DNA from: a virus
Lineage: Duplodnaviria > Caudoviricetes
Virus record (IMG/VR): IMGVR_UViG_2799113255_000001
Coordinates: 1-64,000 of that record
Direction: 5' to 3' (one strand)
DNA length: 64,000 nucleotides
Shown: one piece after another, positions 1 to 64,000 of the stretch
Position numbering within the stretch: the stretch's first letter is position 1
Layout: every line of letters begins with the position of its first letter
Notes under the pieces: model-generated
The model's database searches: none
The model's input: only the letters and a program-made list of their open reading frames with translations
What the model was told of the DNA's origin: nothing
Translations under genes and position numbers: made by a program

Positions 1-96
1 AAGCAGTGGCGGAATGTCGCGGCGAGCTGTTCGGTATCCGTAGATCCCTCTCCTATCTGCGCGAGGTGCAGTCATGACCGATCCAGCAGTAGAGGC
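1..96 (+). repeat. 96-bp exact direct repeat, copy 1
   Basis: Identical to 55123-55218; diverges at base 97. Confidence 0.97.
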
Positions 97-375
97 AGCC
101 TGACGCTCACATTAAGTCCCGTTTTGTGGCTGGCTGGACGGTGACCGAATGAGCCCAGCGAAAAGGATTGAGCCACAAGCCTAACCAGACCGCCCGCGAG
201 ACAGACCTACGGTCTGCTCTTAAGGGCATCGAGAGCGGTCTATGACCGTCTCTCCGCCCCCGATGGTCGCCGTGACCTCATCCCGCCGTGTTAGGCGTGG
301 CCTCCCGTCCGGTGGCGCACTCGGTTTGCGCCGGGGGCACCAAATCAAAGGTATGACAACAACATAAGGAGCGAC

Positions 376-651
376 ATGACAACGCTGTCGGTAGTCGATG
401 TTGAGAGCATCGTGGGGGACATGCCCGCGCAGGCATGTGAAATGCCAGACAACCAGATGAATCCTATTTGTAGTAGTGAAGCTGCATGGTTGGCACGCGT
501 CCCCATCAACCAAACCATGTGCAGTGTGCGGGTCCTCGCGTTCTGCGAATACCACATGACCCTAGTAGAAACCATCATCACCAACGACCCGATACCACAA
601 TGCTTCAAATGCGGCGACACTAGCGATAAGTTCCGTAAGGAACGGTTGTGA
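376..651 (+). CDS. Hypothetical protein with Cys pairs (possible Zn-binding)
   Basis: AGGAG RBS, CxxH and CxxC motifs, start of a coupled ORF run. Confidence 0.7.
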   Translation: MTTLSVVDVESIVGDMPAQACEMPDNQMNPICSSEAAWLARVPINQTMCSVRVLAFCEYHMTLVETIITNDPIPQCFKCGDTSDKFRKERL

Positions 652-875
652 CCACGTTCTACCGGCTGACGGTATCGAACGTCATCACCGGCCACGACAC
701 CACCGAATACCCGTCCAACTGGGACCAGGGTGTAGGTATGGCAGCCGCTTACGCGGCTGACAACTCGTATCGGATGGACATCAAACACCACGACGAGAAC
801 AAAACCACGTGGTGGTTCATCTGTCCGACAATGGGACTCTCCGGGTACGCGACGTTGGAAAGGGTATTCGAATGA
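648..875 (+). CDS. Hypothetical protein
   Basis: GTGA overlap with the upstream ORF. Confidence 0.65.
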   Translation: MTTFYRLTVSNVITGHDTTEYPSNWDQGVGMAAAYAADNSYRMDIKHHDENKTTWWFICPTMGLSGYATLERVFE

Positions 876-942
876 CGTTCATCGTGTACGTGTGCCTGAT
901 TGTCCCGGTAATCCTCACTATCACAGCATATTTGGAGGCTTG

Positions 943-1164
943 ATGAGTTACAGACCTGTGAACGAGATTGTCCAAGTAAATCAGATATCGGTGGGCGATT
1001 GGATCATAGATGATAACCGTCTACATCGTGTGGACCGTATGTCGTGGAACCGGTCACTTCTTTCGTACGAAGTTAAACTAAGTGGTCACACAAAGGCTGT
1101 AAGCATGTACGTGGATAAGCTGGTGGTTAAAGTATCCCTAGCTGTAGATATGAACGACCTGTGA
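943..1164 (+). CDS. Hypothetical protein
   Basis: GGAGG RBS before ATG; overlaps the next ORF. Confidence 0.6.
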   Translation: MSYRPVNEIVQVNQISVGDWIIDDNRLHRVDRMSWNRSLLSYEVKLSGHTKAVSMYVDKLVVKVSLAVDMNDL

Positions 1165-1490
1165 ACCTATTCACCGCTGCCGCAGTAGGTTTGGGCCTGG
1201 TTCTAGCGCCGATCGCCGCGCCTATAGCGGCGCACGCTATACCGATGGCCTGTGAACACCGTGGGGCGGACCACGTTGAAAGGCATGGTGGCACGGTCAA
1301 AGACCGTGAATACCACCTGGCACGCGATGAACGCGTGTCGTGTGAACCGGAGGACAAACACCCGCACCCGTCGGTAACACCCACGGCCCCAACGACATAC
1401 GTCCCGGTTCCGGTTCAGACCGAAGAAGATGAAGACGACGATGACCATCATCATTGGCACAGAAGGAACAAGTGGTGGAGAGATGATTGA
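1161..1490 (+). CDS. Secreted protein with acidic/His-rich C-terminus
   Basis: Hydrophobic signal peptide ending AHA; Pro/Thr linker; EEDEDDDDHHHWH tail. Confidence 0.75.
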   Translation: MNLFTAAAVGLGLVLAPIAAPIAAHAIPMACEHRGADHVERHGGTVKDREYHLARDERVSCEPEDKHPHPSVTPTAPTTYVPVPVQTEEDEDDDDHHHWHRRNKWWRDD

Positions 1491-1668
1491 AAACAATGAC
1501 TTCTGGGGTTGGTCTGACCTGGACCACAAACAGTTGATGTCCGACCTGGGTATCGGCGGAGACGCGATTACCGCTGCGTTGGAACAGGGTCTGGAACTCG
1601 GTAAGGGCTCACCAGGTGGGCTGACCGAGATTTGGAACATCAAGACCGTAGACGAGGAAGAGGATTGA
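1483..1668 (+). CDS. Small protein homologous to the tape-measure C-terminus
   Basis: GGAG RBS, overlaps upstream stop; 27/42 aa identical to TMP residues encoded at 30207-30332. Confidence 0.85.
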   Translation: MIENNDFWGWSDLDHKQLMSDLGIGGDAITAALEQGLELGKGSPGGLTEIWNIKTVDEEED

Positions 1669-1669
1669 C

Positions 1670-2185
1670 ATGACAACACAAGCAGAGAACGCGATCCGAG
1701 AGACGGCATGGCACTACCGGGAAAACGAATTCACAACCGGTGGGTTGACTTATGCGTTCGTACGTCCGATGCATGAGCGGGCCAACGACTACATCATGGT
1801 TAGGTACCCCGAGGGTGGACTAGGTATCGTCGCGGAGCGATGGGACAAGAGCCTGCGCCGATTCCGGTACAACATCGGCGGAGTCAACATGCTTAAGTCC
1901 GAGATCATTTCGCGGTTCGGACTTGAGCCGGTTGTGAACCCCTCGGCACAGGTGGTTCCGCTGCATACCGTGAAGGAACCATACGACCGGGTAATCGATA
2001 CGTTGGACCAGCTGGTCCGTAACCACGGCCTCAAGTTTCTTGTGACACAGGGCAAGTTGGCGAAGGCTGCGCAACTGACCGTACCCACGTTGCGAAAGTA
2101 CTTACGTCAGTTGGAGGCAGCCAACCACATTGAGGTAGAGGGTTGCTTACAAGGTACCTGGATCACGGTGAAGGACGCCTCGTGA
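1670..2185 (+). CDS. Protein with C-terminal winged-HTH
   Basis: TQGKLAKAAQLTVPTLRKYLRQLEAANHIEV HTH pattern. Confidence 0.7.
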   Translation: MTTQAENAIRETAWHYRENEFTTGGLTYAFVRPMHERANDYIMVRYPEGGLGIVAERWDKSLRRFRYNIGGVNMLKSEIISRFGLEPVVNPSAQVVPLHTVKEPYDRVIDTLDQLVRNHGLKFLVTQGKLAKAAQLTVPTLRKYLRQLEAANHIEVEGCLQGTWITVKDAS

Positions 2186-2793
2186 AGATCCCGAACAGCA
2201 TCGAAGACGCGGTACTCGACCTAAAAGGGCTGGGAGAGTTGGTCACAGCGTCCGAGTGGAAGCGGTCAGCTATCGTGTGGGCGTTCACCGAAGAGGTGGG
2301 TCGGGGCAAGAGCAAATGCTCACAATTGAGCATTTCAGAGTTCGCAGCACTAGAGGTCATCGGGCTTCAGTCCCGCAACACCGTTGCGAAGTACCGCAAG
2401 GCTTGGAAGCTCGCTATCGACAACGGGTTTGCGACTGACGTCAAACCCGGCGACCTGATCGACCTACCCGACGTCGAGTGGCAAGAGTACTTCAATCCAC
2501 CGCTACCCAAGATGGACAAACCTTCTGTACCCGCTAAGCGTCCGGGCACGGCTCTAGCCAAGTGGGACGAAGAGTCTTGGGACTCAGAGAAGATCAACTC
2601 GTCTGATCGGTTGGTTCGTATGTCCGACGTCATGTGGGACACGTTGGACGGCGTGAACAACGAGAAGCTAGTACGTGTGGCCCAGTCGATCATCGACTTT
2701 GTGGGCGATGAGAACAAGGCTCGTGGCATCGCTCGGATGATGCACTCTGTGATTGAGTTTGTCTCCGAGTACAAGTCGGCCACGCACGCGTGA
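2182..2793 (+). CDS. Hypothetical protein
   Basis: GTGA overlap; long ORF on the coding strand. Confidence 0.7.
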   Translation: MKIPNSIEDAVLDLKGLGELVTASEWKRSAIVWAFTEEVGRGKSKCSQLSISEFAALEVIGLQSRNTVAKYRKAWKLAIDNGFATDVKPGDLIDLPDVEWQEYFNPPLPKMDKPSVPAKRPGTALAKWDEESWDSEKINSSDRLVRMSDVMWDTLDGVNNEKLVRVAQSIIDFVGDENKARGIARMMHSVIEFVSEYKSATHA

Positions 2794-2820
2794 CCAACTA
2801 ATCAAACAAAGAGGTTTGGT

Positions 2821-3021
2821 ATGTCCACTACTACGTCCGTCGAATACGACGACATGATGCTCCCCGAAGCCATCAAATTGGAGACGCGGATTTACGACGA
2901 TCTGGAAGACTTGGACGGGGACCAATCACCGATCGCCGTCAACAACCGGTGCTTCTTGCAAACGTTGTTGACACAGGTTCAGGAGCGAATCGGGCACCTT
3001 ACAACACTTCTCACGTTCTAG
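2821..3021 (+). CDS. Hypothetical protein
   Basis: GAGG RBS, ATG start. Confidence 0.6.
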   Translation: MSTTTSVEYDDMMLPEAIKLETRIYDDLEDLDGDQSPIAVNNRCFLQTLLTQVQERIGHLTTLLTF

Positions 3022-3294
3022 GTAGGGCAAAACTACTCTATCTGGTTGATGAATCCATGAGAAACCGGACATACGTACTGGTCAGAGCGGTAATTGGCTC
3101 ACCGACGTATGTAAGATAACGACTTGGTAACGAGTGACATACGCGTCAAATCTTTGTGAACACTTGTTGTAATCTGTGTCACAGGACGGGGACTCCTGGT
3201 ACGTCACAGCCCGACGAAAGGGGCCAGCCTTGCTATGCATTGACTTGACAGGTAATCTTGTTGCACTTGACAAGAGACCCGAACGGAGAAGCAG

Positions 3295-3762
3295 ATGGAC
3301 CGAACTATTACGCCCCAGTTGACTAAACCGATAATAGAACAACTGATGAACCAGGGTATGAACTTCACGGAGATCGGTAACGAGTGGGGTATGACCCGAT
3401 CTGGGGTTTCGTGGATCTACAACAACTACGGGGGTAAAACCCTACGTAAGATGATCAAGGAAGTCATACCTTTCAAGGTACCCAATAAATTCAACCGGGC
3501 TTACGCGTTGCAACGTTTGCGTGAGCACGCCGAGTACATCATCGTCGGTAACGTAGACAGGTACACCGACAAGCGCAGGAACAAACTGCGGTCGTTCCAC
3601 AAGAAGATGGTAGACGAAGTGGTGGAGTACAACCCGGAGACAGGGTTTACCTATCGGACTAGAGAGCCACGTGACAACGGTCTAATGATTCGCGTGAACG
3701 AACACACCAACATAACTGAATACGGAGAAGAGCTATGGAAACTACCCACACGCGAACTTTAG
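3295..3762 (+). CDS. Immunity repressor (L5 gp71-like)
   Basis: N-terminal HTH (GMNFTEIGNEWGMTRSGVSW..YGG), RLREHAEY and VVEYNP motifs; preceded by a 270-bp intergenic region with TTGACA hexamers. Confidence 0.88.
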   Translation: MDRTITPQLTKPIIEQLMNQGMNFTEIGNEWGMTRSGVSWIYNNYGGKTLRKMIKEVIPFKVPNKFNRAYALQRLREHAEYIIVGNVDRYTDKRRNKLRSFHKKMVDEVVEYNPETGFTYRTREPRDNGLMIRVNEHTNITEYGEELWKLPTREL

Positions 3763-3777
3763 AAAGCTGGTCCCGTC

Positions 3778-4044
3778 GTGCTGCAAGCCGCCCCGCATAC
3801 TCAGACCCTCCAGATTGATGCTCTGCCTTGGCTTATCGCTAACACCATAAAAATACACGGCAATCCGTGCCTTATAGTGCATCGTAGTAACAAGTTGTCG
3901 GATGATGACGCACTCTATCAACCTGTTGTCGAGTTCCTTGCGTCACATCCACATACGGTCCAGTGCGGCCCGGATGAACGGTTTGACTTCAACTTCAAAG
4001 GCGGTATGGGGACTGTGACGACGTACAGACTGGCGGTGCCGTAG
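3778..4044 (+). CDS. Hypothetical protein
   Basis: Fills the gap between repressor and nuclease, as in cluster A. Confidence 0.55.
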   Translation: MLQAAPHTQTLQIDALPWLIANTIKIHGNPCLIVHRSNKLSDDDALYQPVVEFLASHPHTVQCGPDERFDFNFKGGMGTVTTYRLAVP

Positions 4045-4835
4045 TGAAACTCAGTGTCTCCCAGTACAAACAGTACGAGCGGTGTCCTATGGCGTGGTAC
4101 CTATCTCGGGTTGAGAAGGCGTGGCAGCGACCCGCCGCGTGGTTACCGCAGGGGTCGGCGGTGCACGAAGCGGGGGAGGCGTGGGAGCGATCCGGTAGGA
4201 CGATGACCCTGGAAGAGATGCAACAGGTCTACACCGAGTCGTACGACAACCACGTCAATTCGTACTGTGACGTAACACCGAACTTGGAGTGGTGGTTCTG
4301 GTCCGGGCCGTATAACGGCGAAGCCGACATCAATCGACGGTACGACCTCGGACTACAGCAGTGTGGCCGGATGTTGGACTGGTACGGGAAGCACCCGGAC
4401 GAGGTTGTGTGGATCGCCCCGGATGGAACACCAGGTATCGAGCTTGGGTTCGACATCGACCTAGACGGTATCGAGATCCGTGGGTTCATCGACCTTGTGG
4501 TCCAGGTGTTCAATGACACCAACGACGGGGACTACGTGATAGTCCGGGACAACAAGACCGGCAACAAACCGGGCGACGACTTCCAGCTGGGGGTCTACGC
4601 GGTGGCGTTGGGTGAGCAGTTCGAAACCTTCTCGTCTACCGGTGACTACTGGATGGGTAGGACCGGAAAGCCCACGAAGCCATACGATCTCACCGACTGG
4701 ACCCGAGAGACGGTGCGGGACAAGTTCGTAGAGCTACAGGACAACATCAACGCGGGGAACTTCCCGCCCAACCCAGAACCCGATCGCTGTCGGTTCTGCG
4801 ATGTTTCGTACTCATGCCAATACAGTCAGGCTTAG
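4044..4835 (+). CDS. Cas4/RecB-like exonuclease
   Basis: SVSQ..CP, RGFID, DNKTG, QLGVY and C-terminal CRFCD..C. Confidence 0.92.
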   Translation: MKLSVSQYKQYERCPMAWYLSRVEKAWQRPAAWLPQGSAVHEAGEAWERSGRTMTLEEMQQVYTESYDNHVNSYCDVTPNLEWWFWSGPYNGEADINRRYDLGLQQCGRMLDWYGKHPDEVVWIAPDGTPGIELGFDIDLDGIEIRGFIDLVVQVFNDTNDGDYVIVRDNKTGNKPGDDFQLGVYAVALGEQFETFSSTGDYWMGRTGKPTKPYDLTDWTRETVRDKFVELQDNINAGNFPPNPEPDRCRFCDVSYSCQYSQA

Positions 4836-4837
4836 TG

Positions 4838-4851
4838 CTTGACATACGACC
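4838..4851 (+). promoter_or_regulatory. Stoperator CTTGACATACGRCC (other copies: 6556, 7500, 9480, 11223, 13471, 20813, 52419, 52720, 52892, 53311 on +; 33081 on -; near-matches at 52184 + and 52448 -)
   Basis: Asymmetric 14-mer seen 12 times, oriented with transcription, mostly at gene boundaries; reverse complement ends in TGTCAAG like the L5 stoperator. Confidence 0.93.
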
Positions 4852-4861
4852 AGGAGGTTCG

Positions 4862-5200
4862 ATGGGTGGCCCAATAAAGATCGGCCCCCGGTCAGTGACT
4901 CGGGACGGTAAAGAGTACCCGTTAGAGCCGTGGCAGATGGCTAAAGTCACACGGGCGTATGAAGAGTTGACTGAAGACGGCTGGCCCCCAACGGAGGCCG
5001 AAATGTCTGAGTTCAATAGATTCGTGACGTTGATGACTCGGTTGGACGACACCTGGCGGCTACTAGATCGGGTGATCGCTACAGACGTCCACCCCACGAT
5101 AGACGGTGAAGACTGCTACGTCTTTATAAAAAAGGGTGGGGATCGGCCTACAGATCGGTGGTCGATTACGTACAAAAGGGTTTCCGCCTTCTGGGGTTAG
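4862..5200 (+). CDS. Hypothetical protein
   Basis: AGGAGG RBS directly after a stoperator. Confidence 0.7.
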   Translation: MGGPIKIGPRSVTRDGKEYPLEPWQMAKVTRAYEELTEDGWPPTEAEMSEFNRFVTLMTRLDDTWRLLDRVIATDVHPTIDGEDCYVFIKKGGDRPTDRWSITYKRVSAFWG

Positions 5201-5212
5201 AGAGGATAAGTT

Positions 5213-5533
5213 ATGAAGACCCTACTTACGGCTGTAATCGCTGTGCTGTCATTGGGTTTGGCCGTACCGGCTGCCGCTGACCCGTACCACGATCTGTACC
5301 ACCCTGACTACATCCGGGGCTGGTGCCCCGGTGGTGGTACCAACGAGGGTGTAGGTGTGTCGTCTTCCAACCTGACAGGTTGGTGTAACGGCGTTCAGTA
5401 CCCGGACGGGACGTTCTGGCACCAGACGGCGTACACGTCGTTCGGACGGTTCCGTATCGACACCGCGTGCAAGACGCGGAACGGGATTCTGTTGTCACCC
5501 GCGCCATCTGGCGGATGCGGAGGTGAGTGGTGA
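5213..5533 (+). CDS. Secreted Cys-containing protein
   Basis: Signal peptide ending AAA-DP; four Cys. Confidence 0.8.
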   Translation: MKTLLTAVIAVLSLGLAVPAAADPYHDLYHPDYIRGWCPGGGTNEGVGVSSSNLTGWCNGVQYPDGTFWHQTAYTSFGRFRIDTACKTRNGILLSPAPSGGCGGEW

Positions 5534-5703
5534 GTAAATACAAGCTGCACTATTCTGATATCGAATACGGTGCGAAGTTCCAAGACAGTCGTGGTTATGT
5601 CTACATCAAGACCCAGATGGGTCCAGCGTGTGTACACGAACCGGGGGACGTCCGAACGGACTGTGACGCTCCTTGGGAGCACGGACCGTTCCGCCGATGC
5701 TGA
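5530..5703 (+). CDS. 57-aa protein (GPF module), absent from the ORF track
   Basis: GTGA overlap; translates MSKYKLHYSDIEYG...HGPFRRC. Confidence 0.65.
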   Translation: MSKYKLHYSDIEYGAKFQDSRGYVYIKTQMGPACVHEPGDVRTDCDAPWEHGPFRRC

Positions 5704-6497
5704 CACTTAGACAGGCGTTGTATCAGAAGAACGACTCGGGTGTACCGCTGCCAACTGTGTGGACGTCGTTGGAGCGTAACGGTATCAAGTTCATGCGGGG
5801 ACAACTGGTGTTGGTATGTGCCGCACCGGGTATCGGTAAGTCGGCGTTCGTACTCACTCAAGCGCTCAAGTCGGGTGTACCCACGTTCTATTTCTCGGCT
5901 GACTCCGACGAGTTCATACAGACCACTCGGTCTATGTCGATCCTGCAAGGCTGGACGATGGACAAGTCCATATACGTCTACGAGAAGAACAAGGACGAGG
6001 GTGCTCCAGTGGTGTCTAACACCGAAGTTCAGTTTGACTTCAATCCGAGTCCAACACTGGACGAGATCGAATCGGCCATAGCGTCGACGTTGGAGACCAT
6101 GGACGACTTTCCGCACATGATCGTGGTAGACAACATCACAGACGTCTTGTCGGGATTCGCGGGTAACGAAGATGACCCGTTCGCCGGTTTGGAACCCCTG
6201 ATGGGGTACCTACACGGTATGGCCCGCAAGACGGGTGCCTGTGTGGTGGGTCTGCACCACGTGACGGGCGAGTACAACGACGGAACCAAGCCAATTCCGT
6301 TGAAAGGGGTCAAGAACCAGATCGGACGTGTTCCCGAGATGATCTTGACGTTGCACCGGATTCCGTCTGACCACGGCCCGGACACGTTGAACGTCTCGGC
6401 GGTGAAGAACCGATCTGGCCGGGGTTTCCCGTCGGGTCGTTCGTACGTCAGCCTTCAGTTCGACGGAAAAACTATGGATATCACGGATTTTCAGTAG
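5697..6497 (+). CDS. DnaB/RecA-like helicase
   Basis: Walker A AAPGIGKS, Walker B IVVDN, KNRSG arginine finger. Confidence 0.92.
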   Translation: MLTLRQALYQKNDSGVPLPTVWTSLERNGIKFMRGQLVLVCAAPGIGKSAFVLTQALKSGVPTFYFSADSDEFIQTTRSMSILQGWTMDKSIYVYEKNKDEGAPVVSNTEVQFDFNPSPTLDEIESAIASTLETMDDFPHMIVVDNITDVLSGFAGNEDDPFAGLEPLMGYLHGMARKTGACVVGLHHVTGEYNDGTKPIPLKGVKNQIGRVPEMILTLHRIPSDHGPDTLNVSAVKNRSGRGFPSGRSYVSLQFDGKTMDITDFQ

Positions 6498-6590
6498 GTG
6501 TCGTGCTAGCCATCAAAGATGGCGGCGCTAGGCGCGAGCTTTCGCTCGTGCCGTACTTGACATACGACCCAATAGTGAGAGGAGCCGCCG

Positions 6591-6995
6591 ATGTGCGGAC
6601 AGTGTGACGCATCGGATGACCTGATGGAGCCGTACGACGAATGGCAGCTAAAAGGTCTAGTCGACGCGTACGAGAAGGTGGAGACGGCCCCGGTAGATTA
6701 CGAAACCGCCAAGCGGCTGTTAGGCCACGCGCGGGAACTGCGTTCCTGGTTCAACGCCGAAAGCTACTGGCGTAACAATATCTTCCGCTGGCTTGAAGCT
6801 GAGAAACAGTGGCAGATACACCAGGATCTTATCAATAACGATCCGGTGTACAAGGCGGCAGAACGCGGCTGGCTAGCTATGCGTGAGTTGTGCCCGCGTT
6901 TGGATGGGGTCGACACCTTCGCTCAAATGGGGACCCTACTTACGAATCGATACGCCGTATTCGCCAAAGCCGTTCTAGACCAACAGGAGAACTAA
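6591..6995 (+). CDS. Hypothetical protein
   Basis: GAGGAG RBS after a stoperator. Confidence 0.7.
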   Translation: MCGQCDASDDLMEPYDEWQLKGLVDAYEKVETAPVDYETAKRLLGHARELRSWFNAESYWRNNIFRWLEAEKQWQIHQDLINNDPVYKAAERGWLAMRELCPRLDGVDTFAQMGTLLTNRYAVFAKAVLDQQEN

Positions 6996-7646
6996 CCATG
7001 ACCACCACTATTACCCCGATGGCACTCGCTAAGCCCAGCTTGGTAAGGCAGCGTATCGGTTTCGGTCTTATCGACCGGGTACCTACGACGTGGACCCACA
7101 AGAGGGTAGACCCAGACAGTCCGGACCCCAAGCGTCCGGTGATCATCGAGACCAAGATGACCGGTTGGGCGTACAAGAACCCGTTGGCGGGCAACGTGTC
7201 TCAGCTGAATGTGGACCGGTTTATCGAGAGGGTGGGATTTTGAACATAGAAGAAGATTTAGCTAAAGCCTTGTGGGATGTAGTTCCGTACGATCGGTTCT
7301 ACGAGTGGGAAGAGCACCCCAACGAAGAAATTCGGGAACACTATCGGGACCGGGCTCGACGCCTGCTCCGGTGGTTCCGTATCGAACGGAAGCCCTGATG
7401 AACCTGTCTATCAACGTGTTTAGCGTCCGTTTTGTTGATCTGACGCTAGCCGTCGAAGACGGCTACGCTACCGGCGCAGCGCGTTTCGCGCGTGCGCTAC
7501 TTGACATACGGCCCACCGAGGCGGTGGAAGTGGACCGGATCGCCCGAAGGGGTGTTCGTGCGCTGTCCCGTTGGTGGACGGAAAGGATGTTTTGATGCCT
7601 GACTATTTTTACTGGATAGCGTTGGCCTGGTCTGGGGGGTTCGTCG

Positions 7647-8219
7647 TTGGCGGAACGGTTCGGGGGTGGATCGACCGTGGGTAGCAAGCTGGAGACAACT
7701 GAAGCGCAGCGGAGAAATGGTTGGCTAGGGGGTGAAAACCAAAATGATGGGGGTCGCCAACGCGAAACTAGGTGGTTGACACCACCGGAATTGTTTAAAC
7801 CTCTTGGGACGTTCGATCTAGACCCCTGTGGCGCGCCAGGACATCAAATTGCCGATACCACCTACCTGTTGGAAGAGGGTAACGACGGGTTGACCGAACC
7901 ATGGTTCGGTCGCGTCTGGCTAAATCCTCCGTATGGACCAAGCCAGAAACCATTCATGCGACGAATGGTTGATCACCATAACGGCACCGCGTTGATATTC
8001 GCCCGGACTGAAACAAAACTATTCAGCGAAACGGTGTGGGAAGCTGCAACTGCCGTTCTCTTCCTAAAGGGCCGCGTTACGTTTCTTGATAGTAGCGGAA
8101 AGCCCGCCAATGCCAATTCCGGGGCACCTTCATGCCTTGTCGCTTACGGGCCTGGCGATGCGGGAGCACTCTGTTCGAGTGGCCTGCCCGGATTCTATAT
8201 AAGGCTAAGGGAAGCGTGA
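7647..8219 (+). CDS. Phage DNA N6-adenine methyltransferase
   Basis: WLTPP..FDLDPC and VWLNPPYG motifs; start uncertain. Confidence 0.9.
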   Translation: MAERFGGGSTVGSKLETTEAQRRNGWLGGENQNDGGRQRETRWLTPPELFKPLGTFDLDPCGAPGHQIADTTYLLEEGNDGLTEPWFGRVWLNPPYGPSQKPFMRRMVDHHNGTALIFARTETKLFSETVWEAATAVLFLKGRVTFLDSSGKPANANSGAPSCLVAYGPGDAGALCSSGLPGFYIRLREA

Positions 8220-8842
8220 TGGCAGAACTTCATGTGAACAAAGCGCAGCGGAAAGCGATGGGTGAGGCCGCTGATGAGTGGCAGGGCCGGGTGGACACCA
8301 CCGATGAGTACATAGACCGGATCATCGCTGCCGCTAACAGCATCCCCGAGGGGCCACCTGTTGGCACCATCGCACGACGACCAGACGGGGTGGTGCTGGC
8401 GCATAAAGACGGGGACGAGCCATTCAAATGCCCTTGCTGCAAGCTAGTGTTCGGGGCTGGTACTGACCGTATTGAGGTATGTGACCTATGCGTGGCATCC
8501 CACCCGATTACCACCCGTGATGCATCACAGACACAGCAGGAACCGGGCGAAATCGACTGCCGGAACTGCGATGGCCGCAAGTGTATGGGTTGCGTGTTCC
8601 GAGAACATCCCCACGATTGTGCTGATGACTGCCCGGAGTGCTGCGAGCCTCGTACACCCCGTGTCGTTGACCGTCTAGGGGTAGACGAGCAGGGATCGCG
8701 TTGGCGGAACAGGGTAGATACCGAGTTTTGGTTTCAGGACAAATACTGGAACTTCCGAACTAAGGATGGGTGCACTTCATGGTTCGCCGCTGGGTACGAA
8801 CCAAAGATGTGCATATTCACCGAGGTGTTTGATGTGGGCTGA
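8219..8842 (+). CDS. Cys-rich hypothetical protein
   Basis: Multiple CxxC pairs; ATG overlaps the MTase stop. Confidence 0.7.
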   Translation: MAELHVNKAQRKAMGEAADEWQGRVDTTDEYIDRIIAAANSIPEGPPVGTIARRPDGVVLAHKDGDEPFKCPCCKLVFGAGTDRIEVCDLCVASHPITTRDASQTQQEPGEIDCRNCDGRKCMGCVFREHPHDCADDCPECCEPRTPRVVDRLGVDEQGSRWRNRVDTEFWFQDKYWNFRTKDGCTSWFAAGYEPKMCIFTEVFDVG

Positions 8843-9044
8843 CATCGGTTTAGCCGCAACGGTTGCCGGTGGATACCTACTAGCGGTGCTGGTGATCTGC
8901 GGGTACGGGTGTTAGTACAGGTTCTCGGTATAGACGGTGAAGAACTAGCCCGGTTTGACACAGAGGATTGGTACATCCGTATTTACCATGACCGGGGCGA
9001 GGGGTTACAACCCACCGCCGCCGTAAAGTTGAAGTCCGACCCTA

Positions 9045-9515
9045 ATGGCTAAACCCCGAATCTGTGTGGACTGCCGGTCGGAAGGCATCACGACTAAACG
9101 ACCGGCACCCAATCCGGGGCCGCGTTGTGCTACGCACCACCGGGCTAGGCGGGCCAAGACCCGTTCTACCGCTTGGGAATCCCGGTTGATGAAGAACTTC
9201 GGATTGACACCGGAAGACTACTGGAAGCTGTATGAATACCAAAACGGTAGGTGCTATCTGTGTCAGAGAGCGTCGGGTCGTACGAAGCGGCTAGCGGTTG
9301 ATCACGACCATTCAACCGGTTTGGTTCGGGGGCTTCTTTGTTCACACGACAACCTGAAAGTCATTGGCCACAGCCGGGATTCGGTGGAGTTCTTCCAACG
9401 AGGTATCCAGTACCTCACTAACCCACCGGCGTTCGACGTGATCGGCAAGGTAGTCGCACCTATCGAGTCAGGCCAAGGACTTGACATACGACCAGAAACG
9501 AAAGAAGGAACATGA
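9045..9515 (+). CDS. Endonuclease VII
   Basis: QNGRCYLC..LAVDHDH.TGLVRGLLC. Confidence 0.92.
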   Translation: MAKPRICVDCRSEGITTKRPAPNPGPRCATHHRARRAKTRSTAWESRLMKNFGLTPEDYWKLYEYQNGRCYLCQRASGRTKRLAVDHDHSTGLVRGLLCSHDNLKVIGHSRDSVEFFQRGIQYLTNPPAFDVIGKVVAPIESGQGLDIRPETKEGT

Positions 9516-9916
9516 CAACGTATCCATTATGGGCTGACATCCCCTCTGGTGTCACGGTTTACGTCCCTAACCACGAGCTACTAGCGATCAAGCTGGAAAA
9601 CGCCACGCTGGTGTCCATTACCGAAAACAAGGGGCGAGCGGGGTGGATTCAAACTACCGGTCGTCTCAAGGGTCCGTTCGAGGACGTGTATGGAGAGCTG
9701 GTGTCCCTGGAGGAGTGCATCGTTCCGAAACCCGCTCCGAGGCGGTGGGACTCGCTGGTTGATGTTCCAAGAGACGTCCGGGTGCGAGATCGAGAACACG
9801 ATAAGTGGAAGTATCGAAAGGGTAAGTGGCACTTCCGAGAGAATGGAAAGTGGTTCTCAGTCTACAACGCACAGTTCTACGATACGTACGGACCATTCAC
9901 GGAGATCGTGAAGTGA
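9512..9916 (+). CDS. Hypothetical protein with two GPF modules
   Basis: ATGA overlap; internal duplication ending GPFED / GPFTE. Confidence 0.7.
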   Translation: MTTYPLWADIPSGVTVYVPNHELLAIKLENATLVSITENKGRAGWIQTTGRLKGPFEDVYGELVSLEECIVPKPAPRRWDSLVDVPRDVRVRDREHDKWKYRKGKWHFRENGKWFSVYNAQFYDTYGPFTEIVK

Positions 9917-10321
9917 ATGTCCCTGATAACCGCCGTCATCCACCGGTACCACCCGGAATGGGTTCCGCCGCCCGATAAGTCGCTTTGGTGCCGTTGTTCG
10001 TGCCCGTTTCACGGTGACGAAACACCATCAGCCGCAGTCAACTACCGCGTAAACGCCTACAACTGTATGGCTTGTGGGGTTAAGGGTGATGCAGTGGCAC
10101 TTATCAAGAAGCAGGAAGGAGTGACCCATCGAGAGGCAGTCACGATCGCACAGACTCTTCTTGAAGGAGGCGACGGAGAAGTACCACCGATCGTTCAAAG
10201 ACAGCAATGCCGAAGAGTATTTGGCGAGTCGGGATCTAACAGTGCCGGCGATAGTGGACGAACCGGAAGACAAAGCGTACTTCCGAATCGGGTACGTAGA
10301 CGACCCTTTACCGGGGCATGA
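9917..10321 (+). CDS. DNA primase, Zn-binding (CHC2) part
   Basis: CPFHGDETPS..CMAC. Confidence 0.88.
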   Translation: MSLITAVIHRYHPEWVPPPDKSLWCRCSCPFHGDETPSAAVNYRVNAYNCMACGVKGDAVALIKKQEGVTHREAVTIAQTLLEGGDGEVPPIVQRQQCRRVFGESGSNSAGDSGRTGRQSVLPNRVRRRPFTGA

Positions 10322-10796
10322 GATGTACCGGGGGATGCTGGCCCTGCCATACTTGCGTAAGTCGTACGAGTTCGGTTGGGGCGTAGCGTCTATCCGGTTC
10401 CGGTGTATCGAAGAACACGAACACCAGGGCCACGGGAAGTACATGACGGTCGCGGGTGATCGGCCTCGGCTGTACAACACGTTGGCGTTGTGGAAGCCGG
10501 TAGACACAGTAGCGATCACTGAGGGTGAGCTAGACGCCATCGCCGCCGAGTCGTGTGGTACCAGAGCGGTCGGGGTTCCGGGTGCTACTTCGTGGCAACG
10601 GTATTTTCGTGAACCGTTCCTCGGGTATCAGACGGTGTACATCCTCGCGGACGGGGACGAAGCCGGGATGCAGTTCGCCAACACCGTGGCGTCGGATCTA
10701 CCGAACGCACGGATTGTGCCGATGCCGAAAGGCTCGGACGTTAACGACTTCGTTCTGAGGGAGGGACGAGAAGCATTGAAAGACAGGTTGAAATGA
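10128..10796 (+). CDS. DNA primase, TOPRIM part (start uncertain: ATC 10128 or TTG 10161)
   Basis: ITEGELDA and LADGDEAG motifs; long overlap with the upstream ORF as in L5. Confidence 0.9.
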   Translation: MERQSRSHRLFLKEATEKYHRSFKDSNAEEYLASRDLTVPAIVDEPEDKAYFRIGYVDDPLPGHEMYRGMLALPYLRKSYEFGWGVASIRFRCIEEHEHQGHGKYMTVAGDRPRLYNTLALWKPVDTVAITEGELDAIAAESCGTRAVGVPGATSWQRYFREPFLGYQTVYILADGDEAGMQFANTVASDLPNARIVPMPKGSDVNDFVLREGREALKDRLK

Positions 10797-10965
10797 TGGA
10801 CTACGACTTAGGGTTGGAGGTACCCCCGAAGAGTCGGGAGAACACGTACCGACAAGAAGCGCTGGAGCAGTGGTTATCGGGCCTGCGCGATAACGTAGTT
10901 TTTTGGGGTGCTCGTAGCCGGAAGTTCTTGCGGATGGAACCTATCGACGGAAACTTCGTGGTCGG

Positions 10966-11250
10966 ATGATAGAAGTATTCGGTAAGCCGGATTGCCCTGG
11001 CTGTGAGCAGGTTAAGAAGCTGTTGGACCGCGAGGGTGCAGCGTACGAGTACTACGACGTGACCGACAACCCGTGGGCGATGGATGTTCTGAAAGAACAT
11101 GGCGTCAAACAGGTTCCGTTGGTGTTGTCGTGGACCCATCAACCAATCGTCGGGTTCAAGCCCGACGTGATCAAACAAGTAGTGCGGGCTTACGAGCAAT
11201 CCGCACCTTCGGGCGTACCGCCCTTGACATACGACCAGGAGGGTCGGTGA
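10966..11250 (+). CDS. nrdH: NrdH-like glutaredoxin
   Basis: CPGC, QVP and GFKPD motifs. Confidence 0.9.
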   Translation: MIEVFGKPDCPGCEQVKKLLDREGAAYEYYDVTDNPWAMDVLKEHGVKQVPLVLSWTHQPIVGFKPDVIKQVVRAYEQSAPSGVPPLTYDQEGR

Positions 11251-11708
11251 CAGAGAGCATTTTGCAAGAAGCAGAACGGATCATCAACGGCGACAGGGCC
11301 GAACAGTACGGCGATGCGGCTGAGTCGTTCGCGGACATCGCAAAGCGATGGACTATTGAGCTGGAAGACCGTCTGTCGTCCCCGGTAACGGCGTTGGACG
11401 TGGCACGGATGATGACTCAGCTCAAGATGTCCCGGTCACGGTCTACGTACCACCGGGATTCGTACGTCGACGGTGCCGGGTATCTGGGTCTGACGGATAG
11501 GTTGGTCGACACCGTCAAAGCCGAAACGGTACCGAGGGTGTGGAACAAGATTAGGCAAGTACCCGCTGACGTCTGGGTGGGGGATTACAAAGGCGGCAAG
11601 TTCATCTGGCGTGATGGGCAGTTGTACTACGGCCCCCACCCTTGGGGTGACATCAGTCCTTGTTTCGATGAAGACCTGGGGCCGTTCACGGAGGTGCTCT
11701 ATGGCTAA
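11247..11708 (+). CDS. DUF6378-like protein with C-terminal GPF module
   Basis: ILQEAERIINGDR..YGD..DSYVDGAGY. Confidence 0.8.
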   Translation: MTESILQEAERIINGDRAEQYGDAAESFADIAKRWTIELEDRLSSPVTALDVARMMTQLKMSRSRSTYHRDSYVDGAGYLGLTDRLVDTVKAETVPRVWNKIRQVPADVWVGDYKGGKFIWRDGQLYYGPHPWGDISPCFDEDLGPFTEVLYG

Positions 11709-13416
11709 GCGCATATGCCTGGTATCGGACATCCAATGGCCGTATCACGACCGTAAGGCCGTCAAAGCGGTCATCCAGTACATCCACGACACACAACCCG
11801 AAGAGGTTGTGTTGATAGGTGATTGTCTAGATTTCCCGCAACCGGCTCGGTGGTCCAAGGACACCCGATCGGAGTTCGAAGGGTCGATCTACAACGACGT
11901 CAAAGGATTCCAGGAGAAGGTGTTGGCCGTCCTGCGGGACGGCTACGACGGCCCTATCGGGATGCACGAAGGCAACCACGACCTACGGCCACGGGCGTAC
12001 CTGGAGAAGTACTCCCCGGCGCTGGCGGGAACCAACGCGTTCAACATCGAAGTGCTTTGCGACTTCGAGCAATTCGATATCACGTTGTTGCCGACGTTTT
12101 ACGACATCGCTCCGGGTTGGGTCTCTACCCACGGTCACTTGGGCGGTATCTCGTTGAACCGTATCGCCGGTAATACGGCGATGGGTGCGGCCCGGAAGTT
12201 CAACAAGTCGGTCGTGATGGGTCACTGCTTTGACGATCAAACAGAGATCCTGACCCCCCAAGGGTGGACTAAGCATTCGGATCTGACGGAAGACTCAATC
12301 GTGTTGACCGCCAACAAAGACACGCATGCTCTTGAGTGGAACAAGGTTCAGGAGGTACACCGCTATACAGATTACGACGAGCTGATCCGTATCAATTCGT
12401 TTGGATTGGATCTGTTGGTAACCCCCGAACACGGGTTGGTGATTGAGAGTCGCGCAGACGGATCGTGGAGCTTCCCTACAGCCGAACAGAAGTACGGAAA
12501 GGGTGTAGTGTTCCCGCTCGCCGGTTTGCACGACCAGGAGAGCCTTGATCTGTCGGACGACGAAGTGCGCTTCTTAGCTCTTGTTATGGCTGACGGATCG
12601 GTAGACCCGAACGGTAACATCCGCATTGCGCAGTCAGATGATGGGAAGGGCGATTACGAGGAGACCGTTCGCATCCTGGATTCCCTAGGGTATGAATACT
12701 CTAAGGTGTTGCGGTACAACGCGGGTGAAACACAGCACGGCACTCACCGTAATTTTGACGCGTACCGTTTCGGCATCAAGAGTGCAGCGGCACGTGCTTT
12801 GGTGGCCAAATACCTGGACGGAACGTCGAAGAACCCGTTAAGGAACCTGGCTGGTATGTCTGTACACCAGATGAACGTGTTCTTGGACATGTACACGCTG
12901 ACAGACGGCAGCACCAACGCAGAATCTCTTAACTCTCGCCAGTTGACCAGCTTTGACAAGCCAAAGCTGGACTTCCTACAAGAGTTGGCTGTTCGGACGG
13001 GTCACCGTTCTTCTATGGGTACCCGACACCTGACAATTAACTCACGGTCGACCGTACGCGTCGATAAGCACTCGTGGTATCGAGAGCCGTATTCCGGTGT
13101 TGTGTGGTGTGTTTCAGTTCCAAATGGGACATTGGTTGTTCGTAGAAACGGTAAAACGGCTATTACCCAGAATACCCACCGTCTCGGGATCATCTCGGAG
13201 ACACGTGGTTACGGCGGCAAGGTGACGTCTCAGTTGACCGGTATGGAGGTGGGGAACCTGATGGACATGACGTTGGCCCACTACCTTAAGCAAGGCACCG
13301 CTAATTGGCAGCAGGGTTTCGGTCTTCTGACGGTCGACGGGCAGCACGTGAAACCGGAAATCGTAGAGATCAAGAAGGGTCGATTCTCGGTCGACGGGAA
13401 AGTTTGGGAGGTCTAG
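11701..13416 (+). CDS. Metallophosphoesterase (Bxb1 gp47 RDF-like) interrupted by an intein
   Basis: SDIQ, GDCLD, GNHD, THGH and split GH/TH motifs; located in the replication cluster. Confidence 0.88.
   Translation: MAKRICLVSDIQWPYHDRKAVKAVIQYIHDTQPEEVVLIGDCLDFPQPARWSKDTRSEFEGSIYNDVKGFQEKVLAVLRDGYDGPIGMHEGNHDLRPRAYLEKYSPALAGTNAFNIEVLCDFEQFDITLLPTFYDIAPGWVSTHGHLGGISLNRIAGNTAMGAARKFNKSVVMGHCFDDQTEILTPQGWTKHSDLTEDSIVLTANKDTHALEWNKVQEVHRYTDYDELIRINSFGLDLLVTPEHGLVIESRADGSWSFPTAEQKYGKGVVFPLAGLHDQESLDLSDDEVRFLALVMADGSVDPNGNIRIAQSDDGKGDYEETVRILDSLGYEYSKVLRYNAGETQHGTHRNFDAYRFGIKSAAARALVAKYLDGTSKNPLRNLAGMSVHQMNVFLDMYTLTDGSTNAESLNSRQLTSFDKPKLDFLQELAVRTGHRSSMGTRHLTINSRSTVRVDKHSWYREPYSGVVWCVSVPNGTLVVRRNGKTAITQNTHRLGIISETRGYGGKVTSQLTGMEVGNLMDMTLAHYLKQGTANWQQGFGLLTVDGQHVKPEIVEIKKGRFSVDGKVWEV
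12226..13173 (+). mobile_element. Intein (316 aa) with LAGLIDADG-type endonuclease
   Basis: Starts CFDDQTEILT, block B VTPEH, LALVMADG and YTLTDG motifs, ends VRRNGKTAITQN before Thr. Confidence 0.93.
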
Positions 13417-13575
13417 GCGCTATGAACGGAGTTCATGAGCTGGAGGCCCCTGCCTTTGACAGGGTCCGTACTTGACATACGACCCGACGGACCGGTTGGT
13501 CGGAGATGGTTGGGTGCGCCTGAAGGTTGGAAGCCAAAGGGCTACAGATGAATACCTTCTCCACCCGACTCGACC

Positions 13576-14397
13576 ATGGTTGAAGGCAGACCTAGCCCGT
13601 ACCGATGGGTCGGCACAAATCGACCTGACGTTCTACGAGATTGTGGCGGACTTTTGGCTGAGCTTGACACAGTAATAGACGGGATCTTCCGACGAGCCGC
13701 CGCGAAAGCGTTGTTGGAGTGGGGTTGGGATGAGAGCCAGTACCTAGACGATCTAGCTCAGTCTATGTGGGTCTGGTATCTCGAAAGTCCTGGTACGCAA
13801 AGGCAATTCGCGAATCTTCTAGCGGAAGGCCAGATCCCGTTAGTTAGGAATCTAGCAAACCACGCGGCGGTCCAGATACTTGTGGATGAGTCGATTGAGA
13901 ACGACTTATCTAACAACAAGATTGTTTACTCCACAGAGTCGGTTAAGGACGCTTTGAAGGGCCGGTCCACTAACAAGTATCTGCACGACTTGATACCCCT
14001 GGCACTCCAGCTGGTACAACAGCGGGACGACGAACTGGAGGACAGGGGATCGTACCGGGGGTACGCCGAAGCAATACGGTCCAGGTACACGGACGGGCTC
14101 GTACCCAAGGGCAGTGACGCTGATCGGTTGACCAAGGCGCACAAGACGGTTGCGGTGGAAGTAAACAATTTGAACCTCTCGTTTGACGGGGGGACATTGG
14201 GTAGTTGCCACCGAATACCTGCCGAACAGCGAAAGCGCAAGGGGCAGTATGGAGACCCAACCGGTGACGTGGCGATGGCGTTGATCGAGCACGGGGACAA
14301 CATCATCCCGGTAGTGGACCGAACCGGGGAGGTAACGGCGATAACTACATATAGAAGGGAGTTCTACGGTGATGAACTTATTCGACGGCCAGTTTAA
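13576..14397 (+). CDS. Conserved cluster A protein, sigma-factor-like (true start probably TTG 13654)
   Basis: DDLAQSMWVWYLESP and YSTESVKDAL motifs; synteny. Confidence 0.7.
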   Translation: MVEGRPSPYRWVGTNRPDVLRDCGGLLAELDTVIDGIFRRAAAKALLEWGWDESQYLDDLAQSMWVWYLESPGTQRQFANLLAEGQIPLVRNLANHAAVQILVDESIENDLSNNKIVYSTESVKDALKGRSTNKYLHDLIPLALQLVQQRDDELEDRGSYRGYAEAIRSRYTDGLVPKGSDADRLTKAHKTVAVEVNNLNLSFDGGTLGSCHRIPAEQRKRKGQYGDPTGDVAMALIEHGDNIIPVVDRTGEVTAITTYRREFYGDELIRRPV

Positions 14398-14539
14398 CGG
14401 GATGCCGCATTCCGAGATGTACAGGGCGGAAGTGTTTCCCGAGCTGTTCCCGCACGAAAAACGGATGCGGATCGAGAACTGGAGCCAGCAAGACCGCGAG
14501 ATGTTTTGCGGCGGCGAATACACGAAGGGGTATAAGTGA
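14372..14539 (+). CDS. 55-aa conserved small protein, absent from the ORF track
   Basis: MNLFDGQFNGMPHSEMYRAEVFPELFPHE; GGGAG RBS; overlaps neighbours. Confidence 0.7.
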   Translation: MNLFDGQFNGMPHSEMYRAEVFPELFPHEKRMRIENWSQQDREMFCGGEYTKGYK

Positions 14540-14892
14540 CTCTAACTAGCAGAGAAGTAGCACTAGAGCTTATTTCGGAAGGGTTTGATCACGCGTACGA
14601 CGTGACGTCCCACCCAGGGTGCTACGACTACCGCGACAAGGACGATTGGCCTGATTGGGACGACGAGTACAGCTGGTCAACTGTGGCACACGAGGTGGCT
14701 TCGCTTGCAGCACAGTTTAATCAACTTAGATCGGGCAGACGCGGTGTAAGCCCAAACTTCAGCGCGGAAGAGGTCAAAGCCATCCGCCTGTTGGAGGGGC
14801 AAATACCCCCTAAGACGGTGTCTGATGTATTCGGTATCTCGGAAAACATGGTGTTGAGCATTTGGGCGGGTGTCTCTTACCCCAATGTCTAA
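14536..14892 (+). CDS. Protein with C-terminal HTH
   Basis: [22 protein letters not shown]. Confidence 0.65.
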
Positions 14893-16939
14893 CTACGAGT
14901 GGGTGAATGAGACCGGAAAGCTCGTCTACGAAAGAACTTACGCGAGGGTTAAGCCCAACGGTGAAAAGGAGCAGTGGCCAGAAACCGTTGAACGAGTAGT
15001 CGACGGGAACCTAGCCCTTGTCGATGAGCGGTACCAGCTGGAGAACGAACGCGAAGATCTAATCCGTCTGATGACGGACTTCAAGATCCTCCCGGCAGGT
15101 CGACACCTGTGGGCATCGGGTGTAAAGAACGCACAGCATCTTTTCAACTGCTGGGTATCGGGTTGGACCGACAAGCCCTCGGATCACTTCGAGTTTACGT
15201 TCATGCGCCTAATGGAAGGCGGGGGTGTCGGGGCCAACTACTCCAACCGGTTCCTACAGCACTTCCCGTTAGTCCAGCACTTCCTACAGGTAGAAATCGT
15301 CTGCGACCCTGAGCATCCCGACTACGAAACACTCAAGGCGGAAGGCGTGTTGTCCACGCTGTACGACTACGAGTGGGAGGGTGCCTACCCGATCGAGGAC
15401 TCTCGGGAGGGTTGGGCAGCTGCGCTGGTCGACCTGATCGACACCCACTACCGGGAAGACACCGTCCACTTCAACCGGGTCTACGACGTGTCGCGGATAC
15501 GGCATGCGGGCGCTCGTCTGAAGACGTTCGGTGGCCGTGCATCCGGTCCGCTCCCGTTGGCCCACATGCTGATCGAAGTGTCGAAGATACTGAGCGATAA
15601 ACACGGTCACCGGCTAGACGGTATGTCGGCTATGGGGATGGACCACGAGATAGCCAAGTGTGTTGTGGCGGGTGGCGTTCGTCGGTCGGCCCGTATGGCG
15701 ATGATGCATTGGGCTGACGAGCAGATCACGGAGTTTGTGAACTGTAAGAGCGAATCTGGGAAGCACTGGACGACAAACATATCGGTGGAAGTCGATGACG
15801 AGTTCTGGACCAGACAAGGCCGGATTACCTCTGATATGACCAGAACAGATGCGATCCGTATCCTGACGGCACGTAGGGTACTCCACACGCTCTCACAAGG
15901 GGCTGTACGAAACGGTGAGCCGGGTATGTGGGACTCGTCGCTGTCCAACGTCGGGGAGCCGAACGAGGTCGTCTGCACTAACCCCTGTGGCGAAATCACT
16001 TTGGAGCCATGGGAGCCGTGCAACCTCGGACACGTCAACCTAGCCGCGTTCGTAGACGAGTACGGAAACGAGTCGCTGTTCGAGGTTTACAAAGCCCACC
16101 AGCTGATGACCCGGTTCCTGATCCGGGCGACGTTCGCCGCCGTAGGCGACGAGAAGTCTCGAGAAGTACTGGACCGCAACCGCCGAATCGGTGTCGGCCA
16201 CCTGGGGGTGGCCTCGTACCTGGCGATGACCGGTCGGAAGTACTCGGACGCATCGGCTGACCCGGAGTTCAAGGCGAAGCTGCGATCCTGGGCCGCTGCC
16301 GTAGACGACGAGGCCGCGAAGTTCTGTCACCAGCTCCGTATCCCGGTGCCGGTGAAGAAACGGACGGTGGCCCCTACGGGGACCATAGCGAAGATGCCCG
16401 GAGTATCAGAAGGTATCCACCCGATCTTCTCCCGGTACTTCAACCGCCGTATTCGGTTCAACACACGCGGTGATGACCTGGCGCAGGTGGACGAACTGCG
16501 AGAGCAGGGATTCCACGTCGAGGACGACCTGTACGCCCCGGACACGTTGGTAGTAACCATTCCTACCAAGGACACGCTAGTGGCCGCGGTAGAGGCAATC
16601 TACGGCCCGGAACGGGCAGAGGAGTTGGTGCAGTCAGCCGACGAGTTGTCGTTGAACGAGCTGCTGGCGTTCCAGGCGATGTACCAGACGTGTTGGGCGG
16701 ATAACGCGGTGTCGTTCACGGCCAACGTCGACCCGGATAAGTACACGGCGAAAGACGTGTCGGATCAGTTGGTTCGGTTCGCCGGGTTGATAAAAGGTGC
16801 GACCGTCTTCCCGGAATCGTCTATGCCACAGAGCCCGTACGAGCGAATAACGAAGGAGGAGTATGAAGCGTCACAAGCCAAATCCGTCAGCGACGGTGTT
16901 GACGAAGAGTGCTCCAACGGTTCGTGCCCTATCCGGTAA
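14885..16939 (+). CDS. nrdJ: Class II (B12-dependent) ribonucleotide reductase
   Basis: TNPCGE, GGVRRSA, TVAPTGT and C-terminal CSNGSCP; no small subunit gene. Confidence 0.95.
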
Positions 16940-16943
16940 CGGT

Positions 16944-17168
16944 ATGTGGGCAGCGATAGCCGCTGCCGTTCTCTACCACGAGATTAATTGTCGTGAAGGG
17001 GAACTCCTGTCGGAAGCCGTGGATCGGGGATTGGCTAAACACCCGGTACCTATCTACGTGCTCGTCCTAGTAACGGCAGCTCACCTACTTAATTGGCTGC
17101 CATCCCAAACCGATCCGTATCACCTGATCGGTGTTTTGTTCAAGAAGTCGAAAGGCAAACATGACTGA
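16944..17168 (+). CDS. Small membrane protein
   Basis: Two hydrophobic segments around GELLSEAVD. Confidence 0.65.
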   Translation: MWAAIAAAVLYHEINCREGELLSEAVDRGLAKHPVPIYVLVLVTAAHLLNWLPSQTDPYHLIGVLFKKSKGKHD

Positions 17169-17652
17169 TATTGATGACGACCCGTTCGCACCGAAGACCG
17201 CTGTAGCCGATAACCCCGTGTCCTCCGACGCAGGGCGACCCCCCGCCGTGGTTAAGACCGCCGCGGTAGGGGAGGGCGAAGGCAAGATCGTTATGACCTA
17301 CAAGGAGGGGGCGGGGTTTGACTCGTCTTGGACTGTAGTCCATGCCAACTCGGTTGAAGATGCTAAGTCGATTCTGAAAGACCCGGAGTTCAAGGAACTG
17401 TTGGATCTATCGAAGAGGGTGGCGGCGTACTTCCGTGGTGGTTCTACCTCCTCGGCACCGGCTGCACCCGCACAGGCTCGGTCCAACGCACCGGCAGCCG
17501 CGCAGGCTGCCCCGGACGGTGACTCCCGCCAGTGCAAGCACGGGGAGATGGTGTACAAGACCGGATCGAAGAACGGTCGGACTTGGAAGGGCTTCTTCTG
17601 CCCGTCTCCCAAGGACACTCCCGACCAGTGCAGCCCTGAGTTCCTGCGGTAG
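17161..17652 (+). CDS. Conserved protein with C-terminal Zn ribbon
   Basis: DDPF N-terminus, Ala/Pro linker, CKHG..FFCP..C. Confidence 0.8.
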   Translation: MTDIDDDPFAPKTAVADNPVSSDAGRPPAVVKTAAVGEGEGKIVMTYKEGAGFDSSWTVVHANSVEDAKSILKDPEFKELLDLSKRVAAYFRGGSTSSAPAAPAQARSNAPAAAQAAPDGDSRQCKHGEMVYKTGSKNGRTWKGFFCPSPKDTPDQCSPEFLR

Positions 17653-17878
17653 CCGTGTCCGACTTTGAGGATCTGATGGAGGGGGCGGGGTTTGAACCCC
17701 CGCCTCCCCCGGAGGTGTTCGACTTCGAGGTCCACCTAATCAGCGAAGACGAACCAATCCGGGTACCAAAGAGCCGGTTGACGTTTGACGGAGAAGAACT
17801 CGTTCTAACCGGCGACACAGGTAGTTTCACGTCGTTTCGGTGGGAGTTGGTTGAGTACTACACGGGTAAGGCGGTGCG

Positions 17879-18148
17879 ATGACTACTACTGAGTACATCT
17901 GCATGACTCAAGACGACTACGACGCCCTACACGACGAGGTCGAACGGTTGACCGAAGTAAACAAACGGCTGAAATCCCAGATACGACAACAACCGTCGAA
18001 CTCCAAGAAGCTGACCAAGTCCGAGGTCTCGCAGATCCGGGACATGTACCGCAAGGGCTACAAGGTTACTGAACTGGCGGTCATCTTCGACGTCAACCAT
18101 TCCACGGTCTCTCGGATCGTCAAACACGTGTACTGGAAAGGCATTTGA
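17879..18148 (+). CDS. HTH DNA-binding protein
   Basis: KLTKSEVSQIR..ELAVIFDVNHSTVSRIV. Confidence 0.85.
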   Translation: MTTTEYICMTQDDYDALHDEVERLTEVNKRLKSQIRQQPSNSKKLTKSEVSQIRDMYRKGYKVTELAVIFDVNHSTVSRIVKHVYWKGI

Positions 18149-18723
18149 TGAAACTAGAACTACACATAGACAACCCACTGTCTCAGGCCCTTCTGGACTG
18201 GGACAACTCAAGTACCGACCTGTGGCTAGTACTTAAGAGACCAGGCCCGATCGGTGGCTCGCATTTTCGAGCACGGCTGTCCTCGTGGGATTGGGATCGT
18301 ACTAAGGACGTCTTGACCGCTGAGTTTGAAAGCTGGGAGGACTTCATGGAACGGCAAGCGAAATTGCAGGGTATCTGATGAACATCGAGAAAGAGATTTA
18401 CAAAGACATACTGGCACACAGTCTGTCTCCGATTGTGGTGTTGGCAGCCCTGAAGGCTACGCAGCACGACTACGCACAGATGGGTGCTTACACGGACGAG
18501 ATCCAAATGTTCGTCCAGACCCTCGAAAACACCGCTGTTCGTATGGTCGAACAGTATTCAGGATTGGATGACTGATGAGGATCGAGGACCTTATCGATCT
18601 ACTTGAGTACTACGCGAAAGATCTAGACAACCCCCGAGTCGTCAACCACAGGACGGGTAAGCGGGTTAAGACCGCGTGGTTTGACCACATTTCAGGCAAG
18701 GTTTACATCAGCTAGGGAGCGAA

Positions 18724-20508
18724 ATGGCCGAGGGCACATTGATTTTCGACATCGAGACGCACTCGGCAGAGCTGATGTACTCGATGTCCCCGGAAGAGTT
18801 CGTACGGCTGATCGGGTACGCGTGGGGTGACGGCGAGGTCGTTCTGACCACCGACCTGGACGAGATCAAAGAACAGATCCTCAAGGCCCGCTGGATAATC
18901 GGTCACAACATCCACGCGTTCGATCTCCGTGCGGTGTTCGGTATCAAGTCCGACATCCCGCTAGAACTAGCCCAACAGCGGCGGGTGTACGACACGTGGA
19001 CCCACGCGGCGTTGGTCAATACAGCCCCGTACATGTTCACCAACCGCCACGGAAAGAACGCGCTGGCCAACTCCCCGGACAAGATGAAGCGGTGGTTCAG
19101 CCTGGACGAACAGGCACACCAGCTCGGGGTACCGGGGAAGACCCACGACCTGAAGGCGCTAGCCAAAGAGTTCGGTGGGTTCGGTTCTATCCCCGTGGAC
19201 GACGAACGGTATCGGGAGTACCTGATCGGTGACGTTGTAGCGTCCCGAGTGGTGGCCCAAGAGCTTCTGAAGAAGGGCAAGCTGGACGACTACGCGCTGC
19301 GTGAACAGGAGATAGCGGCAAGAGCTGCCGTCATATCCTCCAACGGTTTACGGGTTGACGTAGAGGCAGCCAAAGCCCGCGTAGAAGAACTCCGGGTTCG
19401 CCGTGAGGCGATCTTGTCCGAACTCCAGACCAAGTACGGTCTGCCGACCGAGGGTAAGAGCCCGTGGGCTACGACAGCCGGTAAAGAAGCCATCATGGCG
19501 GCGTTGGCCGATCACGGGATCACCCCGAAGTCCCGCAAGGACTGGACCAAGACATCTACCGGAAACCTGTCGTTGGGTGGCGAGGTTCTTACCGAGCTGA
19601 CCAAAGGCACGTCGGCGGAAGACCTCGGAAAAGCGCTGGCGGAACTGAAGGGCCAGCGTTCGTTGGCTCAACTGGCGTTGGACTCGACACACCCGGACGG
19701 GTTCGTACACCCGGATATCACGATGCTCCAACGGTCGGGGCGGTGGAGTACCACCGAGCCGGGGTTGACGGTCTGGACATCCAGAGGCGAAGGTGCGGTG
19801 GAGAAGTCGTACTTCGTACCGGACAACGACGACGAAGTCCTACTTGAGCTTGACTACTCGAATGCCGACGCTCGTATCGTCGCTGCCTACTCGGGAGACC
19901 GGAAGTACGCGGAACGGTTCGAGCCGGGAGCGGACGGCCACATGATCAACGCGATAGCCGCATGGGGCCGTGAGGTAGTGGAGTCCGACCCGAAGAAGTA
20001 CCGGCAGATGGCAAAGCCGTTGGGACACGGTTGGTCCTACGGTGGTCAGGCTCGGGGGTTGGTTCGGGTTACCGGTCTGCCGTTCATGACGGCCAAGAAG
20101 TTCTGTGACGGGATGGACGCTACGTTCGTCGCGTTGGTCGACTGGCAGAACCGGGTCCGTGACGAAGCCCGACGCGGGTACGTGATGAACGAGTGGGGCC
20201 GGAAGCTCTGGGTTGAGCAGGACCGGATCTTTACACAGGCCCCGGCACTGAAGGGACAGAACGGTACTCGGGAGATCGTGTGCGATGCGTTGTTGCGTAT
20301 GCCGCCGCACGTCCTGCGTCGGGTGAAGGCGCAGATCCACGACGCGGTGTTGTTCTCGGTTCCGCGTGAGAACTGGGAAGCGTGCCGAGATTACTTGGTG
20401 CGCCTGATGGAAACCGAGTTCCAGCCCTCTGTCGGTGGCCAGCGAGTCGAGTTCCCGGTGTCTGCCGGACCGGCTGGGGCCAACTGGATGGAGGCTTCAC
20501 ATGAGTAG
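18724..20508 (+). CDS. Family A DNA polymerase
   Basis: FDIET exonuclease motif, DYSNADAR motif A, RQMAKPLGHGWSYG motif B, QIHDAV motif C. Confidence 0.96.
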   Translation: MAEGTLIFDIETHSAELMYSMSPEEFVRLIGYAWGDGEVVLTTDLDEIKEQILKARWIIGHNIHAFDLRAVFGIKSDIPLELAQQRRVYDTWTHAALVNTAPYMFTNRHGKNALANSPDKMKRWFSLDEQAHQLGVPGKTHDLKALAKEFGGFGSIPVDDERYREYLIGDVVASRVVAQELLKKGKLDDYALREQEIAARAAVISSNGLRVDVEAAKARVEELRVRREAILSELQTKYGLPTEGKSPWATTAGKEAIMAALADHGITPKSRKDWTKTSTGNLSLGGEVLTELTKGTSAEDLGKALAELKGQRSLAQLALDSTHPDGFVHPDITMLQRSGRWSTTEPGLTVWTSRGEGAVEKSYFVPDNDDEVLLELDYSNADARIVAAYSGDRKYAERFEPGADGHMINAIAAWGREVVESDPKKYRQMAKPLGHGWSYGGQARGLVRVTGLPFMTAKKFCDGMDATFVALVDWQNRVRDEARRGYVMNEWGRKLWVEQDRIFTQAPALKGQNGTREIVCDALLRMPPHVLRRVKAQIHDAVLFSVPRENWEACRDYLVRLMETEFQPSVGGQRVEFPVSAGPAGANWMEASHE

Positions 20509-21113
20509 GAGTTTACAAATGAACGAAACACCCAACACGAGGGAAGTTTGCACCTTCTTTACGGTGTCAGAGCAGTACTATCAAGACGTACCGTGGGACG
20601 ACTTGTATCCGGTTTTGGAGAGGAACGCGTCGGACGCGTTCTCGAAACTGGGCACGATGGTTTCAGGTATGACTTACCGCGTTGAGTACACCAGGGGCGA
20701 TGAGAGTGTACGGGCCGTGCATGGTCTTCCCGAAACAGAGTCGGAATTTTACGTTGTGTCGTTTACCGCGCAGGTAATTCCGCATGAGCCAGCGTCACAG
20801 TGACGTTTCTAACTTGACATACGACCAGGAGGAAAAGTGGGAAATCAAGTCGTAATAACTGAACCTGTACAGAAACTTGTGGTTATACAACCGGTTTCGG
20901 AGGAAGCGCTGAGCGCCTTAAGTATTGCCGAACAGAACGAACTGCGCGATATTGCCAAGCACGAGATGATGCTGATAGGGAACCTGGTTTCGGAGCCCAA
21001 GCGGACCATTTACAGACATGGGGACGAGATGACTGAGCCGTGGCCGGAACTCATACCAACGAGTTACGTCCTTCTCCGATACGAAGCCCTGGCTATACCG
21101 CGTGGAGACGGCG

Positions 21114-21500
21114 ATGGACATCCGTGAATTCCTAGACGAGCTGTATTCCCTGTGGGCAAAAACCACCGGGGCAGAAGATCGTTATTGGATGCCCGAACGA
21201 AACGAAGACGGTTACACCAACGTCAACTACGTCTTTGATATCTGTGCGATAGACGAAGAGCAGAAGAAGAGATTCGTGGGTGGCTTCCAGAATGAAGTTG
21301 ATGTGGACTTCATCACCGCTATCCACGGTGCTCTGCCGGATCTGGTTCGTCGTACCCACGAGGCGCTGGACGAGGCCGATCGGTTGGACGAACAGCGGGA
21401 CGAACAAGAGATCCGTATTGCGGGGTTGGAAGAGACGATTGATGAACTGAACGGTCGGATCAACGAATTGGAATACGACCTCTCGAAGGCGTCGAAATGA
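21114..21500 (+). CDS. Conserved coiled-coil protein
   Basis: EFLDELYSLWAKTTGA, DFITAIHG; heptad C-terminus. Confidence 0.75.
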   Translation: MDIREFLDELYSLWAKTTGAEDRYWMPERNEDGYTNVNYVFDICAIDEEQKKRFVGGFQNEVDVDFITAIHGALPDLVRRTHEALDEADRLDEQRDEQEIRIAGLEETIDELNGRINELEYDLSKASK

Positions 21501-21745
21501 CGTTCCTACTGTCTACCGGAATCATCTTCTACACCATCGTGTCCGTGGTGTTCGCGCTGTATCTATTCAACCGAATGTGGGACGAAATAGCCGACCGGCG
21601 TTTCGGGCCGATTACCGAGCGGAGCGAGACCCTGGCGATGTTTCTATTCGTCTTTGGGCTCCCCACGTTGTTGGTTGCATTGATTCTGAGTTGGCCCGTT
21701 CTTATCTATCTACAAATCAGAAAGGAGCTGTCGGATGCTGACTGA
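21497..21745 (+). CDS. Two-TM membrane protein
   Basis: Two hydrophobic helices; ATGA overlap. Confidence 0.7.
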   Translation: MTFLLSTGIIFYTIVSVVFALYLFNRMWDEIADRRFGPITERSETLAMFLFVFGLPTLLVALILSWPVLIYLQIRKELSDAD

Positions 21746-22135
21746 ATCCCAGTTCCGCGAGATCGCGGATTCGTTGCGAGAGATCGTGAACGAGTTGAAG
21801 AAGATGAACAAACCCGACGTTATCAACGCCGCCCTTTCCCGCTACACCGACGCGGAGCTGCAACAACTGAACGAGTATCGGAAGGAGTTCCACAGTGGTC
21901 CGTCGATTGCTTAACTTCCTCCGTAAACCGTTTCTCGGTCTGCCGGATTCTGTACAGCCGATCGTGATTCGGGAGTTGGACGACATGGAGTCGATCCACC
22001 AGGACTTCACCAACCACGGGTTCTCGGTGATCGTCCTTCGACCGGAACATACCGTGACCCAGCCGAACGAGACCCCGTTCGGCCCGTACTGGCCGCACCC
22101 GGAGCAATGCGGGCCAGGTGGTTACCTGTGAAACT

Positions 22136-22178
22136 AAGCCCCTGGGCTGGCCCTAACCGGCTGGCCTGGGGGCTTTTT
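22136..22178 (+). terminator. Intrinsic terminator ending the early operon
   Basis: AAGCCCC...GGGGCTTTTT hairpin plus T run. Confidence 0.85.
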
Positions 22179-22193
22179 CCGTACCTAATCCAC

Positions 22194-22241
22194 GTCTGGA
22201 ATAGTTACTATACGACTTCTCATGTGGGAATTATTGTAGAC
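22194..22241. other. Putative attP (48 bp, central TT at 22217-22218)
   Basis: Imperfect inverted repeat with 23-bp arms (15/23 symmetric) directly upstream of the serine integrase. Confidence 0.75.
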
Positions 22242-22248
22242 TCACCCT

Positions 22249-23667
22249 ATGCGAGTACTAGGACGGGTGCGTTTGTCCAGGTTGACCGAGGAATCCACGT
22301 CCGTCGACCGCCAACGAGAACTGATCGAGAAGTGGTCCGAGATGAACGACCACACCATCGTGGGGTGGGCTGAAGACGTAGACGTGTCGGGATCTATCGA
22401 CCCCTTCGAGGCACCCCAGTTAGGGCCGTGGTTCCAGGAAGACAAACGGGGGGACTGGGACATCCTGGTCGCCTGGAAGCTAGACCGAATAGGTCGACGG
22501 GCGATACCACTGAACAAAGTGTTCGGGTGGATGCTGGAGCACGAGAAGACACTCGTGTGCGTGTCCGACAACATCGACCTATCAACTTGGGTTGGCCGGT
22601 TGGTGGCCAACGTCATCGCCGGGGTCGCGGAAGGCGAGTTAGAAGCCATCCGAGAACGGACCAAGGCGTCCCGTAAGAAACTACTGGAATCCGGTCGATG
22701 GACCGGGGGACCGGTGCCATACTGGCTCATCCCAGAGAAGTTACCGGAGGGCGGGTGGGTGTTGTCTCTGAATACCGAAACCGCACCAATACTTCGCCGT
22801 GCGATAGACGAGGTGTTAGACGGTACTGCCGTACACACCGTTGCTGAACGTCTGAACGACCAAGGGGTTCCCAGTCCTGGTGGGAAGAAGTGGACATCGC
22901 AGACGTTGTGGCGGATTCTTCAGCATAAGTACCTTAAAGGCCACTCCACCGATCGCGGCAAGACCGTACGCGATTCGTCGGGTGTACCTATATCCAACTG
23001 CGAAGCCTTGCTTACTCCTTCTGAGTGGGATCGGCTGCAAGCCGTGCTAACCCAGTGGAAACTACCCGAGACATCGAATCGAGTAAAAAACACATCGCCA
23101 CTTCTCGGGGTGGTTGTGTGTTACATATGTGATAAGCCTTTGTACTACCGGAGCTACACCCGCAATTACGGTAAGGGGCTATACAGAAGCTACTACTGCC
23201 GGAACCACCGAACCCCCGGAATCAAGGCCGATATGTTGGATGAGTACCTGGAAGAAAACCTTATGCGTGAGGTGGGGGACAAAAACGTCCTGGAAAGGTA
23301 CTTCGTACCGGCTGAAAACCACCAAATCGAATTAGACGAGGCTATACGGGCCACAGAAGAACTAACAGCCCTCTTGGGCACAATGACATCAGCCACTATG
23401 CGTTCGTCGCTCACAGCCCAATTGGCAGCCCTGGATTCTCGTATAGCCTCACTGGAAAAGCTTCCGACGTCTGAGTCCCGGTGGGAATACCGGGAATTGC
23501 CCCGGACATACCGGGAGATGTGGGAGTCGGACGACGACCCGCAATTCCGACGAGAACTCCTGTTGAAATCAGGTATCACACTAGCCGCCACAATGACAGG
23601 TGGGCAGAAACTACACCTGCATATACCCGACGACATACTGGAACGTATGGCTTTGAAAGGAGAATGA
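22249..23667 (+). CDS. int: Large serine integrase
   Basis: RVRLSR catalytic Ser, WKLDRIGR, recombinase domain, CYIC..YYC Zn ribbon, coiled coil. Confidence 0.96.
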   Translation: MRVLGRVRLSRLTEESTSVDRQRELIEKWSEMNDHTIVGWAEDVDVSGSIDPFEAPQLGPWFQEDKRGDWDILVAWKLDRIGRRAIPLNKVFGWMLEHEKTLVCVSDNIDLSTWVGRLVANVIAGVAEGELEAIRERTKASRKKLLESGRWTGGPVPYWLIPEKLPEGGWVLSLNTETAPILRRAIDEVLDGTAVHTVAERLNDQGVPSPGGKKWTSQTLWRILQHKYLKGHSTDRGKTVRDSSGVPISNCEALLTPSEWDRLQAVLTQWKLPETSNRVKNTSPLLGVVVCYICDKPLYYRSYTRNYGKGLYRSYYCRNHRTPGIKADMLDEYLEENLMREVGDKNVLERYFVPAENHQIELDEAIRATEELTALLGTMTSATMRSSLTAQLAALDSRIASLEKLPTSESRWEYRELPRTYREMWESDDDPQFRRELLLKSGITLAATMTGGQKLHLHIPDDILERMALKGE

Positions 23668-24023
23668 TGAGGAAGCTAGTGCCAGTGTTGCTGCTAGCGC
23701 TGACGGCATGTAGTACCAACCACGAGACGCCTACAGAAGCCCCGGTGAAGCGGGGGGTAGTTGTGTTCGAGGTCGGGGGTGACTATTCGTTCGCCTCGTA
23801 CGACGACAACTACCAAAACGGTATTCGATACCAACCAGGTCAGACCCGAGTGGAACTGCGGGGCGACAACGTGCCGCAGAGCCCCAAGCCGTTGTACACC
23901 TGGGCCAATTCAGGAGAGGGCCGGGATACCCAGGCGTGGTGCCGAATCACCGTAGACGGTGAGGTGAAGGCCGAGAAACACACCGTAGGCGACGCCAACG
24001 ACCCAACCTGTCTAGTCCTCTAA
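23664..24023 (+). CDS. Lipoprotein
   Basis: MMRKLVPVLLLALTAC lipobox; ATGA-coupled to int. Confidence 0.85.
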   Translation: MMRKLVPVLLLALTACSTNHETPTEAPVKRGVVVFEVGGDYSFASYDDNYQNGIRYQPGQTRVELRGDNVPQSPKPLYTWANSGEGRDTQAWCRITVDGEVKAEKHTVGDANDPTCLVL

Positions 24024-24027
24024 ACGC

Positions 24028-24106
24028 AAAAAAGCCCCCTATCCAGGCAATACAACCAACTCGGTGTAATCCGGGTTTTGGTTGTACGACCAGGTAGGGG
24101 GCTTTT
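24028..24106. terminator. Bidirectional terminator between convergent arms
   Basis: AAAAGCCCCCTA...TAGGGGGCTTTT with an extended inner stem. Confidence 0.88.
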
Positions 24107-24112
24107 CGTGTA

Positions 24113-24424
24113 CTACTGGTATCCCATCAGGGATAGTGCTTGTTCGTGTGATGTGCAATCTTCGATGCGACACAACGGCGTTAGGCCGTTGGCTGGGTCA
24201 AAGTCGGCGTCTAGAACTACCGCGTTCTCGTCGGCCAAGAAGACGTCGACCGTCTTCGGGAGGTGAAGCATGTTCACCGGGATACCGAGGAGGTTCCCGA
24301 GTGATTCAGCGGACGCCACGGTGATCAGGAGGTACCACGTGGTTTCACCATCGGTGCATCGGTAGTGGTTGGTCTTAGGACAGAAGTGCGGTAAGAACTC
24401 TGAGATCAGCTCAGCTGTATGCAT
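24113..24424 (-). CDS. Hypothetical protein at the end of the tail operon
   Basis: Follows the minor tail gene, ends at the terminator. Confidence 0.7.
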   Translation of the reverse strand: MHTAELISEFLPHFCPKTNHYRCTDGETTWYLLITVASAESLGNLLGIPVNMLHLPKTVDVFLADENAVVLDADFDPANGLTPLCRIEDCTSHEQALSLMGYQ

Positions 24425-24426
24425 AC

Positions 24427-25917
24427 TCACGCCTTCCAAAACACCCACAGAACGCCTGTAGCACCATTACCACCCCATCCGCCACCGCCGTGGCTACCGG
24501 TGCTGAAACCAGCCCCGCCACCACCTCCACCGCCGCCACCTCCGGGGTATCCACCGTTGGCACCGTTACCGCCGACAGCTTGGGCCAAGGTGCCCGTGGG
24601 ATTACCACCCCCACCGCCCCCGGCACCGCCGCCGCCGCATTTGATCTCAGCACCAGCTGAGACCGCGCCTCCAGCCGTACCCGTGCCAGCCGGTAGTGCG
24701 CTGGGAGATCCGCCCACCCCGCCCATGGCGGCAGCAGACGAAGACCCTGTTGCACCGTATGTTCCATAGCTGGCTGACGTGCCAGCCTTGAACCCACCCT
24801 TACCTCCGGCACCCCCGCTGCCGGGGGTGGAAGACGTTTGTTGGTACCCGAATTCCCCTTGGATACCACCCGCGCCCCGCGTCGTACTTAAATACGAACC
24901 GAACGAGGTGTGTTGTGCGTTAGTCCCGATCGTTACGTCAACCGGCCAGGTAATTGAATCTGGATCTAGCTTGAGCGCTAGGTATCCGCCGTTTACACCA
25001 CCTGCGCCACCATTTCCACCGGTAGTGGTGGTGCCGCTGGAACCACCGGCTCCGTTGTCGCCTGCACCGATTCCGATAACAACGAGTTCGCTTATGGTGG
25101 TGGAGGGTTTGGCGTAGGACTGCGAAGAGGTGATCGTGTCCACGGTGTAGCCGTTGATTACAGCTTGCTTGATCGTTTCGATCGTCGTTTGAACTTCGGC
25201 AGGCGTGCCCGTAGCGGACGACCCACCGAACCAACCGTTGACGATCGCCTGTCCGGTGGCGACAAGATCGTTACCGATACCGACTACTGTGTCACCGAGG
25301 TCGTCCAAACCCTCAACGACAGACGAAGCGATAGTTCCGACGATGTTGCCGCCGTCTAGTTCTCCGTCCACCGTAAGTGCTTGTGTCTTACCGGTAAGCG
25401 CGTTGAACCAGTCTTGCAACATCGCTAGCGCACCGTTGATAGGGGCGGTGAACGCTCCGCTGATGATGTCGAGGATCTGATTCAGAACCGACAAGATGTA
25501 CGGGATAGAGTTCAGCGGGTTAAGCATATTGATGAACTCTTGAACGAGTTCACCGAAATCGTCTGATACTCCGCCGGTTACCTGACGAAGGAACCCGAGG
25601 AAGTCTCCGACCAACAACAGTTTACCGAGCCCGGTAAACCAGTTGATGATTGTTTGTACCGCCGTAGGAACGTCTTTGAACATCGCAGCGGTCGCGCCGG
25701 GGATAGCGGGCATGAACTGCTTGAGCACGTCCAGGGGCATCCTGAGCAGGTTGGCTGCGAGGGCTCCCAGCTGGTCGATGAACGAAACCACCGGCATGTA
25801 CAGCGATTTGGCTATCGTCTCGGTCATGTCCTGACCGAAGTTGAACCCCTCGCCGTTGGCGTTGTTACCGCCGACTACGTATGCTCCATCGGGGGCGGGC
25901 TGATGCGGGGTTGTCAT
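24427..25917 (-). CDS. Gly-rich minor tail protein
   Basis: MTTPHQPAPDG start; Gly-rich C-terminus. Confidence 0.85.
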   Translation of the reverse strand: MTTPHQPAPDGAYVVGGNNANGEGFNFGQDMTETIAKSLYMPVVSFIDQLGALAANLLRMPLDVLKQFMPAIPGATAAMFKDVPTAVQTIINWFTGLGKLLLVGDFLGFLRQVTGGVSDDFGELVQEFINMLNPLNSIPYILSVLNQILDIISGAFTAPINGALAMLQDWFNALTGKTQALTVDGELDGGNIVGTIASSVVEGLDDLGDTVVGIGNDLVATGQAIVNGWFGGSSATGTPAEVQTTIETIKQAVINGYTVDTITSSQSYAKPSTTISELVVIGIGAGDNGAGGSSGTTTTGGNGGAGGVNGGYLALKLDPDSITWPVDVTIGTNAQHTSFGSYLSTTRGAGGIQGEFGYQQTSSTPGSGGAGGKGGFKAGTSASYGTYGATGSSSAAAMGGVGGSPSALPAGTGTAGGAVSAGAEIKCGGGGAGGGGGGNPTGTLAQAVGGNGANGGYPGGGGGGGGGGAGFSTGSHGGGGWGGNGATGVLWVFWKA

Positions 25918-26237
25918 CGGTGCCCCCTAATCAGTCGAAGGCGGTCACCTTCGATCCGGTCTTCTCGTTCTTGCTGAACGTCCTTACGGAGAGCGGAGAT
26001 ATCCCGCTCCACGTTCGAGAACCCAGTCTCTACAGCCTTTGTGAGGCGGTCTATGTCCGCTCGGAGGTTGGTACCGTGGTCGTTCTTGACTTCGTGTTTG
26101 ATGGTCTTCAGGTCTCGGTTCTGCTTGCGCAGGTTCACCCACACCGGCAGTACCGCTGCCAGTAGTCCAGAGAGGCTAAGGCCAAACAGGGCAACGACGT
26201 CCATCCAATCGTCCGGGTTGAACGGAGTGATGTTCAC
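25914..26237 (-). CDS. Membrane protein (DUF2746-like)
   Basis: One TM, then VKNDHGTNLRADID and EREDRIEGD. Confidence 0.8.
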   Translation of the reverse strand: MNITPFNPDDWMDVVALFGLSLSGLLAAVLPVWVNLRKQNRDLKTIKHEVKNDHGTNLRADIDRLTKAVETGFSNVERDISALRKDVQQEREDRIEGDRLRLIRGHR

Positions 26238-26488
26238 TTCGGAGTGACGTGTCTACGAATCCACAGGCCGAGGATGATCGGGCCGACCACGCCGTACACA
26301 GCCATGATGGCTTCGATCGCGGCCTGGTCTAGAACCTGCTTACCGACGATGACAGCGATCAGGTTGGCGACGGCGAACAGACCGGCACGGACCACGACTG
26401 GTTCGGTTGCCTTCTTGACGATATCCTCGAACGTGTCGTCGTCATCTACGACCAGACCGCCCGTGTCCATAGGGTCGTTCTCAGCCAT
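26234..26488 (-). CDS. Two-TM holin-like protein
   Basis: Two TM helices, IRRHVTP C-terminus. Confidence 0.65.
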
Positions 26489-26960
26489 TGTCTGGCTCCT
26501 CTCGATTAAGTTCTTGTGCAACATCTCTGCGGGGAAGAGGCCCTGGAAGTCGACCGTCTCTCTCGAACTGGCGCAGCATGACGTCGCTCTCTTGGATCGT
26601 CATTTCGCGTGTGTCGGGGAGGACGACAGGTGGTGGGGTAGCCGTACCAACCGGCACCCACCGGGCCGCGTTGTTGTAGATGTGGCTAGGGCCACGGAAC
26701 GCGCCTTGTAGTTCTATCGTCTGCTCGGGGAGCTGGCTGACGTGGATGTTGCCGTTCTCGTCAGCCAGCCCTTCCAAGTAGTCCCGATGCCTAAACCCGC
26801 ACTCCCACAGATGCTTAGACCACTGCCGTAGAAAGCCTGGGTGCGTCACCGCACCGATACCGGCGAACGTGGGCATATTCCGCAGAGCCCAGACAACGTG
26901 CTCTTCTGGGTTGTGCGGATCGGCTTCTTGCTGCGATGGAATGCCGGGTTTGAAGGTCAT
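26481..26960 (-). CDS. Minor tail protein (DUF2744-like)
   Basis: [21 protein letters not shown]. Confidence 0.8.
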
Positions 26961-27016
26961 GGCGGGCCTTTCGTTCGGGTAATCCGTTGGTTCGGGAGCC
27001 AACGGAACCCCCTTGT

Positions 27017-28762
27017 TTACAGAACGCCGAGGTCACCCAGCGACGAGTTAATGTCGCGGATCATCTCGAACGCCTTGAGCATCGGATCTTGTGGTTCGCG
27101 GTATCCGACTTCGATCTCCCAACCCTTAGGGCCGTCTGCACCCCATGAGTAGCTGATCTTGGATACACGTTCGACAAATATCGTGTACGGGTCAGGGAAA
27201 CCGAGAACCGTTGTACCGATACGGTCTCCGAGCCAGAAGTGACCGTAGCCGGGTGCCCCGATGTAGTACGGGGCTGCGTCCGAGATCTTCAGCGTGTGCG
27301 ACGTGTGAGCCCTGGTTGCCCAGATCTTCGCCCGTATCGCCATGATCGCGGAGAGCGTGAACGCTTTGTCCGCGCCGTCTGCCCAGCCCTCGTAGTAGTG
27401 GAAGTCGCCTAGCCCGGTGATGGCGTTCTCCAACCCCGGAAGGGGCAGCGAGAGTTCCATAGCCCGTAGGGTCGGGATCTCCATGAACGCCAGGATCGTG
27501 TCCGAATAGATCGGGTTGGCGATAGCGTCGATGGCACCACCGATGGGCGGGAGCTGAACTTCGATGGCAGCCGAAATATGGGCTGCCAGTAGGTCTCCAC
27601 CCATCTGGATAACCGCTGAGATCGCCTCGTTGACGCCAGGCATTGACTGCCCACCGGTTAGGAACGACGTGTCGGTAGCCTCGTAGTACTTGAACTCCGA
27701 GGACTTGATACCGGTTAGCGGACCCTCTTGGTAGACGACGTGGGGTGCCTTCGGGTTGGTCCCGAGGAACCACGGCACGTAGTACTCTCCGGGGTAAGTC
27801 GGGTCACCGTGGTAGACCTCAACACCTTCGGTCGTCCCGTCCGATGCGATGTTGACGATCGCTCGGACCAGACCGACGAGTATCGAACCACCGAAAGCGG
27901 TTTCGGTTCCCCAGCCAGACTTATCCTCGATGTCCCAGACCAGGCAGCCGTTACGCAGCGGGAAGGTGGTCTCGTTGAGAATGCCACCGTACTTGTGCGC
28001 GAACGGGTGTGGGTCTTCACCTTTCAGGTACCGGCGTGGAACCCACGACAGCTGAGCGTCTTCCATCACCCTCTTGGCCACGTCGAACATCGACTTGAAC
28101 CGGGAGAAGACGATCGCCAGGTTGGAGTTGTCGTCTAGAAGATCCAACGGAGAACAGATGTTCCGCCAGTTCGACGGTAGGAACGACAGACCCATCCACT
28201 CGGTTGGATCTAGTGGATTGTCAGGCAGCGTGAGCCACGACGTCTCCAACCGGAATAGGTTGACGAACAACGTGACTAGCAAGCACCACTTCGCGGGTCC
28301 GAAGATCACCCACATCTTCGGGAACTGGAACTCGGGCCGCAGGAACGGGTTGGCCCAGCAGTACATGTGCTTGAGTTCTTCGATGTCGTGAAGGAAGGTG
28401 ATCTCTAGGTAGCAGTCACCGGACTCTTCACGAACAACGCGGTAGGACTCCATCCGTCCCGACCACCGAGCACCTTGCTTGTCGAAGGTGACGTGGACGT
28501 TGCGCTTGGCACGTCCCCGGAAGTCCATTACCCATTTGGCTAGGTAGTGGTCTAGGGACAGTTGCAAAGACGCTGTGCCGGTGTCGTTGTCGATGAACTG
28601 GAAATCGCCCTTACGCTCCCCAGCGACTACGCCACGGAGGTTGAAGTCACCGTCCCATAGACGGGTAAGGACGGGCTTTAGACGTTGCTTCTCACGCCAG
28701 CGGCGGGACTCCATGACCCGGTCCCACAGGAATTGCGCATCCTCTTTGGATCGGATCGACAT
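27017..28762 (-). CDS. Minor tail protein (L5 gp28-like baseplate hub)
   Basis: [17 protein letters not shown] and [10 protein letters not shown] motifs; second gene after TMP. Confidence 0.9.
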
Positions 28763-28765
28763 CTA

Positions 28766-30127
28766 CTATTCCAATCCCCAAGGGCGAGACCAAGGACGGG
28801 GTACGCGAAGCTGGACCATTTGGCCGGGCTTCGCACCCGACACGGTGATCTCGAACGTGGCGGTTTTCGTCCACGGTGGAATCGAGTTGCGGAAGCGGAC
28901 ACCGTTCATCCGTTGCCACACAGGCGAACCGTTGAGTGCTGTGACCTGTTCGACCCGAGGGTCGGTATCGATCAGGCAATCCTCAGCACCAGCGGTGTAC
29001 CCGGTGGTGGACTCGTACACCTGGACATAAGCCGTTGTCGGACTGAACGAAGACGAACCGGTCATCAACTTCACCGGGGTACCGGCGAGTGATCCCGTGA
29101 ACGCCACGGTGTACGGACGGGTGCCAACCAGGAACGCAGGGCCACCGTCTACCACTACGTTTCCTGCACCTATAGCCGGTAGGGCCTCCAGGGCTGCTTG
29201 AACCGTTGCAGCAGAAGCGGTACGAGATAGGTTCACGGTGGACTGACCGTTGTAGGTCAGCTTCCACGTTCCCGACGTCGGCTTGCCGACGATGTTGACC
29301 ACTTGCACAGACGCGGTACGCAGTCCACCGATAAGAGACGGTAGGCGCAACCTACGGTTAGCGAACTCCGGGTCATCGAACGAGTAGTCCGGGATAGTCC
29401 AGATAGTCGCGGGAGACGTGGGGGCACCCAGCCACGGAAGAAACGGGATGTACGGCTCCGACGGAGGAAGCTCTGAACCGGGTACAGCCCACTTGGGGAA
29501 TACCTCTTGGTCTGTGGGGTTTAGGCCGTGTTGTGTATCGCCGTTGGCGATCTCGATGTACAGCGTCTCCTTAGGGAGTTCTGCCAGCGGCCACGGGAAC
29601 GGCAGATCCATAAGGATCGGGTTGAACGTCGTGTCCTTCTGACACTCGGCTTCCCACGTAGCATCCTCGCCGTACCAGAACGGGTCGCCAGCGATGACCG
29701 TCATCTTGACGAGGTTCATGGTGTTGCCGTGAGGGTCGGTCCGAAGATCTACTTCCATCGCCTCGCCCAGTCGGCACTTCAGCGTCCGACGACCGGAATC
29801 CTCGGTAGTCACATGGATGTAAGTGTCTTTGTTGAAGGCCCACATCTTGCGCCACTCGGAGTCCCGTGACTGCCACGAGTTCTCGCCGTGCTCGGCGTCG
29901 TTGAGAATCCAAATACCGAACGTCATGTCTCGGCGCAAGATTCGATCGTTGAGGTAACGAGCGCCGGGGTAGTTCCCCGGCTCCTCGTATACAACCTTCA
30001 CGGGCGGGTCGAAAAACCCTTGGATGTCGGTAGCAAGGTGCATGCCCCGGTCGCCCTCTTGGGGACCGGCTATGGTGGCCCACTGGCCGTTGCAACCTTC
30101 AATCTCTATGACGGTTTCAGCGATCAA
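28766..30127 (-). CDS. Distal tail protein with inserted accessory domain
   Basis: First gene after TMP; ends PRPWSRPWGLE. Confidence 0.88.
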   Translation of the reverse strand: MIAETVIEIEGCNGQWATIAGPQEGDRGMHLATDIQGFFDPPVKVVYEEPGNYPGARYLNDRILRRDMTFGIWILNDAEHGENSWQSRDSEWRKMWAFNKDTYIHVTTEDSGRRTLKCRLGEAMEVDLRTDPHGNTMNLVKMTVIAGDPFWYGEDATWEAECQKDTTFNPILMDLPFPWPLAELPKETLYIEIANGDTQHGLNPTDQEVFPKWAVPGSELPPSEPYIPFLPWLGAPTSPATIWTIPDYSFDDPEFANRRLRLPSLIGGLRTASVQVVNIVGKPTSGTWKLTYNGQSTVNLSRTASAATVQAALEALPAIGAGNVVVDGGPAFLVGTRPYTVAFTGSLAGTPVKLMTGSSSFSPTTAYVQVYESTTGYTAGAEDCLIDTDPRVEQVTALNGSPVWQRMNGVRFRNSIPPWTKTATFEITVSGAKPGQMVQLRVPRPWSRPWGLE

Positions 30128-30137
30128 TGTTCACCAC

Positions 30138-32213
30138 CTATCCGCTCTTGCCGACGACACCTAGTGCCTGCTTGTTCAGCTGGTTGTTCTTGACGGCGAT
30201 CGTGTCGTCTACGTTGGACGTGTTGAAGATCTGCGTTAGACCGTTGCCCAACATCTGTTTTCCGATCTGAAGACCCTGATCGAGGGCAGCGGTTATAGCC
30301 CCTCCGCCGATTCCCAGGTCGTCCTTCAGCTGACTGAAGTTGGCTTCTCCGAACCCGATACCCGCGTCCATACCCTTTTGGGTTAGGCCAGGAAGGTCGA
30401 TTCCGAACTGGTCCTTAACGCTTTTGGCGATGTCCGCAGCGACGTTGGTGATCTTTTCCTTCTGTGACTCCAGACCATCAGCGAAACCCTGACCGGTGAA
30501 CTGGCCTACTTCGTGCATTACCCTTGAAGGGGAATGAATTCCGAGAAAACCAGTGACAGCGTTCTTGACTGAGCTAGCGAGTTCCTGGGCTTTGGCGATA
30601 GCCGAACCGATCAGAGATCCAATGCCGTTTATGAACCCCTGAACCAGTTGGGCTCCCGCCTGGAATCCTGCTTGGAACAGACCGGCCAGGGCGGCGGTGA
30701 TTCGCCCAGGCCATGTAGTGACCTCACCGACGATCTGAAATCCACCGTTTATGACGACGTTCAGGACACCTGTTAAAGCCCCACTAACCGTTTGAACCAC
30801 ACCGTTCCACGCCGACTGCGCGATAGCGGGGATGCTGCTCCACGCAGTGGCCAGCTGAGTGGGAATCTGGGACAACTCCGTGATTATCGATGCCGTGAGA
30901 CTCCCGATAATCTGTTGTAGCCCAGTAAACATCCCCGACAACATGTCGGCGGGACTCATGCTGGTTATCCGGTCCCACCGATTTAGGAAATCCGATACCG
31001 CGTTGGCTGCGATGACCAGCAGACCGACTAGCTTCTCGATCAAAGTTACGATGGCCTGTAGTTCCTTCTTGAACCCTTCGACCTTCTTGGGGTCGGAGAA
31101 GAAGTCCAGTACGCGGCCAGCGATGTTGACTAGTCCGCTACCCAGTATGTTCAGGGTGTCCCCGAGGCCCTTCAAAGCGACATCGAACTTGGACACCCCG
31201 TCTGGCCCCGCCGCCGTGAAGTCCTTGACCCACTTACTGAACGAGGCACCGGTATCCGAGAACCATTTACCGATATCGGGGAGCTTGTTAGAGAACCCGT
31301 TGATCAGATCAAGGAACCCTTGGGTGAAGTCCCGTATACCAGGTGCCGCTGCCGTCAGGCCACTAGCGATGTTGCGGATCGTCTGATCGAGTTTGGCAAG
31401 GTTGGCGGGATTGGTCAGCACGTCCGCGAACGACTTAGCCATATCAGCCAAACCCTGTGTGACGCTGGGCAATGCCGCCTTCAGCGTCGGAAATATGTCT
31501 TTCAGCTTCTCGAAGACAGGCGTGAACTGTTCTTCGACCTTCGCTGACATCGTGTCCCGAAGTTCCTTGAACGGCTTCTCCAGTACCCCGGCTGCTTTCT
31601 TCAGTCCATCTAGACCGAGAACCAACGCACCTATTGGCGCTACCACAGCCGTAATGAGTCCGGGGAGCGCCAGCAGACCCGTGGTTAGGGCACCTAGAAG
31701 ACCTACGATTACCGGTGATAGGAGCGAAATAGCCGAAGCTATCAACGCGTAACCTGTTGCGTTGATGCCGAATCCGAACGAAGGGGGCTCGATATTGGAC
31801 AGCCGGTTCTTCAGTTTCGACATCATCGTTGCGAACCGCATACGGAACGTCTTGACATCCGGTTCTACGGGTACTTTGACAGCGCCCATCTTTTGCAGAC
31901 GTTGCCGAAGCATGTAGTCGAACTTCGGGTCTAACTTGAGCTTGATCGTTTCGTCGGCTGTGTGAAAACCGTTCTTACGCAGGATCTCGCTGTTCTTGTC
32001 GACATCGACCTTGACCTTGGCGTTGTCCAGGGCCTTAGTGGCGGCACTTACCTTTTGTCGAAAGCCGCTCACGTCCGGGTCGACGTTGATCTTGGCCTCT
32101 ATGCCTTTGGTAATTGCCTCAAGTTGTCGCTTTAGATCTCGGCGGAACCCGTCTGTGTCGGGGACGACCCGGATGGAGATTCGACCGACTTCACGGCCAC
32201 CGGCTCCTGCCAT
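30138..32213 (-). CDS. Tape measure protein
   Basis: EVGRISIRVVPD start, helical Ala/Gly-rich repeats, follows the chaperones. Confidence 0.93.
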   Translation of the reverse strand: MAGAGGREVGRISIRVVPDTDGFRRDLKRQLEAITKGIEAKINVDPDVSGFRQKVSAATKALDNAKVKVDVDKNSEILRKNGFHTADETIKLKLDPKFDYMLRQRLQKMGAVKVPVEPDVKTFRMRFATMMSKLKNRLSNIEPPSFGFGINATGYALIASAISLLSPVIVGLLGALTTGLLALPGLITAVVAPIGALVLGLDGLKKAAGVLEKPFKELRDTMSAKVEEQFTPVFEKLKDIFPTLKAALPSVTQGLADMAKSFADVLTNPANLAKLDQTIRNIASGLTAAAPGIRDFTQGFLDLINGFSNKLPDIGKWFSDTGASFSKWVKDFTAAGPDGVSKFDVALKGLGDTLNILGSGLVNIAGRVLDFFSDPKKVEGFKKELQAIVTLIEKLVGLLVIAANAVSDFLNRWDRITSMSPADMLSGMFTGLQQIIGSLTASIITELSQIPTQLATAWSSIPAIAQSAWNGVVQTVSGALTGVLNVVINGGFQIVGEVTTWPGRITAALAGLFQAGFQAGAQLVQGFINGIGSLIGSAIAKAQELASSVKNAVTGFLGIHSPSRVMHEVGQFTGQGFADGLESQKEKITNVAADIAKSVKDQFGIDLPGLTQKGMDAGIGFGEANFSQLKDDLGIGGGAITAALDQGLQIGKQMLGNGLTQIFNTSNVDDTIAVKNNQLNKQALGVVGKSG

Positions 32214-32988
32214 TGTTCGGCCTTCCTCTTCTTCACCGATGCAAGGCGGGACTTAGCGATGAACGCGAAAGAACCTGGCTTGTCGGGGGTTTTTTCTTTG
32301 GGCCGCCTGTCCCTGGGAATTGGGAAGGGCTTGGGGAACTGTGGCTTTCGCTCTACGTGGGCAGCCGTGTAGAGCCACTGAATAGCCCGGAGAGTTTCTA
32401 GCGAGTACACGGACACACATCGGTCTAGGTCCCACCCTCGGAACTGCTGACCGCCGTTCAGCTCAGCGGCATAACGGGATTTGGAGCCGAGTCCACCTAT
32501 AAGAACCAATAGCCAACGAGGCGTTACACCGGAATCCGCGTCCAGAACGTCGCGGATGTCTACGGTGTACGTCTCCATCAAGTCGGCTGCAAGGTACTGT
32601 CCGTGCTTGTCGATTAGCTCTCCGAGCTGGAGGCTTCCCCCGCTTGGGTGTCGCCCATCCACGCATCAAAAACCTGCATGATCAGAGACATGTCACCATC
32701 TAGGGCGCTTATGAGCTTGTCCGGTTTGTCTGCGACCTGGTACAAGATCTCTTCCGCAAGGTTCGTGAAATGATCCAACTCGGCTAGAGACATTTCGTCC
32801 CCATCCTTGCCAGCGACGTCGAGGGTCTTGAGTTTTTCGAGCTTGTCGGCAACTTGCTTGCGCTGCTCCGATTTCAGTCGGAGCAGATTGCGCAGCTCCA
32901 CATGCTCGCTTCCGATCTCGATAAGCACTGGGGCATACTTGCGGTCTAGTTCCTCGCGCATAGCGTCGAGGGTGAATACGTTTGACAT
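32132..32988 (-). CDS. Tail assembly chaperones (32614-32988 plus -1 frameshift extension; slippery GGGGGAA at 32635-32641)
   Basis: Overlapping ORFs between major tail and TMP, with a GCG GGG GAA site. Confidence 0.88.
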
Positions 32989-33097
32989 AGCGGGCCTTTC
33001 AAGTATTTAGGCGGGCCAGTAAGAGAGGGGAGGGGCAGGCCCGCCAAGGTGTACCCCTCCCCGGTCAGACGACATATGATGGCCGTATGTCAAGTCC

Positions 33098-33973
33098 TTA
33101 ATCCAGGAAAACCCCGGAGATCCAATCGAATAGGCGGCGAGCGCCCATCTTCAAGAACGTCATTTTGACCGGCAATCCGATGAACGAATCGACGTCCATC
33201 TCCACCGAGTCATCACCACGGATCGATGCCTTGGGGGCGTAGAATCCGATTGAAGCGGGACCGTCTACGATGACCATCAGGACCGCACGTTCGATCGGAG
33301 CGAACGAACCGTCGACACCGAACACGCCTGTGGCACCGGCTGCGTCAGGACCGTAGTAAAGCTCAAGGTTGTTCTTGTCGAACTGCTCCAGCTTGACAGT
33401 CACGAAATCCACTCGGGGGTCGCCCGATAGGGTTTCGCGGAGCGCCTTGTTCTGCCAGGTACCCTTTACTTCGGTGTCGCCGCCATCCTTGCCGAACTCA
33501 GGTAGATCATCGCGGGAAGTGTGACCAGTCAGAGCCCAACCGTTAGGAGCAGTGGTAACAGTCACGTTCGCGGCGGGAGTTGTTCCACCCGTTAGCGACC
33601 CGGTGGCCGAAGTGGCTATTGCCGATCCTAGTTTCTCGCCTACGTACGCGATGGTGAATCCGTTGGTGTCGGAGATGGACGTGCCTGATACCAACACGTT
33701 CCCCGTGCCAACCGCTGCAAGAGCTTCCAGCGCTGCTTGTACTGCGGCTGCGGAAGCGTTGTAAGGCAATGCAGATGTGGTGTCACCGCCCGCAGTAACA
33801 GTCAGTGTTCCACCCGTGGGGGACCCTGTCACCTTGAGTGTGTGTACCTGAGCGCCGAACGTATCCGGGTCGAAGTTGTCAATCTCAGCGGGGGAGGGTG
33901 CTGCCGCGCCAATGGTATTGGTGTAGACGTAGCCTACGGCAGCTGTGATAACGGCGTCATCATCAAGAGCCAT
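33098..33973 (-). CDS. Major tail protein
   Basis: MALDDDAVITAAVGY, GHTSRDDLPEFG; internal accessory domain. Confidence 0.92.
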   Translation of the reverse strand: MALDDDAVITAAVGYVYTNTIGAAAPSPAEIDNFDPDTFGAQVHTLKVTGSPTGGTLTVTAGGDTTSALPYNASAAAVQAALEALAAVGTGNVLVSGTSISDTNGFTIAYVGEKLGSAIATSATGSLTGGTTPAANVTVTTAPNGWALTGHTSRDDLPEFGKDGGDTEVKGTWQNKALRETLSGDPRVDFVTVKLEQFDKNNLELYYGPDAAGATGVFGVDGSFAPIERAVLMVIVDGPASIGFYAPKASIRGDDSVEMDVDSFIGLPVKMTFLKMGARRLFDWISGVFLD

Positions 33974-33980
33974 TGTTTCC

Positions 33981-34382
33981 TCAATTTCGTAGTGGCCGTA
34001 GGCCGAATTTGATTAGCCCTTGGACACGCCATGTGTCTGTGTATGGGGAGTCGAACTCGGTCGCCCCCATGGTTTCCTCCATCGAATGCAGATACCCATG
34101 GGCTGTTTGGGTCTGCCTTTTGACCGCGTCGTACAGTGCTAGTACCGCGTCGTCGTAGAGGTCGTAGGTGCTGTCTAAGTCTTCGTTCCCGATGAGGGTC
34201 AGTTCAATGACAGGGAACGACAGTTGTCTTGGCCTACGTGGGTGTCTCGGCCCGCCTATGCGGCGCACGTTGAAGAACGGGAACCGCCGATAGTCGACGT
34301 TCTGAACCCACGTATCGACAAGAGCGTCTGGAAACTTCGTCTGAAGGATCTCAACTACGGCGTCGGTAATCGACTGGGGCAA
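33981..34382 (-). CDS. Tail terminator
   Basis: Position; VRRIGG motif. Confidence 0.78.
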   Translation of the reverse strand: MPQSITDAVVEILQTKFPDALVDTWVQNVDYRRFPFFNVRRIGGPRHPRRPRQLSFPVIELTLIGNEDLDSTYDLYDDAVLALYDAVKRQTQTAHGYLHSMEETMGATEFDSPYTDTWRVQGLIKFGLRPLRN

Positions 34383-34733
34383 CTACTTCCCCTTCCGACG
34401 TGGACCTGATCTAGGCGCAGCATCCAAACCTGATGCAGTAGAAAGGATGTAGAGACCGGGTACGTACTGGGGGTGGTCTTCATCCTTGTACTTGCCCTCT
34501 ACCCAGTGGCCGAACTCGATAGACAGGGCGGCTTCGTCAACCAGGTTCACGAACCAGTCGACGTCGCCCTCGGTGCGGGTGATGTGCGCGGCTCCTGTGT
34601 CGTGGTGCATCGCTAGCCGTCGTTGGGCTTGGACTTCCACCCGGCGAGCCGCGTCCCCGACTGCGTGATGTACACCTTCGAGGTGTGAGACCACACGGTT
34701 CATAGCCTTTTCACCGATAAGTCGTACGGACAT
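34383..34733 (-). CDS. Neck/tail completion protein
   Basis: ALSIEFGH motif; position. Confidence 0.75.
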   Translation of the reverse strand: MSVRLIGEKAMNRVVSHLEGVHHAVGDAARRVEVQAQRRLAMHHDTGAAHITRTEGDVDWFVNLVDEAALSIEFGHWVEGKYKDEDHPQYVPGLYILSTASGLDAAPRSGPRRKGK

Positions 34734-35095
34734 CAAGACCTCTGCATCAAGTACTCGACGTGGGCGGTGCGTGGAGATCCCATGTACCGCTGCGGTATCC
34801 CGAAGATTCCGTAGCGCTTGCCCTCCCATTCGATCTGGGATTGCATACCCAAGATCCCGTGATCCGCGTCGAACGAACGCGGAAACCGGATTCTGTAAAA
34901 GACCTCCGACTCGAATCCCTCGTTGTCCTGTTCAGCACGTCGAGCCGACGTACCTGAAGACGATGCGACCTGAATGCGTGCCGGTGTCGGCACCCCTGTA
35001 TCAGAAGCCTTAGTCGTTGTGTTCCCGTGACGGTTAGGTTCCGTAACCTGGGGATAGACAACGACGTCAGCGTTCATAACATCGAGCTGGCTCAT
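34733..35095 (-). CDS. Head-to-tail stopper
   Basis: SARRAEQDNEGF motif; position. Confidence 0.8.
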   Translation of the reverse strand: MSQLDVMNADVVVYPQVTEPNRHGNTTTKASDTGVPTPARIQVASSSGTSARRAEQDNEGFESEVFYRIRFPRSFDADHGILGMQSQIEWEGKRYGIFGIPQRYMGSPRTAHVEYLMQRS

Positions 35096-35496
35096 ACCGG
35101 GAACCAGAACTCGGGTTCGCAGGTGTACGCGATATCCGGGATCAACGGGGCGATGACGAACATCGCTTGTGAGATTCCTAGTAGCGCCCACTCGTTGTCG
35201 AGTATTTCCAGCTCGCCCGTAGCCGTCTTCCAGTTGATCTGATAGGAGTAGTTCCCGTCAGTTTCCCCGGTGTACGCGTTAGGGTTTCGGACCAGACGTA
35301 CGACGGCGTTCGCCTCAATCATCTTGACGATCTCGACGTCGATTTTGTCGTCGGTTATCTGGTCGTCCAGGTCTGGGATTCGTGACCGGATGATCAGCTC
35401 TGCGTCGTTGAGGCGGGTGGCGACCATAGTCGCTTCGTCGGTGCTTAGTTCGCGTCCGAGACGTCCTGACACATCAGCAGGGGTTGCGTAAGCCAT
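35092..35496 (-). CDS. Head-to-tail adaptor
   Basis: MAYATPADV..RIPDL..RNP..ETDGNYSY. Confidence 0.85.
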   Translation of the reverse strand: MAYATPADVSGRLGRELSTDEATMVATRLNDAELIIRSRIPDLDDQITDDKIDVEIVKMIEANAVVRLVRNPNAYTGETDGNYSYQINWKTATGELEILDNEWALLGISQAMFVIAPLIPDIAYTCEPEFWFPV

Positions 35497-35559
35497 GAGT
35501 ACCCCTTCCAAGGGAAGGGAGGGGGCCTCCGAAGAAGCCCCCTCCGTTCAGTTCAGATG

Positions 35560-36807
35560 TCAGACGACAGTGACGCTGGGTGAGCCACCGGTCAGGCCGG
35601 TGCCGTCGATCTCCAGCAGACCCGGAACGGTGACGGTGTAGGTTCCAGCGGAACCGGTCACAGTCACATCGGCGGCGGCTACGCCGTCGTCAATCGCCAC
35701 GATCGCGGACTTCACAGCGGAAGCCGCTGCGTTGTAGGCGATGTCGGCGGAAGGCTTGCCGTTGAGAGACAACTTAAAGTTGCCCGCAGTAGCGCCGCCC
35801 AGGGCGACCGTGTAGGTCGTGGTACCACGGTTGGAGAACTTGACGAAGCCCTGCTTGTCACCCAGAACCCATCCGAAGGTGCACTCCACCAGGATTGCGA
35901 TCTGGTTGGTCTGCCACAGCGACACGGTCTGGTTGTTGGCATCGGTCAGCGAGGCGGTGTCGCTGATCTTGATCCGAACCTGGTCAGCGAAGCCCCAACG
36001 CAGCTGCGAGAAGTCACCACCGATGATGCGCAGACCCGAGTCGGTGGCGGCGTCCAGGTCGCCGCCCACGGCGCGACCGAAGTGTGCCGGGAGACCGAGG
36101 ATGTCGGTTACACCGGCGTTCAGGTTGACGCGGGCCGGGTCGATGTTGCCGTTGGCGTCACGGAAGACCGAGGCACGGGCCAGGGTGGAGCGGAACCGGG
36201 GGTCTACCGCCCAACCGTCGAAGTTGAACTTCGAGTCTTGGTTCACCAGGTCGTAACCGTCAAGCAGGCCATCCATGATGTTGCCCGCAGTCAGGTTCTT
36301 GTAGTTGGTGGTGTTGGCGATGACGTTGTCGGTGTCAATACCCTGGAGAGCGGTACCGCGCAGAGCGTCCAAACCGTGGAACACGGCAAGGTCTACGGCG
36401 CGACCGATCGCGTACGGCAGGTCAGCTTGGAGCTGCGTGTACAGACCAGCGGGGTTCTTCCGCGCGAACTCTTCTGCGGCAGTGACGATGGTAGCCATCT
36501 TGATCGGGCTAAACGACTTGGTATCCCACGCAGTACCGCTCAGCGGCTTAACGCCACCTTCTCGCTGTGCGTTGGAAGTACCGGTGCCGACCTGACCGAC
36601 AGCGGGACGCTTGGTCGTGGTGGGAATCACAGTTTCGCCGTAGGTTACAGGGATCTGCTGGCCCAGCTGGAGGACTAGCGAGTGTTCCTGCGCCTGATCG
36701 AAGATCGGCCCAACTACTGTCGGGGGCAGAAGCTCGGACGGCGTAGTTGCCAACCGGCCCTGGTGGTTATCGCTCGAATTCGGAGCGAGTTCGTTCAAAC
36801 CTGCCAT
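35560..36807 (-). CDS. Major capsid protein with C-terminal extension
   Basis: HK97-like; GDFSQL and SLWQTNQIAILVE motifs. Confidence 0.94.
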   Translation of the reverse strand: MAGLNELAPNSSDNHQGRLATTPSELLPPTVVGPIFDQAQEHSLVLQLGQQIPVTYGETVIPTTTKRPAVGQVGTGTSNAQREGGVKPLSGTAWDTKSFSPIKMATIVTAAEEFARKNPAGLYTQLQADLPYAIGRAVDLAVFHGLDALRGTALQGIDTDNVIANTTNYKNLTAGNIMDGLLDGYDLVNQDSKFNFDGWAVDPRFRSTLARASVFRDANGNIDPARVNLNAGVTDILGLPAHFGRAVGGDLDAATDSGLRIIGGDFSQLRWGFADQVRIKISDTASLTDANNQTVSLWQTNQIAILVECTFGWVLGDKQGFVKFSNRGTTTYTVALGGATAGNFKLSLNGKPSADIAYNAAASAVKSAIVAIDDGVAAADVTVTGSAGTYTVTVPGLLEIDGTGLTGGSPSVTVV

Positions 36808-36819
36808 GTGAGGCGTTCC

Positions 36820-37329
36820 TTATCTTGTAAGTTGTGAGTTGAGAAGTGCGGCGAAGGCGTCGGCGGGGCTTGCGCTCGTAGCCGCACCACGGCCCTGTGA
36901 CGGGTCGTAGGCGGGCGAAGTCCCCAGCGAGCTACCGAAGATCGACTTCAGTTCCGCCGCATGGGCTGTCAGTTCGTCCTCCGTGGTCCCCTGGAGCGTC
37001 TTGGCGAAAGCGAAGATCTTGTCGTTGGGGACTTCGGCCTTGATAGCCGTGACCAACTTGTCGAAGTCGGTCTGAATCGAGGCACTTGCGTTGACCGCCT
37101 GGGTCTTTTCCGCAGTCAAGGAAGCAACTTGCTCCTGTGCTGACTGCAATGCGTTGTTGGCCTCTCGGAGTTGGACGCGGTAATTAGCCGCCTCCTGGTT
37201 CGCAGATGAGATCTGCTGACGTGCCCAGTCGGGAAGGTCGTCTTCTTTGGACGTCTTCGCAGCGGGCGGTGTCGGCTTCGGTGCCTCGGGTGCAGTGGCT
37301 TCCGGGCTTTCGGTGACGGTTTCTGACAT
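36820..37329 (-). CDS. Scaffolding protein
   Basis: Coiled coil, DPSQG motif; precedes the capsid gene. Confidence 0.85.
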   Translation of the reverse strand: MSETVTESPEATAPEAPKPTPPAAKTSKEDDLPDWARQQISSANQEAANYRVQLREANNALQSAQEQVASLTAEKTQAVNASASIQTDFDKLVTAIKAEVPNDKIFAFAKTLQGTTEDELTAHAAELKSIFGSSLGTSPAYDPSQGRGAATSASPADAFAALLNSQLTR

Positions 37330-37398
37330 GAAAAGTGCCTCCTGGGCATGAAAAAAGCGCCCACCTGGGGCGCTTGGATGTGACGGGCCGACGAAGGG

Positions 37399-38310
37399 CT
37401 ACGCGACGAACGCGAAGTCTTCGGGTTTGATTTCGCCGCGAGACAACCGGCGGCGCAGGGCGTTGATCACGTCGTCGTTCAACGTGATCGGCTTGCCCTT
37501 GTTCTTTCCTGCCGTGTAGACACGGTCGGGTTCTTGTTCACGAAGTTTCTTGGCTTCGTTGGTCGCTTCGATCCACAGCTTTTCGGCTTTGAGATATGCG
37601 GCCTTACCTGCCCAGTCTTCGTTTTTGAACACCGGAACGACCTTGCAGTCACATCCGGTATGCCATTGCTCCATGTAGTCGGAGATATCTTCACCGTTCA
37701 GGTGCATCTCGACAGCGGAGAGGTGGTCGAGGTCAAGACCCGCTGTGACGGCGTCCATGTAGACCGGACCACGGGAGATGAGCATCAGGCACCACGCGCA
37801 GGTTTCCCTACCTGTGGCTACCCGCGCCCACCCCTGAACACGACGAGACTTCTTGCGAAGATCCTCTTCTGAGAGTTCGTCGGCTAGATCGGTGTCAGAT
37901 TCGACAGCTTGGATAATCTGACGTCTAGCACCGTTCTCTACTGACCGAACCGCGCGGAGCGCGATGTGCTCTACCGCGTCTCGGCTAGACCTCATCTCCA
38001 TCAGATCCCGGCGAACCGGTTCCATGTCGAACACAAAGTCGCTGAACTCGTAGTTCTCGATGAACCGGTCATGCCTTGGCAGATCGGGGAAATGCATTGC
38101 CCGCTGGTCGTCGTAGAACTTACGACCGAGAACCGCTGAATCCCAACGGCCTTGTTGTACCGCAGGGAACAGCAGTTCTAGAGACTTGCCCCAGTTGGCA
38201 AGGGACAGCGATTGTCCTGCCGCCACGATGAATTGGGCGAACGACTCTACGTACCTAGCGACGGCTGCGGAGATGGCGAGCTGTGCGGCTGCGTACTCCT
38301 CCGGTGTCAC
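37399..38310 (-). CDS. Capsid maturation/MuF-like protein
   Basis: WARVATGRETCAWCLMLISRG and HTGCDC. Confidence 0.85.
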   Translation of the reverse strand: MTPEEYAAAQLAISAAVARYVESFAQFIVAAGQSLSLANWGKSLELLFPAVQQGRWDSAVLGRKFYDDQRAMHFPDLPRHDRFIENYEFSDFVFDMEPVRRDLMEMRSSRDAVEHIALRAVRSVENGARRQIIQAVESDTDLADELSEEDLRKKSRRVQGWARVATGRETCAWCLMLISRGPVYMDAVTAGLDLDHLSAVEMHLNGEDISDYMEQWHTGCDCKVVPVFKNEDWAGKAAYLKAEKLWIEATNEAKKLREQEPDRVYTAGKNKGKPITLNDDVINALRRRLSRGEIKPEDFAFVA

Positions 38311-39746
38311 TTCGTACTACCGGTGCTAGCGGGCTTCTTGGTCGCAGGGTCCGGTTTAGGTGTCGCATCGGCAACGGCCTTCGTCTGCGCGTAGAGGTCG
38401 GTGAGGATCGACTGACGATCCTCGGCGTCCCACTCGCGCATCTGGTCGCGCTGCTCCGAGGTGTATCCGAGATCAATTCGGGTTTGTTCTTTGGGGACTG
38501 GGCCTTGTCCGTTGGCGTACAGCTTGGTAGCCGCGTCTGCCTTAGCCGAGATCGTCGGCGTGGCCGGGTCGCGCCACACGGTCTCAAGCCGGTGGTACTC
38601 CTCGGGGACTTCCTTACCCATGACCTTGGTGGCGAGGCGCATAGCGCGCTCCCACGATCCTCCGAACATCCGCGCCTTGCGCTCGCACGTCTTGACCAAC
38701 CGCGACTCGGAAGCCTGGATGGCTTCCGCCGAGGCGGGGTTGTCTGACGAAAACGAAAGGTACTGCGGGGGCAGGCCGGTGTACGCGGCGAACTGCTTAG
38801 CGAGTTCGTTCAGCTCCTCAGCGAAGTTGCGTAGGTCTGCTGCCTTGAACTCGAAGGACTTGCCGTTCGGATTCGAGAGCGCCAGAAAACGCCCGTAGTA
38901 CAACTCGGCTGTAGACGCCACGTTGCCGTCGACGTTGGTCAACTGACCCCGGTCGACGCCGAAGAACCCTCGTAGGGGTACAGCGATAAGTTCCGAAGCC
39001 GCTTGCAGGTTCATCAGAGTTCGGGCGGCTGCGTCGGTAAGGGATCGGATCTCCGGCGAGATCTCGGACTGGCCCTGTCTGTCGGACAGCTTGGCGCGGT
39101 TGACCAACGGGACAACCGGGACAACACCAAGGTTGTGAACCACAGGCTTGCCGTCCTGAATCCACTTCGACGCCTGCCCCTGGTCACGGCGTAGGTAAAT
39201 GGTTCGATCGGGGAGCAGGAGAGTCGCGGCGTCTGCTACAGCTCGTCCTTCGATAAGTGCGTTGGGGTCTGTGGAGTCGAGGTGGTAGAACCGACAAGCC
39301 CTCGTCACGTTGTGGGTACGCGGGTCTAGCTCCGCGTACATCGACAGCGGGGATTCCAACCGGATCAGCGGGTAGTCCGCGTCGTCGTTGGGTCCGGGGG
39401 CTGCAATGGTTATGTACGAACGTCGGAACGTCATGGCGTCCATGTGGCCTAGACCCGACTCTTCGTCCAGATCGTTGTCCTGCCACCACTGCCAAAGTTC
39501 CTCTACGCCTTCGGATTGTCCGTTGACTCGGAACCCTTCGACGTCTAGTCGTTCCTCGATGGCGCGTAGGTACAACGCGGGCCAACCGACGTTCACCCGA
39601 AGCTTTCGCATCTCGGGGGGTACGCCGAGGCCGATGGTCTCCAGCCTGTAGCTGGAGTCCAAATACGACTCAGACTGTTGAAGTTCGCCCATCTGGCCAG
39701 ATAGGACTTTCTGGAGGTGGGTTACGTGGTCCTCGTATTCCGTCAC
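38307..39746 (-). CDS. Portal protein
   Basis: SPP1-like VPVVPLVNR, NPASAEAI and WRDPATPT. Confidence 0.93.
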   Translation of the reverse strand: MTEYEDHVTHLQKVLSGQMGELQQSESYLDSSYRLETIGLGVPPEMRKLRVNVGWPALYLRAIEERLDVEGFRVNGQSEGVEELWQWWQDNDLDEESGLGHMDAMTFRRSYITIAAPGPNDDADYPLIRLESPLSMYAELDPRTHNVTRACRFYHLDSTDPNALIEGRAVADAATLLLPDRTIYLRRDQGQASKWIQDGKPVVHNLGVVPVVPLVNRAKLSDRQGQSEISPEIRSLTDAAARTLMNLQAASELIAVPLRGFFGVDRGQLTNVDGNVASTAELYYGRFLALSNPNGKSFEFKAADLRNFAEELNELAKQFAAYTGLPPQYLSFSSDNPASAEAIQASESRLVKTCERKARMFGGSWERAMRLATKVMGKEVPEEYHRLETVWRDPATPTISAKADAATKLYANGQGPVPKEQTRIDLGYTSEQRDQMREWDAEDRQSILTDLYAQTKAVADATPKPDPATKKPASTGSTK

Positions 39747-41422
39747 GCGTACACCACCCCTCCCTGTCCAGAGTTGTTGTTGCCCATAAGGAATTCCTGT
39801 CTGCAACCGAAAGCCAGAACTGCACAAACAGCGGCGTCGATCTTGCGCTTTGAGTCTTTAGTGGCCTTGCGGATCGCTATGGCGTCGTACGTCGTCGGAA
39901 ACCGCTTGGCGTTCAACACATGCGCTCGAAGAACTGGATCTCCGTCGTGGACTACCTCTCGTTCGATAACTGCGTCTAGGAACCGCTCGCAATCAAGCGC
40001 GAACTTCTTTTGGTTCCCGCGCATGTCAAAGGCGACAGGGTTGTTCGGAGATGCGTTGACTTTCAGCCGGTCCTTGAAATCGCGGCCCCACAGGTCGACG
40101 TACGCCTCGAACTCCTTGACGTCAGCCCTGAAACCGACTACGTCGTAAGCCTCGAAACACGACCGGACAGTTGCATCTACCTGATCTCGGGGGACTTCCT
40201 CTCCTGGGAACTTCAGCGGGTTCCACGCGTTGATCAAGAACAACATCCCGTCGTGTACCCGACAAGCAACCAACGCCGTCCAGTCGTTCGACTTAGATCC
40301 GTCGAACCCCAACGTGATTCGATCGCCTTTGTTGAGTTTGTACAACGGGTCGTACATCGCCAACCGGTCCCACTGCGTAGGCGCTATCCACGCGTCCTCT
40401 GCTGCGTTGACCTGGTTTAGAAACTTTCGGCGGGACTCTGTGATCGGGTTCTTGACGTCTAGGATCGACTTGACGATTTCATCGACGGGGAGCCAATACG
40501 AATCACCACGCGCTACCTCCACACCCTGGCGTAGCTTTTCTACGCCAGCTGCGAAGCCCTCGGGGTCTTCCTTCTCGGAAGGGATCTCGGATACCGGTGT
40601 ATCCGGGGGTGCTTCTAAAGCGTCGTAGAGAAGCCCTGTATCTACCGCCGAACCTTGTTCGATCGCGGCCCATGTGTCGTACACACGCTCGGCTACGGAG
40701 TCGTTTCCGGGGATGTGGGCGTTGCAGATAGCCAACTTCCGAGAACCCGGTATCTTGGTCACGTTGCCTTCGATCACCGCGTCCATCGCGTGACCGTCGT
40801 TTACTTCACCCGACGGTCCCGAACCCCACCACTGTATTTCGTTCTCAATGACGAACGTGGGTCGGTTGCCCTCCATGGACGCGGGCGACGAAGTCGCGGC
40901 GCTGATCTGGCCACCGATCTCCGAGTAGATGACGAACTTGTTGACATCTAGCCCGTAGGTCTTTCGCAGCCTGTTCGAGATCATTACGGGGAACAGCGAA
41001 AAGGTGTTCTTCGTCTGATCTTGGCTGACCGCCGCAACCGTGATCCACGCAGCGTGCCGGGGTTTACCTACCGGATTATCGTTCTCGTCAAAGTCTGAAA
41101 ACGCAACGGGGCCACACAGTTCTACGAGCGCCAGGGCCGCTACCAGCGGGTCCTTTCCTGCGCCCTTCATCCTGCGGAAGCAACCTTCTCGGTATACGTA
41201 TTGCCCTGCTTCGTCTACCGCATACCACCAGAGAAGGAACCGAGCCTGCTCTAGCGTGGGTATGAATGGTCCAGCCCCTGCGGGGGAGTTGACGTACTCA
41301 TACAGCCAATTGATAACGCCCCACCCGAGAGTCTTCTCGGGTAGATGCCAACCGCCGTCCACCGTCTTCTGCCAAACAGGTCCGATGATGTGTGGGGGAG
41401 TCGGAGCAAGCTCTACGGTCAC
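39743..41422 (-). CDS. Terminase large subunit
   Basis: RRMKGAGKD Walker A, GFDGS, RKIDAAV. Confidence 0.95.
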   Translation of the reverse strand: MTVELAPTPPHIIGPVWQKTVDGGWHLPEKTLGWGVINWLYEYVNSPAGAGPFIPTLEQARFLLWWYAVDEAGQYVYREGCFRRMKGAGKDPLVAALALVELCGPVAFSDFDENDNPVGKPRHAAWITVAAVSQDQTKNTFSLFPVMISNRLRKTYGLDVNKFVIYSEIGGQISAATSSPASMEGNRPTFVIENEIQWWGSGPSGEVNDGHAMDAVIEGNVTKIPGSRKLAICNAHIPGNDSVAERVYDTWAAIEQGSAVDTGLLYDALEAPPDTPVSEIPSEKEDPEGFAAGVEKLRQGVEVARGDSYWLPVDEIVKSILDVKNPITESRRKFLNQVNAAEDAWIAPTQWDRLAMYDPLYKLNKGDRITLGFDGSKSNDWTALVACRVHDGMLFLINAWNPLKFPGEEVPRDQVDATVRSCFEAYDVVGFRADVKEFEAYVDLWGRDFKDRLKVNASPNNPVAFDMRGNQKKFALDCERFLDAVIEREVVHDGDPVLRAHVLNAKRFPTTYDAIAIRKATKDSKRKIDAAVCAVLAFGCRQEFLMGNNNSGQGGVVYA

Positions 41423-41439
41423 TCCGACCCCCTCTCTCT

Positions 41440-42402
41440 TTAGATGTCTCTCAAGAACCTCACGGCGGGTTCCCAGTTGTAGTTGTGCGGGTTCAGGTTC
41501 GAGAAGAACGTCAGGGCGTCGATCATGGCTTGAGCCATAGCGAGACCTTCCTGAAGTGGACGCTGACCCAGCTCAATCAACTGGTGCACAATCGAATCCG
41601 GGCCGTCAAACCAGTCCGTCGCCTTGAAGACGATCTTGCAGATAGCACGCTTGTACTCGTCTTTGTCGTTGTCGAAGTTGCACGCGTACATGTCTTTACG
41701 GTGTGCGTAGTCCCGCACCTCGAACGGTGCGTCTTCCAGACCCTCCAACAGGTCCCACGCCACAATGCCGTGCGACTCCGGTGGGGCTATCTCGTAGATC
41801 CACTCATCAAAGTGCGCGATGCCCTTCTGGCGCATCGGGTTACCCCAGAAGACAACCTTCTGTACATCGCCAAGACGGTGATGCAGAGAGCCGTTCGGGT
41901 CCATGATCTCGTGCTTGAGAACCATCGCCACCGCAACCGCGCCTTGGGAATACCCGGCTAGGTTGATCTTCCCCGGCTTGGAGTTGATCTGTAGCACCAA
42001 TTCGTTGTACGCCTGCATGATCGAAGGCCACATCGGGAATGCCGACGCGGAGTAGTTACCGATCGGCTGCCACCGGTAGAGGTCCGAGACCTCCCGAGCG
42101 ACGTCGGCGGGGATACCCGGACCCAGCGGGTCGGGCTGGCCTGTGCCGTGGACGGTGAACAGCCACGGCTTCTCTACAACCGCGATTCCCAGGGCTCTAA
42201 GGTCGTCGTCGGACACGATTCCGTCGATAGGTTGCCCGGTACGGCGTTCGTATTCCCACTGCCACGTACGGGCCCTGGGGCCGTATTCGTCGGTGTCCTG
42301 GGGTAGTTCGCCGCACGTACGGGCGTACCCCGCGAACCGCTTGACCATGACCCGTCGCCACTCACGAACCGTTTCGTTGCGGTCCCCGAGGCTAATTGGC
42401 AT
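41440..42402 (-). CDS. Lysin B (cutinase-like esterase)
   Basis: N-terminal PG-binding-like domain; GYSQG nucleophile motif; GNPMR. Confidence 0.92.
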   Translation of the reverse strand: MPISLGDRNETVREWRRVMVKRFAGYARTCGELPQDTDEYGPRARTWQWEYERRTGQPIDGIVSDDDLRALGIAVVEKPWLFTVHGTGQPDPLGPGIPADVAREVSDLYRWQPIGNYSASAFPMWPSIMQAYNELVLQINSKPGKINLAGYSQGAVAVAMVLKHEIMDPNGSLHHRLGDVQKVVFWGNPMRQKGIAHFDEWIYEIAPPESHGIVAWDLLEGLEDAPFEVRDYAHRKDMYACNFDNDKDEYKRAICKIVFKATDWFDGPDSIVHQLIELGQRPLQEGLAMAQAMIDALTFFSNLNPHNYNWEPAVRFLRDI

Positions 42403-43810
42403 TGTGCTCGTCCAGCCACTTAGTAGCGGCTGCAAATGCGTCTTCGTCTACCTTGGCTAGAATCGCCTTGGCCAGCTTGGAATCGGCCTCACGTCCGGGC
42501 TCGTCCGTTTCAGATACCGCCAGCAAAAGGGCGACCGCCTGGGGGTCGCCATAGTCGACGGCCAACTTCTCTACGAGCATCACGTGCACGTTTCCGTCTG
42601 CGGTCCAGGCGAACCCGGCGCAGGTGTTGACTTCCTTCTCGTACGGCCACCGGAGCGGGCTCAACGACTTACGTCTGATCTCTGCGACCTGACGAAGCAG
42701 GTTCCGGTCTTCTTCGGTGAACATGTCGTCCTCTTCGGCGGAAAGTAGTTGTAGAAGCGCGTCGCCTTGAAGTAGGGCGCGGCTGTACCGGTCGCGGCGG
42801 TCGGTTAGGCCGTTGGTCCCACCGTTGATTCGCAGCGTTACCGTGTACAGGTCGCCTTTGTCCGACAACGCGTTGATGTCCGGGCGGGCTACCGTCCAGT
42901 ACCACGCAGCGCCGAGACCGGCCCATTGCAGGTCGGCTAGCTCGCGGGGGTTGTCTACGAAATAGGTCGGACTGACGACCAATTTCTTGTTGAAACACCA
43001 CTGCGAGAACTGCGCGTAGTTCGACTCCCACGTGATCTGAATCCACGTACGACCCTTGTACTTCCACCGGTCGGTGGACTCGTCGCCGTTGTCGTATTCC
43101 TCGGTAGCGTTGAAGCCGTCCGATTCGTGGCCGATCTGCGCCAGCCACATAGCGATACGGTTTACGTTCGTGCAAGAAGCCGCTTGCAACCCTTCACGAA
43201 CCGGGCCGAGAATTTCAGTAGCTCTACCAACGCTGAGACCAGTGGCCGCTGCAAGGACGTTGACAGCACTCGGAGTAGCACTCTGAGATCCACGCCGGAA
43301 AGTAGAAAAGCCATCTGCCCGTATCTTTCTGGCGATGAAGTCTGCGGTGTGCGGGTTCTGGTAGGTGTTGATGTTCCCACCGTTGGCTAGGCTCGCTAGC
43401 TGGAAGTGCATCGCGTCTTTGGGGTTTGACCAGTCATTGCCAAAGAAGACGGTGCCTTCGTAGAAGTCCTGGATCTCCCGGATGGTCGCCAGTTGAGCCG
43501 CATTCCAGCCCGCATTAGGCACCTGGAAGGGGTGTGAGTTCCAGTTGTAGTCGAATGCGGTACCACTTAGGTGGTTGGACGTGCCGACGGAGTTCGCAGC
43601 GGTCCAAGAAGCCGAGTCGGCGTCTCGCATGGGTTCGACGTAGGCGTTCAAGTCCGCTGCGAACGCTCGAAGTATCGCCAGCGGTTGCCCACTCTGGATT
43701 TGCAGGGTGCAGCTTGTACCGGGGATGTTGACCCATTCACACGAACCTTGGTCGACCATCGGCCAGCCGTTGGAGCTGTAGTCGTACCCGTAGACCGTGC
43801 GGCGTGCCAT
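42392..43810 (-). CDS. Lysin A (M15 peptidase + GH19)
   Basis: SNHLSGTAFD..DAMH; AQIGHES..YKGRTWIQITW..INGG. Confidence 0.93.
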   Translation of the reverse strand: MARRTVYGYDYSSNGWPMVDQGSCEWVNIPGTSCTLQIQSGQPLAILRAFAADLNAYVEPMRDADSASWTAANSVGTSNHLSGTAFDYNWNSHPFQVPNAGWNAAQLATIREIQDFYEGTVFFGNDWSNPKDAMHFQLASLANGGNINTYQNPHTADFIARKIRADGFSTFRRGSQSATPSAVNVLAAATGLSVGRATEILGPVREGLQAASCTNVNRIAMWLAQIGHESDGFNATEEYDNGDESTDRWKYKGRTWIQITWESNYAQFSQWCFNKKLVVSPTYFVDNPRELADLQWAGLGAAWYWTVARPDINALSDKGDLYTVTLRINGGTNGLTDRRDRYSRALLQGDALLQLLSAEEDDMFTEEDRNLLRQVAEIRRKSLSPLRWPYEKEVNTCAGFAWTADGNVHVMLVEKLAVDYGDPQAVALLLAVSETDEPGREADSKLAKAILAKVDEDAFAAATKWLDEHNAN

Positions 43811-43817
43811 GTGACTC

Positions 43818-44072
43818 CTACTTCAGGAACTTGAAAATCAGGTCGAATCCGGGGAGGGCTTTCTGAAGGGCTTTGGCGAATCGGGCTGCCAGGGTGTCGA
43901 AGATCTTGTCGTCCAGCTGTCCCGGCACCCAGTCCGTGAACGCGTCTACCGCCGAAGGAATCTCCGCGATGACATACCCGGAGACCTTCTTGGCGAAGTC
44001 TTCTACTAATTCGGGGTGCTTCTTTATGTAGTCGAACAGAGCTGTAACGAACAGCGACATAAGGTAATTCAT
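43818..44072 (-). CDS. Small protein upstream of lysin A
   Basis: GAGG RBS; PGQLDDKI motif. Confidence 0.7.
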   Translation of the reverse strand: MNYLMSLFVTALFDYIKKHPELVEDFAKKVSGYVIAEIPSAVDAFTDWVPGQLDDKIFDTLAARFAKALQKALPGFDLIFKFLK

Positions 44073-44226
44073 GTTTTCCTCTCTTGGTATCCCCGAAGGG
44101 GGTGTGGGTGCGCTGTCGCATGTACCACCCACACCCGACCGGCTGTCGGGTCTAGGACCGGAGGGCCGATACGTTCCCTTGGGATTGGCGCGGGGGCTCC
44201 CCTCTGATAGGGGACCGCCCGCATAG

Positions 44227-44311
44227 CGGAAGGCAGAGGTGTCGAACCCCCAGAATGGTTACTGTCTGCCGGTTTTCAAGACCGGGTGCCCCAGCCGGGG
44301 GCATACCTTCC
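44227..44311 (-). tRNA. tRNA-Ser(UGA), long variable arm, no encoded CCA
   Basis: GGAAGGT(A)/(T)GCCTTCC acceptor, CCGGT-CTTGAAA-ACCGG anticodon arm, TTCGACA T-loop, G discriminator. Confidence 0.9.
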
Positions 44312-44388
44312 AGCTGTCCAGAGAACCCCGCCCGCGTCATGGCTCCGAGGCCAGAGAGGCGGTTCGCGGGGACTTCTGGTGTATTCAG

Positions 44389-46665
44389 TTATTCGTGGTG
44401 TCTCAGAGCCGGATCGAAAGGTTGTTCCACGGTCGTGGTACCTGGGTATAGGTACTCACAGATGCGGATCTGGATCTTCGATTCGATTGCCACGCCGTTT
44501 GATTGGACGTTCTCCATACCTGCGAACACCGCACCGGATACCGGCTCGTAGTAGCACGTGCAGTTGTACCCCGACACAGATCCGGCGTGACCGAACCAGT
44601 TTGCGATGTTGAAATACGCAGGGCCGTAACCGTAGTAAGACGGACCTTCGTACGGCCATACGTCCGACGAGTACACGGCGATGTTCTCGCGGAACGCGTG
44701 CATCTCGGGGCTTATACCCCATCCGTCGCGCATAGCCTGACCCCAGCGCTGTATGTTATCGATGGTTGACACCAAAGCCCCTGCGGACCCGACATACTCG
44801 GGATTGACCGCAGTCCAGTCTTGTAACCCGAAGATTCCCGGACCAAGCCCGCGACTGTAGGGTTCCGGCATATTCGGGCTATCTGGCCAAGATGTCTCGG
44901 TCAGCCCTAACGGAATCCAGATGTCTTCCTTGAAGATGTCTCTACACCGTCGACCGGTGGCGGCTTCGAGGATCTGACCTAACACGATCATTCCCGAGTT
45001 GTGGTACGCGAAGTTCGTTCCAGCGGGCCAAGTAACCGGGTGGCTCTTGATGATGTTCATCTGTGTAGCCACGGTGACCGGGAACGTGGGAAACAGGAGC
45101 ATGAAGACCCCGTAGGGGAACATGCCGATGCTTCCGGCCTGGAACTCAAACAACCCGTCGCGCATACCCAGAAGGTGCCGGATCTTGATGTTGTTTCCGT
45201 CCGGCATACCCGGTATCCACTTCTCTAGAGTGTCATCGAGAGAAAGGACGCCTTTGTCTACCTGCATCAGGATCGCTGTTCCGGTAAACGATTTGGTCAA
45301 GCTGCCGATACGGAAATGGTGGTTGAGCGACAACGGATACGAAGTGATGCCCGGTGACGCCGGGGACACCCCGTACGCTTTGGTGTAGCTGCCCTTGGGG
45401 CCGCTGATCGAAATCATCACGCCCGGTTGACCGTCTTCGGCCATACAGGTCGCCACGATGTTGTCGATCGCTGTCCGATCCTCCAACGACAACGCACCGT
45501 CTGTGAGAGTTCTGGTGGTTACCGCGTCGTACGGGGACGACTCAGCGCTACCCGAAACTGCTGTAGCCGTGAGGGTGTACGTCGAGTTGGGGTCTAGCCC
45601 AGCGAATGTGTAGGCAGGTGAGCCCTGGGGCGTGGGTGTGACCTTCACGCCGTTTTTGTAGAAGTTGTATCCGGTGACCGTTCCGGCGTCGGGTGGAAGC
45701 CCGTTGACCTGAACCTTGATTACCGTCTGGGTGACCTCGGTGACCGCGACGCTTACTCGGTGGTACTCGATACTTTCGGCGGTCCACTCGATTTTGGTGA
45801 ACCCGTCGCCGCCTTTACCAGCTGTCGCCACGGTGTTTCCGGCTCCCGCGCCTCCACCACCGCCGCCGAACATGCCGCCGTCTGCGCCGTTGCCTCCGGG
45901 GGCGAACCAGGCTCCAGCTCCACCGCCACCGCCAGCTCCCGCGTTGGGGATGATGGAGTTCGGGGGCTTGACTCCGGGTTTGACCGAGTCGGTTCCGCCA
46001 GCTCCACCGGTAACGGTGGTTGAGTTACCGCCCTTACCGCCTGGGGTCTTGGTGGTGTCCGAGGTGTACGGTCCACCCGCACCGCCGCCCGCTCCCGCGT
46101 TGTTGGCGTTGTTCGCACCGGGGTTGGTTACCGTGCTGGTTGCGTCGCCACCGGGGGAGCCGGGGTACACGACGACACCGGACATGCCGGTGATCGAGTA
46201 CGAGCCGCCCGCGCCTCCTGGGATGGTGAAAGGGGTAGAACCGACTGTGGTTGCACCCGTTGAGCCCTTCTTGCCGCCTTTAGCGGTTAGATTGACCCCG
46301 CCGCTGGAGAATACGGAGTCGCCTCCGTCTCCCTTGCCGCCTTTACCCTGGACGACGCTGTACGTAGCGCCCATCTCGGTAACCGGCACCCACGTCCGAT
46401 CGATGCGGCCACCGCCGCCTCCACCTGAGTTGGCGGTCCAAAGTCCTGTAGCCCCTTCGCCACCCGCCCCGCCAGCTGCTTGGAGTGTTACCCACGCGCC
46501 GGTAGCACCGTACGGGACCGGGTAGTTGGTCCGTTCGATGTTGTTTTCGGTGATCGGTGTGAACGCGTTCCATACGTCGGTGGGACCGATGCTTACTTTT
46601 GTGGCTTCTGTTGCTCCCGAGGACAATTTGGAGACGTCTGATGCTCCGACAGAGATCCCCGCCAC
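44389..46665 (-). CDS. Virion protein: Gly-rich + FN3-like + beta-lactamase/D-Ala-D-Ala carboxypeptidase domain
   Basis: GSLTK (SxxK), YHN and HAG motifs. Confidence 0.88.
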   Translation of the reverse strand: MAGISVGASDVSKLSSGATEATKVSIGPTDVWNAFTPITENNIERTNYPVPYGATGAWVTLQAAGGAGGEGATGLWTANSGGGGGGRIDRTWVPVTEMGATYSVVQGKGGKGDGGDSVFSSGGVNLTAKGGKKGSTGATTVGSTPFTIPGGAGGSYSITGMSGVVVYPGSPGGDATSTVTNPGANNANNAGAGGGAGGPYTSDTTKTPGGKGGNSTTVTGGAGGTDSVKPGVKPPNSIIPNAGAGGGGGAGAWFAPGGNGADGGMFGGGGGGAGAGNTVATAGKGGDGFTKIEWTAESIEYHRVSVAVTEVTQTVIKVQVNGLPPDAGTVTGYNFYKNGVKVTPTPQGSPAYTFAGLDPNSTYTLTATAVSGSAESSPYDAVTTRTLTDGALSLEDRTAIDNIVATCMAEDGQPGVMISISGPKGSYTKAYGVSPASPGITSYPLSLNHHFRIGSLTKSFTGTAILMQVDKGVLSLDDTLEKWIPGMPDGNNIKIRHLLGMRDGLFEFQAGSIGMFPYGVFMLLFPTFPVTVATQMNIIKSHPVTWPAGTNFAYHNSGMIVLGQILEAATGRRCRDIFKEDIWIPLGLTETSWPDSPNMPEPYSRGLGPGIFGLQDWTAVNPEYVGSAGALVSTIDNIQRWGQAMRDGWGISPEMHAFRENIAVYSSDVWPYEGPSYYGYGPAYFNIANWFGHAGSVSGYNCTCYYEPVSGAVFAGMENVQSNGVAIESKIQIRICEYLYPGTTTVEQPFDPALRHHE

Positions 46666-47222
46666 TACGGAGTCCTTACATAGACCGTCGTCGGATCTTT
46701 AGTGGTGATCGCTGTGTACTGCGCTTCGGTGCCCACCCACAAGGTGAGAGCGAGAGGACCGGCGTTGTTGGCACCTACGACGACAGCGGGTTTCCCGGTG
46801 ATGTCGGCCCAGGCGCTCGCCCCGGCAGGACCGGTGGGTCCTGCGGGTCCGGTTAGACCTGTGTCGCCCTTAGGGCCGGTCGGCCCGGCTGGGCCTATGT
46901 CGCCTTGCGGGCCTTTGATAGGAGCCTCGAACCAGGAAGATCCGTTGGATACGTAGAACTTTCCGGTATCCGCTACACCCCACACCTGGTTGGTATGTGA
47001 GCTAGCAGCGGGCAGTGACGCCAGGTTGGCTGCGGTGCCGTCGATAGACAGCCCGTCGCCCTTGGGGCCGGTAGGTCCAGTCGGTCCCGTGGGTCCGGTA
47101 GGACCGGCAGGACCTACGGGGCCGAGCGGTCCAGCGGGTCCGGGCGGGCCGGTTAGACCTGGAGATCCGGGGATAGAAAGCAGGCGTTCCCGGTAATTGT
47201 GTGGTTCGCCGATAACGCCCAT
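46665..47222 (-). CDS. Collagen-like fibre protein 2
   Basis: Gly-Pro-X repeats; C-terminal WVGTEAQY domain. Confidence 0.88.
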
Positions 47223-47237
47223 GCGGTAATCCCTTAG

Positions 47238-47945
47238 TCAGTTCTTGATTTCCACGGTTGCGGCTGCGTACGCCCAACCCGACGATCCGTCTGGCTGCGT
47301 AACGGCTCCATCCGTGGTGGTTGAATCCTTGGTATTCAGTAGGAGTGATCGGGAGCTTGACGGCCCTGCTACCGCTCGACGGGTGTATCCCGCTGGTGCA
47401 GAACTCCATCCGCTGCCGTTCAGGAAGGCGGAAGAGTGGAAATGCAGGATTATCGAAGTACCGTCTGTATGGTCGAGCGTGATGGCGGGTGCGGCGATGT
47501 TCACACCCTGACCGCCTACCGATGCGTGTCCACCGATCGGAGTCGTTGCGTTTTGTCCGCGCAGGACTACCGCGATCATCTGCTCACCCCACGTCCACGA
47601 ACCCGAGGTCGTGTTGGTTGCGGTGGCCTTGAACTGCGCAGTGGTTATGCATGATTGACCGGAGGTGGTGTTGGCGTTATCGATGTACGCCCAATCCGGG
47701 ACGGTTCCGCCTGCCGTTGGCTTGGTCGGTGCTGTGTTCTGAGCGTCGAACGCGGCCAACACAATCAGGTCTCCTACCTGGTGCGCTGGTATCGTCACAG
47801 ATCCGCTCGTGCTGGCGTTAGCACCGATGAATTGAACCGGTGTAGACGCTGACCAAACCTGGTTGGTGCCCAAGTACACGCTGAGCACACTCGTAGTCCC
47901 AAGTTTGAGACCGGCCAGGGCGGTTGATCCGAGATAAACCGCCAC
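47238..47945 (-). CDS. Putative fibre-tip/receptor-binding protein
   Basis: N-terminal VYLG repeats; Thr/Ser-rich, beta-strand-like body. Confidence 0.75.
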   Translation of the reverse strand: MAVYLGSTALAGLKLGTTSVLSVYLGTNQVWSASTPVQFIGANASTSGSVTIPAHQVGDLIVLAAFDAQNTAPTKPTAGGTVPDWAYIDNANTTSGQSCITTAQFKATATNTTSGSWTWGEQMIAVVLRGQNATTPIGGHASVGGQGVNIAAPAITLDHTDGTSIILHFHSSAFLNGSGWSSAPAGYTRRAVAGPSSSRSLLLNTKDSTTTDGAVTQPDGSSGWAYAAATVEIKN

Positions 47946-47953
47946 CGGGCCTC

Positions 47954-49258
47954 CTACGTTGTGAAATACAGGGTGTTCGCGTCTTTCGAGCCGAGAGCGG
48001 TGTACTGGGCTGCCGTTCCCACCCAGACGGTTAGCGATGTGGTCGTGCCGTTGTTAGAGCCGACGACCTTTCCGGTTCCCAACTTCGACATAGCGATAGC
48101 CGCCGAGTTGTTGATGTCGGTGTCCGTGATCGTCCCGTCCGCGATCTGCGTCGTGGTGACCGCACCACTGGCGATCTTGGCGGTGGTGACAGAACCATCG
48201 GTGGGTGTCCGGGTGTCGGACAGCCGAGAGTCGTTACCGATACAGACGGTGGAACTGGTAGTGCCCGTTGGTATGCGAGCGATAGCGAGCGTGCCCGCGT
48301 TCACGTCCGAGGCGTTGTGCGTGTGCGCCGTAGGCGTGCGAGCATCCGAGAGCCTGGAATCGTTTCCTTGGCATGCGGTGCCAGCTGTTGATCCGTAAGA
48401 CACGGCGAAAGTCCGGTTTGCGGATAGGTCACCGCCACCGGTAAGACCTGTTCCGGCTGAAACCGTGGTGGTCTTATCGGCTTTCAGTCCTATGTTGGTC
48501 GATACCGTCGTCGCAAAGTTGGGATCGTCGCCTAGTGCCGCTGCGAGTTCGTTAAGAGTGTCCAGCGTTCCGGGGGAGCCGTCGACCAACGCGGATACGG
48601 CGTTAGATACCGCCGTGTTGAGCGCTGCGGTGGTCACCTCTCCGGGAGGTCCCTGTGGGCCTACGTCTCCGGTGTCACCTTTGGGACCGGTCGGGCCGGT
48701 GTCCCCGGTATCTCCCTTGACACCTTGAGGACCCTGGTCGCCGGTATCACCCTTCGGACCCACGGGTCCTTGGGCTCCGGTGTCGCCCTTATCCCCTTTG
48801 GGACCAGTCGCTCCCGTAGCCCCGGTTGCACCTGTTGCTCCGGTCGCTCCCTGCGGCCCTTGCGGACCAGTTGGTCCTACCGGGCCTTGGAAGGGGATAC
48901 CGTCGCCGTCCGCAGGCCAGCCAGATCCGTTCCAGAAGTACAGAAGACCGTCTGCGATCACCAAGTAGGTGTCGCCCGTCGCTGCCGACGCGGGTAGATC
49001 GGCGTACGTCGGTACAGAGCCCGAAAGCTCTATGCCGGTGCCGTCTGCTCCAGCGGGTCCGGTCGCGCCAGTTGGTCCTTGAAGACCTGTATCGCCTTTG
49101 TCACCTTTAGGGCCAGCTGGCCCTTGGATACCGGTCTCTCCGGGGATGCCTTGTAATCCGGTATCGCCTTTGTCGCCCTTAGGTCCCTGGGCTCCCGGTT
49201 GTCCGGGAGTAGACAGGATGCGATCACCGATGTCTCCGAGAACTGATTCTATGATCAT
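47954..49258 (-). CDS. Collagen-like fibre protein 1
   Basis: Gly-X-Y repeats, [25 protein letters not shown] repeats, C-terminal WVGTAAQY domain. Confidence 0.9.
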
Positions 49259-50229
49259 CCGACTCTCGAAACCCTTCCGGCGTCTATACCTTCGCCGCCA
49301 GCGGGCTCACCGTCAGGCAGGAATACCAGCTGCCATAAGCAACGGTCCGCGATCTTGTCGGTCTCTTCCGATTCGACCTTGATGTGGGCCATCGAGCCTT
49401 CCAGCTCGAAATTCCAGATCGTTAACGGGTGCTTTCCGGGCTTGACGATGTCTACCTTGACGCTCTCGTACCCGTTCACCCCTGTAAGACCTGAGTCATC
49501 AACCGCCAGAGCGGGTTGTACGTCGTTTCCGAGCGCTCCGATGAACATCACCTGGTACGTGTGGGTCCAGTAGAAGTCCAAGTGGACGATGCTGAACACA
49601 CCGATAAGCGAGGCTACCGAGTTGAACAAGTTGACGATCATCGTTGACGTCACGTCGACGGCGAACGTGATCAACCCAACCTCGTCAAACGACTTGGTAG
49701 AGGTGATCTTCAGGACCAAGTTCAGGTTGTCGTGGATCGTGAAGTCGATATCGACGCCCAACAGATCCTCGAACGTGCCGAAAAAGCCGTTCAGTGTTGC
49801 GTTTACGGTGTTCACCAACTGCTCGGTAAGAACGTGACCGGCGTTGACGTTGAGATCTAGTTCCCACGTGGGGTACAGGCTGGAAGGCTGTACAAAGACG
49901 TTTCCAGCCCCGAGGGTAGGTAGGGCCTCCAGCGCGTCGGTGATGTCGCCAGAGAGGTTCTGGGGGTTCTCTACGACGTCGTTGTAGTCGATAGGGGCGG
50001 TCCACTGACCGCCGAAACCGAGCTTGTACGTACCGCCGTTGGCTCCGGTGACGGTGACCTTCTGGAGGGCGTTGTGCTCGCCTCCGGTCTGGAGTTCGAA
50101 GTACATTTGACCGGCTGGATAGTCGACCGGTTGCTTGTTCTCGTCCACCAGCTCGAAATTCCAGGCGAAATCCCTGCCCTTCCAAAGGACTAGCGTGCTG
50201 CCTTCTGGCCGTAGCCCGATATCGGACAT
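49255..50229 (-). CDS. Minor virion protein (L5 gp6-like)
   Basis: LVLWKGRDF and [10 protein letters not shown] motifs; position after TerS. Confidence 0.85.
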
Positions 50230-50368
50230 GGATCTCCTTGAAAGTTGTTCCGGGGGAGCGGAGCCGGTAACGCCAACAGCGGAGCAGTTGGCTCGGAGGC
50301 ACCAACTTCGTTGGATGCCGTCGGGGCTCGCGGCGAGAGGAGGCCGAGACTGACGCTCCCCCGGTGGA

Positions 50369-50839
50369 TCATGTGGTTTGTGCGCCTAGCACTTGCTTGA
50401 AGTGGTCGGCCATCGTCAGAACCTTGCCGCCTTCAGCGGTAGGCCCTGGGTTTCGTTCGATCTCCATCCGAACGCGACGGCGGTCACCTTCGGTGAGAAG
50501 AAGGGTGGACATCATCTGGTTCAGCACTTGGAGTTTCATCACGCCAAGCGGCTTCTTCTTGCCTTTGTTGTCACCCGATTGGTACACAGCGTTGAGTTCT
50601 TCGTTCAGCGCGTACATCGTCAGCCGAGCGAACTGCCAATCCGAGGGCTCGTAGTAGTTCGATTGAGCCGACTGTCTAATCGACTCGTAGAACTCGACTA
50701 CGAACGGGTGCGGGTTCTCAAGACCTAGATCGGGAACAGGTACCTTGCCGAGCGCTACCACCTTCTCGGTAGGGATCTCCTGCTCGTTCCGGCGAACTCG
50801 CTGATCTTCCCGCTTGGGAATTGGGCCTCTGGTACCGAT
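50369..50839 (-). CDS. Terminase small subunit (L5 gp5-like; start probably ATC 50839)
   Basis: YEPSDW and LLLTEGDRRRVRMEI motifs; frame extends to GTRGPIPKR. Confidence 0.85.
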   Translation of the reverse strand: MGTRGPIPKREDQRVRRNEQEIPTEKVVALGKVPVPDLGLENPHPFVVEFYESIRQSAQSNYYEPSDWQFARLTMYALNEELNAVYQSGDNKGKKKPLGVMKLQVLNQMMSTLLLTEGDRRRVRMEIERNPGPTAEGGKVLTMADHFKQVLGAQTT

Positions 50840-50888
50840 GATAAGCCTCCTGGGCGGTCAGGAAGCTCCTGGCTCCCTACGCAGTTAG

Positions 50889-51401
50889 TTACCTGCGATT
50901 TAGGTCAGACTTTTTGTGGCACGGGACACACATAGGGCGGTAGCGACTTGGGTCGGGCGAGAAGGGTCCGAGGTCGGATTGCTTTTCTCGTGGGCAGTCA
51001 TGCGTGTACGACCACTGTCTGGCTTCAGCCCCACATCTGCATTTGTGCTCAGAAGCCTTGCCCCGAGCCCTGTACACACGCTGGTGAGCTGTCCCGTAGC
51101 AGATGTCGTCCGACTTCCAGATAGGGTTGGCGGAACCAGACATAACGTTGTACTTGACGGTGTGCGGATCTCCGTGCCTACGCATCCGCGTCTCATGCTT
51201 GAGGCAAAGAGTGTTGTTGTGGGACATAGCTTCGGTGTGGCAACCCGCCACACAGCAATCACCTACAGGTGCGTGGTGGCGGGTCTTGTTAAGGGTTGTG
51301 AATTCCCTCCCCCTACGCTTCTGGTAGTAATGCCCTTCGCAGTAGGGGTTTATCCGGCTCCTGGCGGGTTTGTCGCAAAAATCTAGCGTGCAGTTGTCCA
51401 T
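50889..51401 (-). CDS. Free-standing HNH-type endonuclease with Zn fingers
   Basis: C..C..C..H repeats, AHQRV, PMCVPCH. Confidence 0.8.
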   Translation of the reverse strand: MDNCTLDFCDKPARSRINPYCEGHYYQKRRGREFTTLNKTRHHAPVGDCCVAGCHTEAMSHNNTLCLKHETRMRRHGDPHTVKYNVMSGSANPIWKSDDICYGTAHQRVYRARGKASEHKCRCGAEARQWSYTHDCPREKQSDLGPFSPDPSRYRPMCVPCHKKSDLNRR

Positions 51402-51489
51402 GAGTTTCCAATCGTGGTTGGGTTAACACCCCTCACGCGATAGCTAATCGCTAGGGGCTCTACCGATCCACGAATCAGCAGCCGTATAT

Positions 51490-51786
51490 TCATCTACGCC
51501 CTGGGTGGCGTTCTACAGGCCTGAGTCTTTTGGCGCGGAGCTCTCTTTTCCTAGAGTTACCCTCTTGAGAAGACTTCTTCGCATGACACGAAGTACACGA
51601 GGCTTGTAAGTTCTCGTCCGAGTGATCGTCACCACGAACGATGTGGTCGACGTCCGAGGCTGTTACGAGGCAGCCGAAGGACTCGATCTGACAGAGGTGG
51701 TTGTCTCTGTCGAGGATTCGACGTCTGATCTCACCCCAGTTGGGCGGCAGCCGAAGGTTCCGAGACGAACCGAACCAACCAGACAT
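51490..51786 (-). CDS. HNH endonuclease (packaging accessory)
   Basis: RILDRD..CQ..VDHI..DDH..NL..C..CH..K. Confidence 0.9.
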   Translation of the reverse strand: MSGWFGSSRNLRLPPNWGEIRRRILDRDNHLCQIESFGCLVTASDVDHIVRGDDHSDENLQASCTSCHAKKSSQEGNSRKRELRAKRLRPVERHPGRR

Positions 51787-52156
51787 CCGCCCTCCGAACG
51801 TAGTGAGGAGTGAGTGAGGTACGAAGTACCGAACGAACGACGAACGGAGTGAGGACCAGTGTCGACGGAGCCCGAAAGGGGCTCCGGAGACCGACCTCGG
51901 ACGCATCTCATGCGTCCTTCGGACTCCGGGTCCGCGACCCGGCCCGAGGGGGCCGGTCACGGCCCACCAACCGTAATTCCGTTACGTTAAGTAACTACAT
52001 TACGTTGGTATAACGTGAGGCCGAAGGCCGAACCGACGAGAAGAAGCCGGGGACTCGGCTTCGCCTCGTCCTATATAGAGAACAGTTAGTTCTCTTACCC
52101 TCTCATAGTGTAAGTAGGGGCGTTTTTTGGGTGCGAAGCGCTTTGACTGTCTATTG

Positions 52157-52167
52157 TTACCGATTCG
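52157..52167 (-). other. Possible joined cos site (CGAATCGGTAA)
   Basis: Lies between the divergent arms; resembles cluster A overhangs ending CGGTAA. Confidence 0.35.
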
Positions 52168-52419
52168 TTATGATATTCCAGGACTTTACATACGACCCGA
52201 ATGGGTGTTCGACTTCTAAACCCGTACACGATGGCTCCTCCGGATTACCGCCCGATCCTGGGGGCCGGGGGAGGGGTGTCCCCCCTGGGGTGCCGGGTGG
52301 GGGCAGCTGCGCTGCCGACCGTCCCATGCCATGCACGGTGGTGTGCACCGTGCTACCCACCCACGCTTACGTATGTGCATGCGTGTGTGCGTGGTGTCCA
52401 CATTCGTATGCACGCACCC

Positions 52420-52447
52420 TTGACATACGGCCTGTGTGTAGTAGAGT
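52420..52447 (+). promoter_or_regulatory. SigA promoter TTGACA-N16-TAGAGT with two operators
   Basis: -35 inside a stoperator; inverted near-match site at 52448-52461 covers the ATG. Confidence 0.75.
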
Positions 52448-52453
52448 GGTCGT

Positions 52454-52663
52454 ATGTCAAACACATGGAAGCAACTAGCCCTCGCTACACTCACCGTTGG
52501 TGCGTTCTGGGTAGGACTGCCCACTGCAGTAGAAGCAACAGCACACGCAGACCAATTGCCCGTATGCCAATACGAGGACGGCAATACGGACGGGAAACCG
52601 TGCAACTGGACCGACCCTGACACAGGCGCGGTGTACTACGTGACATCGGAGAACTACCGATAA
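52454..52663 (+). CDS. Small secreted protein, probably leaderless
   Basis: Signal peptide ending AHA-D, two Cys; own promoter and terminator. Confidence 0.85.
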   Translation: MSNTWKQLALATLTVGAFWVGLPTAVEATAHADQLPVCQYEDGNTDGKPCNWTDPDTGAVYYVTSENYR

Positions 52664-52682
52664 CCGGCAGCGCCCACCAAGA

Positions 52683-52705
52683 GCCCCCGCTACGGCGGGG
52701 GTTTT
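52683..52705 (+). terminator. Intrinsic terminator
   Basis: CCCCCGC-TACG-GCGGGGG-TTTT. Confidence 0.9.
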
Positions 52706-52720
52706 CTTTGTGCGTGGGAC

Positions 52721-52749
52721 TTGACATACGACCGTCGATGAGTTAGATT
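52721..52749 (+). promoter_or_regulatory. Early promoter TTGACA-N17-TAGATT
   Basis: Canonical spacing; -35 within an operator. Confidence 0.85.
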
Positions 52750-52892
52750 GTGGATACAACTTCAGAGCGGGGCAGAGCTAGGGGAACGCAGTTCCCCGAC
52801 GCCAAGAGCCAAAACCACTTATGTGGTGTTAGCGAGTCAAGTGAACCCATACGCCAGCGGGTGAGCGAGCGCATAGAGCCAAGCAACACGGC

Positions 52893-52921
52893 TTGACATA
52901 CGGCCCACAATCTGATAGTTT
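52893..52921 (+). promoter_or_regulatory. Early promoter TTGACA-N17-TAGTTT (Pleft-like)
   Basis: Canonical spacing; -35 within an operator. Confidence 0.85.
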
Positions 52922-52927
52922 ACAAAC

Positions 52928-53297
52928 ACAACTGAATAGCAAGGACCGGCCCCCTAGTGGGATGTCGCAGCCGTCGCAAACGGTGTGGTCCACAACAACC
53001 CGGTGAGAATCGGACGCTGCTACAGGCGACGCCAAGCGCACGCAGCACTACATACAGACAGCACGAGAGATCGCCAGCGAGCGTGGTTAGTAGATCGCGA
53101 TGACCTGGTGTTCACAAGCGAGTAGCGAGAGCTTGTGATGAAACGGCGTGCTAAAGGTTGGCCTACCTACGGCTGGTCTGGGTCTCAGACCTAAGAGACA
53201 AAACTACAGCCCGCAAGGGCAGTCACGGCAGGTTCGCCCTCTCGATATGACCGTAGAGGTTTGGTTTGACTCCAAACGTGGCACGCAAGACCTTTTT
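52928..53297 (+). ncRNA. Candidate structured ncRNA/long leader
   Basis: No + strand ORF in the track; many stems, GCAA tetraloop, tRNA-like 3' module. Confidence 0.6.
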
Positions 53298-53505
53298 ATT
53301 TACCCACGTACTTGACATACGACCCGAACGAAATTCGGGGCGTCCAAGCGCCGTGATCTTCGATCACAAGCGCACGGCCTAAGGAGACAACGATGTCCAC
53401 CAACCAGGTTCGTACCACCACCTACGCGTACATATACGGACGGGTGTACGTGTCACGCGGTAGTTCGTTCGTGCGGGTACGATAACACGATTAGGAGTCG
53501 TAGAA

Positions 53506-53808
53506 ATGACTGAGGTGTGGGAACGCAGGGCCACCTACGGTGACGGATCTTTAGTAAAGGTGGGTGACAACATCCGTTACCACCAGGCCCCAGGTGGACT
53601 AATGTCGCCGCCCGTCAAGCAGCTGCCGGATGGATCTAGCACGGTGTGGTGCCACGGAACCGCTGTGTTAATGCCTCGGTATGGAACGCAAGAGCGGAGA
53701 GCGCAAGCTACAGCTTTAGGCGTCGACGTTGATGAGGTCGTGTTGAAGTGCGATACCTGCGCGGGTCGTTACCACTTTATCTTCGGCCACGTTATCGAGA
53801 AACGATAA
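53506..53808 (+). CDS. Hypothetical early protein
   Basis: AGGAG RBS. Confidence 0.75.
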   Translation: MTEVWERRATYGDGSLVKVGDNIRYHQAPGGLMSPPVKQLPDGSSTVWCHGTAVLMPRYGTQERRAQATALGVDVDEVVLKCDTCAGRYHFIFGHVIEKR

Positions 53809-53937
53809 AAGGTATGAGCACGTTGATACACCTAGTGGTTGCCGGTGTGTTCGGTGTTGCAGCCGTCGCTGTCGCCACTAGAGGTTTGACGAGATACGAA
53901 CGCAGACACCCAACTACACGGGACTAGGAGGCACATC

Positions 53938-54060
53938 ATGACTGAAAAGGATCTAATCGCCCTCATCGAAGCTGAGGGAGAAGCCATCGAAGCCAACCCG
54001 GACGCCCCAATAACCGACGAAACCAAAGTCACTCGTGGACGCCCAGTCAAGGGCGAGTAA
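53938..54060 (+). CDS. 40-aa acidic peptide, absent from the ORF track
   Basis: AGGAGG RBS; MTEKDLIALIEAEGEAIEANPDAPITDETKVTRGRPVKGE. Confidence 0.7.
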   Translation: MTEKDLIALIEAEGEAIEANPDAPITDETKVTRGRPVKGE

Positions 54061-55122
54061 GGGGGAAAGACATGAGCGACGTAACGGACCGTATAGACAA
54101 GATAGACCAAATGCTGTTCGACGCTGGCGTAATGGTGCTTTCGGCGAAGACTGGGGCGCAGCGTAAGGCAGCTGACCGCAAGATCATGGACGCCCGTGTA
54201 GAGCTGATGAGACTGCGATCGAGGTTCGGATGAGCGACTCCGCAAAACCACCAAGCGACAAAGAAATTGACGACGAATTAATGCTCGCCATCTACGGGTA
54301 TGACCCCAACGATAATTACCCCGAGTGGGGTAACGAATCGATGCGTAAGGCATACCTGGCGGGTTGGGAGGACGGTCAACGTGTCTGATCCTTCAATCGA
54401 AGTCGCTAAGAAATGCTGGACGGGGTTCGCCGACGGGATGTTCACGCCGAACGATCCCGAATTCCTGGCACTACTCACCGCTACCCGTGAGATGGCTAAG
54501 ACGGTACAGGAACTACACAAACCTTTCAAGGTCTACCCGGACAACGAGATTGAACTGAGAAGGCGCCGATTAGGTCGGTCGCAACTAGCCCATCTACGTA
54601 CCGGAAAGGTGGAACTACCCCCGCAGATCAGGTGTGGCCACTGCTACGACGAAGACGGCGATCCTGTTGCGTGGCCCTGTGAGACCGCTAAACGGGTCTA
54701 CCCAAGTGAGGAACTGAATAAATGATCAGTGAATACAGAAGCGGATATCTGGCGCGGTCCGGTTCAACCTGGTATTGGGTCGGCAGTCACGTAACGAACT
54801 GTCGGTGCACTTGCACTTGGACACACGAGTTTCGAGACCCAAGATGCGTGGTGACCTGGTGATAGCAGCGGATGCATTGTTGAACCATCAATTTCGGCCC
54901 GTAAATCACGCCAGTATCGGTTCCGAGGACCACTGTGCCTGTGGGTTTCGGCCACGAGGTTGGGCGGAGTGGGTCTGGCACGTAGGGGAACTAGGACTAT
55001 GAGCGACAAAGCAATTGCGGACGTAATAGAGCGGCTAGAGGCGGATGAGAAACGCAGCACTGAACAGATCAACGAGTGCTACCAATTTGCCCACCGGTAC
55101 CCGAATGTTCCCGCGAACTGGG

Positions 55123-55218
55123 AAGCAGTGGCGGAATGTCGCGGCGAGCTGTTCGGTATCCGTAGATCCCTCTCCTATCTGCGCGAGGTGCAGTCATGAC
55201 CGATCCAGCAGTAGAGGC
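55123..55218 (+). repeat. 96-bp exact direct repeat, copy 2
   Basis: Identical to 1-96. Confidence 0.97.
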
Positions 55219-55450
55219 GGCGCGACGGGCGTGGCAAGCCGAGGGCTGGGGTGATGGGCCTTTGGCGATGAGCGAAGGCCACCTTGCGGAAGCCGCTGCC
55301 CGTGAGGCTTTGAGGCCGATACGGGAGAAGTGGGAAGAACTTCTAGGCCCATACGCCACGCGACTTGTGGACCCCGAAGCCACCGGGGCTATCAAGGTCT
55401 TAGAAGCCTTCGCCCCCTTGATTTTCACAACAGAGGAGTTGAACCAATGA
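55196..55450 (+). CDS. Hypothetical protein (MTDPAVEAA family)
   Basis: ATGA overlap; a truncated copy of its start lies at 74-103. Confidence 0.75.
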   Translation: MTDPAVEAARRAWQAEGWGDGPLAMSEGHLAEAAAREALRPIREKWEELLGPYATRLVDPEATGAIKVLEAFAPLIFTTEELNQ

Positions 55451-55776
55451 CAACTACACACGTCTATCCGCCACTCACCCCGGAAGATTTCGAAACACAG
55501 TACGACGAGAAGAACCGATACATGTTCACCGAGGATGAGAACGGTGACATGTACTACGCCTACGGGCATGACCGGGATAGTGAATTCGTAAGGCAGCTAA
55601 GGGAATACTGCATTGAAATCTACAGAAGCAGTCCCGATGACGCTGAGTTCAGCGAAGGGGATATAACGCATCTGTGGGCGGTAACCGTTGAGCCCGCCCC
55701 AGAGTGGCGATTCACCTGGCGGGACGTAACCGAGAGCACACCTGGTGCCTTCCCCATCTCTGTCGTGACCCTGTGA
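55447..55776 (+). CDS. Hypothetical protein
   Basis: GAGGAG RBS, ATGA overlap. Confidence 0.7.
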   Translation: MTTTHVYPPLTPEDFETQYDEKNRYMFTEDENGDMYYAYGHDRDSEFVRQLREYCIEIYRSSPDDAEFSEGDITHLWAVTVEPAPEWRFTWRDVTESTPGAFPISVVTL

Positions 55777-55792
55777 CAGAGGAGCTAGAGCG

Positions 55793-56134
55793 ATGAGTGA
55801 CGAACCTTCGGACGCGCAGAAGCTCATATCGGAAGTGGTTCGCAAGCACCGACTCTTGCCGGGAACCGTGACCGGCCCGCAGTACTGCTCATGCGTATGG
55901 GGTGGCCTCGATTACCCGGCGCACGTTGCCGCCGAGGTGGATAAAGCCCTTGGAGGACTCAACCGGACGTGGGCTGCTGTATTTCCAGACGGCTCCTACA
56001 TGACCCCGTACCACGAAGTGTGGAACTTCCACCCCAACAAGAGCGCTCGCGAACTGGCCGAAGGCGATGTAGCGGAATATGAAGACACCACCCTTAAGGC
56101 TCAATGGGTGTCTGGCTGGACGGTGACCGAATGA
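55793..56134 (+). CDS. Hypothetical protein
   Basis: RBS; its 3' end is duplicated at 130-152. Confidence 0.7.
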   Translation: MSDEPSDAQKLISEVVRKHRLLPGTVTGPQYCSCVWGGLDYPAHVAAEVDKALGGLNRTWAAVFPDGSYMTPYHEVWNFHPNKSARELAEGDVAEYEDTTLKAQWVSGWTVTE

Positions 56135-56478
56135 ATGAGCTTATAGACCGTGCTATCGAAGAGGTGTCGAAGGTTCGGTTGGGCATCAAGTCCCGAGATC
56201 GCTTCTGGACTAGCGACTATCGAGAAGTCTTTCCCCAACTCGCGGGGGTTGATTGGCAGCGAGAGGCGTGGCGCCTTTGGTGGGTCTCATGACTGACTAC
56301 CAAGACACGGGTAGCCGGCGGAAACCTACGGCATACACCGAAACGGGGGCCGCTGAGCGGGTGTGCCCGGACTGTAGTGCCCCAGAAGGACATCCCTGTA
56401 GATGGATAGCCATGGATGGGCAGGGGGATTTAGGGAAACCAAGGCATTGGCCGCATGAGACACGTTGGAGGAAATGAA

Positions 56479-56796
56479 ATGCGTGACGATATTCACCCTG
56501 GACCGCGCATCATCTCCGGTAAAGCGGAACTACCCTGCCTGAAACCGGAGCCCTGGATGATCCAGGCGTCCTGCGCCACCGCAGACCCGGACGCGTTTTT
56601 CCCCCATAAGCGTGGCGACGGTGATAGCGAGTCGATCACCGTGCAGTACCAATACGCCAAGAAGATATGCCGCTCATGCCCAGTCAGGGTTGAGTGTTTG
56701 ACCTACGCGATCGTCAACGACGAACGCGACGGGATCTACGGCGGCTTAGGCCCTCGTGAGCGCGCGAAGATCATGCGTAACAGGGAGGCAAGCTGA
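56479..56796 (+). CDS. whiB: WhiB-family regulator 1
   Basis: C..DPDAFF..AKKICRSCPVRVEC..GIYGG. Confidence 0.93.
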   Translation: MRDDIHPGPRIISGKAELPCLKPEPWMIQASCATADPDAFFPHKRGDGDSESITVQYQYAKKICRSCPVRVECLTYAIVNDERDGIYGGLGPRERAKIMRNREAS

Positions 56797-57110
56797 TGCC
56801 GCACTCAAGCCCTACCGACTGGATAGCCGGTGGAAGTGTCGCCGCAGACATCGTTGGATGCCTCACCGGTCTGGTCGCGGACCTGTCCTGGCAGGATAAA
56901 GCGGCGTGCCGTGGACTCCCTACGGAGTGGTGGTTCCCGGACCAAGGCGGCAGCCGGGAATGTAAGCGGGCCAAGGAAATCTGCCACGGCTGCCCAGTCA
57001 AACTCCAATGCCTCCAATTCGCGATAGAGGTACACGACCAGCACGGAATTTACGGGGAGCTGTCATTGAAGGACAGGCGCAGGTGGAACCAGGAAAGGAA
57101 AGCGGGCTAG
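56796..57110 (+). CDS. whiB: WhiB-family regulator 2
   Basis: AAC..AKEICHGCPVKLQC..GIYGE. Confidence 0.92.
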   Translation: MPHSSPTDWIAGGSVAADIVGCLTGLVADLSWQDKAACRGLPTEWWFPDQGGSRECKRAKEICHGCPVKLQCLQFAIEVHDQHGIYGELSLKDRRRWNQERKAG

Positions 57111-57148
57111 ACACCGCGAATGTCAGTGTATCGGAGGATAATTGAGGT

Positions 57149-57580
57149 ATGGGAATGACTGATTTACAGAACGTCCACGAGCGCATTGCGGGCAAGCGTA
57201 TAGCCTCCGTCGAGGCCGACGGTACGAGGCTGGTGCTAAACGATGGCACTGTGCTGCATCTCTACATGTCAGACAGTGACTGTTGTGCTTCCGCCGATGG
57301 GAAGTGGGTAATCCAGCCGGACGCGCTGGAGGCGATTATTACCGGCGTTCAGGTTACACCAGACGCGGATCGGAGCGGTTATGACGGTGACGGAAATACC
57401 AACTACGCCACCATCTCAATTCTGCACAACCAGAACCCCATTGCCCTTGCAGACTGCTATGCCAATGACGGTAATGGGGGCTACTACTTCTCCGTGCTAT
57501 CCCTCCGTGTTGTCATGCCCGGTGACGAAGATGACGTCAAGGTGGAAGTCCTGAACTCTGACTCCTCGTCCAGCGATTGA
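57149..57580 (+). CDS. Conserved phage protein
   Basis: SDCCA and GNGGYY motifs; own promoter. Confidence 0.75.
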   Translation: MGMTDLQNVHERIAGKRIASVEADGTRLVLNDGTVLHLYMSDSDCCASADGKWVIQPDALEAIITGVQVTPDADRSGYDGDGNTNYATISILHNQNPIALADCYANDGNGGYYFSVLSLRVVMPGDEDDVKVEVLNSDSSSSD

Positions 57581-57850
57581 GGAGGTAGTGAGAGTTGAGT
57601 GCTGAACCGCTGCAATGGGACCACAACCCAGATATTCGCGTCCCAAAGAATGGGTGCCGCGCCGAAGTTGACGGCGGTGCTTACATTCTGTTCAAGTACG
57701 GCGCTAGTTCGTGGCAGGTGCTTTTCAGCACTGGGTGGCATATACCCGATGAGGTCTATCTCGGCGACAGCGAATCAGACGCACTAGCCGCAGCAGAAGC
57801 TCACCATATCGCCATTAGGCAGAGAACGATCTACCGTCGAACGGGCAGGA

Positions 57851-58225
57851 GTGACGATGCCGCAGCGGATTCAGCGGAAGCGCACTAGGGGTTGGCGAAT
57901 GCCCGAGGGTGCTATCTACGTCGGGCGACCGAGCCAATGGGGCAACCCGTTTCGACCTGTTCTCGTCGGTGGCGAGTGGCTCATAGAGGATGACAACGGC
58001 GTCCAGTACGACGGGTTCGGGAGCAAGGTAAGCGCTATCGGTCGGTGCGTTGCGCTCTACCGGTCGCTCGATATGACGTTCATGACAGACGCAGACCTAG
58101 ACGAGTTCGTCGCGCCGCTACGGGGCCACGATCTCGCCTGCTGGTGCTCTCTCGATTCCCCTTGTCATGCAGACGTGCTGCTTGAACTCGCTAACGATCC
58201 ACCGTCGAACGGAGAAGCTTTGTGA
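57851..58225 (+). CDS. DUF4326-like protein
   Basis: YVGRPSQWGNPF..LRGHDLACWC..CHADVL. Confidence 0.88.
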   Translation: MTMPQRIQRKRTRGWRMPEGAIYVGRPSQWGNPFRPVLVGGEWLIEDDNGVQYDGFGSKVSAIGRCVALYRSLDMTFMTDADLDEFVAPLRGHDLACWCSLDSPCHADVLLELANDPPSNGEAL

Positions 58226-58364
58226 GCGAACTACGTAGAGCACTGTTGGTAGCCAAAGCGGAAGCGGCACTTATCCCCACCGGCCGACGGGCTGAGCTCG
58301 ACCGCAGATTCACTGCGGCCCAGAAGGCGGCACAGGCTCACGCCACGTACAGGAGGTCCGCTTA

Positions 58365-59042
58365 GTGTCCGTCTCCGACAGCTTCTTTCTCGATAAAGGC
58401 TCCCAACACAAGCTCCGTGAAGAGTTGGCCAGCATCCCCCGCATGATCGGGGAGCTGTCCGTCACCCTCACCCGCCAGGCTCGCATCCAGAGGCCAGGGT
58501 TGAGTATGTCCCGAAGGCCCAAGCCTGAGTCTCAGGTCCCCATCCATATCGGGGCACACAACGCCGCTGACGTACTGCACAACTGCCTAGGTACGTGGGT
58601 GAGGCTGGTATGCGAACAACGAGCGATCGTGTGGGATAAGGGCAACGACATCATCACGCTGGCCAAGTGGCTGCGAGTCAACATGATCGCCCTAGCCCTC
58701 ACTGAAGGTTCAGAAGAAGCGTACGAGGACATCAAAGCCGCTATCGATGACTGCTGGCGACAGATAGACATCCCCGCCGACGATGACATTGTGATCGACC
58801 GAGGACGAGTACATGAAGCGAACAAACACATCGTCACCGCCGACACCATCGAACCTATCGCCCGCCGGATAGGGGAGATGGGAAAGAAGCTGAATGCGCA
58901 GCGGGTGCACTCGCTTACCCGTGGTGGGCATCTGCGTCCAGTCTCTAGCGACCCGGACACGGGTAAGAAGTTCTACCGACTGGGGGATGTGCTGCACGCG
59001 CACAACAACTGCGAGAAACGAGACCGAAAGAAGGGCGCATGA
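58365..59042 (+). CDS. Conserved prophage protein with C-terminal HTH-like region
   Basis: LGTWVRLVCE and FYRLGDVL motifs. Confidence 0.75.
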   Translation: MSVSDSFFLDKGSQHKLREELASIPRMIGELSVTLTRQARIQRPGLSMSRRPKPESQVPIHIGAHNAADVLHNCLGTWVRLVCEQRAIVWDKGNDIITLAKWLRVNMIALALTEGSEEAYEDIKAAIDDCWRQIDIPADDDIVIDRGRVHEANKHIVTADTIEPIARRIGEMGKKLNAQRVHSLTRGGHLRPVSSDPDTGKKFYRLGDVLHAHNNCEKRDRKKGA

Positions 59043-60087
59043 GCGACGGACGCGGCATGTACATGAAGTACCGAGTTGAGCGGATGGACGGCAAGGATAT
59101 GGGGCCATGTTTCATCCTTGAATACAAGAAGGATCGCCACGCGCGGGTGGCACTTGCGGCGTATGCCGACGCGTGCGCCGAGGACAATCCTGGACTAGCC
59201 CAAGACCTGCGGTGGACGCTAGAGGAGCTGGAGCGGTGAGGGTCGGGACCTGTCCGAAGTGTAAGCACTTGGAAGGTCGACACATCCAGTCCACGTACTT
59301 CGATGAAGAGACGTGGACTGGCCGATTCGTGTACGCCAGGTGCGATTGTGGCTGCACCCACTACGTCGTAGTGGAGCCGGTCTAGTGTCGGCCCTCGACT
59401 GTGAGGGGAGTGACCTAGATCCTGGTTGGTGCTGCACCCATAGATGCGATTTCAGGGACCCTAGGCATCCGCACTGCTGGCAGAACTGTGACGAAGAAGA
59501 TTGCGCCGCCCCTGAGTGTGATTGGGTTGAGTAGTTCACGCTGGTCGCACATACTGCGCAGGCCAAGGTATCTCACGCATCTTCCACGCCTGCGTAGGGT
59601 TGGCCGCAGTGACCCAAACGATAGGCATATCGCGTCCGGGAACTACCCGAGTGGTAGTTAGACACTCAACTTCACCACCGGTTGCGGTGGTTACGTAGAC
59701 ACGCATTCTAGCTTCAATACCCATACGTCTAGCGTCGGTCTTGCCAAAAGATCTGTAAAGAAAAATCTATGCGACACCGCGTTATGGCAGTGCCTTATGG
59801 CAAGCCGCAAAGGGAGTGAAACTGATGAACGTATGGATAGTCTCTGCGCATCGGTCCTGGGGCGACAGGATTGAATACCACGGACACAGGGGGGATACCC
59901 ACCGCTGGATGGGCTGGACGCGACCCATACCCAAGGTGGGGGAAGTTATTGAAACTGAATTGAAGTCCGGACGGGCGGCCCGCTTTCGGATAGTTGAGGT
60001 TGAGCGCGGGTACGGCACGGATGATATGTGGTGGGCCACAACCTCGGACGCGCCCATTTATGGAGCGACGACGTAACTGCCTCCACC

Positions 60088-60116
60088 TTGCATAAGTATA
60101 TCGGTTCTGATATATT
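60088..60116 (+). promoter_or_regulatory. TA promoter TTGCAT-N17-TATATT with palindromic operator TATATC-N6-GATATA
   Basis: GTG start 6 nt after the -10 (leaderless). Confidence 0.8.
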
Positions 60117-60122
60117 AATGAG

Positions 60123-60455
60123 GTGACCGACGAAAAGCCTCTCCGCTGGATAGGTACCTCACTTGAGGACCTACGGGACTTCCCCGAAGCGGCACGGCAG
60201 GACGCCGGTTACCAACTGGATAGGGTTCAGCACGGCCTAGAGCCCCACGACTGGAAGCCAATGCCAACAGTCGGCAAGGGCTGCCGCGAGATACGCGTAC
60301 GCACCGAAGACGGCGCGTACCGTGTGTTCTACGTAGCCACCCTTGGGGATGTGGTGTTCGTACTGCACAGCTTCGTCAAGAAGTCACAGAAGACTTCCCA
60401 GCAAGACATCAACACCGGTAAGGCTCGATACAAGAAAGCGCAGGAGGAACTATGA
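60123..60455 (+). CDS. higB: RelE/HigB (Gp49-like) toxin
   Basis: WKPM..VG.G.REIR..YRVFY..VLHSFVKKSQKT. Confidence 0.9.
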   Translation: MTDEKPLRWIGTSLEDLRDFPEAARQDAGYQLDRVQHGLEPHDWKPMPTVGKGCREIRVRTEDGAYRVFYVATLGDVVFVLHSFVKKSQKTSQQDINTGKARYKKAQEEL

Positions 60456-60703
60456 GCGTATGGGACGACATCGCCGACACCCCGCGCGAAGCGGAGAACC
60501 TTCGCGTGCGGTCTGAGCTGATGATGGCAATCGAAAAGAAGATCAACGAGCGCGAATGGACCCAGGTCCAGGCCGCCGAAGCACTCGGACTGACCCAGCC
60601 TCGGGTGTCGGATCTGCTGCGCGGCAAGATCTCCAAGTTCTCCTTGGATGCTCTCGTGGACATCGCTTCCGGGTTGGATGTGCACGTGAAGGTGTGCGTC
60701 TGA
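60452..60703 (+). CDS. higA: XRE-HTH antitoxin
   Basis: WTQVQAAEALGLTQPRVSDL; downstream of and coupled to the toxin. Confidence 0.9.
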   Translation: MSVWDDIADTPREAENLRVRSELMMAIEKKINEREWTQVQAAEALGLTQPRVSDLLRGKISKFSLDALVDIASGLDVHVKVCV

Positions 60704-60788
60704 TTGCGACACGCCGACCAGGGGATATACCCCTTAACCGCTGTCAAGTAGTAAACTGCGCATAGGCGCGACTTACACCCATTCTTTT

Positions 60789-60823
60789 AAACCCCCATCG
60801 ACATTTGTTCGGTGGGGGTTTTT
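60789..60823. terminator. Intrinsic terminator
   Basis: AAACCCCCATCGA...TCGGTGGGGGTTTTT. Confidence 0.8.
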
Positions 60824-61865
60824 CTATGCCCAAACGGAGGTTCCCTTATGCCTCTGTCTCGTGTCCGCTGCTGCATCCCCTGTGGCCGTATCCGCTACGC
60901 CCCCTGCTCTACAGGGTGTCGAGTAGATCCCGAGAACGACCCAACAAGCTGGACAGAACAGGTGATTGTGAGCGCGCCGCAAGATTCGGGAGTATCCGAG
61001 TGAACACATTCTTTGCAGCGGCGATAGCGGTGACACTGGTGCTGATGCTGATCATCTGGTTAGGCCCACGAGTTCTGCTGTGGCTGCTGAACCGGTTCAT
61101 CGACCGCTACAACAAGGTGGTCAACGAGTACAACGAGCGCCAGGAAGCCCGCCACGCGGAAATCCGCACTGCGCTAGACCAACTGCAACAGGCTGCCCAA
61201 GCGAGGCGAGATGCTTGATCGATTCTTCGCAGCACTAGCCGGCGCCATGGCCCCTCTACTCGTGGCCATGTGTGAGCGCATCGCGAACAGGAAGATCCCT
61301 GACGACACCGTGCCGAAGTTCATGGACGGCCTACTGGACATCGCCCGCGACGGCGTTGACCGCGCAGTCGGTGTGGTGCAGACGTCCGCTGACGGTATCG
61401 CCGGTAGCGCGGAAGCTGAACTAGGCCAGCTCGGCACGGAGATCAGGGGAGTGGTCAAAGCGGCCAATCCCATCGACATTCTCGGCAGCCTGTTCGGGCG
61501 GCGAGGATGAGCATCCCGGAAGGCTTTTGGCTCGGCCTCGTCGCCGTTCCGGCCGTTGTCGCATTTGTGTCGGTGGCCGTCGGATTGGCCGCTGTCGCGA
61601 TGAGCCTGCATTCCAAGTATGCAGGTAGCGCCTACAAGCTGGTACCCCGCAAGTTCGATAGCCATGCGGGCATGGCGGGAATTGTGGCCTGCGCTAAGTG
61701 GGTCCGCTACATGTGGATTCCCGGATTCCATGTCGTCATATGCCGCACGTCAATCGCGGGGCGAGAGCCCGGTCGGTCGGTCCACGCCCGCGTGAAGTAC
61801 GCCATCGTCGATGCGCTTGAGCGCGACGACAGCTGACTTGCTCTAGAGGTCTCCCCGTTCTACTA

Positions 61866-61881
61866 TCGAACAGATGTTCGA
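61866..61881. promoter_or_regulatory. LexA (SOS) box TCGAAC-AGAT-GTTCGA
   Basis: Exact match to the actinobacterial TCGAAC-N4-GTTCGA; overlaps the -10 (TACTAT) and the ATG. Confidence 0.9.
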
Positions 61882-62218
61882 GCGATGGTCTAGCAACCCT
61901 CGCTTTCCCACGCTCAAAAAGCTGTACCGAACCGTCTACGTCGACATGCACCAAGCCCTACCCGGCAGCGTCGGCGGCTTCGTGCGCAACCGCAACCTGT
62001 CCGTCAGGGCGGAGGGTTTGCGCCTAGAGGCGTGGATGCGGGGCCACCAGATCGCCTGGATACGCACCCACGATCTGCACTGGATAGCAGTAGTGCAGGT
62101 TGAAGCCTCCTCGGAGAACGAAATGTCGTCGGTGACGATGACGTTGTGGCTGTCACCGAAAATGTTCCAGTTGGACAAGCCCGAGGGCTTCTACGAGCCG
62201 TACCGGAGACGGTTGTAG
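61874..62218 (+). CDS. Putative SOS-regulated hypothetical protein
   Basis: Leaderless start inside the SOS box. Confidence 0.8.
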   Translation: MFERWSSNPRFPTLKKLYRTVYVDMHQALPGSVGGFVRNRNLSVRAEGLRLEAWMRGHQIAWIRTHDLHWIAVVQVEASSENEMSSVTMTLWLSPKMFQLDKPEGFYEPYRRRL

Positions 62219-62256
62219 ACACCGTGACTTACGCTGTAGCTCGGTAAAATTGAGGG

Positions 62257-62559
62257 ATGAGCGAGCTTTTGGACCGTGCACACATGGCCTTGGATGGTCG
62301 TGGTCAGCTCGGTATGTACAACGATTACGACCAAGCGAGTCTATGGGCAGGATTGGTGCGCGAACTCGTCGCGGCAGTTGAACTACTGGACGGCACTCCT
62401 AAGGATGTCGAGTTGGAAGGCTGGGAGTTCTTGAAGGCTGCCAACCTCGATCCATGTCCTCGATGTGGTGAGCCGTTCAGCCCAGGGCAGTGGGTTGTCG
62501 CCGATGGACCGGTTGTGGCACACCATTATTGCCCAACACTCGGAGTGGGCCATGACTGA
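62257..62559 (+). CDS. Hypothetical protein with CxxC..HxxC
   Basis: Follows a GACAC-box promoter. Confidence 0.7.
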   Translation: MSELLDRAHMALDGRGQLGMYNDYDQASLWAGLVRELVAAVELLDGTPKDVELEGWEFLKAANLDPCPRCGEPFSPGQWVVADGPVVAHHYCPTLGVGHD

Positions 62560-63678
62560 ACCTTCTCAAGCCCATATAGACCGTGCCCGTGAACTCGGTC
62601 TCTCTTTCGATCCTGCTACGACATCGGATGAAGAGTTAAGTCGTGCTATCGCAACGTATGAACGGGTTTACATCGAGGCGATGACCGAGAATGCCGGTAG
62701 GGACACTGATACTCCTACTGAGCGCCGCAAGATGCTGGGCGTCTGGACTCAGCGCGATGAAGACGAGGCCAAGGAAGCGGCTGAACGGCGGCGAATGTTC
62801 GGCTCCCGACGAATCCCACCCGCCTAGACACCGCTGATCCCGTTGAAACGCGGGATAATTGAAGGTATGCGCCGAATATCCAGCAAGGGTGCTGAAGAAA
62901 TCAAGGCCCTGGCTGCGTCGGTGCGCCTCTATAACTCGCTACAGGCAGACGAGTATCTGAAGTGCGTTTGTATTGCCAAGTGTCATAGGAATTGGGAAAC
63001 GGGTCAGCCTCGGGACTGCAAGCACCCTCGGGCACAGGAGGAGCGGTCATGACCAACATGGGCGGCCTGGCCGATGCCGTTAAGCGTTGTGGACGCCTCG
63101 TCTACCACGGCACGGACGGCAAGGCTTGGATTCTCACTTACGGCGGGGAATGCCAACTCGGACTTACTCAAACCGGTTTTTATCATGCTTGATGGTCAAC
63201 CGTTGGGCGAGTACCCGGAGCTGAGTCCGCTGCAGTGGCCGCATGGCGCTGTGGGGATATGGCGCGAGAATCGGAGCGAGCTTTTTAGCGTCCTTGGCCC
63301 GTACTTCTATGGCGAGCGGTTCTACGACTGTGGCCCTTACCGCTAACCAGCTCCGCATTTTAGAAGCGTTGCAGCGGTTACGTATAGCCCGTACTGAGGG
63401 TGATTGGCATGAAGAGTTGGTTTGTACTCGCCGCATGGATTACCTGCTAGACCTTGAGCCCAAGTAGAGAAGGCCCACAGCCCATGAAACAGAGCATTGC
63501 CCGCGTCTTGCGCCGTCTGGCCGACCGATTCGATCCGCCCGCGCGGTGCGTCATCAATATCGAGAACATCAATGACAAGCCGGTCACTGATGCAATGCGC
63601 CGTGCAGTGGAGGCGCAGTACGCCGCAGCGGGTAAGGCTGGCGGCGAGAAGTTCTCACGCCGAATGATGTGATCCCCA

Positions 63679-64000
63679 GTGCCTAATCAGCTCCTCATTG
63701 ATCTTCTGGTGCGCCAGTTCTCCCGTGGTGTGCTACCGCATCCGGGCGACGAGAACACCCCATCGCATCTCATCCCACTTCCGGGATTTCGGGGTGCGGG
63801 TATGTCTGATGAGCAGGCGCAGGAGATGATCGGCTCTGCGGCTAAGGAATGGGCTGAGGCTATTGAGTCCATCATCAGCGGCGAGTTCGATTGCTTGACG
63901 AAAGCTGATGCAGCCCAACTCAGACAGGACGCTGCTGACGCACCTGACGGTACCCGCATCATCACCGTCTACCGCCAGTCCGATCACCAGCGCCAGTCAC
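63679..64000 (+). CDS. Hypothetical protein, truncated by the window end
   Basis: Open frame from GTG (MPNQLLIDLL...) to the end of the window. Confidence 0.6.
   Translation, partial: MPNQLLIDLLVRQFSRGVLPHPGDENTPSHLIPLPGFRGAGMSDEQAQEMIGSAAKEWAEAIESIISGEFDCLTKADAAQLRQDAADAPDGTRIITVYRQSDHQRQS

Follow-up and report, generated by a model that had tools for sequence, protein, structure and literature searches.

By sequence comparison, the 61-aa protein encoded by a small early gene of a Mycobacterium abscessus prophage is an old, maintained paralog of a segment near the C-terminus of the phage's own tape measure protein (TMP), kept under purifying selection. The function that we favour for it, with a probability of roughly 40%, is that of a soluble competitive mimic of this TMP tip segment. 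The evolutionary facts are well supported, and the function is what we infer from them. Unless another locus is named, coordinates refer to the window, i.e. the whole stretch of 64,000 nucleotides that was analysed, with which a virus record of 96.8 kb begins. The small gene, its parts and the tail genes with which it is compared are the following:

1483..1668, + strand: small early gene, paralog of the TMP tip segment (61 aa, net charge -11; BLASTP, phrog_305)
1546..1653, + strand: core module, LGIGG ... VD, 36 codons, common to the TMP and all family members (alignments)
1654..1665, + strand: acidic tail EEED, which replaces the basic last 22 residues of the TMP (sequence, charge)
30138..32213, - strand: TMP, 691 aa (phrog_305, E 1e-189; Bxb1 TMP, PDB 9D93 chain Na, E 4e-118)
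30204..30356, - strand: stretch of the TMP (residues 620-670) of which the small gene holds a copy (BLASTP, alignment)
30141..30206, - strand: last 22 TMP residues (net +2), missing from the small gene (alignment, charge)
28766..30127, - strand: distal tail or tail-tip cage protein, Bxb1 gp23-like (PDB 9D93 chain Ma, E 1e-145)
27017..28762, - strand: baseplate hub, Bxb1 gp25-like and Douge gp18-like (PDB 9D93 chain Oa, E 2e-271; Douge structure paper)

The similarity between the small gene and the TMP is far above chance. In a BLASTP comparison with the TMP of the same phage, residues 9-58 of the 61-aa protein align with TMP residues 620-670, with 28 identities over 51 positions, 73% positives and one gap (E 7e-14), and the protein alone matches the TMP profile phrog_305 (E 9e-8; residues 15-58 against profile positions 865-906 of 1001). 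The 27 identities over 42 residues counted in an earlier, sequence-only reading of this DNA are exact and correspond to TMP residues 628-669 (nt 30207-30332). Over the 36-codon core, the two genes share 65% nucleotide and 67% amino-acid identity. After the shared VD, the TMP has 22 further residues and the small ORF has EEED, in agreement with the acidic end and the loss of the last ~21 TMP residues described in that reading; its location of the gene in the early arm, ~29 kb away, also holds, with the tail genes at 28.7 kb from the small gene. The length of 61 aa, the early-arm position and the lack of the terminal ~22 residues identify the gene as a fragment paralog rather than as a TMP: it has no full-length ruler architecture and does not lie between the genes of the tail chaperones and that of the distal tail protein. 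Among the Pfam and PADLOC-DB profiles, no family is matched by either the 61-aa protein or its longer relatives.

The reading frame of the 61-aa protein extends from an ATG at 1483 to a TGA at 1666-1668, and the annotations of its orthologs in GenBank and RefSeq begin at the equivalent start; longer in-frame starts at ATG 1429 or 1441 (79 or 75 aa, respectively) may be used instead. The gene had been credited with a ribosome binding site of its own. A GGAG is indeed present, but it lies merely 2 nt ahead of the ATG, and the start of the small gene overlaps the stop of the preceding gene by 8 nt (ATGATTGA), which makes translational coupling the likelier route. The preceding gene is:

1161..1490, + strand: upstream gene, 109 aa, DUF7199, with a signal-peptide-like N-terminus (profile, sequence)

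The C-terminus of this DUF7199 protein is acidic and His-rich. In PHROGs its family carries the label 'recombination directionality factor', which is doubtful for a protein that looks secreted.

TMPs are the first phage proteins to enter the cell, and their ends gate genome delivery. In the window, the TMP gene is found directly upstream of the gene encoding the gp23-like cage protein, followed by that of the gp25-like hub, and the C-terminus of the Bxb1 TMP aligns with the window TMP (E 1e-14 for the stretch in question). Solved structures of siphophage tails show the last ~27-42 residues of the TMP as a trimer in the lumen of the distal tail and the hub (Douge; NF5), the baseplate hub being the usual seat of TMP C-termini (Douge structure paper). 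Judged by its position, the copied segment (between 62 and 24 residues before the end of the TMP) would overlap with the upper half of the ordered region, and the missing 22 residues would constitute the deepest part of the hub-seated end.

Two other TMP sequences deviate from the common pattern. The record IMGVR_UViG_2799113144_000003 (L029) encodes a TMP with a variant tip motif (LGMGG..., with QNFF for QIFN), together with a mini-protein that has the standard TMP version. Outside the window, P0016 from M. abscessus is a chimeric 'phage tail protein' of 274 aa, of which residues 1-62 match the start of a 415-422-aa protein, whose window homolog is probably the ORF at 35560-36807, and the rest corresponds to the last 212 residues of a MabJ TMP. 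P0016 probably represents the scar of a deletion in a prophage that has decayed.

Selection was evaluated over the 36-codon core in eight allele pairs by means of a Fisher test, with comparison of all six frames. Allele pairs show a pS of 0.50-0.64 versus a pN of 0.05-0.10 (Fisher p 6.5e-6 to 4e-10), and the pair that includes allele L012 shows a pN of 0.18 (Fisher p 1e-5). Among alleles, the dN/dS of the module ranges from 0.03 to 0.16, i.e. not near 1; the purifying signal is sharpest in the annotated frame of the six, and the constraint is as tight as that on the same segment of the TMP. In comparisons of the small genes with the TMPs, dS has reached saturation at a dN of about 0.3 (for the 36 codons of the window core, dN is 0.30 and dS about 1.5), which points to an old duplication and not to a recent DNA copy, and bears out the earlier claim that the codon differences reflect selection on the protein. 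The possibility that the gene is a non-functional remnant of illegitimate recombination, or a mis-called ORF, would be in line with its short length, its lack of a Pfam family and its dispensability. Such a reading is effectively refuted by two findings: alleles whose synonymous divergence is saturated show strong purifying selection in the annotated frame, and there are 11 clusters at 90% identity in which the end of the reading frame is conserved.

The closeness of the module to the TMP sequence differs among alleles. Nearly all mini-proteins retain the residues that vary little or not at all in the alignment of TMPs and mini-proteins (LGIG, the upstream Q..D, the downstream GG and QGL, and the D of VD), and most alleles have, in addition, conserved residues of their own that are unlike the TMP (GSPGG, and a W that replaces F). 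In allele L012, a block of 12 residues (GLTQIFNTSNVD) is identical to the standard TMP despite synonymous differences in 6 of the 12 codons, from which it follows that selection holds at least L012 to the TMP sequence; a near-identical TMP block is also present in another cluster. The earlier description of the protein as a mimic of the phage's own TMP is correct in that it is a paralog of the TMP segment, but the own TMP is not tracked: the TMP of the L012 phage differs in this very block, and a search for co-variation of the mini-protein with the TMP of its own phage was negative. For the L012 block, a recent event of gene conversion from the TMP was rejected, as half of its codons are synonymously different.

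Regarding the origin of the DNA, the region from 1 to about 55.1 kb matches the MabJ prophages of M. abscessus (matched relatives: prophiT49-3, prophiBWHA-1, prophiT46-3, prophiGD24-3 and prophiGD43A-4), whose organisation resembles that of cluster A mycobacteriophages. The prophage ends of the MabJ records are joined in the window near 22184, in an attP-like arrangement. The MabJ unit is bracketed by a 105-bp repeat of 97% identity (1-105 and 55123-55227), which is shared with a second, different prophage type that occupies the DNA from 54 to 64 kb and continues past it. The record is therefore either a cointegrate or a tandem array, or else a chimera created by the assembly. An origin of the small gene and the TMP in different phages, brought together on a chimeric contig, was rejected for practical purposes, since both genes lie inside one ~55.1-kb MabJ unit and the complete relatives (n = 5) have one TMP and one module gene each. 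The whole record contains a single TMP of the MabJ type. The minus-strand arm of the MabJ unit also harbours a tRNA-Ser gene (anticodon tga; 44226-44311, - strand), ~12 kb past the start of the TMP gene. For prophiT49-3 and prophiBWHA-1, strong attP PCR signals have been reported in cultures and filtered supernatants (PMC9934374), which indicates their spontaneous excision and release.

The module is restricted to a narrow group of prophages. A tblastn search of 50,697 phage records found it nowhere outside MabJ prophages and TMPs. Word-indexed and exhaustive HMMER searches of 5.8 and 1.84 billion proteins yielded 11 clusters at 90% identity, all those with a named source being from M. abscessus, and apart from these clusters only TMPs were recovered in the two protein sets. 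No relative was found in the GTDB species-representative genomes, and the ESM Atlas gave no usable match. Within the group, the module gene is present in about half of the related prophages: it was found in 6 of the 13 IMG/VR contigs with a 96-100% identical hub and in 2 of the 5 GenBank MabJ records. The gene is therefore dispensable, and in prophiGD24-3 the same slot is occupied by two unrelated small genes.

All family members share the C-terminal module and end 1-7 residues past VD (or its equivalent in one divergent allele), the residues after VD being almost all acidic; the truncation point is thus fixed, and the last 22 basic TMP residues are missing throughout. The N-termini, by contrast, are mosaic, comprising short stand-alone forms and fusions to at least three unrelated domains, none of which matches a family in Pfam. 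The short forms (59-69 aa) are of two kinds and four variants, that of the window included, and their existence implies that the module with a brief leader is sufficient to be kept. In the longer forms, found in prophiT49-3, prophiBWHA-1 and others, the module constitutes the C-terminus of proteins of 98-159 aa. Gene 43 of prophiT49-3 (L001:3746-4177) encodes a module protein of 143 aa, residues 1-89 of which correspond, with 86.5% identity, to the separate gene 44 of prophiBWHA-1 (L002:2229-2498), so the prophiT49-3 protein is a fusion of an early gene with the TMP-like module. Another architecture, of 105-106 aa, occurs in prophiBWHA-1 and relatives, and a further one has 98-112 aa. The search for other stand-alone TMP-tip paralogs was thus productive, and the term 'stand-alone' used in the sequence-only reading applies to the short forms but not as a general label.

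This mosaicism is the basis for reading the module as a targeting or co-assembly tag, which would dock variable N-terminal domains onto the TMP trimer or the lumen of the tail tip, for delivery with the DNA or for tip assembly, with the short form as a minimal or regulatory version. One conserved C-terminal module with at least four different N-termini, among them the gp43 N-domain that is a gene in its own right in prophiBWHA-1, is what such a tag would look like. Nevertheless, four stand-alone variants have no cargo domain, the gene sits in the early and not in the late arm, only about half of the relatives carry it although their tail-tip proteins are near-identical, and mosaic fusions are common by-products of phage recombination, for which reasons a tag seems rather improbable.

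The genomic context of the small gene is that of an early lytic operon close to the immunity repressor, and comprises the following features:

1670..2793, + strand: two inserted genes, of 171 aa and about 216 aa (comparison with relatives)
2821..3021, + strand: conserved 66-aa gene, ahead of the repressor in relatives (comparison)
3295..3762, + strand: immunity repressor, 155 aa, cluster-A type (phrog_357, E 3e-39; annotated as such in relatives)
52184..53324, strand not assigned: six clustered operator/stoperator consensus sites, probable Pleft region (consensus match)

In the window, as in prophiT49-3 and prophiBWHA-1, the module gene is located in the early right arm, ahead of the 66-aa gene and the repressor. 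The gene pair at 1670-2793, which sits between the small gene and the 66-aa gene, is not found at this position in those two prophages; the first gene of the pair has a weak Crp-like HTH match (E 0.001). The consensus bound by the MabJ prophage repressor, CTTGACATACGACC, has been published (PMC9934374), and 14 copies of it occur in comparison with 0.5 expected by chance. They are distributed over 4838-20826 (+ strand), 33081-33094 (- strand) and 52184-53324, and those of the early arm are oriented with transcription. The cluster at 52184-53324 is the probable Pleft early-promoter region driving the operon of the small gene, which lies between this putative Pleft region and the repressor, downstream of the former. 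A search of 1-4200 revealed no sigma-70-like promoter. According to the cluster A paradigm, the small gene would be active early in the lytic cycle and shut off in lysogens; its location downstream of the operator sites and the lack of a promoter of its own argue against lysogenic expression. Regarding transcripts, an RNA contig set from a tick metagenome covers only 1111-1349 and 3437-3659, with 1483-1668 outside, and three RNA runs with the same species label contain no reads of the prophage at all.

The chemistry of the mini-proteins differs from that of the TMP. Short forms have a net charge of -9 to -12 and a pI of about 4, in comparison with a net charge of -3 for the homologous TMP stretch and a pI of 9.2 for the whole TMP. 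The 61-aa protein has a GRAVY of -0.47, and inspection of its N-terminus revealed neither a hydrophobic stretch nor an export signal. The AF2 monomer model of the mini-protein consists of two helices on either side of a glycine hinge, at low confidence (pLDDT 52), and the model of the last 130 TMP residues (pLDDT 47) gave no Foldseek match in the PDB. Owing to this low confidence, the monomer models lend no structural support to mimicry; low confidence would fit a segment that folds only in a complex, and proves nothing.

The same properties have to be weighed for a module that has been neofunctionalised, in which case the TMP-derived helix-hinge-helix would serve as a scaffold for binding a non-tail partner, e.g. 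a host protein, or as a mimic of nucleic acid or charge. The strongly acidic character, the early-operon position typical of host-takeover genes and the family-specific residues, which hardly vary among most alleles even though their synonymous sites are saturated, are all compatible with a new partner. Against this, the TMP-invariant residues have been kept, L012 has been held identical to the TMP over 12 residues, with a near-identical block in another cluster, and no member deviates from the common truncation point. On balance, a new function away from the tail appears unlikely.

The conservation of the TMP-invariant residues, the fixed truncation point and the reversal of charge make competitive mimicry the simplest reading, and a copy that is real and strongly conserved probably mimics the tip segment. 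An old partial duplication brought TMP residues about 620-670 into the early right arm and gave rise to a soluble, strongly acidic 61-aa protein, which would make the same contacts as the TMP segment, either with the homologous helices of the TMP trimer or with the lumen of the distal tail and hub. The mimic would bind without completing the terminal docking. Predicted to be made from the early lytic operon and lacking any signal for export, the protein would work inside the cytoplasm of an already infected cell or on the inner side of its membrane, which favours an action on the genome entry of later relatives or on the phage's own spent channel. The favoured role is either to interfere with the TMP-dependent genome delivery of related phages that arrive later or to cap the spent TMP channel of the phage itself.

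Mimicry also gains from the fact that TMP C-termini are known targets of exclusion, in part by electrostatic means (Ltp; HK97 gp15, NormanBulbieJr gp45). Several points count against it: the family-specific residues unlike the TMP could mean a new partner, and the fusions to unrelated N-terminal domains fit a targeting tag equally well; for a cytoplasmic protein to meet an incoming TMP, the tip of the latter would have to cross the membrane; the mimic does not include the TMP part that is deepest in the hub in solved structures; and the gene can be dispensed with by about half of the relatives. A more general version of competitive mimicry, in which the capture of a TMP tip beside the lysis-lysogeny switch is an undescribed strategy at large and the present family its best-sampled example, is doubtful. 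There, the early acidic protein would behave as a 'poison subunit' that pairs with the homologous helices of TMP trimers, its acidic tail neutralising the basic TMP ends, so as to cap the DNA-entry channel and exclude later relatives, and elsewhere the module could act as a portable tag by which other domains reach the TMP.

Two other roles had been proposed in the sequence-only reading. The first was a dominant-negative effect on the tails of competing phages, which is unlikely: with a hub that is 96-100% identical in 13 related prophages, the phage's own tails would suffer equally. The second was an anti-defence decoy, i.e. a mimic that sequesters a sensor or blocker, encoded by the host or by a prophage, which recognises the TMP tip segment. 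Exclusion proteins encoded by phages are documented to target TMPs, also in mycobacteriophages, M. abscessus strains often contain several prophages, and a mimic without the terminal 22 residues might bind without activation, all of which would suit a decoy. Yet the gene matches no defence family, and the defence profile search of its neighbours gave a single weak match (E 0.003, ORF 1670-2185). The known TMP blockers, moreover, are secreted or membrane-anchored and act before phage gene expression, so a cytoplasmic early protein would come too late to pre-empt them, and we know of no TMP-sensing defence in M. abscessus. The decoy is accordingly given little credence here.

A selected, soluble copy of the TMP end among the early genes points to an undescribed form of regulation or sabotage of tail-tip or DNA-entry contacts from inside the cell. 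M. abscessus is a species for which phage therapy is under development, and a prophage factor that alters which phages infect it would be of practical relevance. The module could also serve as a handle to map the interactions of the TMP tip. In the literature, no description was found of a TMP-tip paralog as a separate early gene, nor of TMP decoys or mimics, and the paper on the MabJ prophages (PMC9934374) does not mention the tape measure.

In comparison with known proteins, the mini-protein resembles the C-terminal tip of the Bxb1 TMP (PDB 9D93 chain Na), with which it shares the run of motifs around LGIGG. It differs from cluster-A-type TMPs in its size (61 aa versus 691-823 aa), its position in the early arm and its strongly acidic character, and it has neither the last 22 basic residues nor any of the upstream TMP regions. 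Fruitloop gp52, made by a mycobacteriophage early in lytic growth, acts through Wag31 to block heterotypic superinfection. Like gp52, the mini-protein would be a small early-lytic mycobacteriophage product with a proposed role in exclusion, whereas gp52 has another sequence and a host target and was not copied from a virion protein. Under the favoured reading, the small gene would share with Ltp of TP-J34, HK97 gp15 and NormanBulbieJr gp45 the targeting of TMP-dependent genome entry, for which the mechanism proposed in the case of Ltp is the encounter of an acidic surface with the TMP C-terminus. These three proteins are secreted or membrane-bound, unlike the 61-aa protein, which has no export signal, and HK97 gp15 and Ltp are expressed from the prophage, whereas the small gene belongs to an early operon that is presumably repressed in lysogens. 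Finally, none of the three has been described as derived from a TMP, which is precisely the origin of the 61-aa protein.

Follow-up and report, generated by a model that had tools for sequence, protein, structure and literature searches.

A covarying tRNA-like element at the end of a predicted Pleft-type non-coding RNA in a MabJ phage of Mycobacterium abscessus

Between the cos-proximal end of a Mycobacterium abscessus phage genome and its first early gene lies a stretch of a few hundred bases that follows tandem promoters and appears to encode nothing. Which part of the RNA predicted from this locus is under selection, and what might that part do? The window analysed here is a 64,000-nt stretch of DNA from this phage, which belongs to the cluster-A-like cluster MabJ and has MabJ prophages as its closest relatives. 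The cluster A affiliation assumed in a preliminary description of the locus was thereby borne out, and the MabJ stoperator consensus has been published as cTTgACATACGaCC (PMC9934374).

The operator word CTTGACATACG occurred 15 times in the window, compared with 0.9 copies expected, and an immunity repressor (PDB 7R6R match, E 1e-23) was located at 3295-3762. The HNH and small-terminase genes, on the minus strand, extended to about 51960. On the plus strand, which is the early-gene strand, the RNA unit (52756-53284) lay after the cos-proximal end and ahead of the first early gene. The first of three plus-strand promoters, P1 (52420-52447, TTGACA-16-TAGAGT; within operator 52419-52432), was accompanied by an inverted operator copy on the minus strand (52448-52461). 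Its predicted start coincides with the ATG of the next ORF, so this mRNA would be leaderless. The ORF in question (52454-52663, plus strand, 69 aa) matched PHROG 12613, has an N-terminus that by eye resembles a signal peptide, and lies upstream of, and separate from, the RNA unit. An intrinsic-terminator-like site on the plus strand, comprising a GC-rich hairpin and a U run (52683-52708), separates the two. With lax thresholds, the only Rfam matches in the region were to terminator parts of several families, at 52644-52712.

P2 (52721-52749, TTGACA-17-TAGATT, recovered by the promoter scan) overlaps operator 52720-52733 and has a predicted start at about 52756. P3 (52893-52921, TTGACA-17-TAGTTT) overlaps operator 52892-52905 and is predicted to start at about 52928. 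Its −10 box fell under the cut-off of the scanning tool, which is an E. coli cut-off. P3 was kept in all 10 relatives examined, with TAAGTT as the −10 box in one of them, and the order P1, P2, P3 and stoperator was common to all 10. P2 and P3 each have their −35 box within the published MabJ operator word. P2 and P3 are sigma-A-type promoters overlapped by operators, and the tandem repressor-controlled promoters that had been proposed ahead of the non-coding unit are supported. The P2 leader (52756-52927, plus strand, about 170 nt) begins with ACAACUUCAGAGC. Positions 52777-52835 of it were deleted in several relatives, and positions 52836-52921 were conserved at 99-100%. From the P3 start, the unit consists of a 5′ motif, ACAACUGAAUAGC, with the core CAACUGAAUAG (52928-52940), a variable body labelled “type I” (52941-53221) and a tRNA-like element of 63 nt (TLE, 53222-53284), all on the plus strand. 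A conserved A/T-rich piece follows on the same strand (53288-53324), with a T run (53293-53301) and then a stoperator without a −10 box (53311-53324). The first early ORF after the RNA (53393-53485, plus strand, 30 aa, PHROG 1445) is preceded by the Shine-Dalgarno sequence AAGGAG, and the next early ORF is at 53506-53808.

The absence of a credible ORF from 52750-53392, reported in the preliminary description, was upheld. Each frame of 52756-53392 contained 6-10 stops, with a longest open stretch of 73 codons, and codon-position GC asymmetry was absent, unlike in real genes of the source phage. The five longest ORFs of the non-coding region had no PHROG or Pfam match, and the ORFs flanking it (52454-52663 and 53393-53485) both matched PHROGs. 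It is extremely improbable that translation occurs from one or more of the ORFs of 37-70 codons found here. The candidates include plus-strand ORFs of 48, 48 and 55 codons and a minus-strand ORF of 70, and annotators of the BWHA-1 and EagleEye genomes placed genes across the element. However, family matches and codon-position bias were lacking, no Shine-Dalgarno sites were seen by eye, the ORFs were not conserved between body types, and proteomics detected no peptides from the equivalent region in Kampy.

The RNA itself had been described as large and structured, and all the stems then listed (GGACC/GGTCC, AGCACG/CGTGCT and others) were found where they had been placed. The wider claim was not supported, because stability did not set the body apart from shuffled sequence: the 371-nt P3 RNA folded no better than shuffles (z −0.18). 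The P2 leader folded modestly better (z −2.18). The body is also a mosaic, with four partly related types among 10 relatives. Type I was found only in the source phage, in prophiT49-3 and in three IMG/VR contigs, and in other MabJ phages its position is taken by one of three further bodies, which are partly related. Since only about five positions vary among the type I relatives, covariation within this body is not assessable. The sole part common to the body types was the last 63 nt (53222-53284).

These 63 nt form a compact tRNA-like fold. A 6-bp acceptor stem (53222-53227 with 53277-53282) encloses GCAGGTTCGC at 53228-53237, where the position of the D arm is taken by an invariant GCAGGUUCGC. 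A middle, or variable, hairpin (53238-53242 with 53255-53259) has a 12-nt loop with the conserved consensus GAYAUSACY. The T stem of 5 bp (53260-53264 with 53272-53276) carries a 7-nt T loop (53265-53271), which reads TTTGACT in the source phage, TTCGACT in most relatives and TCCGATT in one relative, and is 6 nt long in Kampy. The element ends with AC at 53283-53284. Sequences of this form were obtained from MabJ, subcluster A4 (Kampy), an A1-type contig, Gordonia subcluster A15 (Remus) and metagenomic phages. In 16 distinct sequences, 15 of the 16 pairs varied on both sides and yet stayed paired. Paired cells made up 95.5% of the alignment, compared with 68.7% in shuffles (none of 500 as high) and 33-48% in controls with slid partners. 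Helix 2 also covaried, though it had not been used in selecting the sequences.

As a control for selection, IMG/VR was searched with a sequence pattern, which gave 37 matches. Thirteen of these had 6/6 acceptor pairs and at least 4/5 T-stem pairs, and the other 24 had at most 3/6 acceptor pairs. The fold was absent among the 120 bacterial-genome pattern matches listed, a scan that serves as a null control only and is uninformative on distribution. A covariance model was built from the relatives, defined by the 6-bp acceptor, GCAGGUUCGC, the hairpin, the 5-bp T stem, the 7-nt T loop and AC, all of which the element has. It matched the window once, at 53218-53288 (86.3 bits, E 1e-18), with a seed alignment that includes the window sequence itself as well as Kampy and Remus, whose elements were first located via genomic position and BLAST. 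When both strands of the window were scanned blind for this geometry, five matches emerged, including the element and the true tRNA-Ser; the other three are taken to be chance matches. The resemblance to a T arm stacked on an acceptor stem noted in the preliminary description therefore reflects real pairing, given the compensatory changes across relatives and the sole covariance-model match in the window. Covariation and an Rfam search had both been proposed there as checks. The first gave the 15 of 16 compensatory pairs above and the second found no family that matches the element. The window was without an Rfam match at the gathering threshold, and the small element was without one at the lax threshold of E 10. 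ARAGORN called tRNA-Ser alone in the window and made no call at the loci of six relatives. In the literature searched we found no paper describing the element in this RNA.

A dying tRNA gene, or neutral spacer in a region that is no more than clustered promoters and repressor sites close to cos, would share some of these features. Within MabJ the T-loop sequence drifts (TTCGACT, TTCAACT, TCCGATT, TTTGACT), neither a D arm nor a 7-nt anticodon loop is present, and the body is a mosaic with the stability of shuffles. However, all three helices have been kept by compensatory changes despite near-total divergence of the primary sequence, several hundred phage records spanning three host genera have the element at the same position, and pairing of 6/6 and 5/5 is not expected of a neutral remnant. 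Decay, already disfavoured on these grounds, is very unlikely.

Two other candidates were considered and rejected. The loop of the element is partly operator-like in MabJ and Kampy, but it is not an operator mimic since the loop consensus is unchanged in phages with differing operators. Nor is the tRNA-like piece an attP core, as both acceptor strands are present and covarying and attP is about 31 kb away, near 22200.

The setting of the element points to a known transcript. Cluster A mycobacteriophages (L5, D29, StarStuff, Kampy) produce a non-coding RNA from Pleft (Dedrick et al. 2017; Halleran et al. 2015; PMC5712189; PMC4626039). In L5 this abundant RNA is toxic to the host, and lytic growth requires the third of it that lies farthest from the promoter (PMC5712189). 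By layout, conservation and positional match to L5, D29 and Kampy, we identify the region as the predicted MabJ counterpart of the Pleft RNA. Both are located after cos and before the first early gene, have tandem operator-promoters with a repressor operator over the −35 box, and comprise a few hundred non-coding bases, a tRNA-like 3′ element and then a stoperator. The MabJ unit has the recurring asymmetric operator at −35, the lack of a conserved ORF and the position that define the Pleft type, and in Kampy and Remus the element is also preceded by tandem operator-promoters. Unlike the L5 RNA, its body has no detectable sequence similarity to that of L5, and it ends in the small element of 63 nt also seen in A4, A1-type and A15 phages, rather than in the cloverleaf of about 100 nt of the L5 group. 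The elements are at 51133-51226 in L5 (there a larger cloverleaf in the corresponding position), 47979-48084 in D29 and 50294-50353 in Kampy. RNAalifold predicted a four-way cloverleaf for the L5 type, with 14 of 33 pairs compensatory. Our covariance model scored the L5-group elements at only 11-25 bits. In lax Rfam searches, the L5 element gave a sub-threshold tRNA-Sec match only (22 bits versus a cut-off of 47), and a second L5 element gave a 17-bit match to mascRNA.

Published L5 data bear on the element directly. About 90% of Pleft transcripts end at 51140-51190, deletions from 51195 onward were unobtainable and deletion of 51407-51619 was viable (PMC5712189). The L5 element thus coincides with the published RNA end region and overlaps the non-deletable segment, though the essentiality could stem from a DNA-level function of that segment. 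In D29, a sharp RNA peak occurs just upstream of gene 89.

Taking these observations together, we put at about even the chance that the MabJ element is a cis-acting domain that forms and stabilises the 3′ end of a MabJ version of the Pleft RNA. In a lysogen, the immunity repressor would occupy the operators overlapping the −35 box at both P2 and P3. Upon induction or infection, host sigma-A polymerase would start at about 52756 and 52928, giving untranslated RNAs of about 530 nt and 360 nt that end in the 63-nt element. The body would be replaceable and the element would be the part under selection. Its stacked acceptor and T-arm helix may be read by host tRNA-maturation enzymes, with RNase P acting on its 5′ side, RNase Z or exonucleases on its 3′ side, and CCA addition after A-C. 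RNase P or RNase Z might fail to recognise the element, because the acceptor has 6 bp, the D arm is absent and the T loop is not strictly canonical. Resisting 3′ exonucleases, the element would leave a discrete, long-lived and very abundant small RNA severed from the early mRNA, which would consist of a minority of transcripts reading through past the stoperator at 53311. We infer the processing enzymes, the stability of the RNA and any function in trans.

The surroundings of the 3′ end can be compared with this proposal. The T run that had been noted after the stem is present at 53293-53301, but it begins 10 nt past the acceptor stem and is not a canonical terminator: the terminator scan called no intrinsic terminator after the RNA on the plus strand. 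In most relatives the T-run segment is found several hundred bases farther on, immediately ahead of the stoperator. The element is directly followed by ORFs with no terminator in most MabJ relatives, where it would sit within a longer transcript. The RNA libraries, all from one study, consist of contigs from a relative with another body type, in which levels, starts and strand are unreadable; uncovered stretches carry no meaning, and a wastewater run held short pieces only. One RNA contig of the relative ran from the P2 region through the element and ended at 53282, the 3′ end of the acceptor stem and of the element, which is a weak hint of an RNA end. Another extended 40 nt beyond the element, and a further one began 153 nt upstream of it and ran into the early genes. 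In the run with contig depths, late genes had a depth of 17, the P1-P2 piece 2588, the contig with the element and early genes 906, and the total at 52880 was about 24,900. An abundant leader would be consistent with these values, although the parts of one transcript cannot be ranked by contig depth.

The element could also act in trans. It would be hugely abundant at infection onset and may titrate or redirect a host factor that handles the tRNA shape, and this may be the essential, toxic activity of the RNA; we consider this rather unlikely. Candidate targets, which share that low likelihood jointly, are RNase P, the CCA-adding enzyme, SmpB, a modification enzyme and a tRNA-cleaving toxin or defence nuclease. 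The toxicity of the L5 Pleft region in M. smegmatis and the failure to recover intact clones in E. coli would fit a universal target (PMC5712189). The invariant GCAGGUUCGC and the loop GAYAUSACY suggest sequence-specific contacts beyond a stable fold, and the architecture is that of the tRNA-like domain of tmRNA. However, the tmRNA likeness was judged by eye over 6-7 bases, and no tmRNA, tRNA or YrlA match was found in Rfam at E 10. Lacking a G3:U70 pair, the element is without the alanine identity of tmRNA. The binding partner is represented by candidates only, and mimicry is compatible with, and not exclusive of, the formation of a 3′ end. If it holds, the element would represent the capture of a host enzyme at infection onset, beyond a mere RNA end. 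In its broadest version, which we likewise think improbable though worth stating, tRNA-like elements of two size classes would form a pan-cluster-A family in more than 500 actinophage genomes and be the essential, toxic, enzyme-capturing part of the Pleft RNA.

Among known RNAs, the element shares with tmRNA (RF00023) an acceptor, a stem-less D loop with GGUU(U)CG, a helix at the place of the anticodon stem, a T arm and a terminal A-C. A Mycolicibacterium tmRNA reads 5′ GGGGCUG-AACGGUUUCGAC and 3′ ...CAGCUCC-AC. In contrast to tmRNA, the acceptor has 6 bp instead of 7, and the mRNA-like domain and pseudoknots are missing along with G3:U70; neither ARAGORN nor Rfam called a tmRNA. As in canonical and phage tRNAs, a T arm stacks on the acceptor, and the order is acceptor, D region, middle arm and T arm. 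Unlike them, the element has no D stem, a 6-bp acceptor, a middle loop of 9-12 nt and a T loop that tolerates changes at positions 55 and 56. It also lies in a promoter-proximal leader, apart from the real tRNA-Ser of the source phage (44226-44311), and neither ARAGORN nor RF00005, at the gathering threshold and at E 10, called it a tRNA. YrlA is a tRNA-like Y RNA bound by Ro60/Rsr and found in some mycobacteriophages (Chen et al. 2014, PMC4201824), and as such is likewise a tRNA-mimicking non-coding RNA of actinobacterial phages. It differs in topology, being closed by a Ro-binding stem and circularly arranged. The source record had no Ro60 (TROVE) gene and no RF02553 match at E 10. MALAT1/mascRNA and the 3′ tRNA-like structures of plant viruses also end a longer RNA with a tRNA-like fold, which defines or protects the 3′ end through tRNA-processing enzymes. 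These are eukaryotic and have no sequence relationship to the element, and serve as an analogy only.

The preliminary description had also likened the 5′ motif to the mycobacterial rrn leader and had suggested, as an inference, antitermination and decoy roles for the RNA. The motif ACAACTNNANARC occurred exactly twice in the 64 kb, at the two predicted starts (52756 and 52928), against 0.17 expected, as had been observed. The rrn leader word on which this likeness was based, GAGAACTCAATAG, proved genuine, lying about 130 nt ahead of the 16S rRNA in a Mycolicibacterium genome. The likeness itself was partial: the core of the P3 RNA, CAACUGAAUAG at +2, agreed at 9 of 11 bases with the mycobacterial rrn boxC-region word GAACUCAAUAG. 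The agreement retains AUA, which has been reported as critical for binding by the KH domains of M. tuberculosis NusA (PMC2724277). A boxC-type leader might recruit NusA to polymerase from P2 and P3, which would then read through terminators and residual repressor roadblocks along the 20-kb early arm, or else the abundant RNA might sequester NusA; taken jointly, these are unlikely. The restriction of the motif to the two starts would agree with such a role, as would an exact 13-nt match in EagleEye, a 23-nt boxA-plus-boxC-like match with two differences in Adzzy, and ACAACUGAAUARCAA in all four MabJ body types. However, the motif has no neighbouring boxA in the window, AUA is missing from the P2 copy, the motif is internal and not at the start in body types II and IV, and most cluster A leaders examined had no match. 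Enrichment was modest (8 sense matches versus a shuffle mean of 2.7 and a shuffle maximum of 8), and the tRNA-like element would be left unexplained. Like rrn boxB-boxA-boxC, lambda nut and HK022 put, the MabJ RNA would be a promoter-proximal RNA signal on an early phage transcript. The window differs in having a partial boxC-like word near +1, no boxA or boxB, and no identified N-like or Q-like protein. Full boxA-plus-boxC-like words were found only in Adzzy and EagleEye among the cluster A leaders examined.

A 500-nt mosaic RNA is here narrowed to a discrete covarying element of 63 nt, or about 100 nt in the L5 group. As a candidate substrate or mimic for tRNA enzymes, the element offers a small, testable handle on the unexplained Pleft RNA. 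Both therapeutic mycobacteriophages and genetic tools for mycobacteria come mainly from cluster A phages and their M. abscessus relatives. The element could be entered in RNA family databases and included in phage annotation; some annotators now call spurious genes over it. Variants of it were present in 85, 156 and 271 phage records, nearly all of them without annotation.

Bases 1-96 of the window recur exactly at 55123-55218 (96 bp), and the two halves of the M. abscessus prophages prophiT49-3, BWHA-1, T46-3, GD43A-4 and GD24-3 match 1-22200 and 40000-55400, circularly permuted. The repeat and the permuted match show that 1-55122 of the window, the first 64 kb of a 96.8-kb virus record, represents a single complete circle of a phage of cluster MabJ. 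Beyond 55219 the sequence comes from another, unrelated phage (phiGD22-1-like, 99% identity over about 7 kb of 55219-64000); at the junction, either two co-resident phages were joined during assembly or the molecule is a genuine hybrid. The MabJ phage resembles cluster A mycobacteriophages in organisation. Its repressor gene (3295-3762) matches the cluster A immunity repressor structure 7R6R (E 1e-23). A MabJ stoperator consensus, cTTgACATACGaCC, has been published (PMC9934374), and the window contains 15 copies of the word CTTGACATACG where 0.9 would be expected, nearly all of them on the transcribed strand. The RNA unit (52756-53284, + strand) has the HNH and small-terminase genes (- strand) on its cos side and the first early genes (+ strand) on the other.

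Four + strand operator copies were found in the locus, at 52419, 52720, 52892 and 53311. The first three overlap the promoters P1 (TTGACA-16-TAGAGT, upstream of a leaderless 69-aa ORF), P2 (TTGACA-17-TAGATT) and P3 (TTGACA-17-TAGTTT), while the copy at 53311 lacks a -10 box and is therefore considered a stoperator. A promoter scan called P1 and P2, the P3 -10 box falling under the tool's E. coli-style cut-off. This box fits the mycobacterial pattern TANNNT and was present in every relative compared (TAAGTT in locus L009). The layout of P1, P2, P3 and stoperator was kept in all ten MabJ genomes (five GenBank prophages and five IMG/VR contigs), and the tandem repressor-controlled promoters of the preliminary description, P2 and P3, do overlap operators. 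Both predicted starts (~52756 and ~52928) carry ACAACU, and ACAACTNNANARC, already noticed as their common motif, occurs only at these two sites in 64 kb. In 52419-52708, P1 is flanked by two inverted-orientation operator copies, the 69-aa ORF that it drives belongs to PHROG 12613 and has a signal-peptide-like N-terminus, and a hairpin with a U run comes behind the ORF (52683-52708); all MabJ relatives keep this arrangement. An 86-nt stretch (52836-52921), made up of P3 and the ~57 nt immediately before its -35 box, was 99-100% identical across relatives, and the adjoining hairpins (52777-52835) were deleted in several of them.

The absence of a credible ORF was borne out. All frames of 52756-53392 have 6-10 stop codons each, codon-position GC bias is absent, and the longest ORFs matched no PHROG or Pfam family, though flanking small ORFs do match PHROGs. 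A role through small proteins is thus highly improbable. Genes 54 and 55 of prophiT49-3, annotated under the BLAST match, were ruled out as genes under the RNA, since they fall within a 490-bp insertion 3′ of the conserved module.

Between P3 and the stoperator the RNA is a mosaic of four body types, whose common ground is short words such as ACAACUGAAUARCAA. The type I body of the window (52941-53221) was also found in prophiT49-3 and three IMG/VR contigs, which differ at about five positions. Although each stem listed previously was located where it had been placed, a large structured RNA is unproven for the body, because the fold of the 371-nt P3 RNA was no more stable than those of shuffles (z -0.18) and the type offers too few variable positions for covariation.

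The only piece common to all body types is 53224-53284 (95-97% identity), within the tRNA-like element (53222-53284, 63 nt). It has an acceptor stem (GUCACG/CGUGGC), an unpaired GCAGGUUCGC at the D-arm position, a middle arm with a 5-bp stem and 12-nt loop, and a T arm, UUUGG-UUCGACU-CCAAA in most relatives (the window has one C-to-U change in the loop), followed by A-C. This architecture recurs, built from other helix sequences, at the corresponding position in the genomes of Kampy (subcluster A4; acceptor GGACAG/CUGUCC, T stem CCAGC/GCUGG) and Gordonia phage Remus (A15; GAACUG/CAGUUC, CCAGA/UCUGG) and in further IMG/VR phage contigs. By BLAST, 156 phage records carry the Kampy variant and 271 an A1-type one (Lockley, Solon, U2, JC27 and others), nearly all of them unannotated.

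Over 16 distinct sequences, 95.5% of cells were paired, compared with 68.7% in shuffles (0 of 500 reached 95.5%), and 15 of the 16 pairs changed on both sides; sliding the partners reduced pairing to 33-48%. Since part of this set was picked for pairing, selection controls were run. Pattern matches in IMG/VR were bimodal, 13 having 6/6 acceptor and at least 4/5 T-stem pairs and the other 24 at most 3/6 acceptor pairs, and none of the first 120 matches listed from bacterial genomes had the fold. Helix 2, on which no selection criterion was placed, also covaries (CCUCU/AGAGG and CCCUU/AAGGG within MabJ). A covariance model built from relatives (R1) found exactly one copy in the window, the element, while a blind search for T-arm-plus-acceptor geometry gave five hits: the element, a real tRNA-Ser and three others that we take to be chance. 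The proposed tRNA-like 3′ end is confirmed by covariation, and it is very doubtful that the element is a decayed tRNA remnant.

A smaller variant, lacking the middle hairpin, was seen in five IMG/VR metagenome contigs (L032, L038, L055, L056 and L058; acceptor GCGCCC/GGGCGC, AUAGGUCGGC, T arm, ACUAGG; 29-33 bits with R1). Two 'hypothetical protein' annotations, BWHA-1 gene 54 (locus L004, 3479-3754) and EagleEye gene 97 (locus L016, 823-1230), start inside or cross the element and are probably mis-calls. In Kampy (locus L027, ~900-990, - strand) a GGCAUGG/CCAUGCC stem 3′ of the element seems by eye to close a stretch of ~100 nt that ends in a U6 run adjoining the stoperator; a U run of this kind also precedes the MabJ stoperator, but the stem does not occur there.

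Contigs from three small RNA libraries of one study represent a MabJ relative with a type II body. One contig of 609 nt, from run X5, covers part of the P2 region, P3 and the whole body and terminates at 53282, where the element has its 3′ end; another, from X8, extends 40 nt past the element, and the X4 contig with the element begins 153 nt upstream of it and reaches the early genes. Depths in X4 (late genes 17, P1-P2 piece 2588, ~24,900 in total at 52880, early genes 906) hint at an abundant leader, though contig depths cannot rank transcript parts and the libraries may contain DNA.

In L5, D29 and StarStuff, Pleft gives an extremely abundant, stable non-coding RNA of roughly 500 nt, processed to species of 100-400 nt (Dedrick et al. 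2017, PMC5712189). About 90% of L5 Pleft transcripts end at 51140-51190; the region is toxic in M. smegmatis, and no intact clones were recovered in E. coli (PMC5712189). We found a tRNA-like element of ~94 nt at 51133-51226 of L5 (acceptor GGGUAG/CUACCC, a perfect T arm, A-C after the stem), which therefore coincides with the mapped RNA end. Deletions of 51195-51619 and 51195-51407 proved unobtainable, and deletion of 51407-51619 viable (PMC5712189); the first two cut this element and the third spares it. The D29 element (47979-48084) agrees with a 'sharp peak immediately upstream of gene 89' (2025 preprint), and the region of the Kampy element yields up to 51% of phage reads, no peptides and a 5′ read pile-up 'near 50,400' (PMC4626039). 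L5-type elements showed 72-82% identity in 85 records (L5, D29, RedRock and Twister groups). For 12 of them, RNAalifold predicted a four-way cloverleaf in which 14 of 33 pairs show compensatory changes (UCG/CGA, CGC/GCG, CCA/UGG, UGC/GCA and UGG/CCA are among the T-stem forms). The L5 element drew a sub-threshold tRNA-Sec match in Rfam (22 bits). Because R1 gave L5-type elements only 11-25 bits, the two size classes are alike in kind and position, with common descent unproven. A second tRNA-like element, in the L5 gene 88-89 intergenic region (50427-50513; locus L006, 128-214, - strand), lies immediately upstream of a stoperator, as does the first, and scored below threshold in Rfam (tRNA-Sec 19.5 bits, mascRNA 17 bits).

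The MabJ RNA unit is a member of the known Pleft-RNA kind. The preliminary description was correct in its observation and, in its interpretation, as to the non-coding unit, promoters and tRNA-like end, with the structured body unproven. The literature searched yielded no mention of a tRNA-like element in Pleft RNA, and it does not appear to describe a tRNA-like end that covaries and comes in two size classes across several hundred genomes of cluster-A type.

In lysogeny, repressor on the P2 and P3 operators would keep the unit silent; upon derepression these strong promoters would yield an untranslated RNA. That the body is interchangeable whereas the 3′ element covaries points to the element as the putative functional core. 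In tRNA, a stacked acceptor/T-arm helix is what RNase P, RNase Z and the CCA-adding enzyme recognise, and a fold of this kind also blocks 3′ exonucleases. For these reasons, and given the contrast between body and element, we favour, at about even chances, a role in cis, in which the element fixes where a discrete, long-lived RNA ends, shields that end and separates this RNA from the early mRNA; MALAT1/mascRNA and the tRNA-like ends of plant viruses provide precedents. A trans-acting mimic of tRNA or tmRNA is a less probable, tentative reading, to which toxicity in two distant hosts, the invariance of GCAGGUUCGC and the resemblance to a mycobacterial tmRNA, which has a stem-less D loop (GGUUUCGAC) and ends in A-C, would lend weight. 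A YrlA-type Y RNA is unlikely, as the record has no Ro60 gene and no RF02553 match.

The suggested likeness to the rrn leader held in part: the word is present ~130 nt before 16S rRNA in a Mycolicibacterium genome, and the start of the P3 RNA agrees with it in 9 of 11 positions, AUA included. In M. tuberculosis the corresponding region is boxC, to which NusA binds (PMC2724277). A boxC/NusA-type antitermination leader is nevertheless improbable; longer matches, exact or nearly so, exist in EagleEye and Adzzy, but boxA is absent from the window, the word is missing from most cluster A leaders examined and its enrichment is modest. Near-exact mycobacterial rrn boxA-boxC words lie in the right-end leaders of Adzzy (TGTTTGAGAACTAAATAGTGGTG; locus L022, ~581-603) and EagleEye (GAACTCAATAGTG; locus L016, 411-423).
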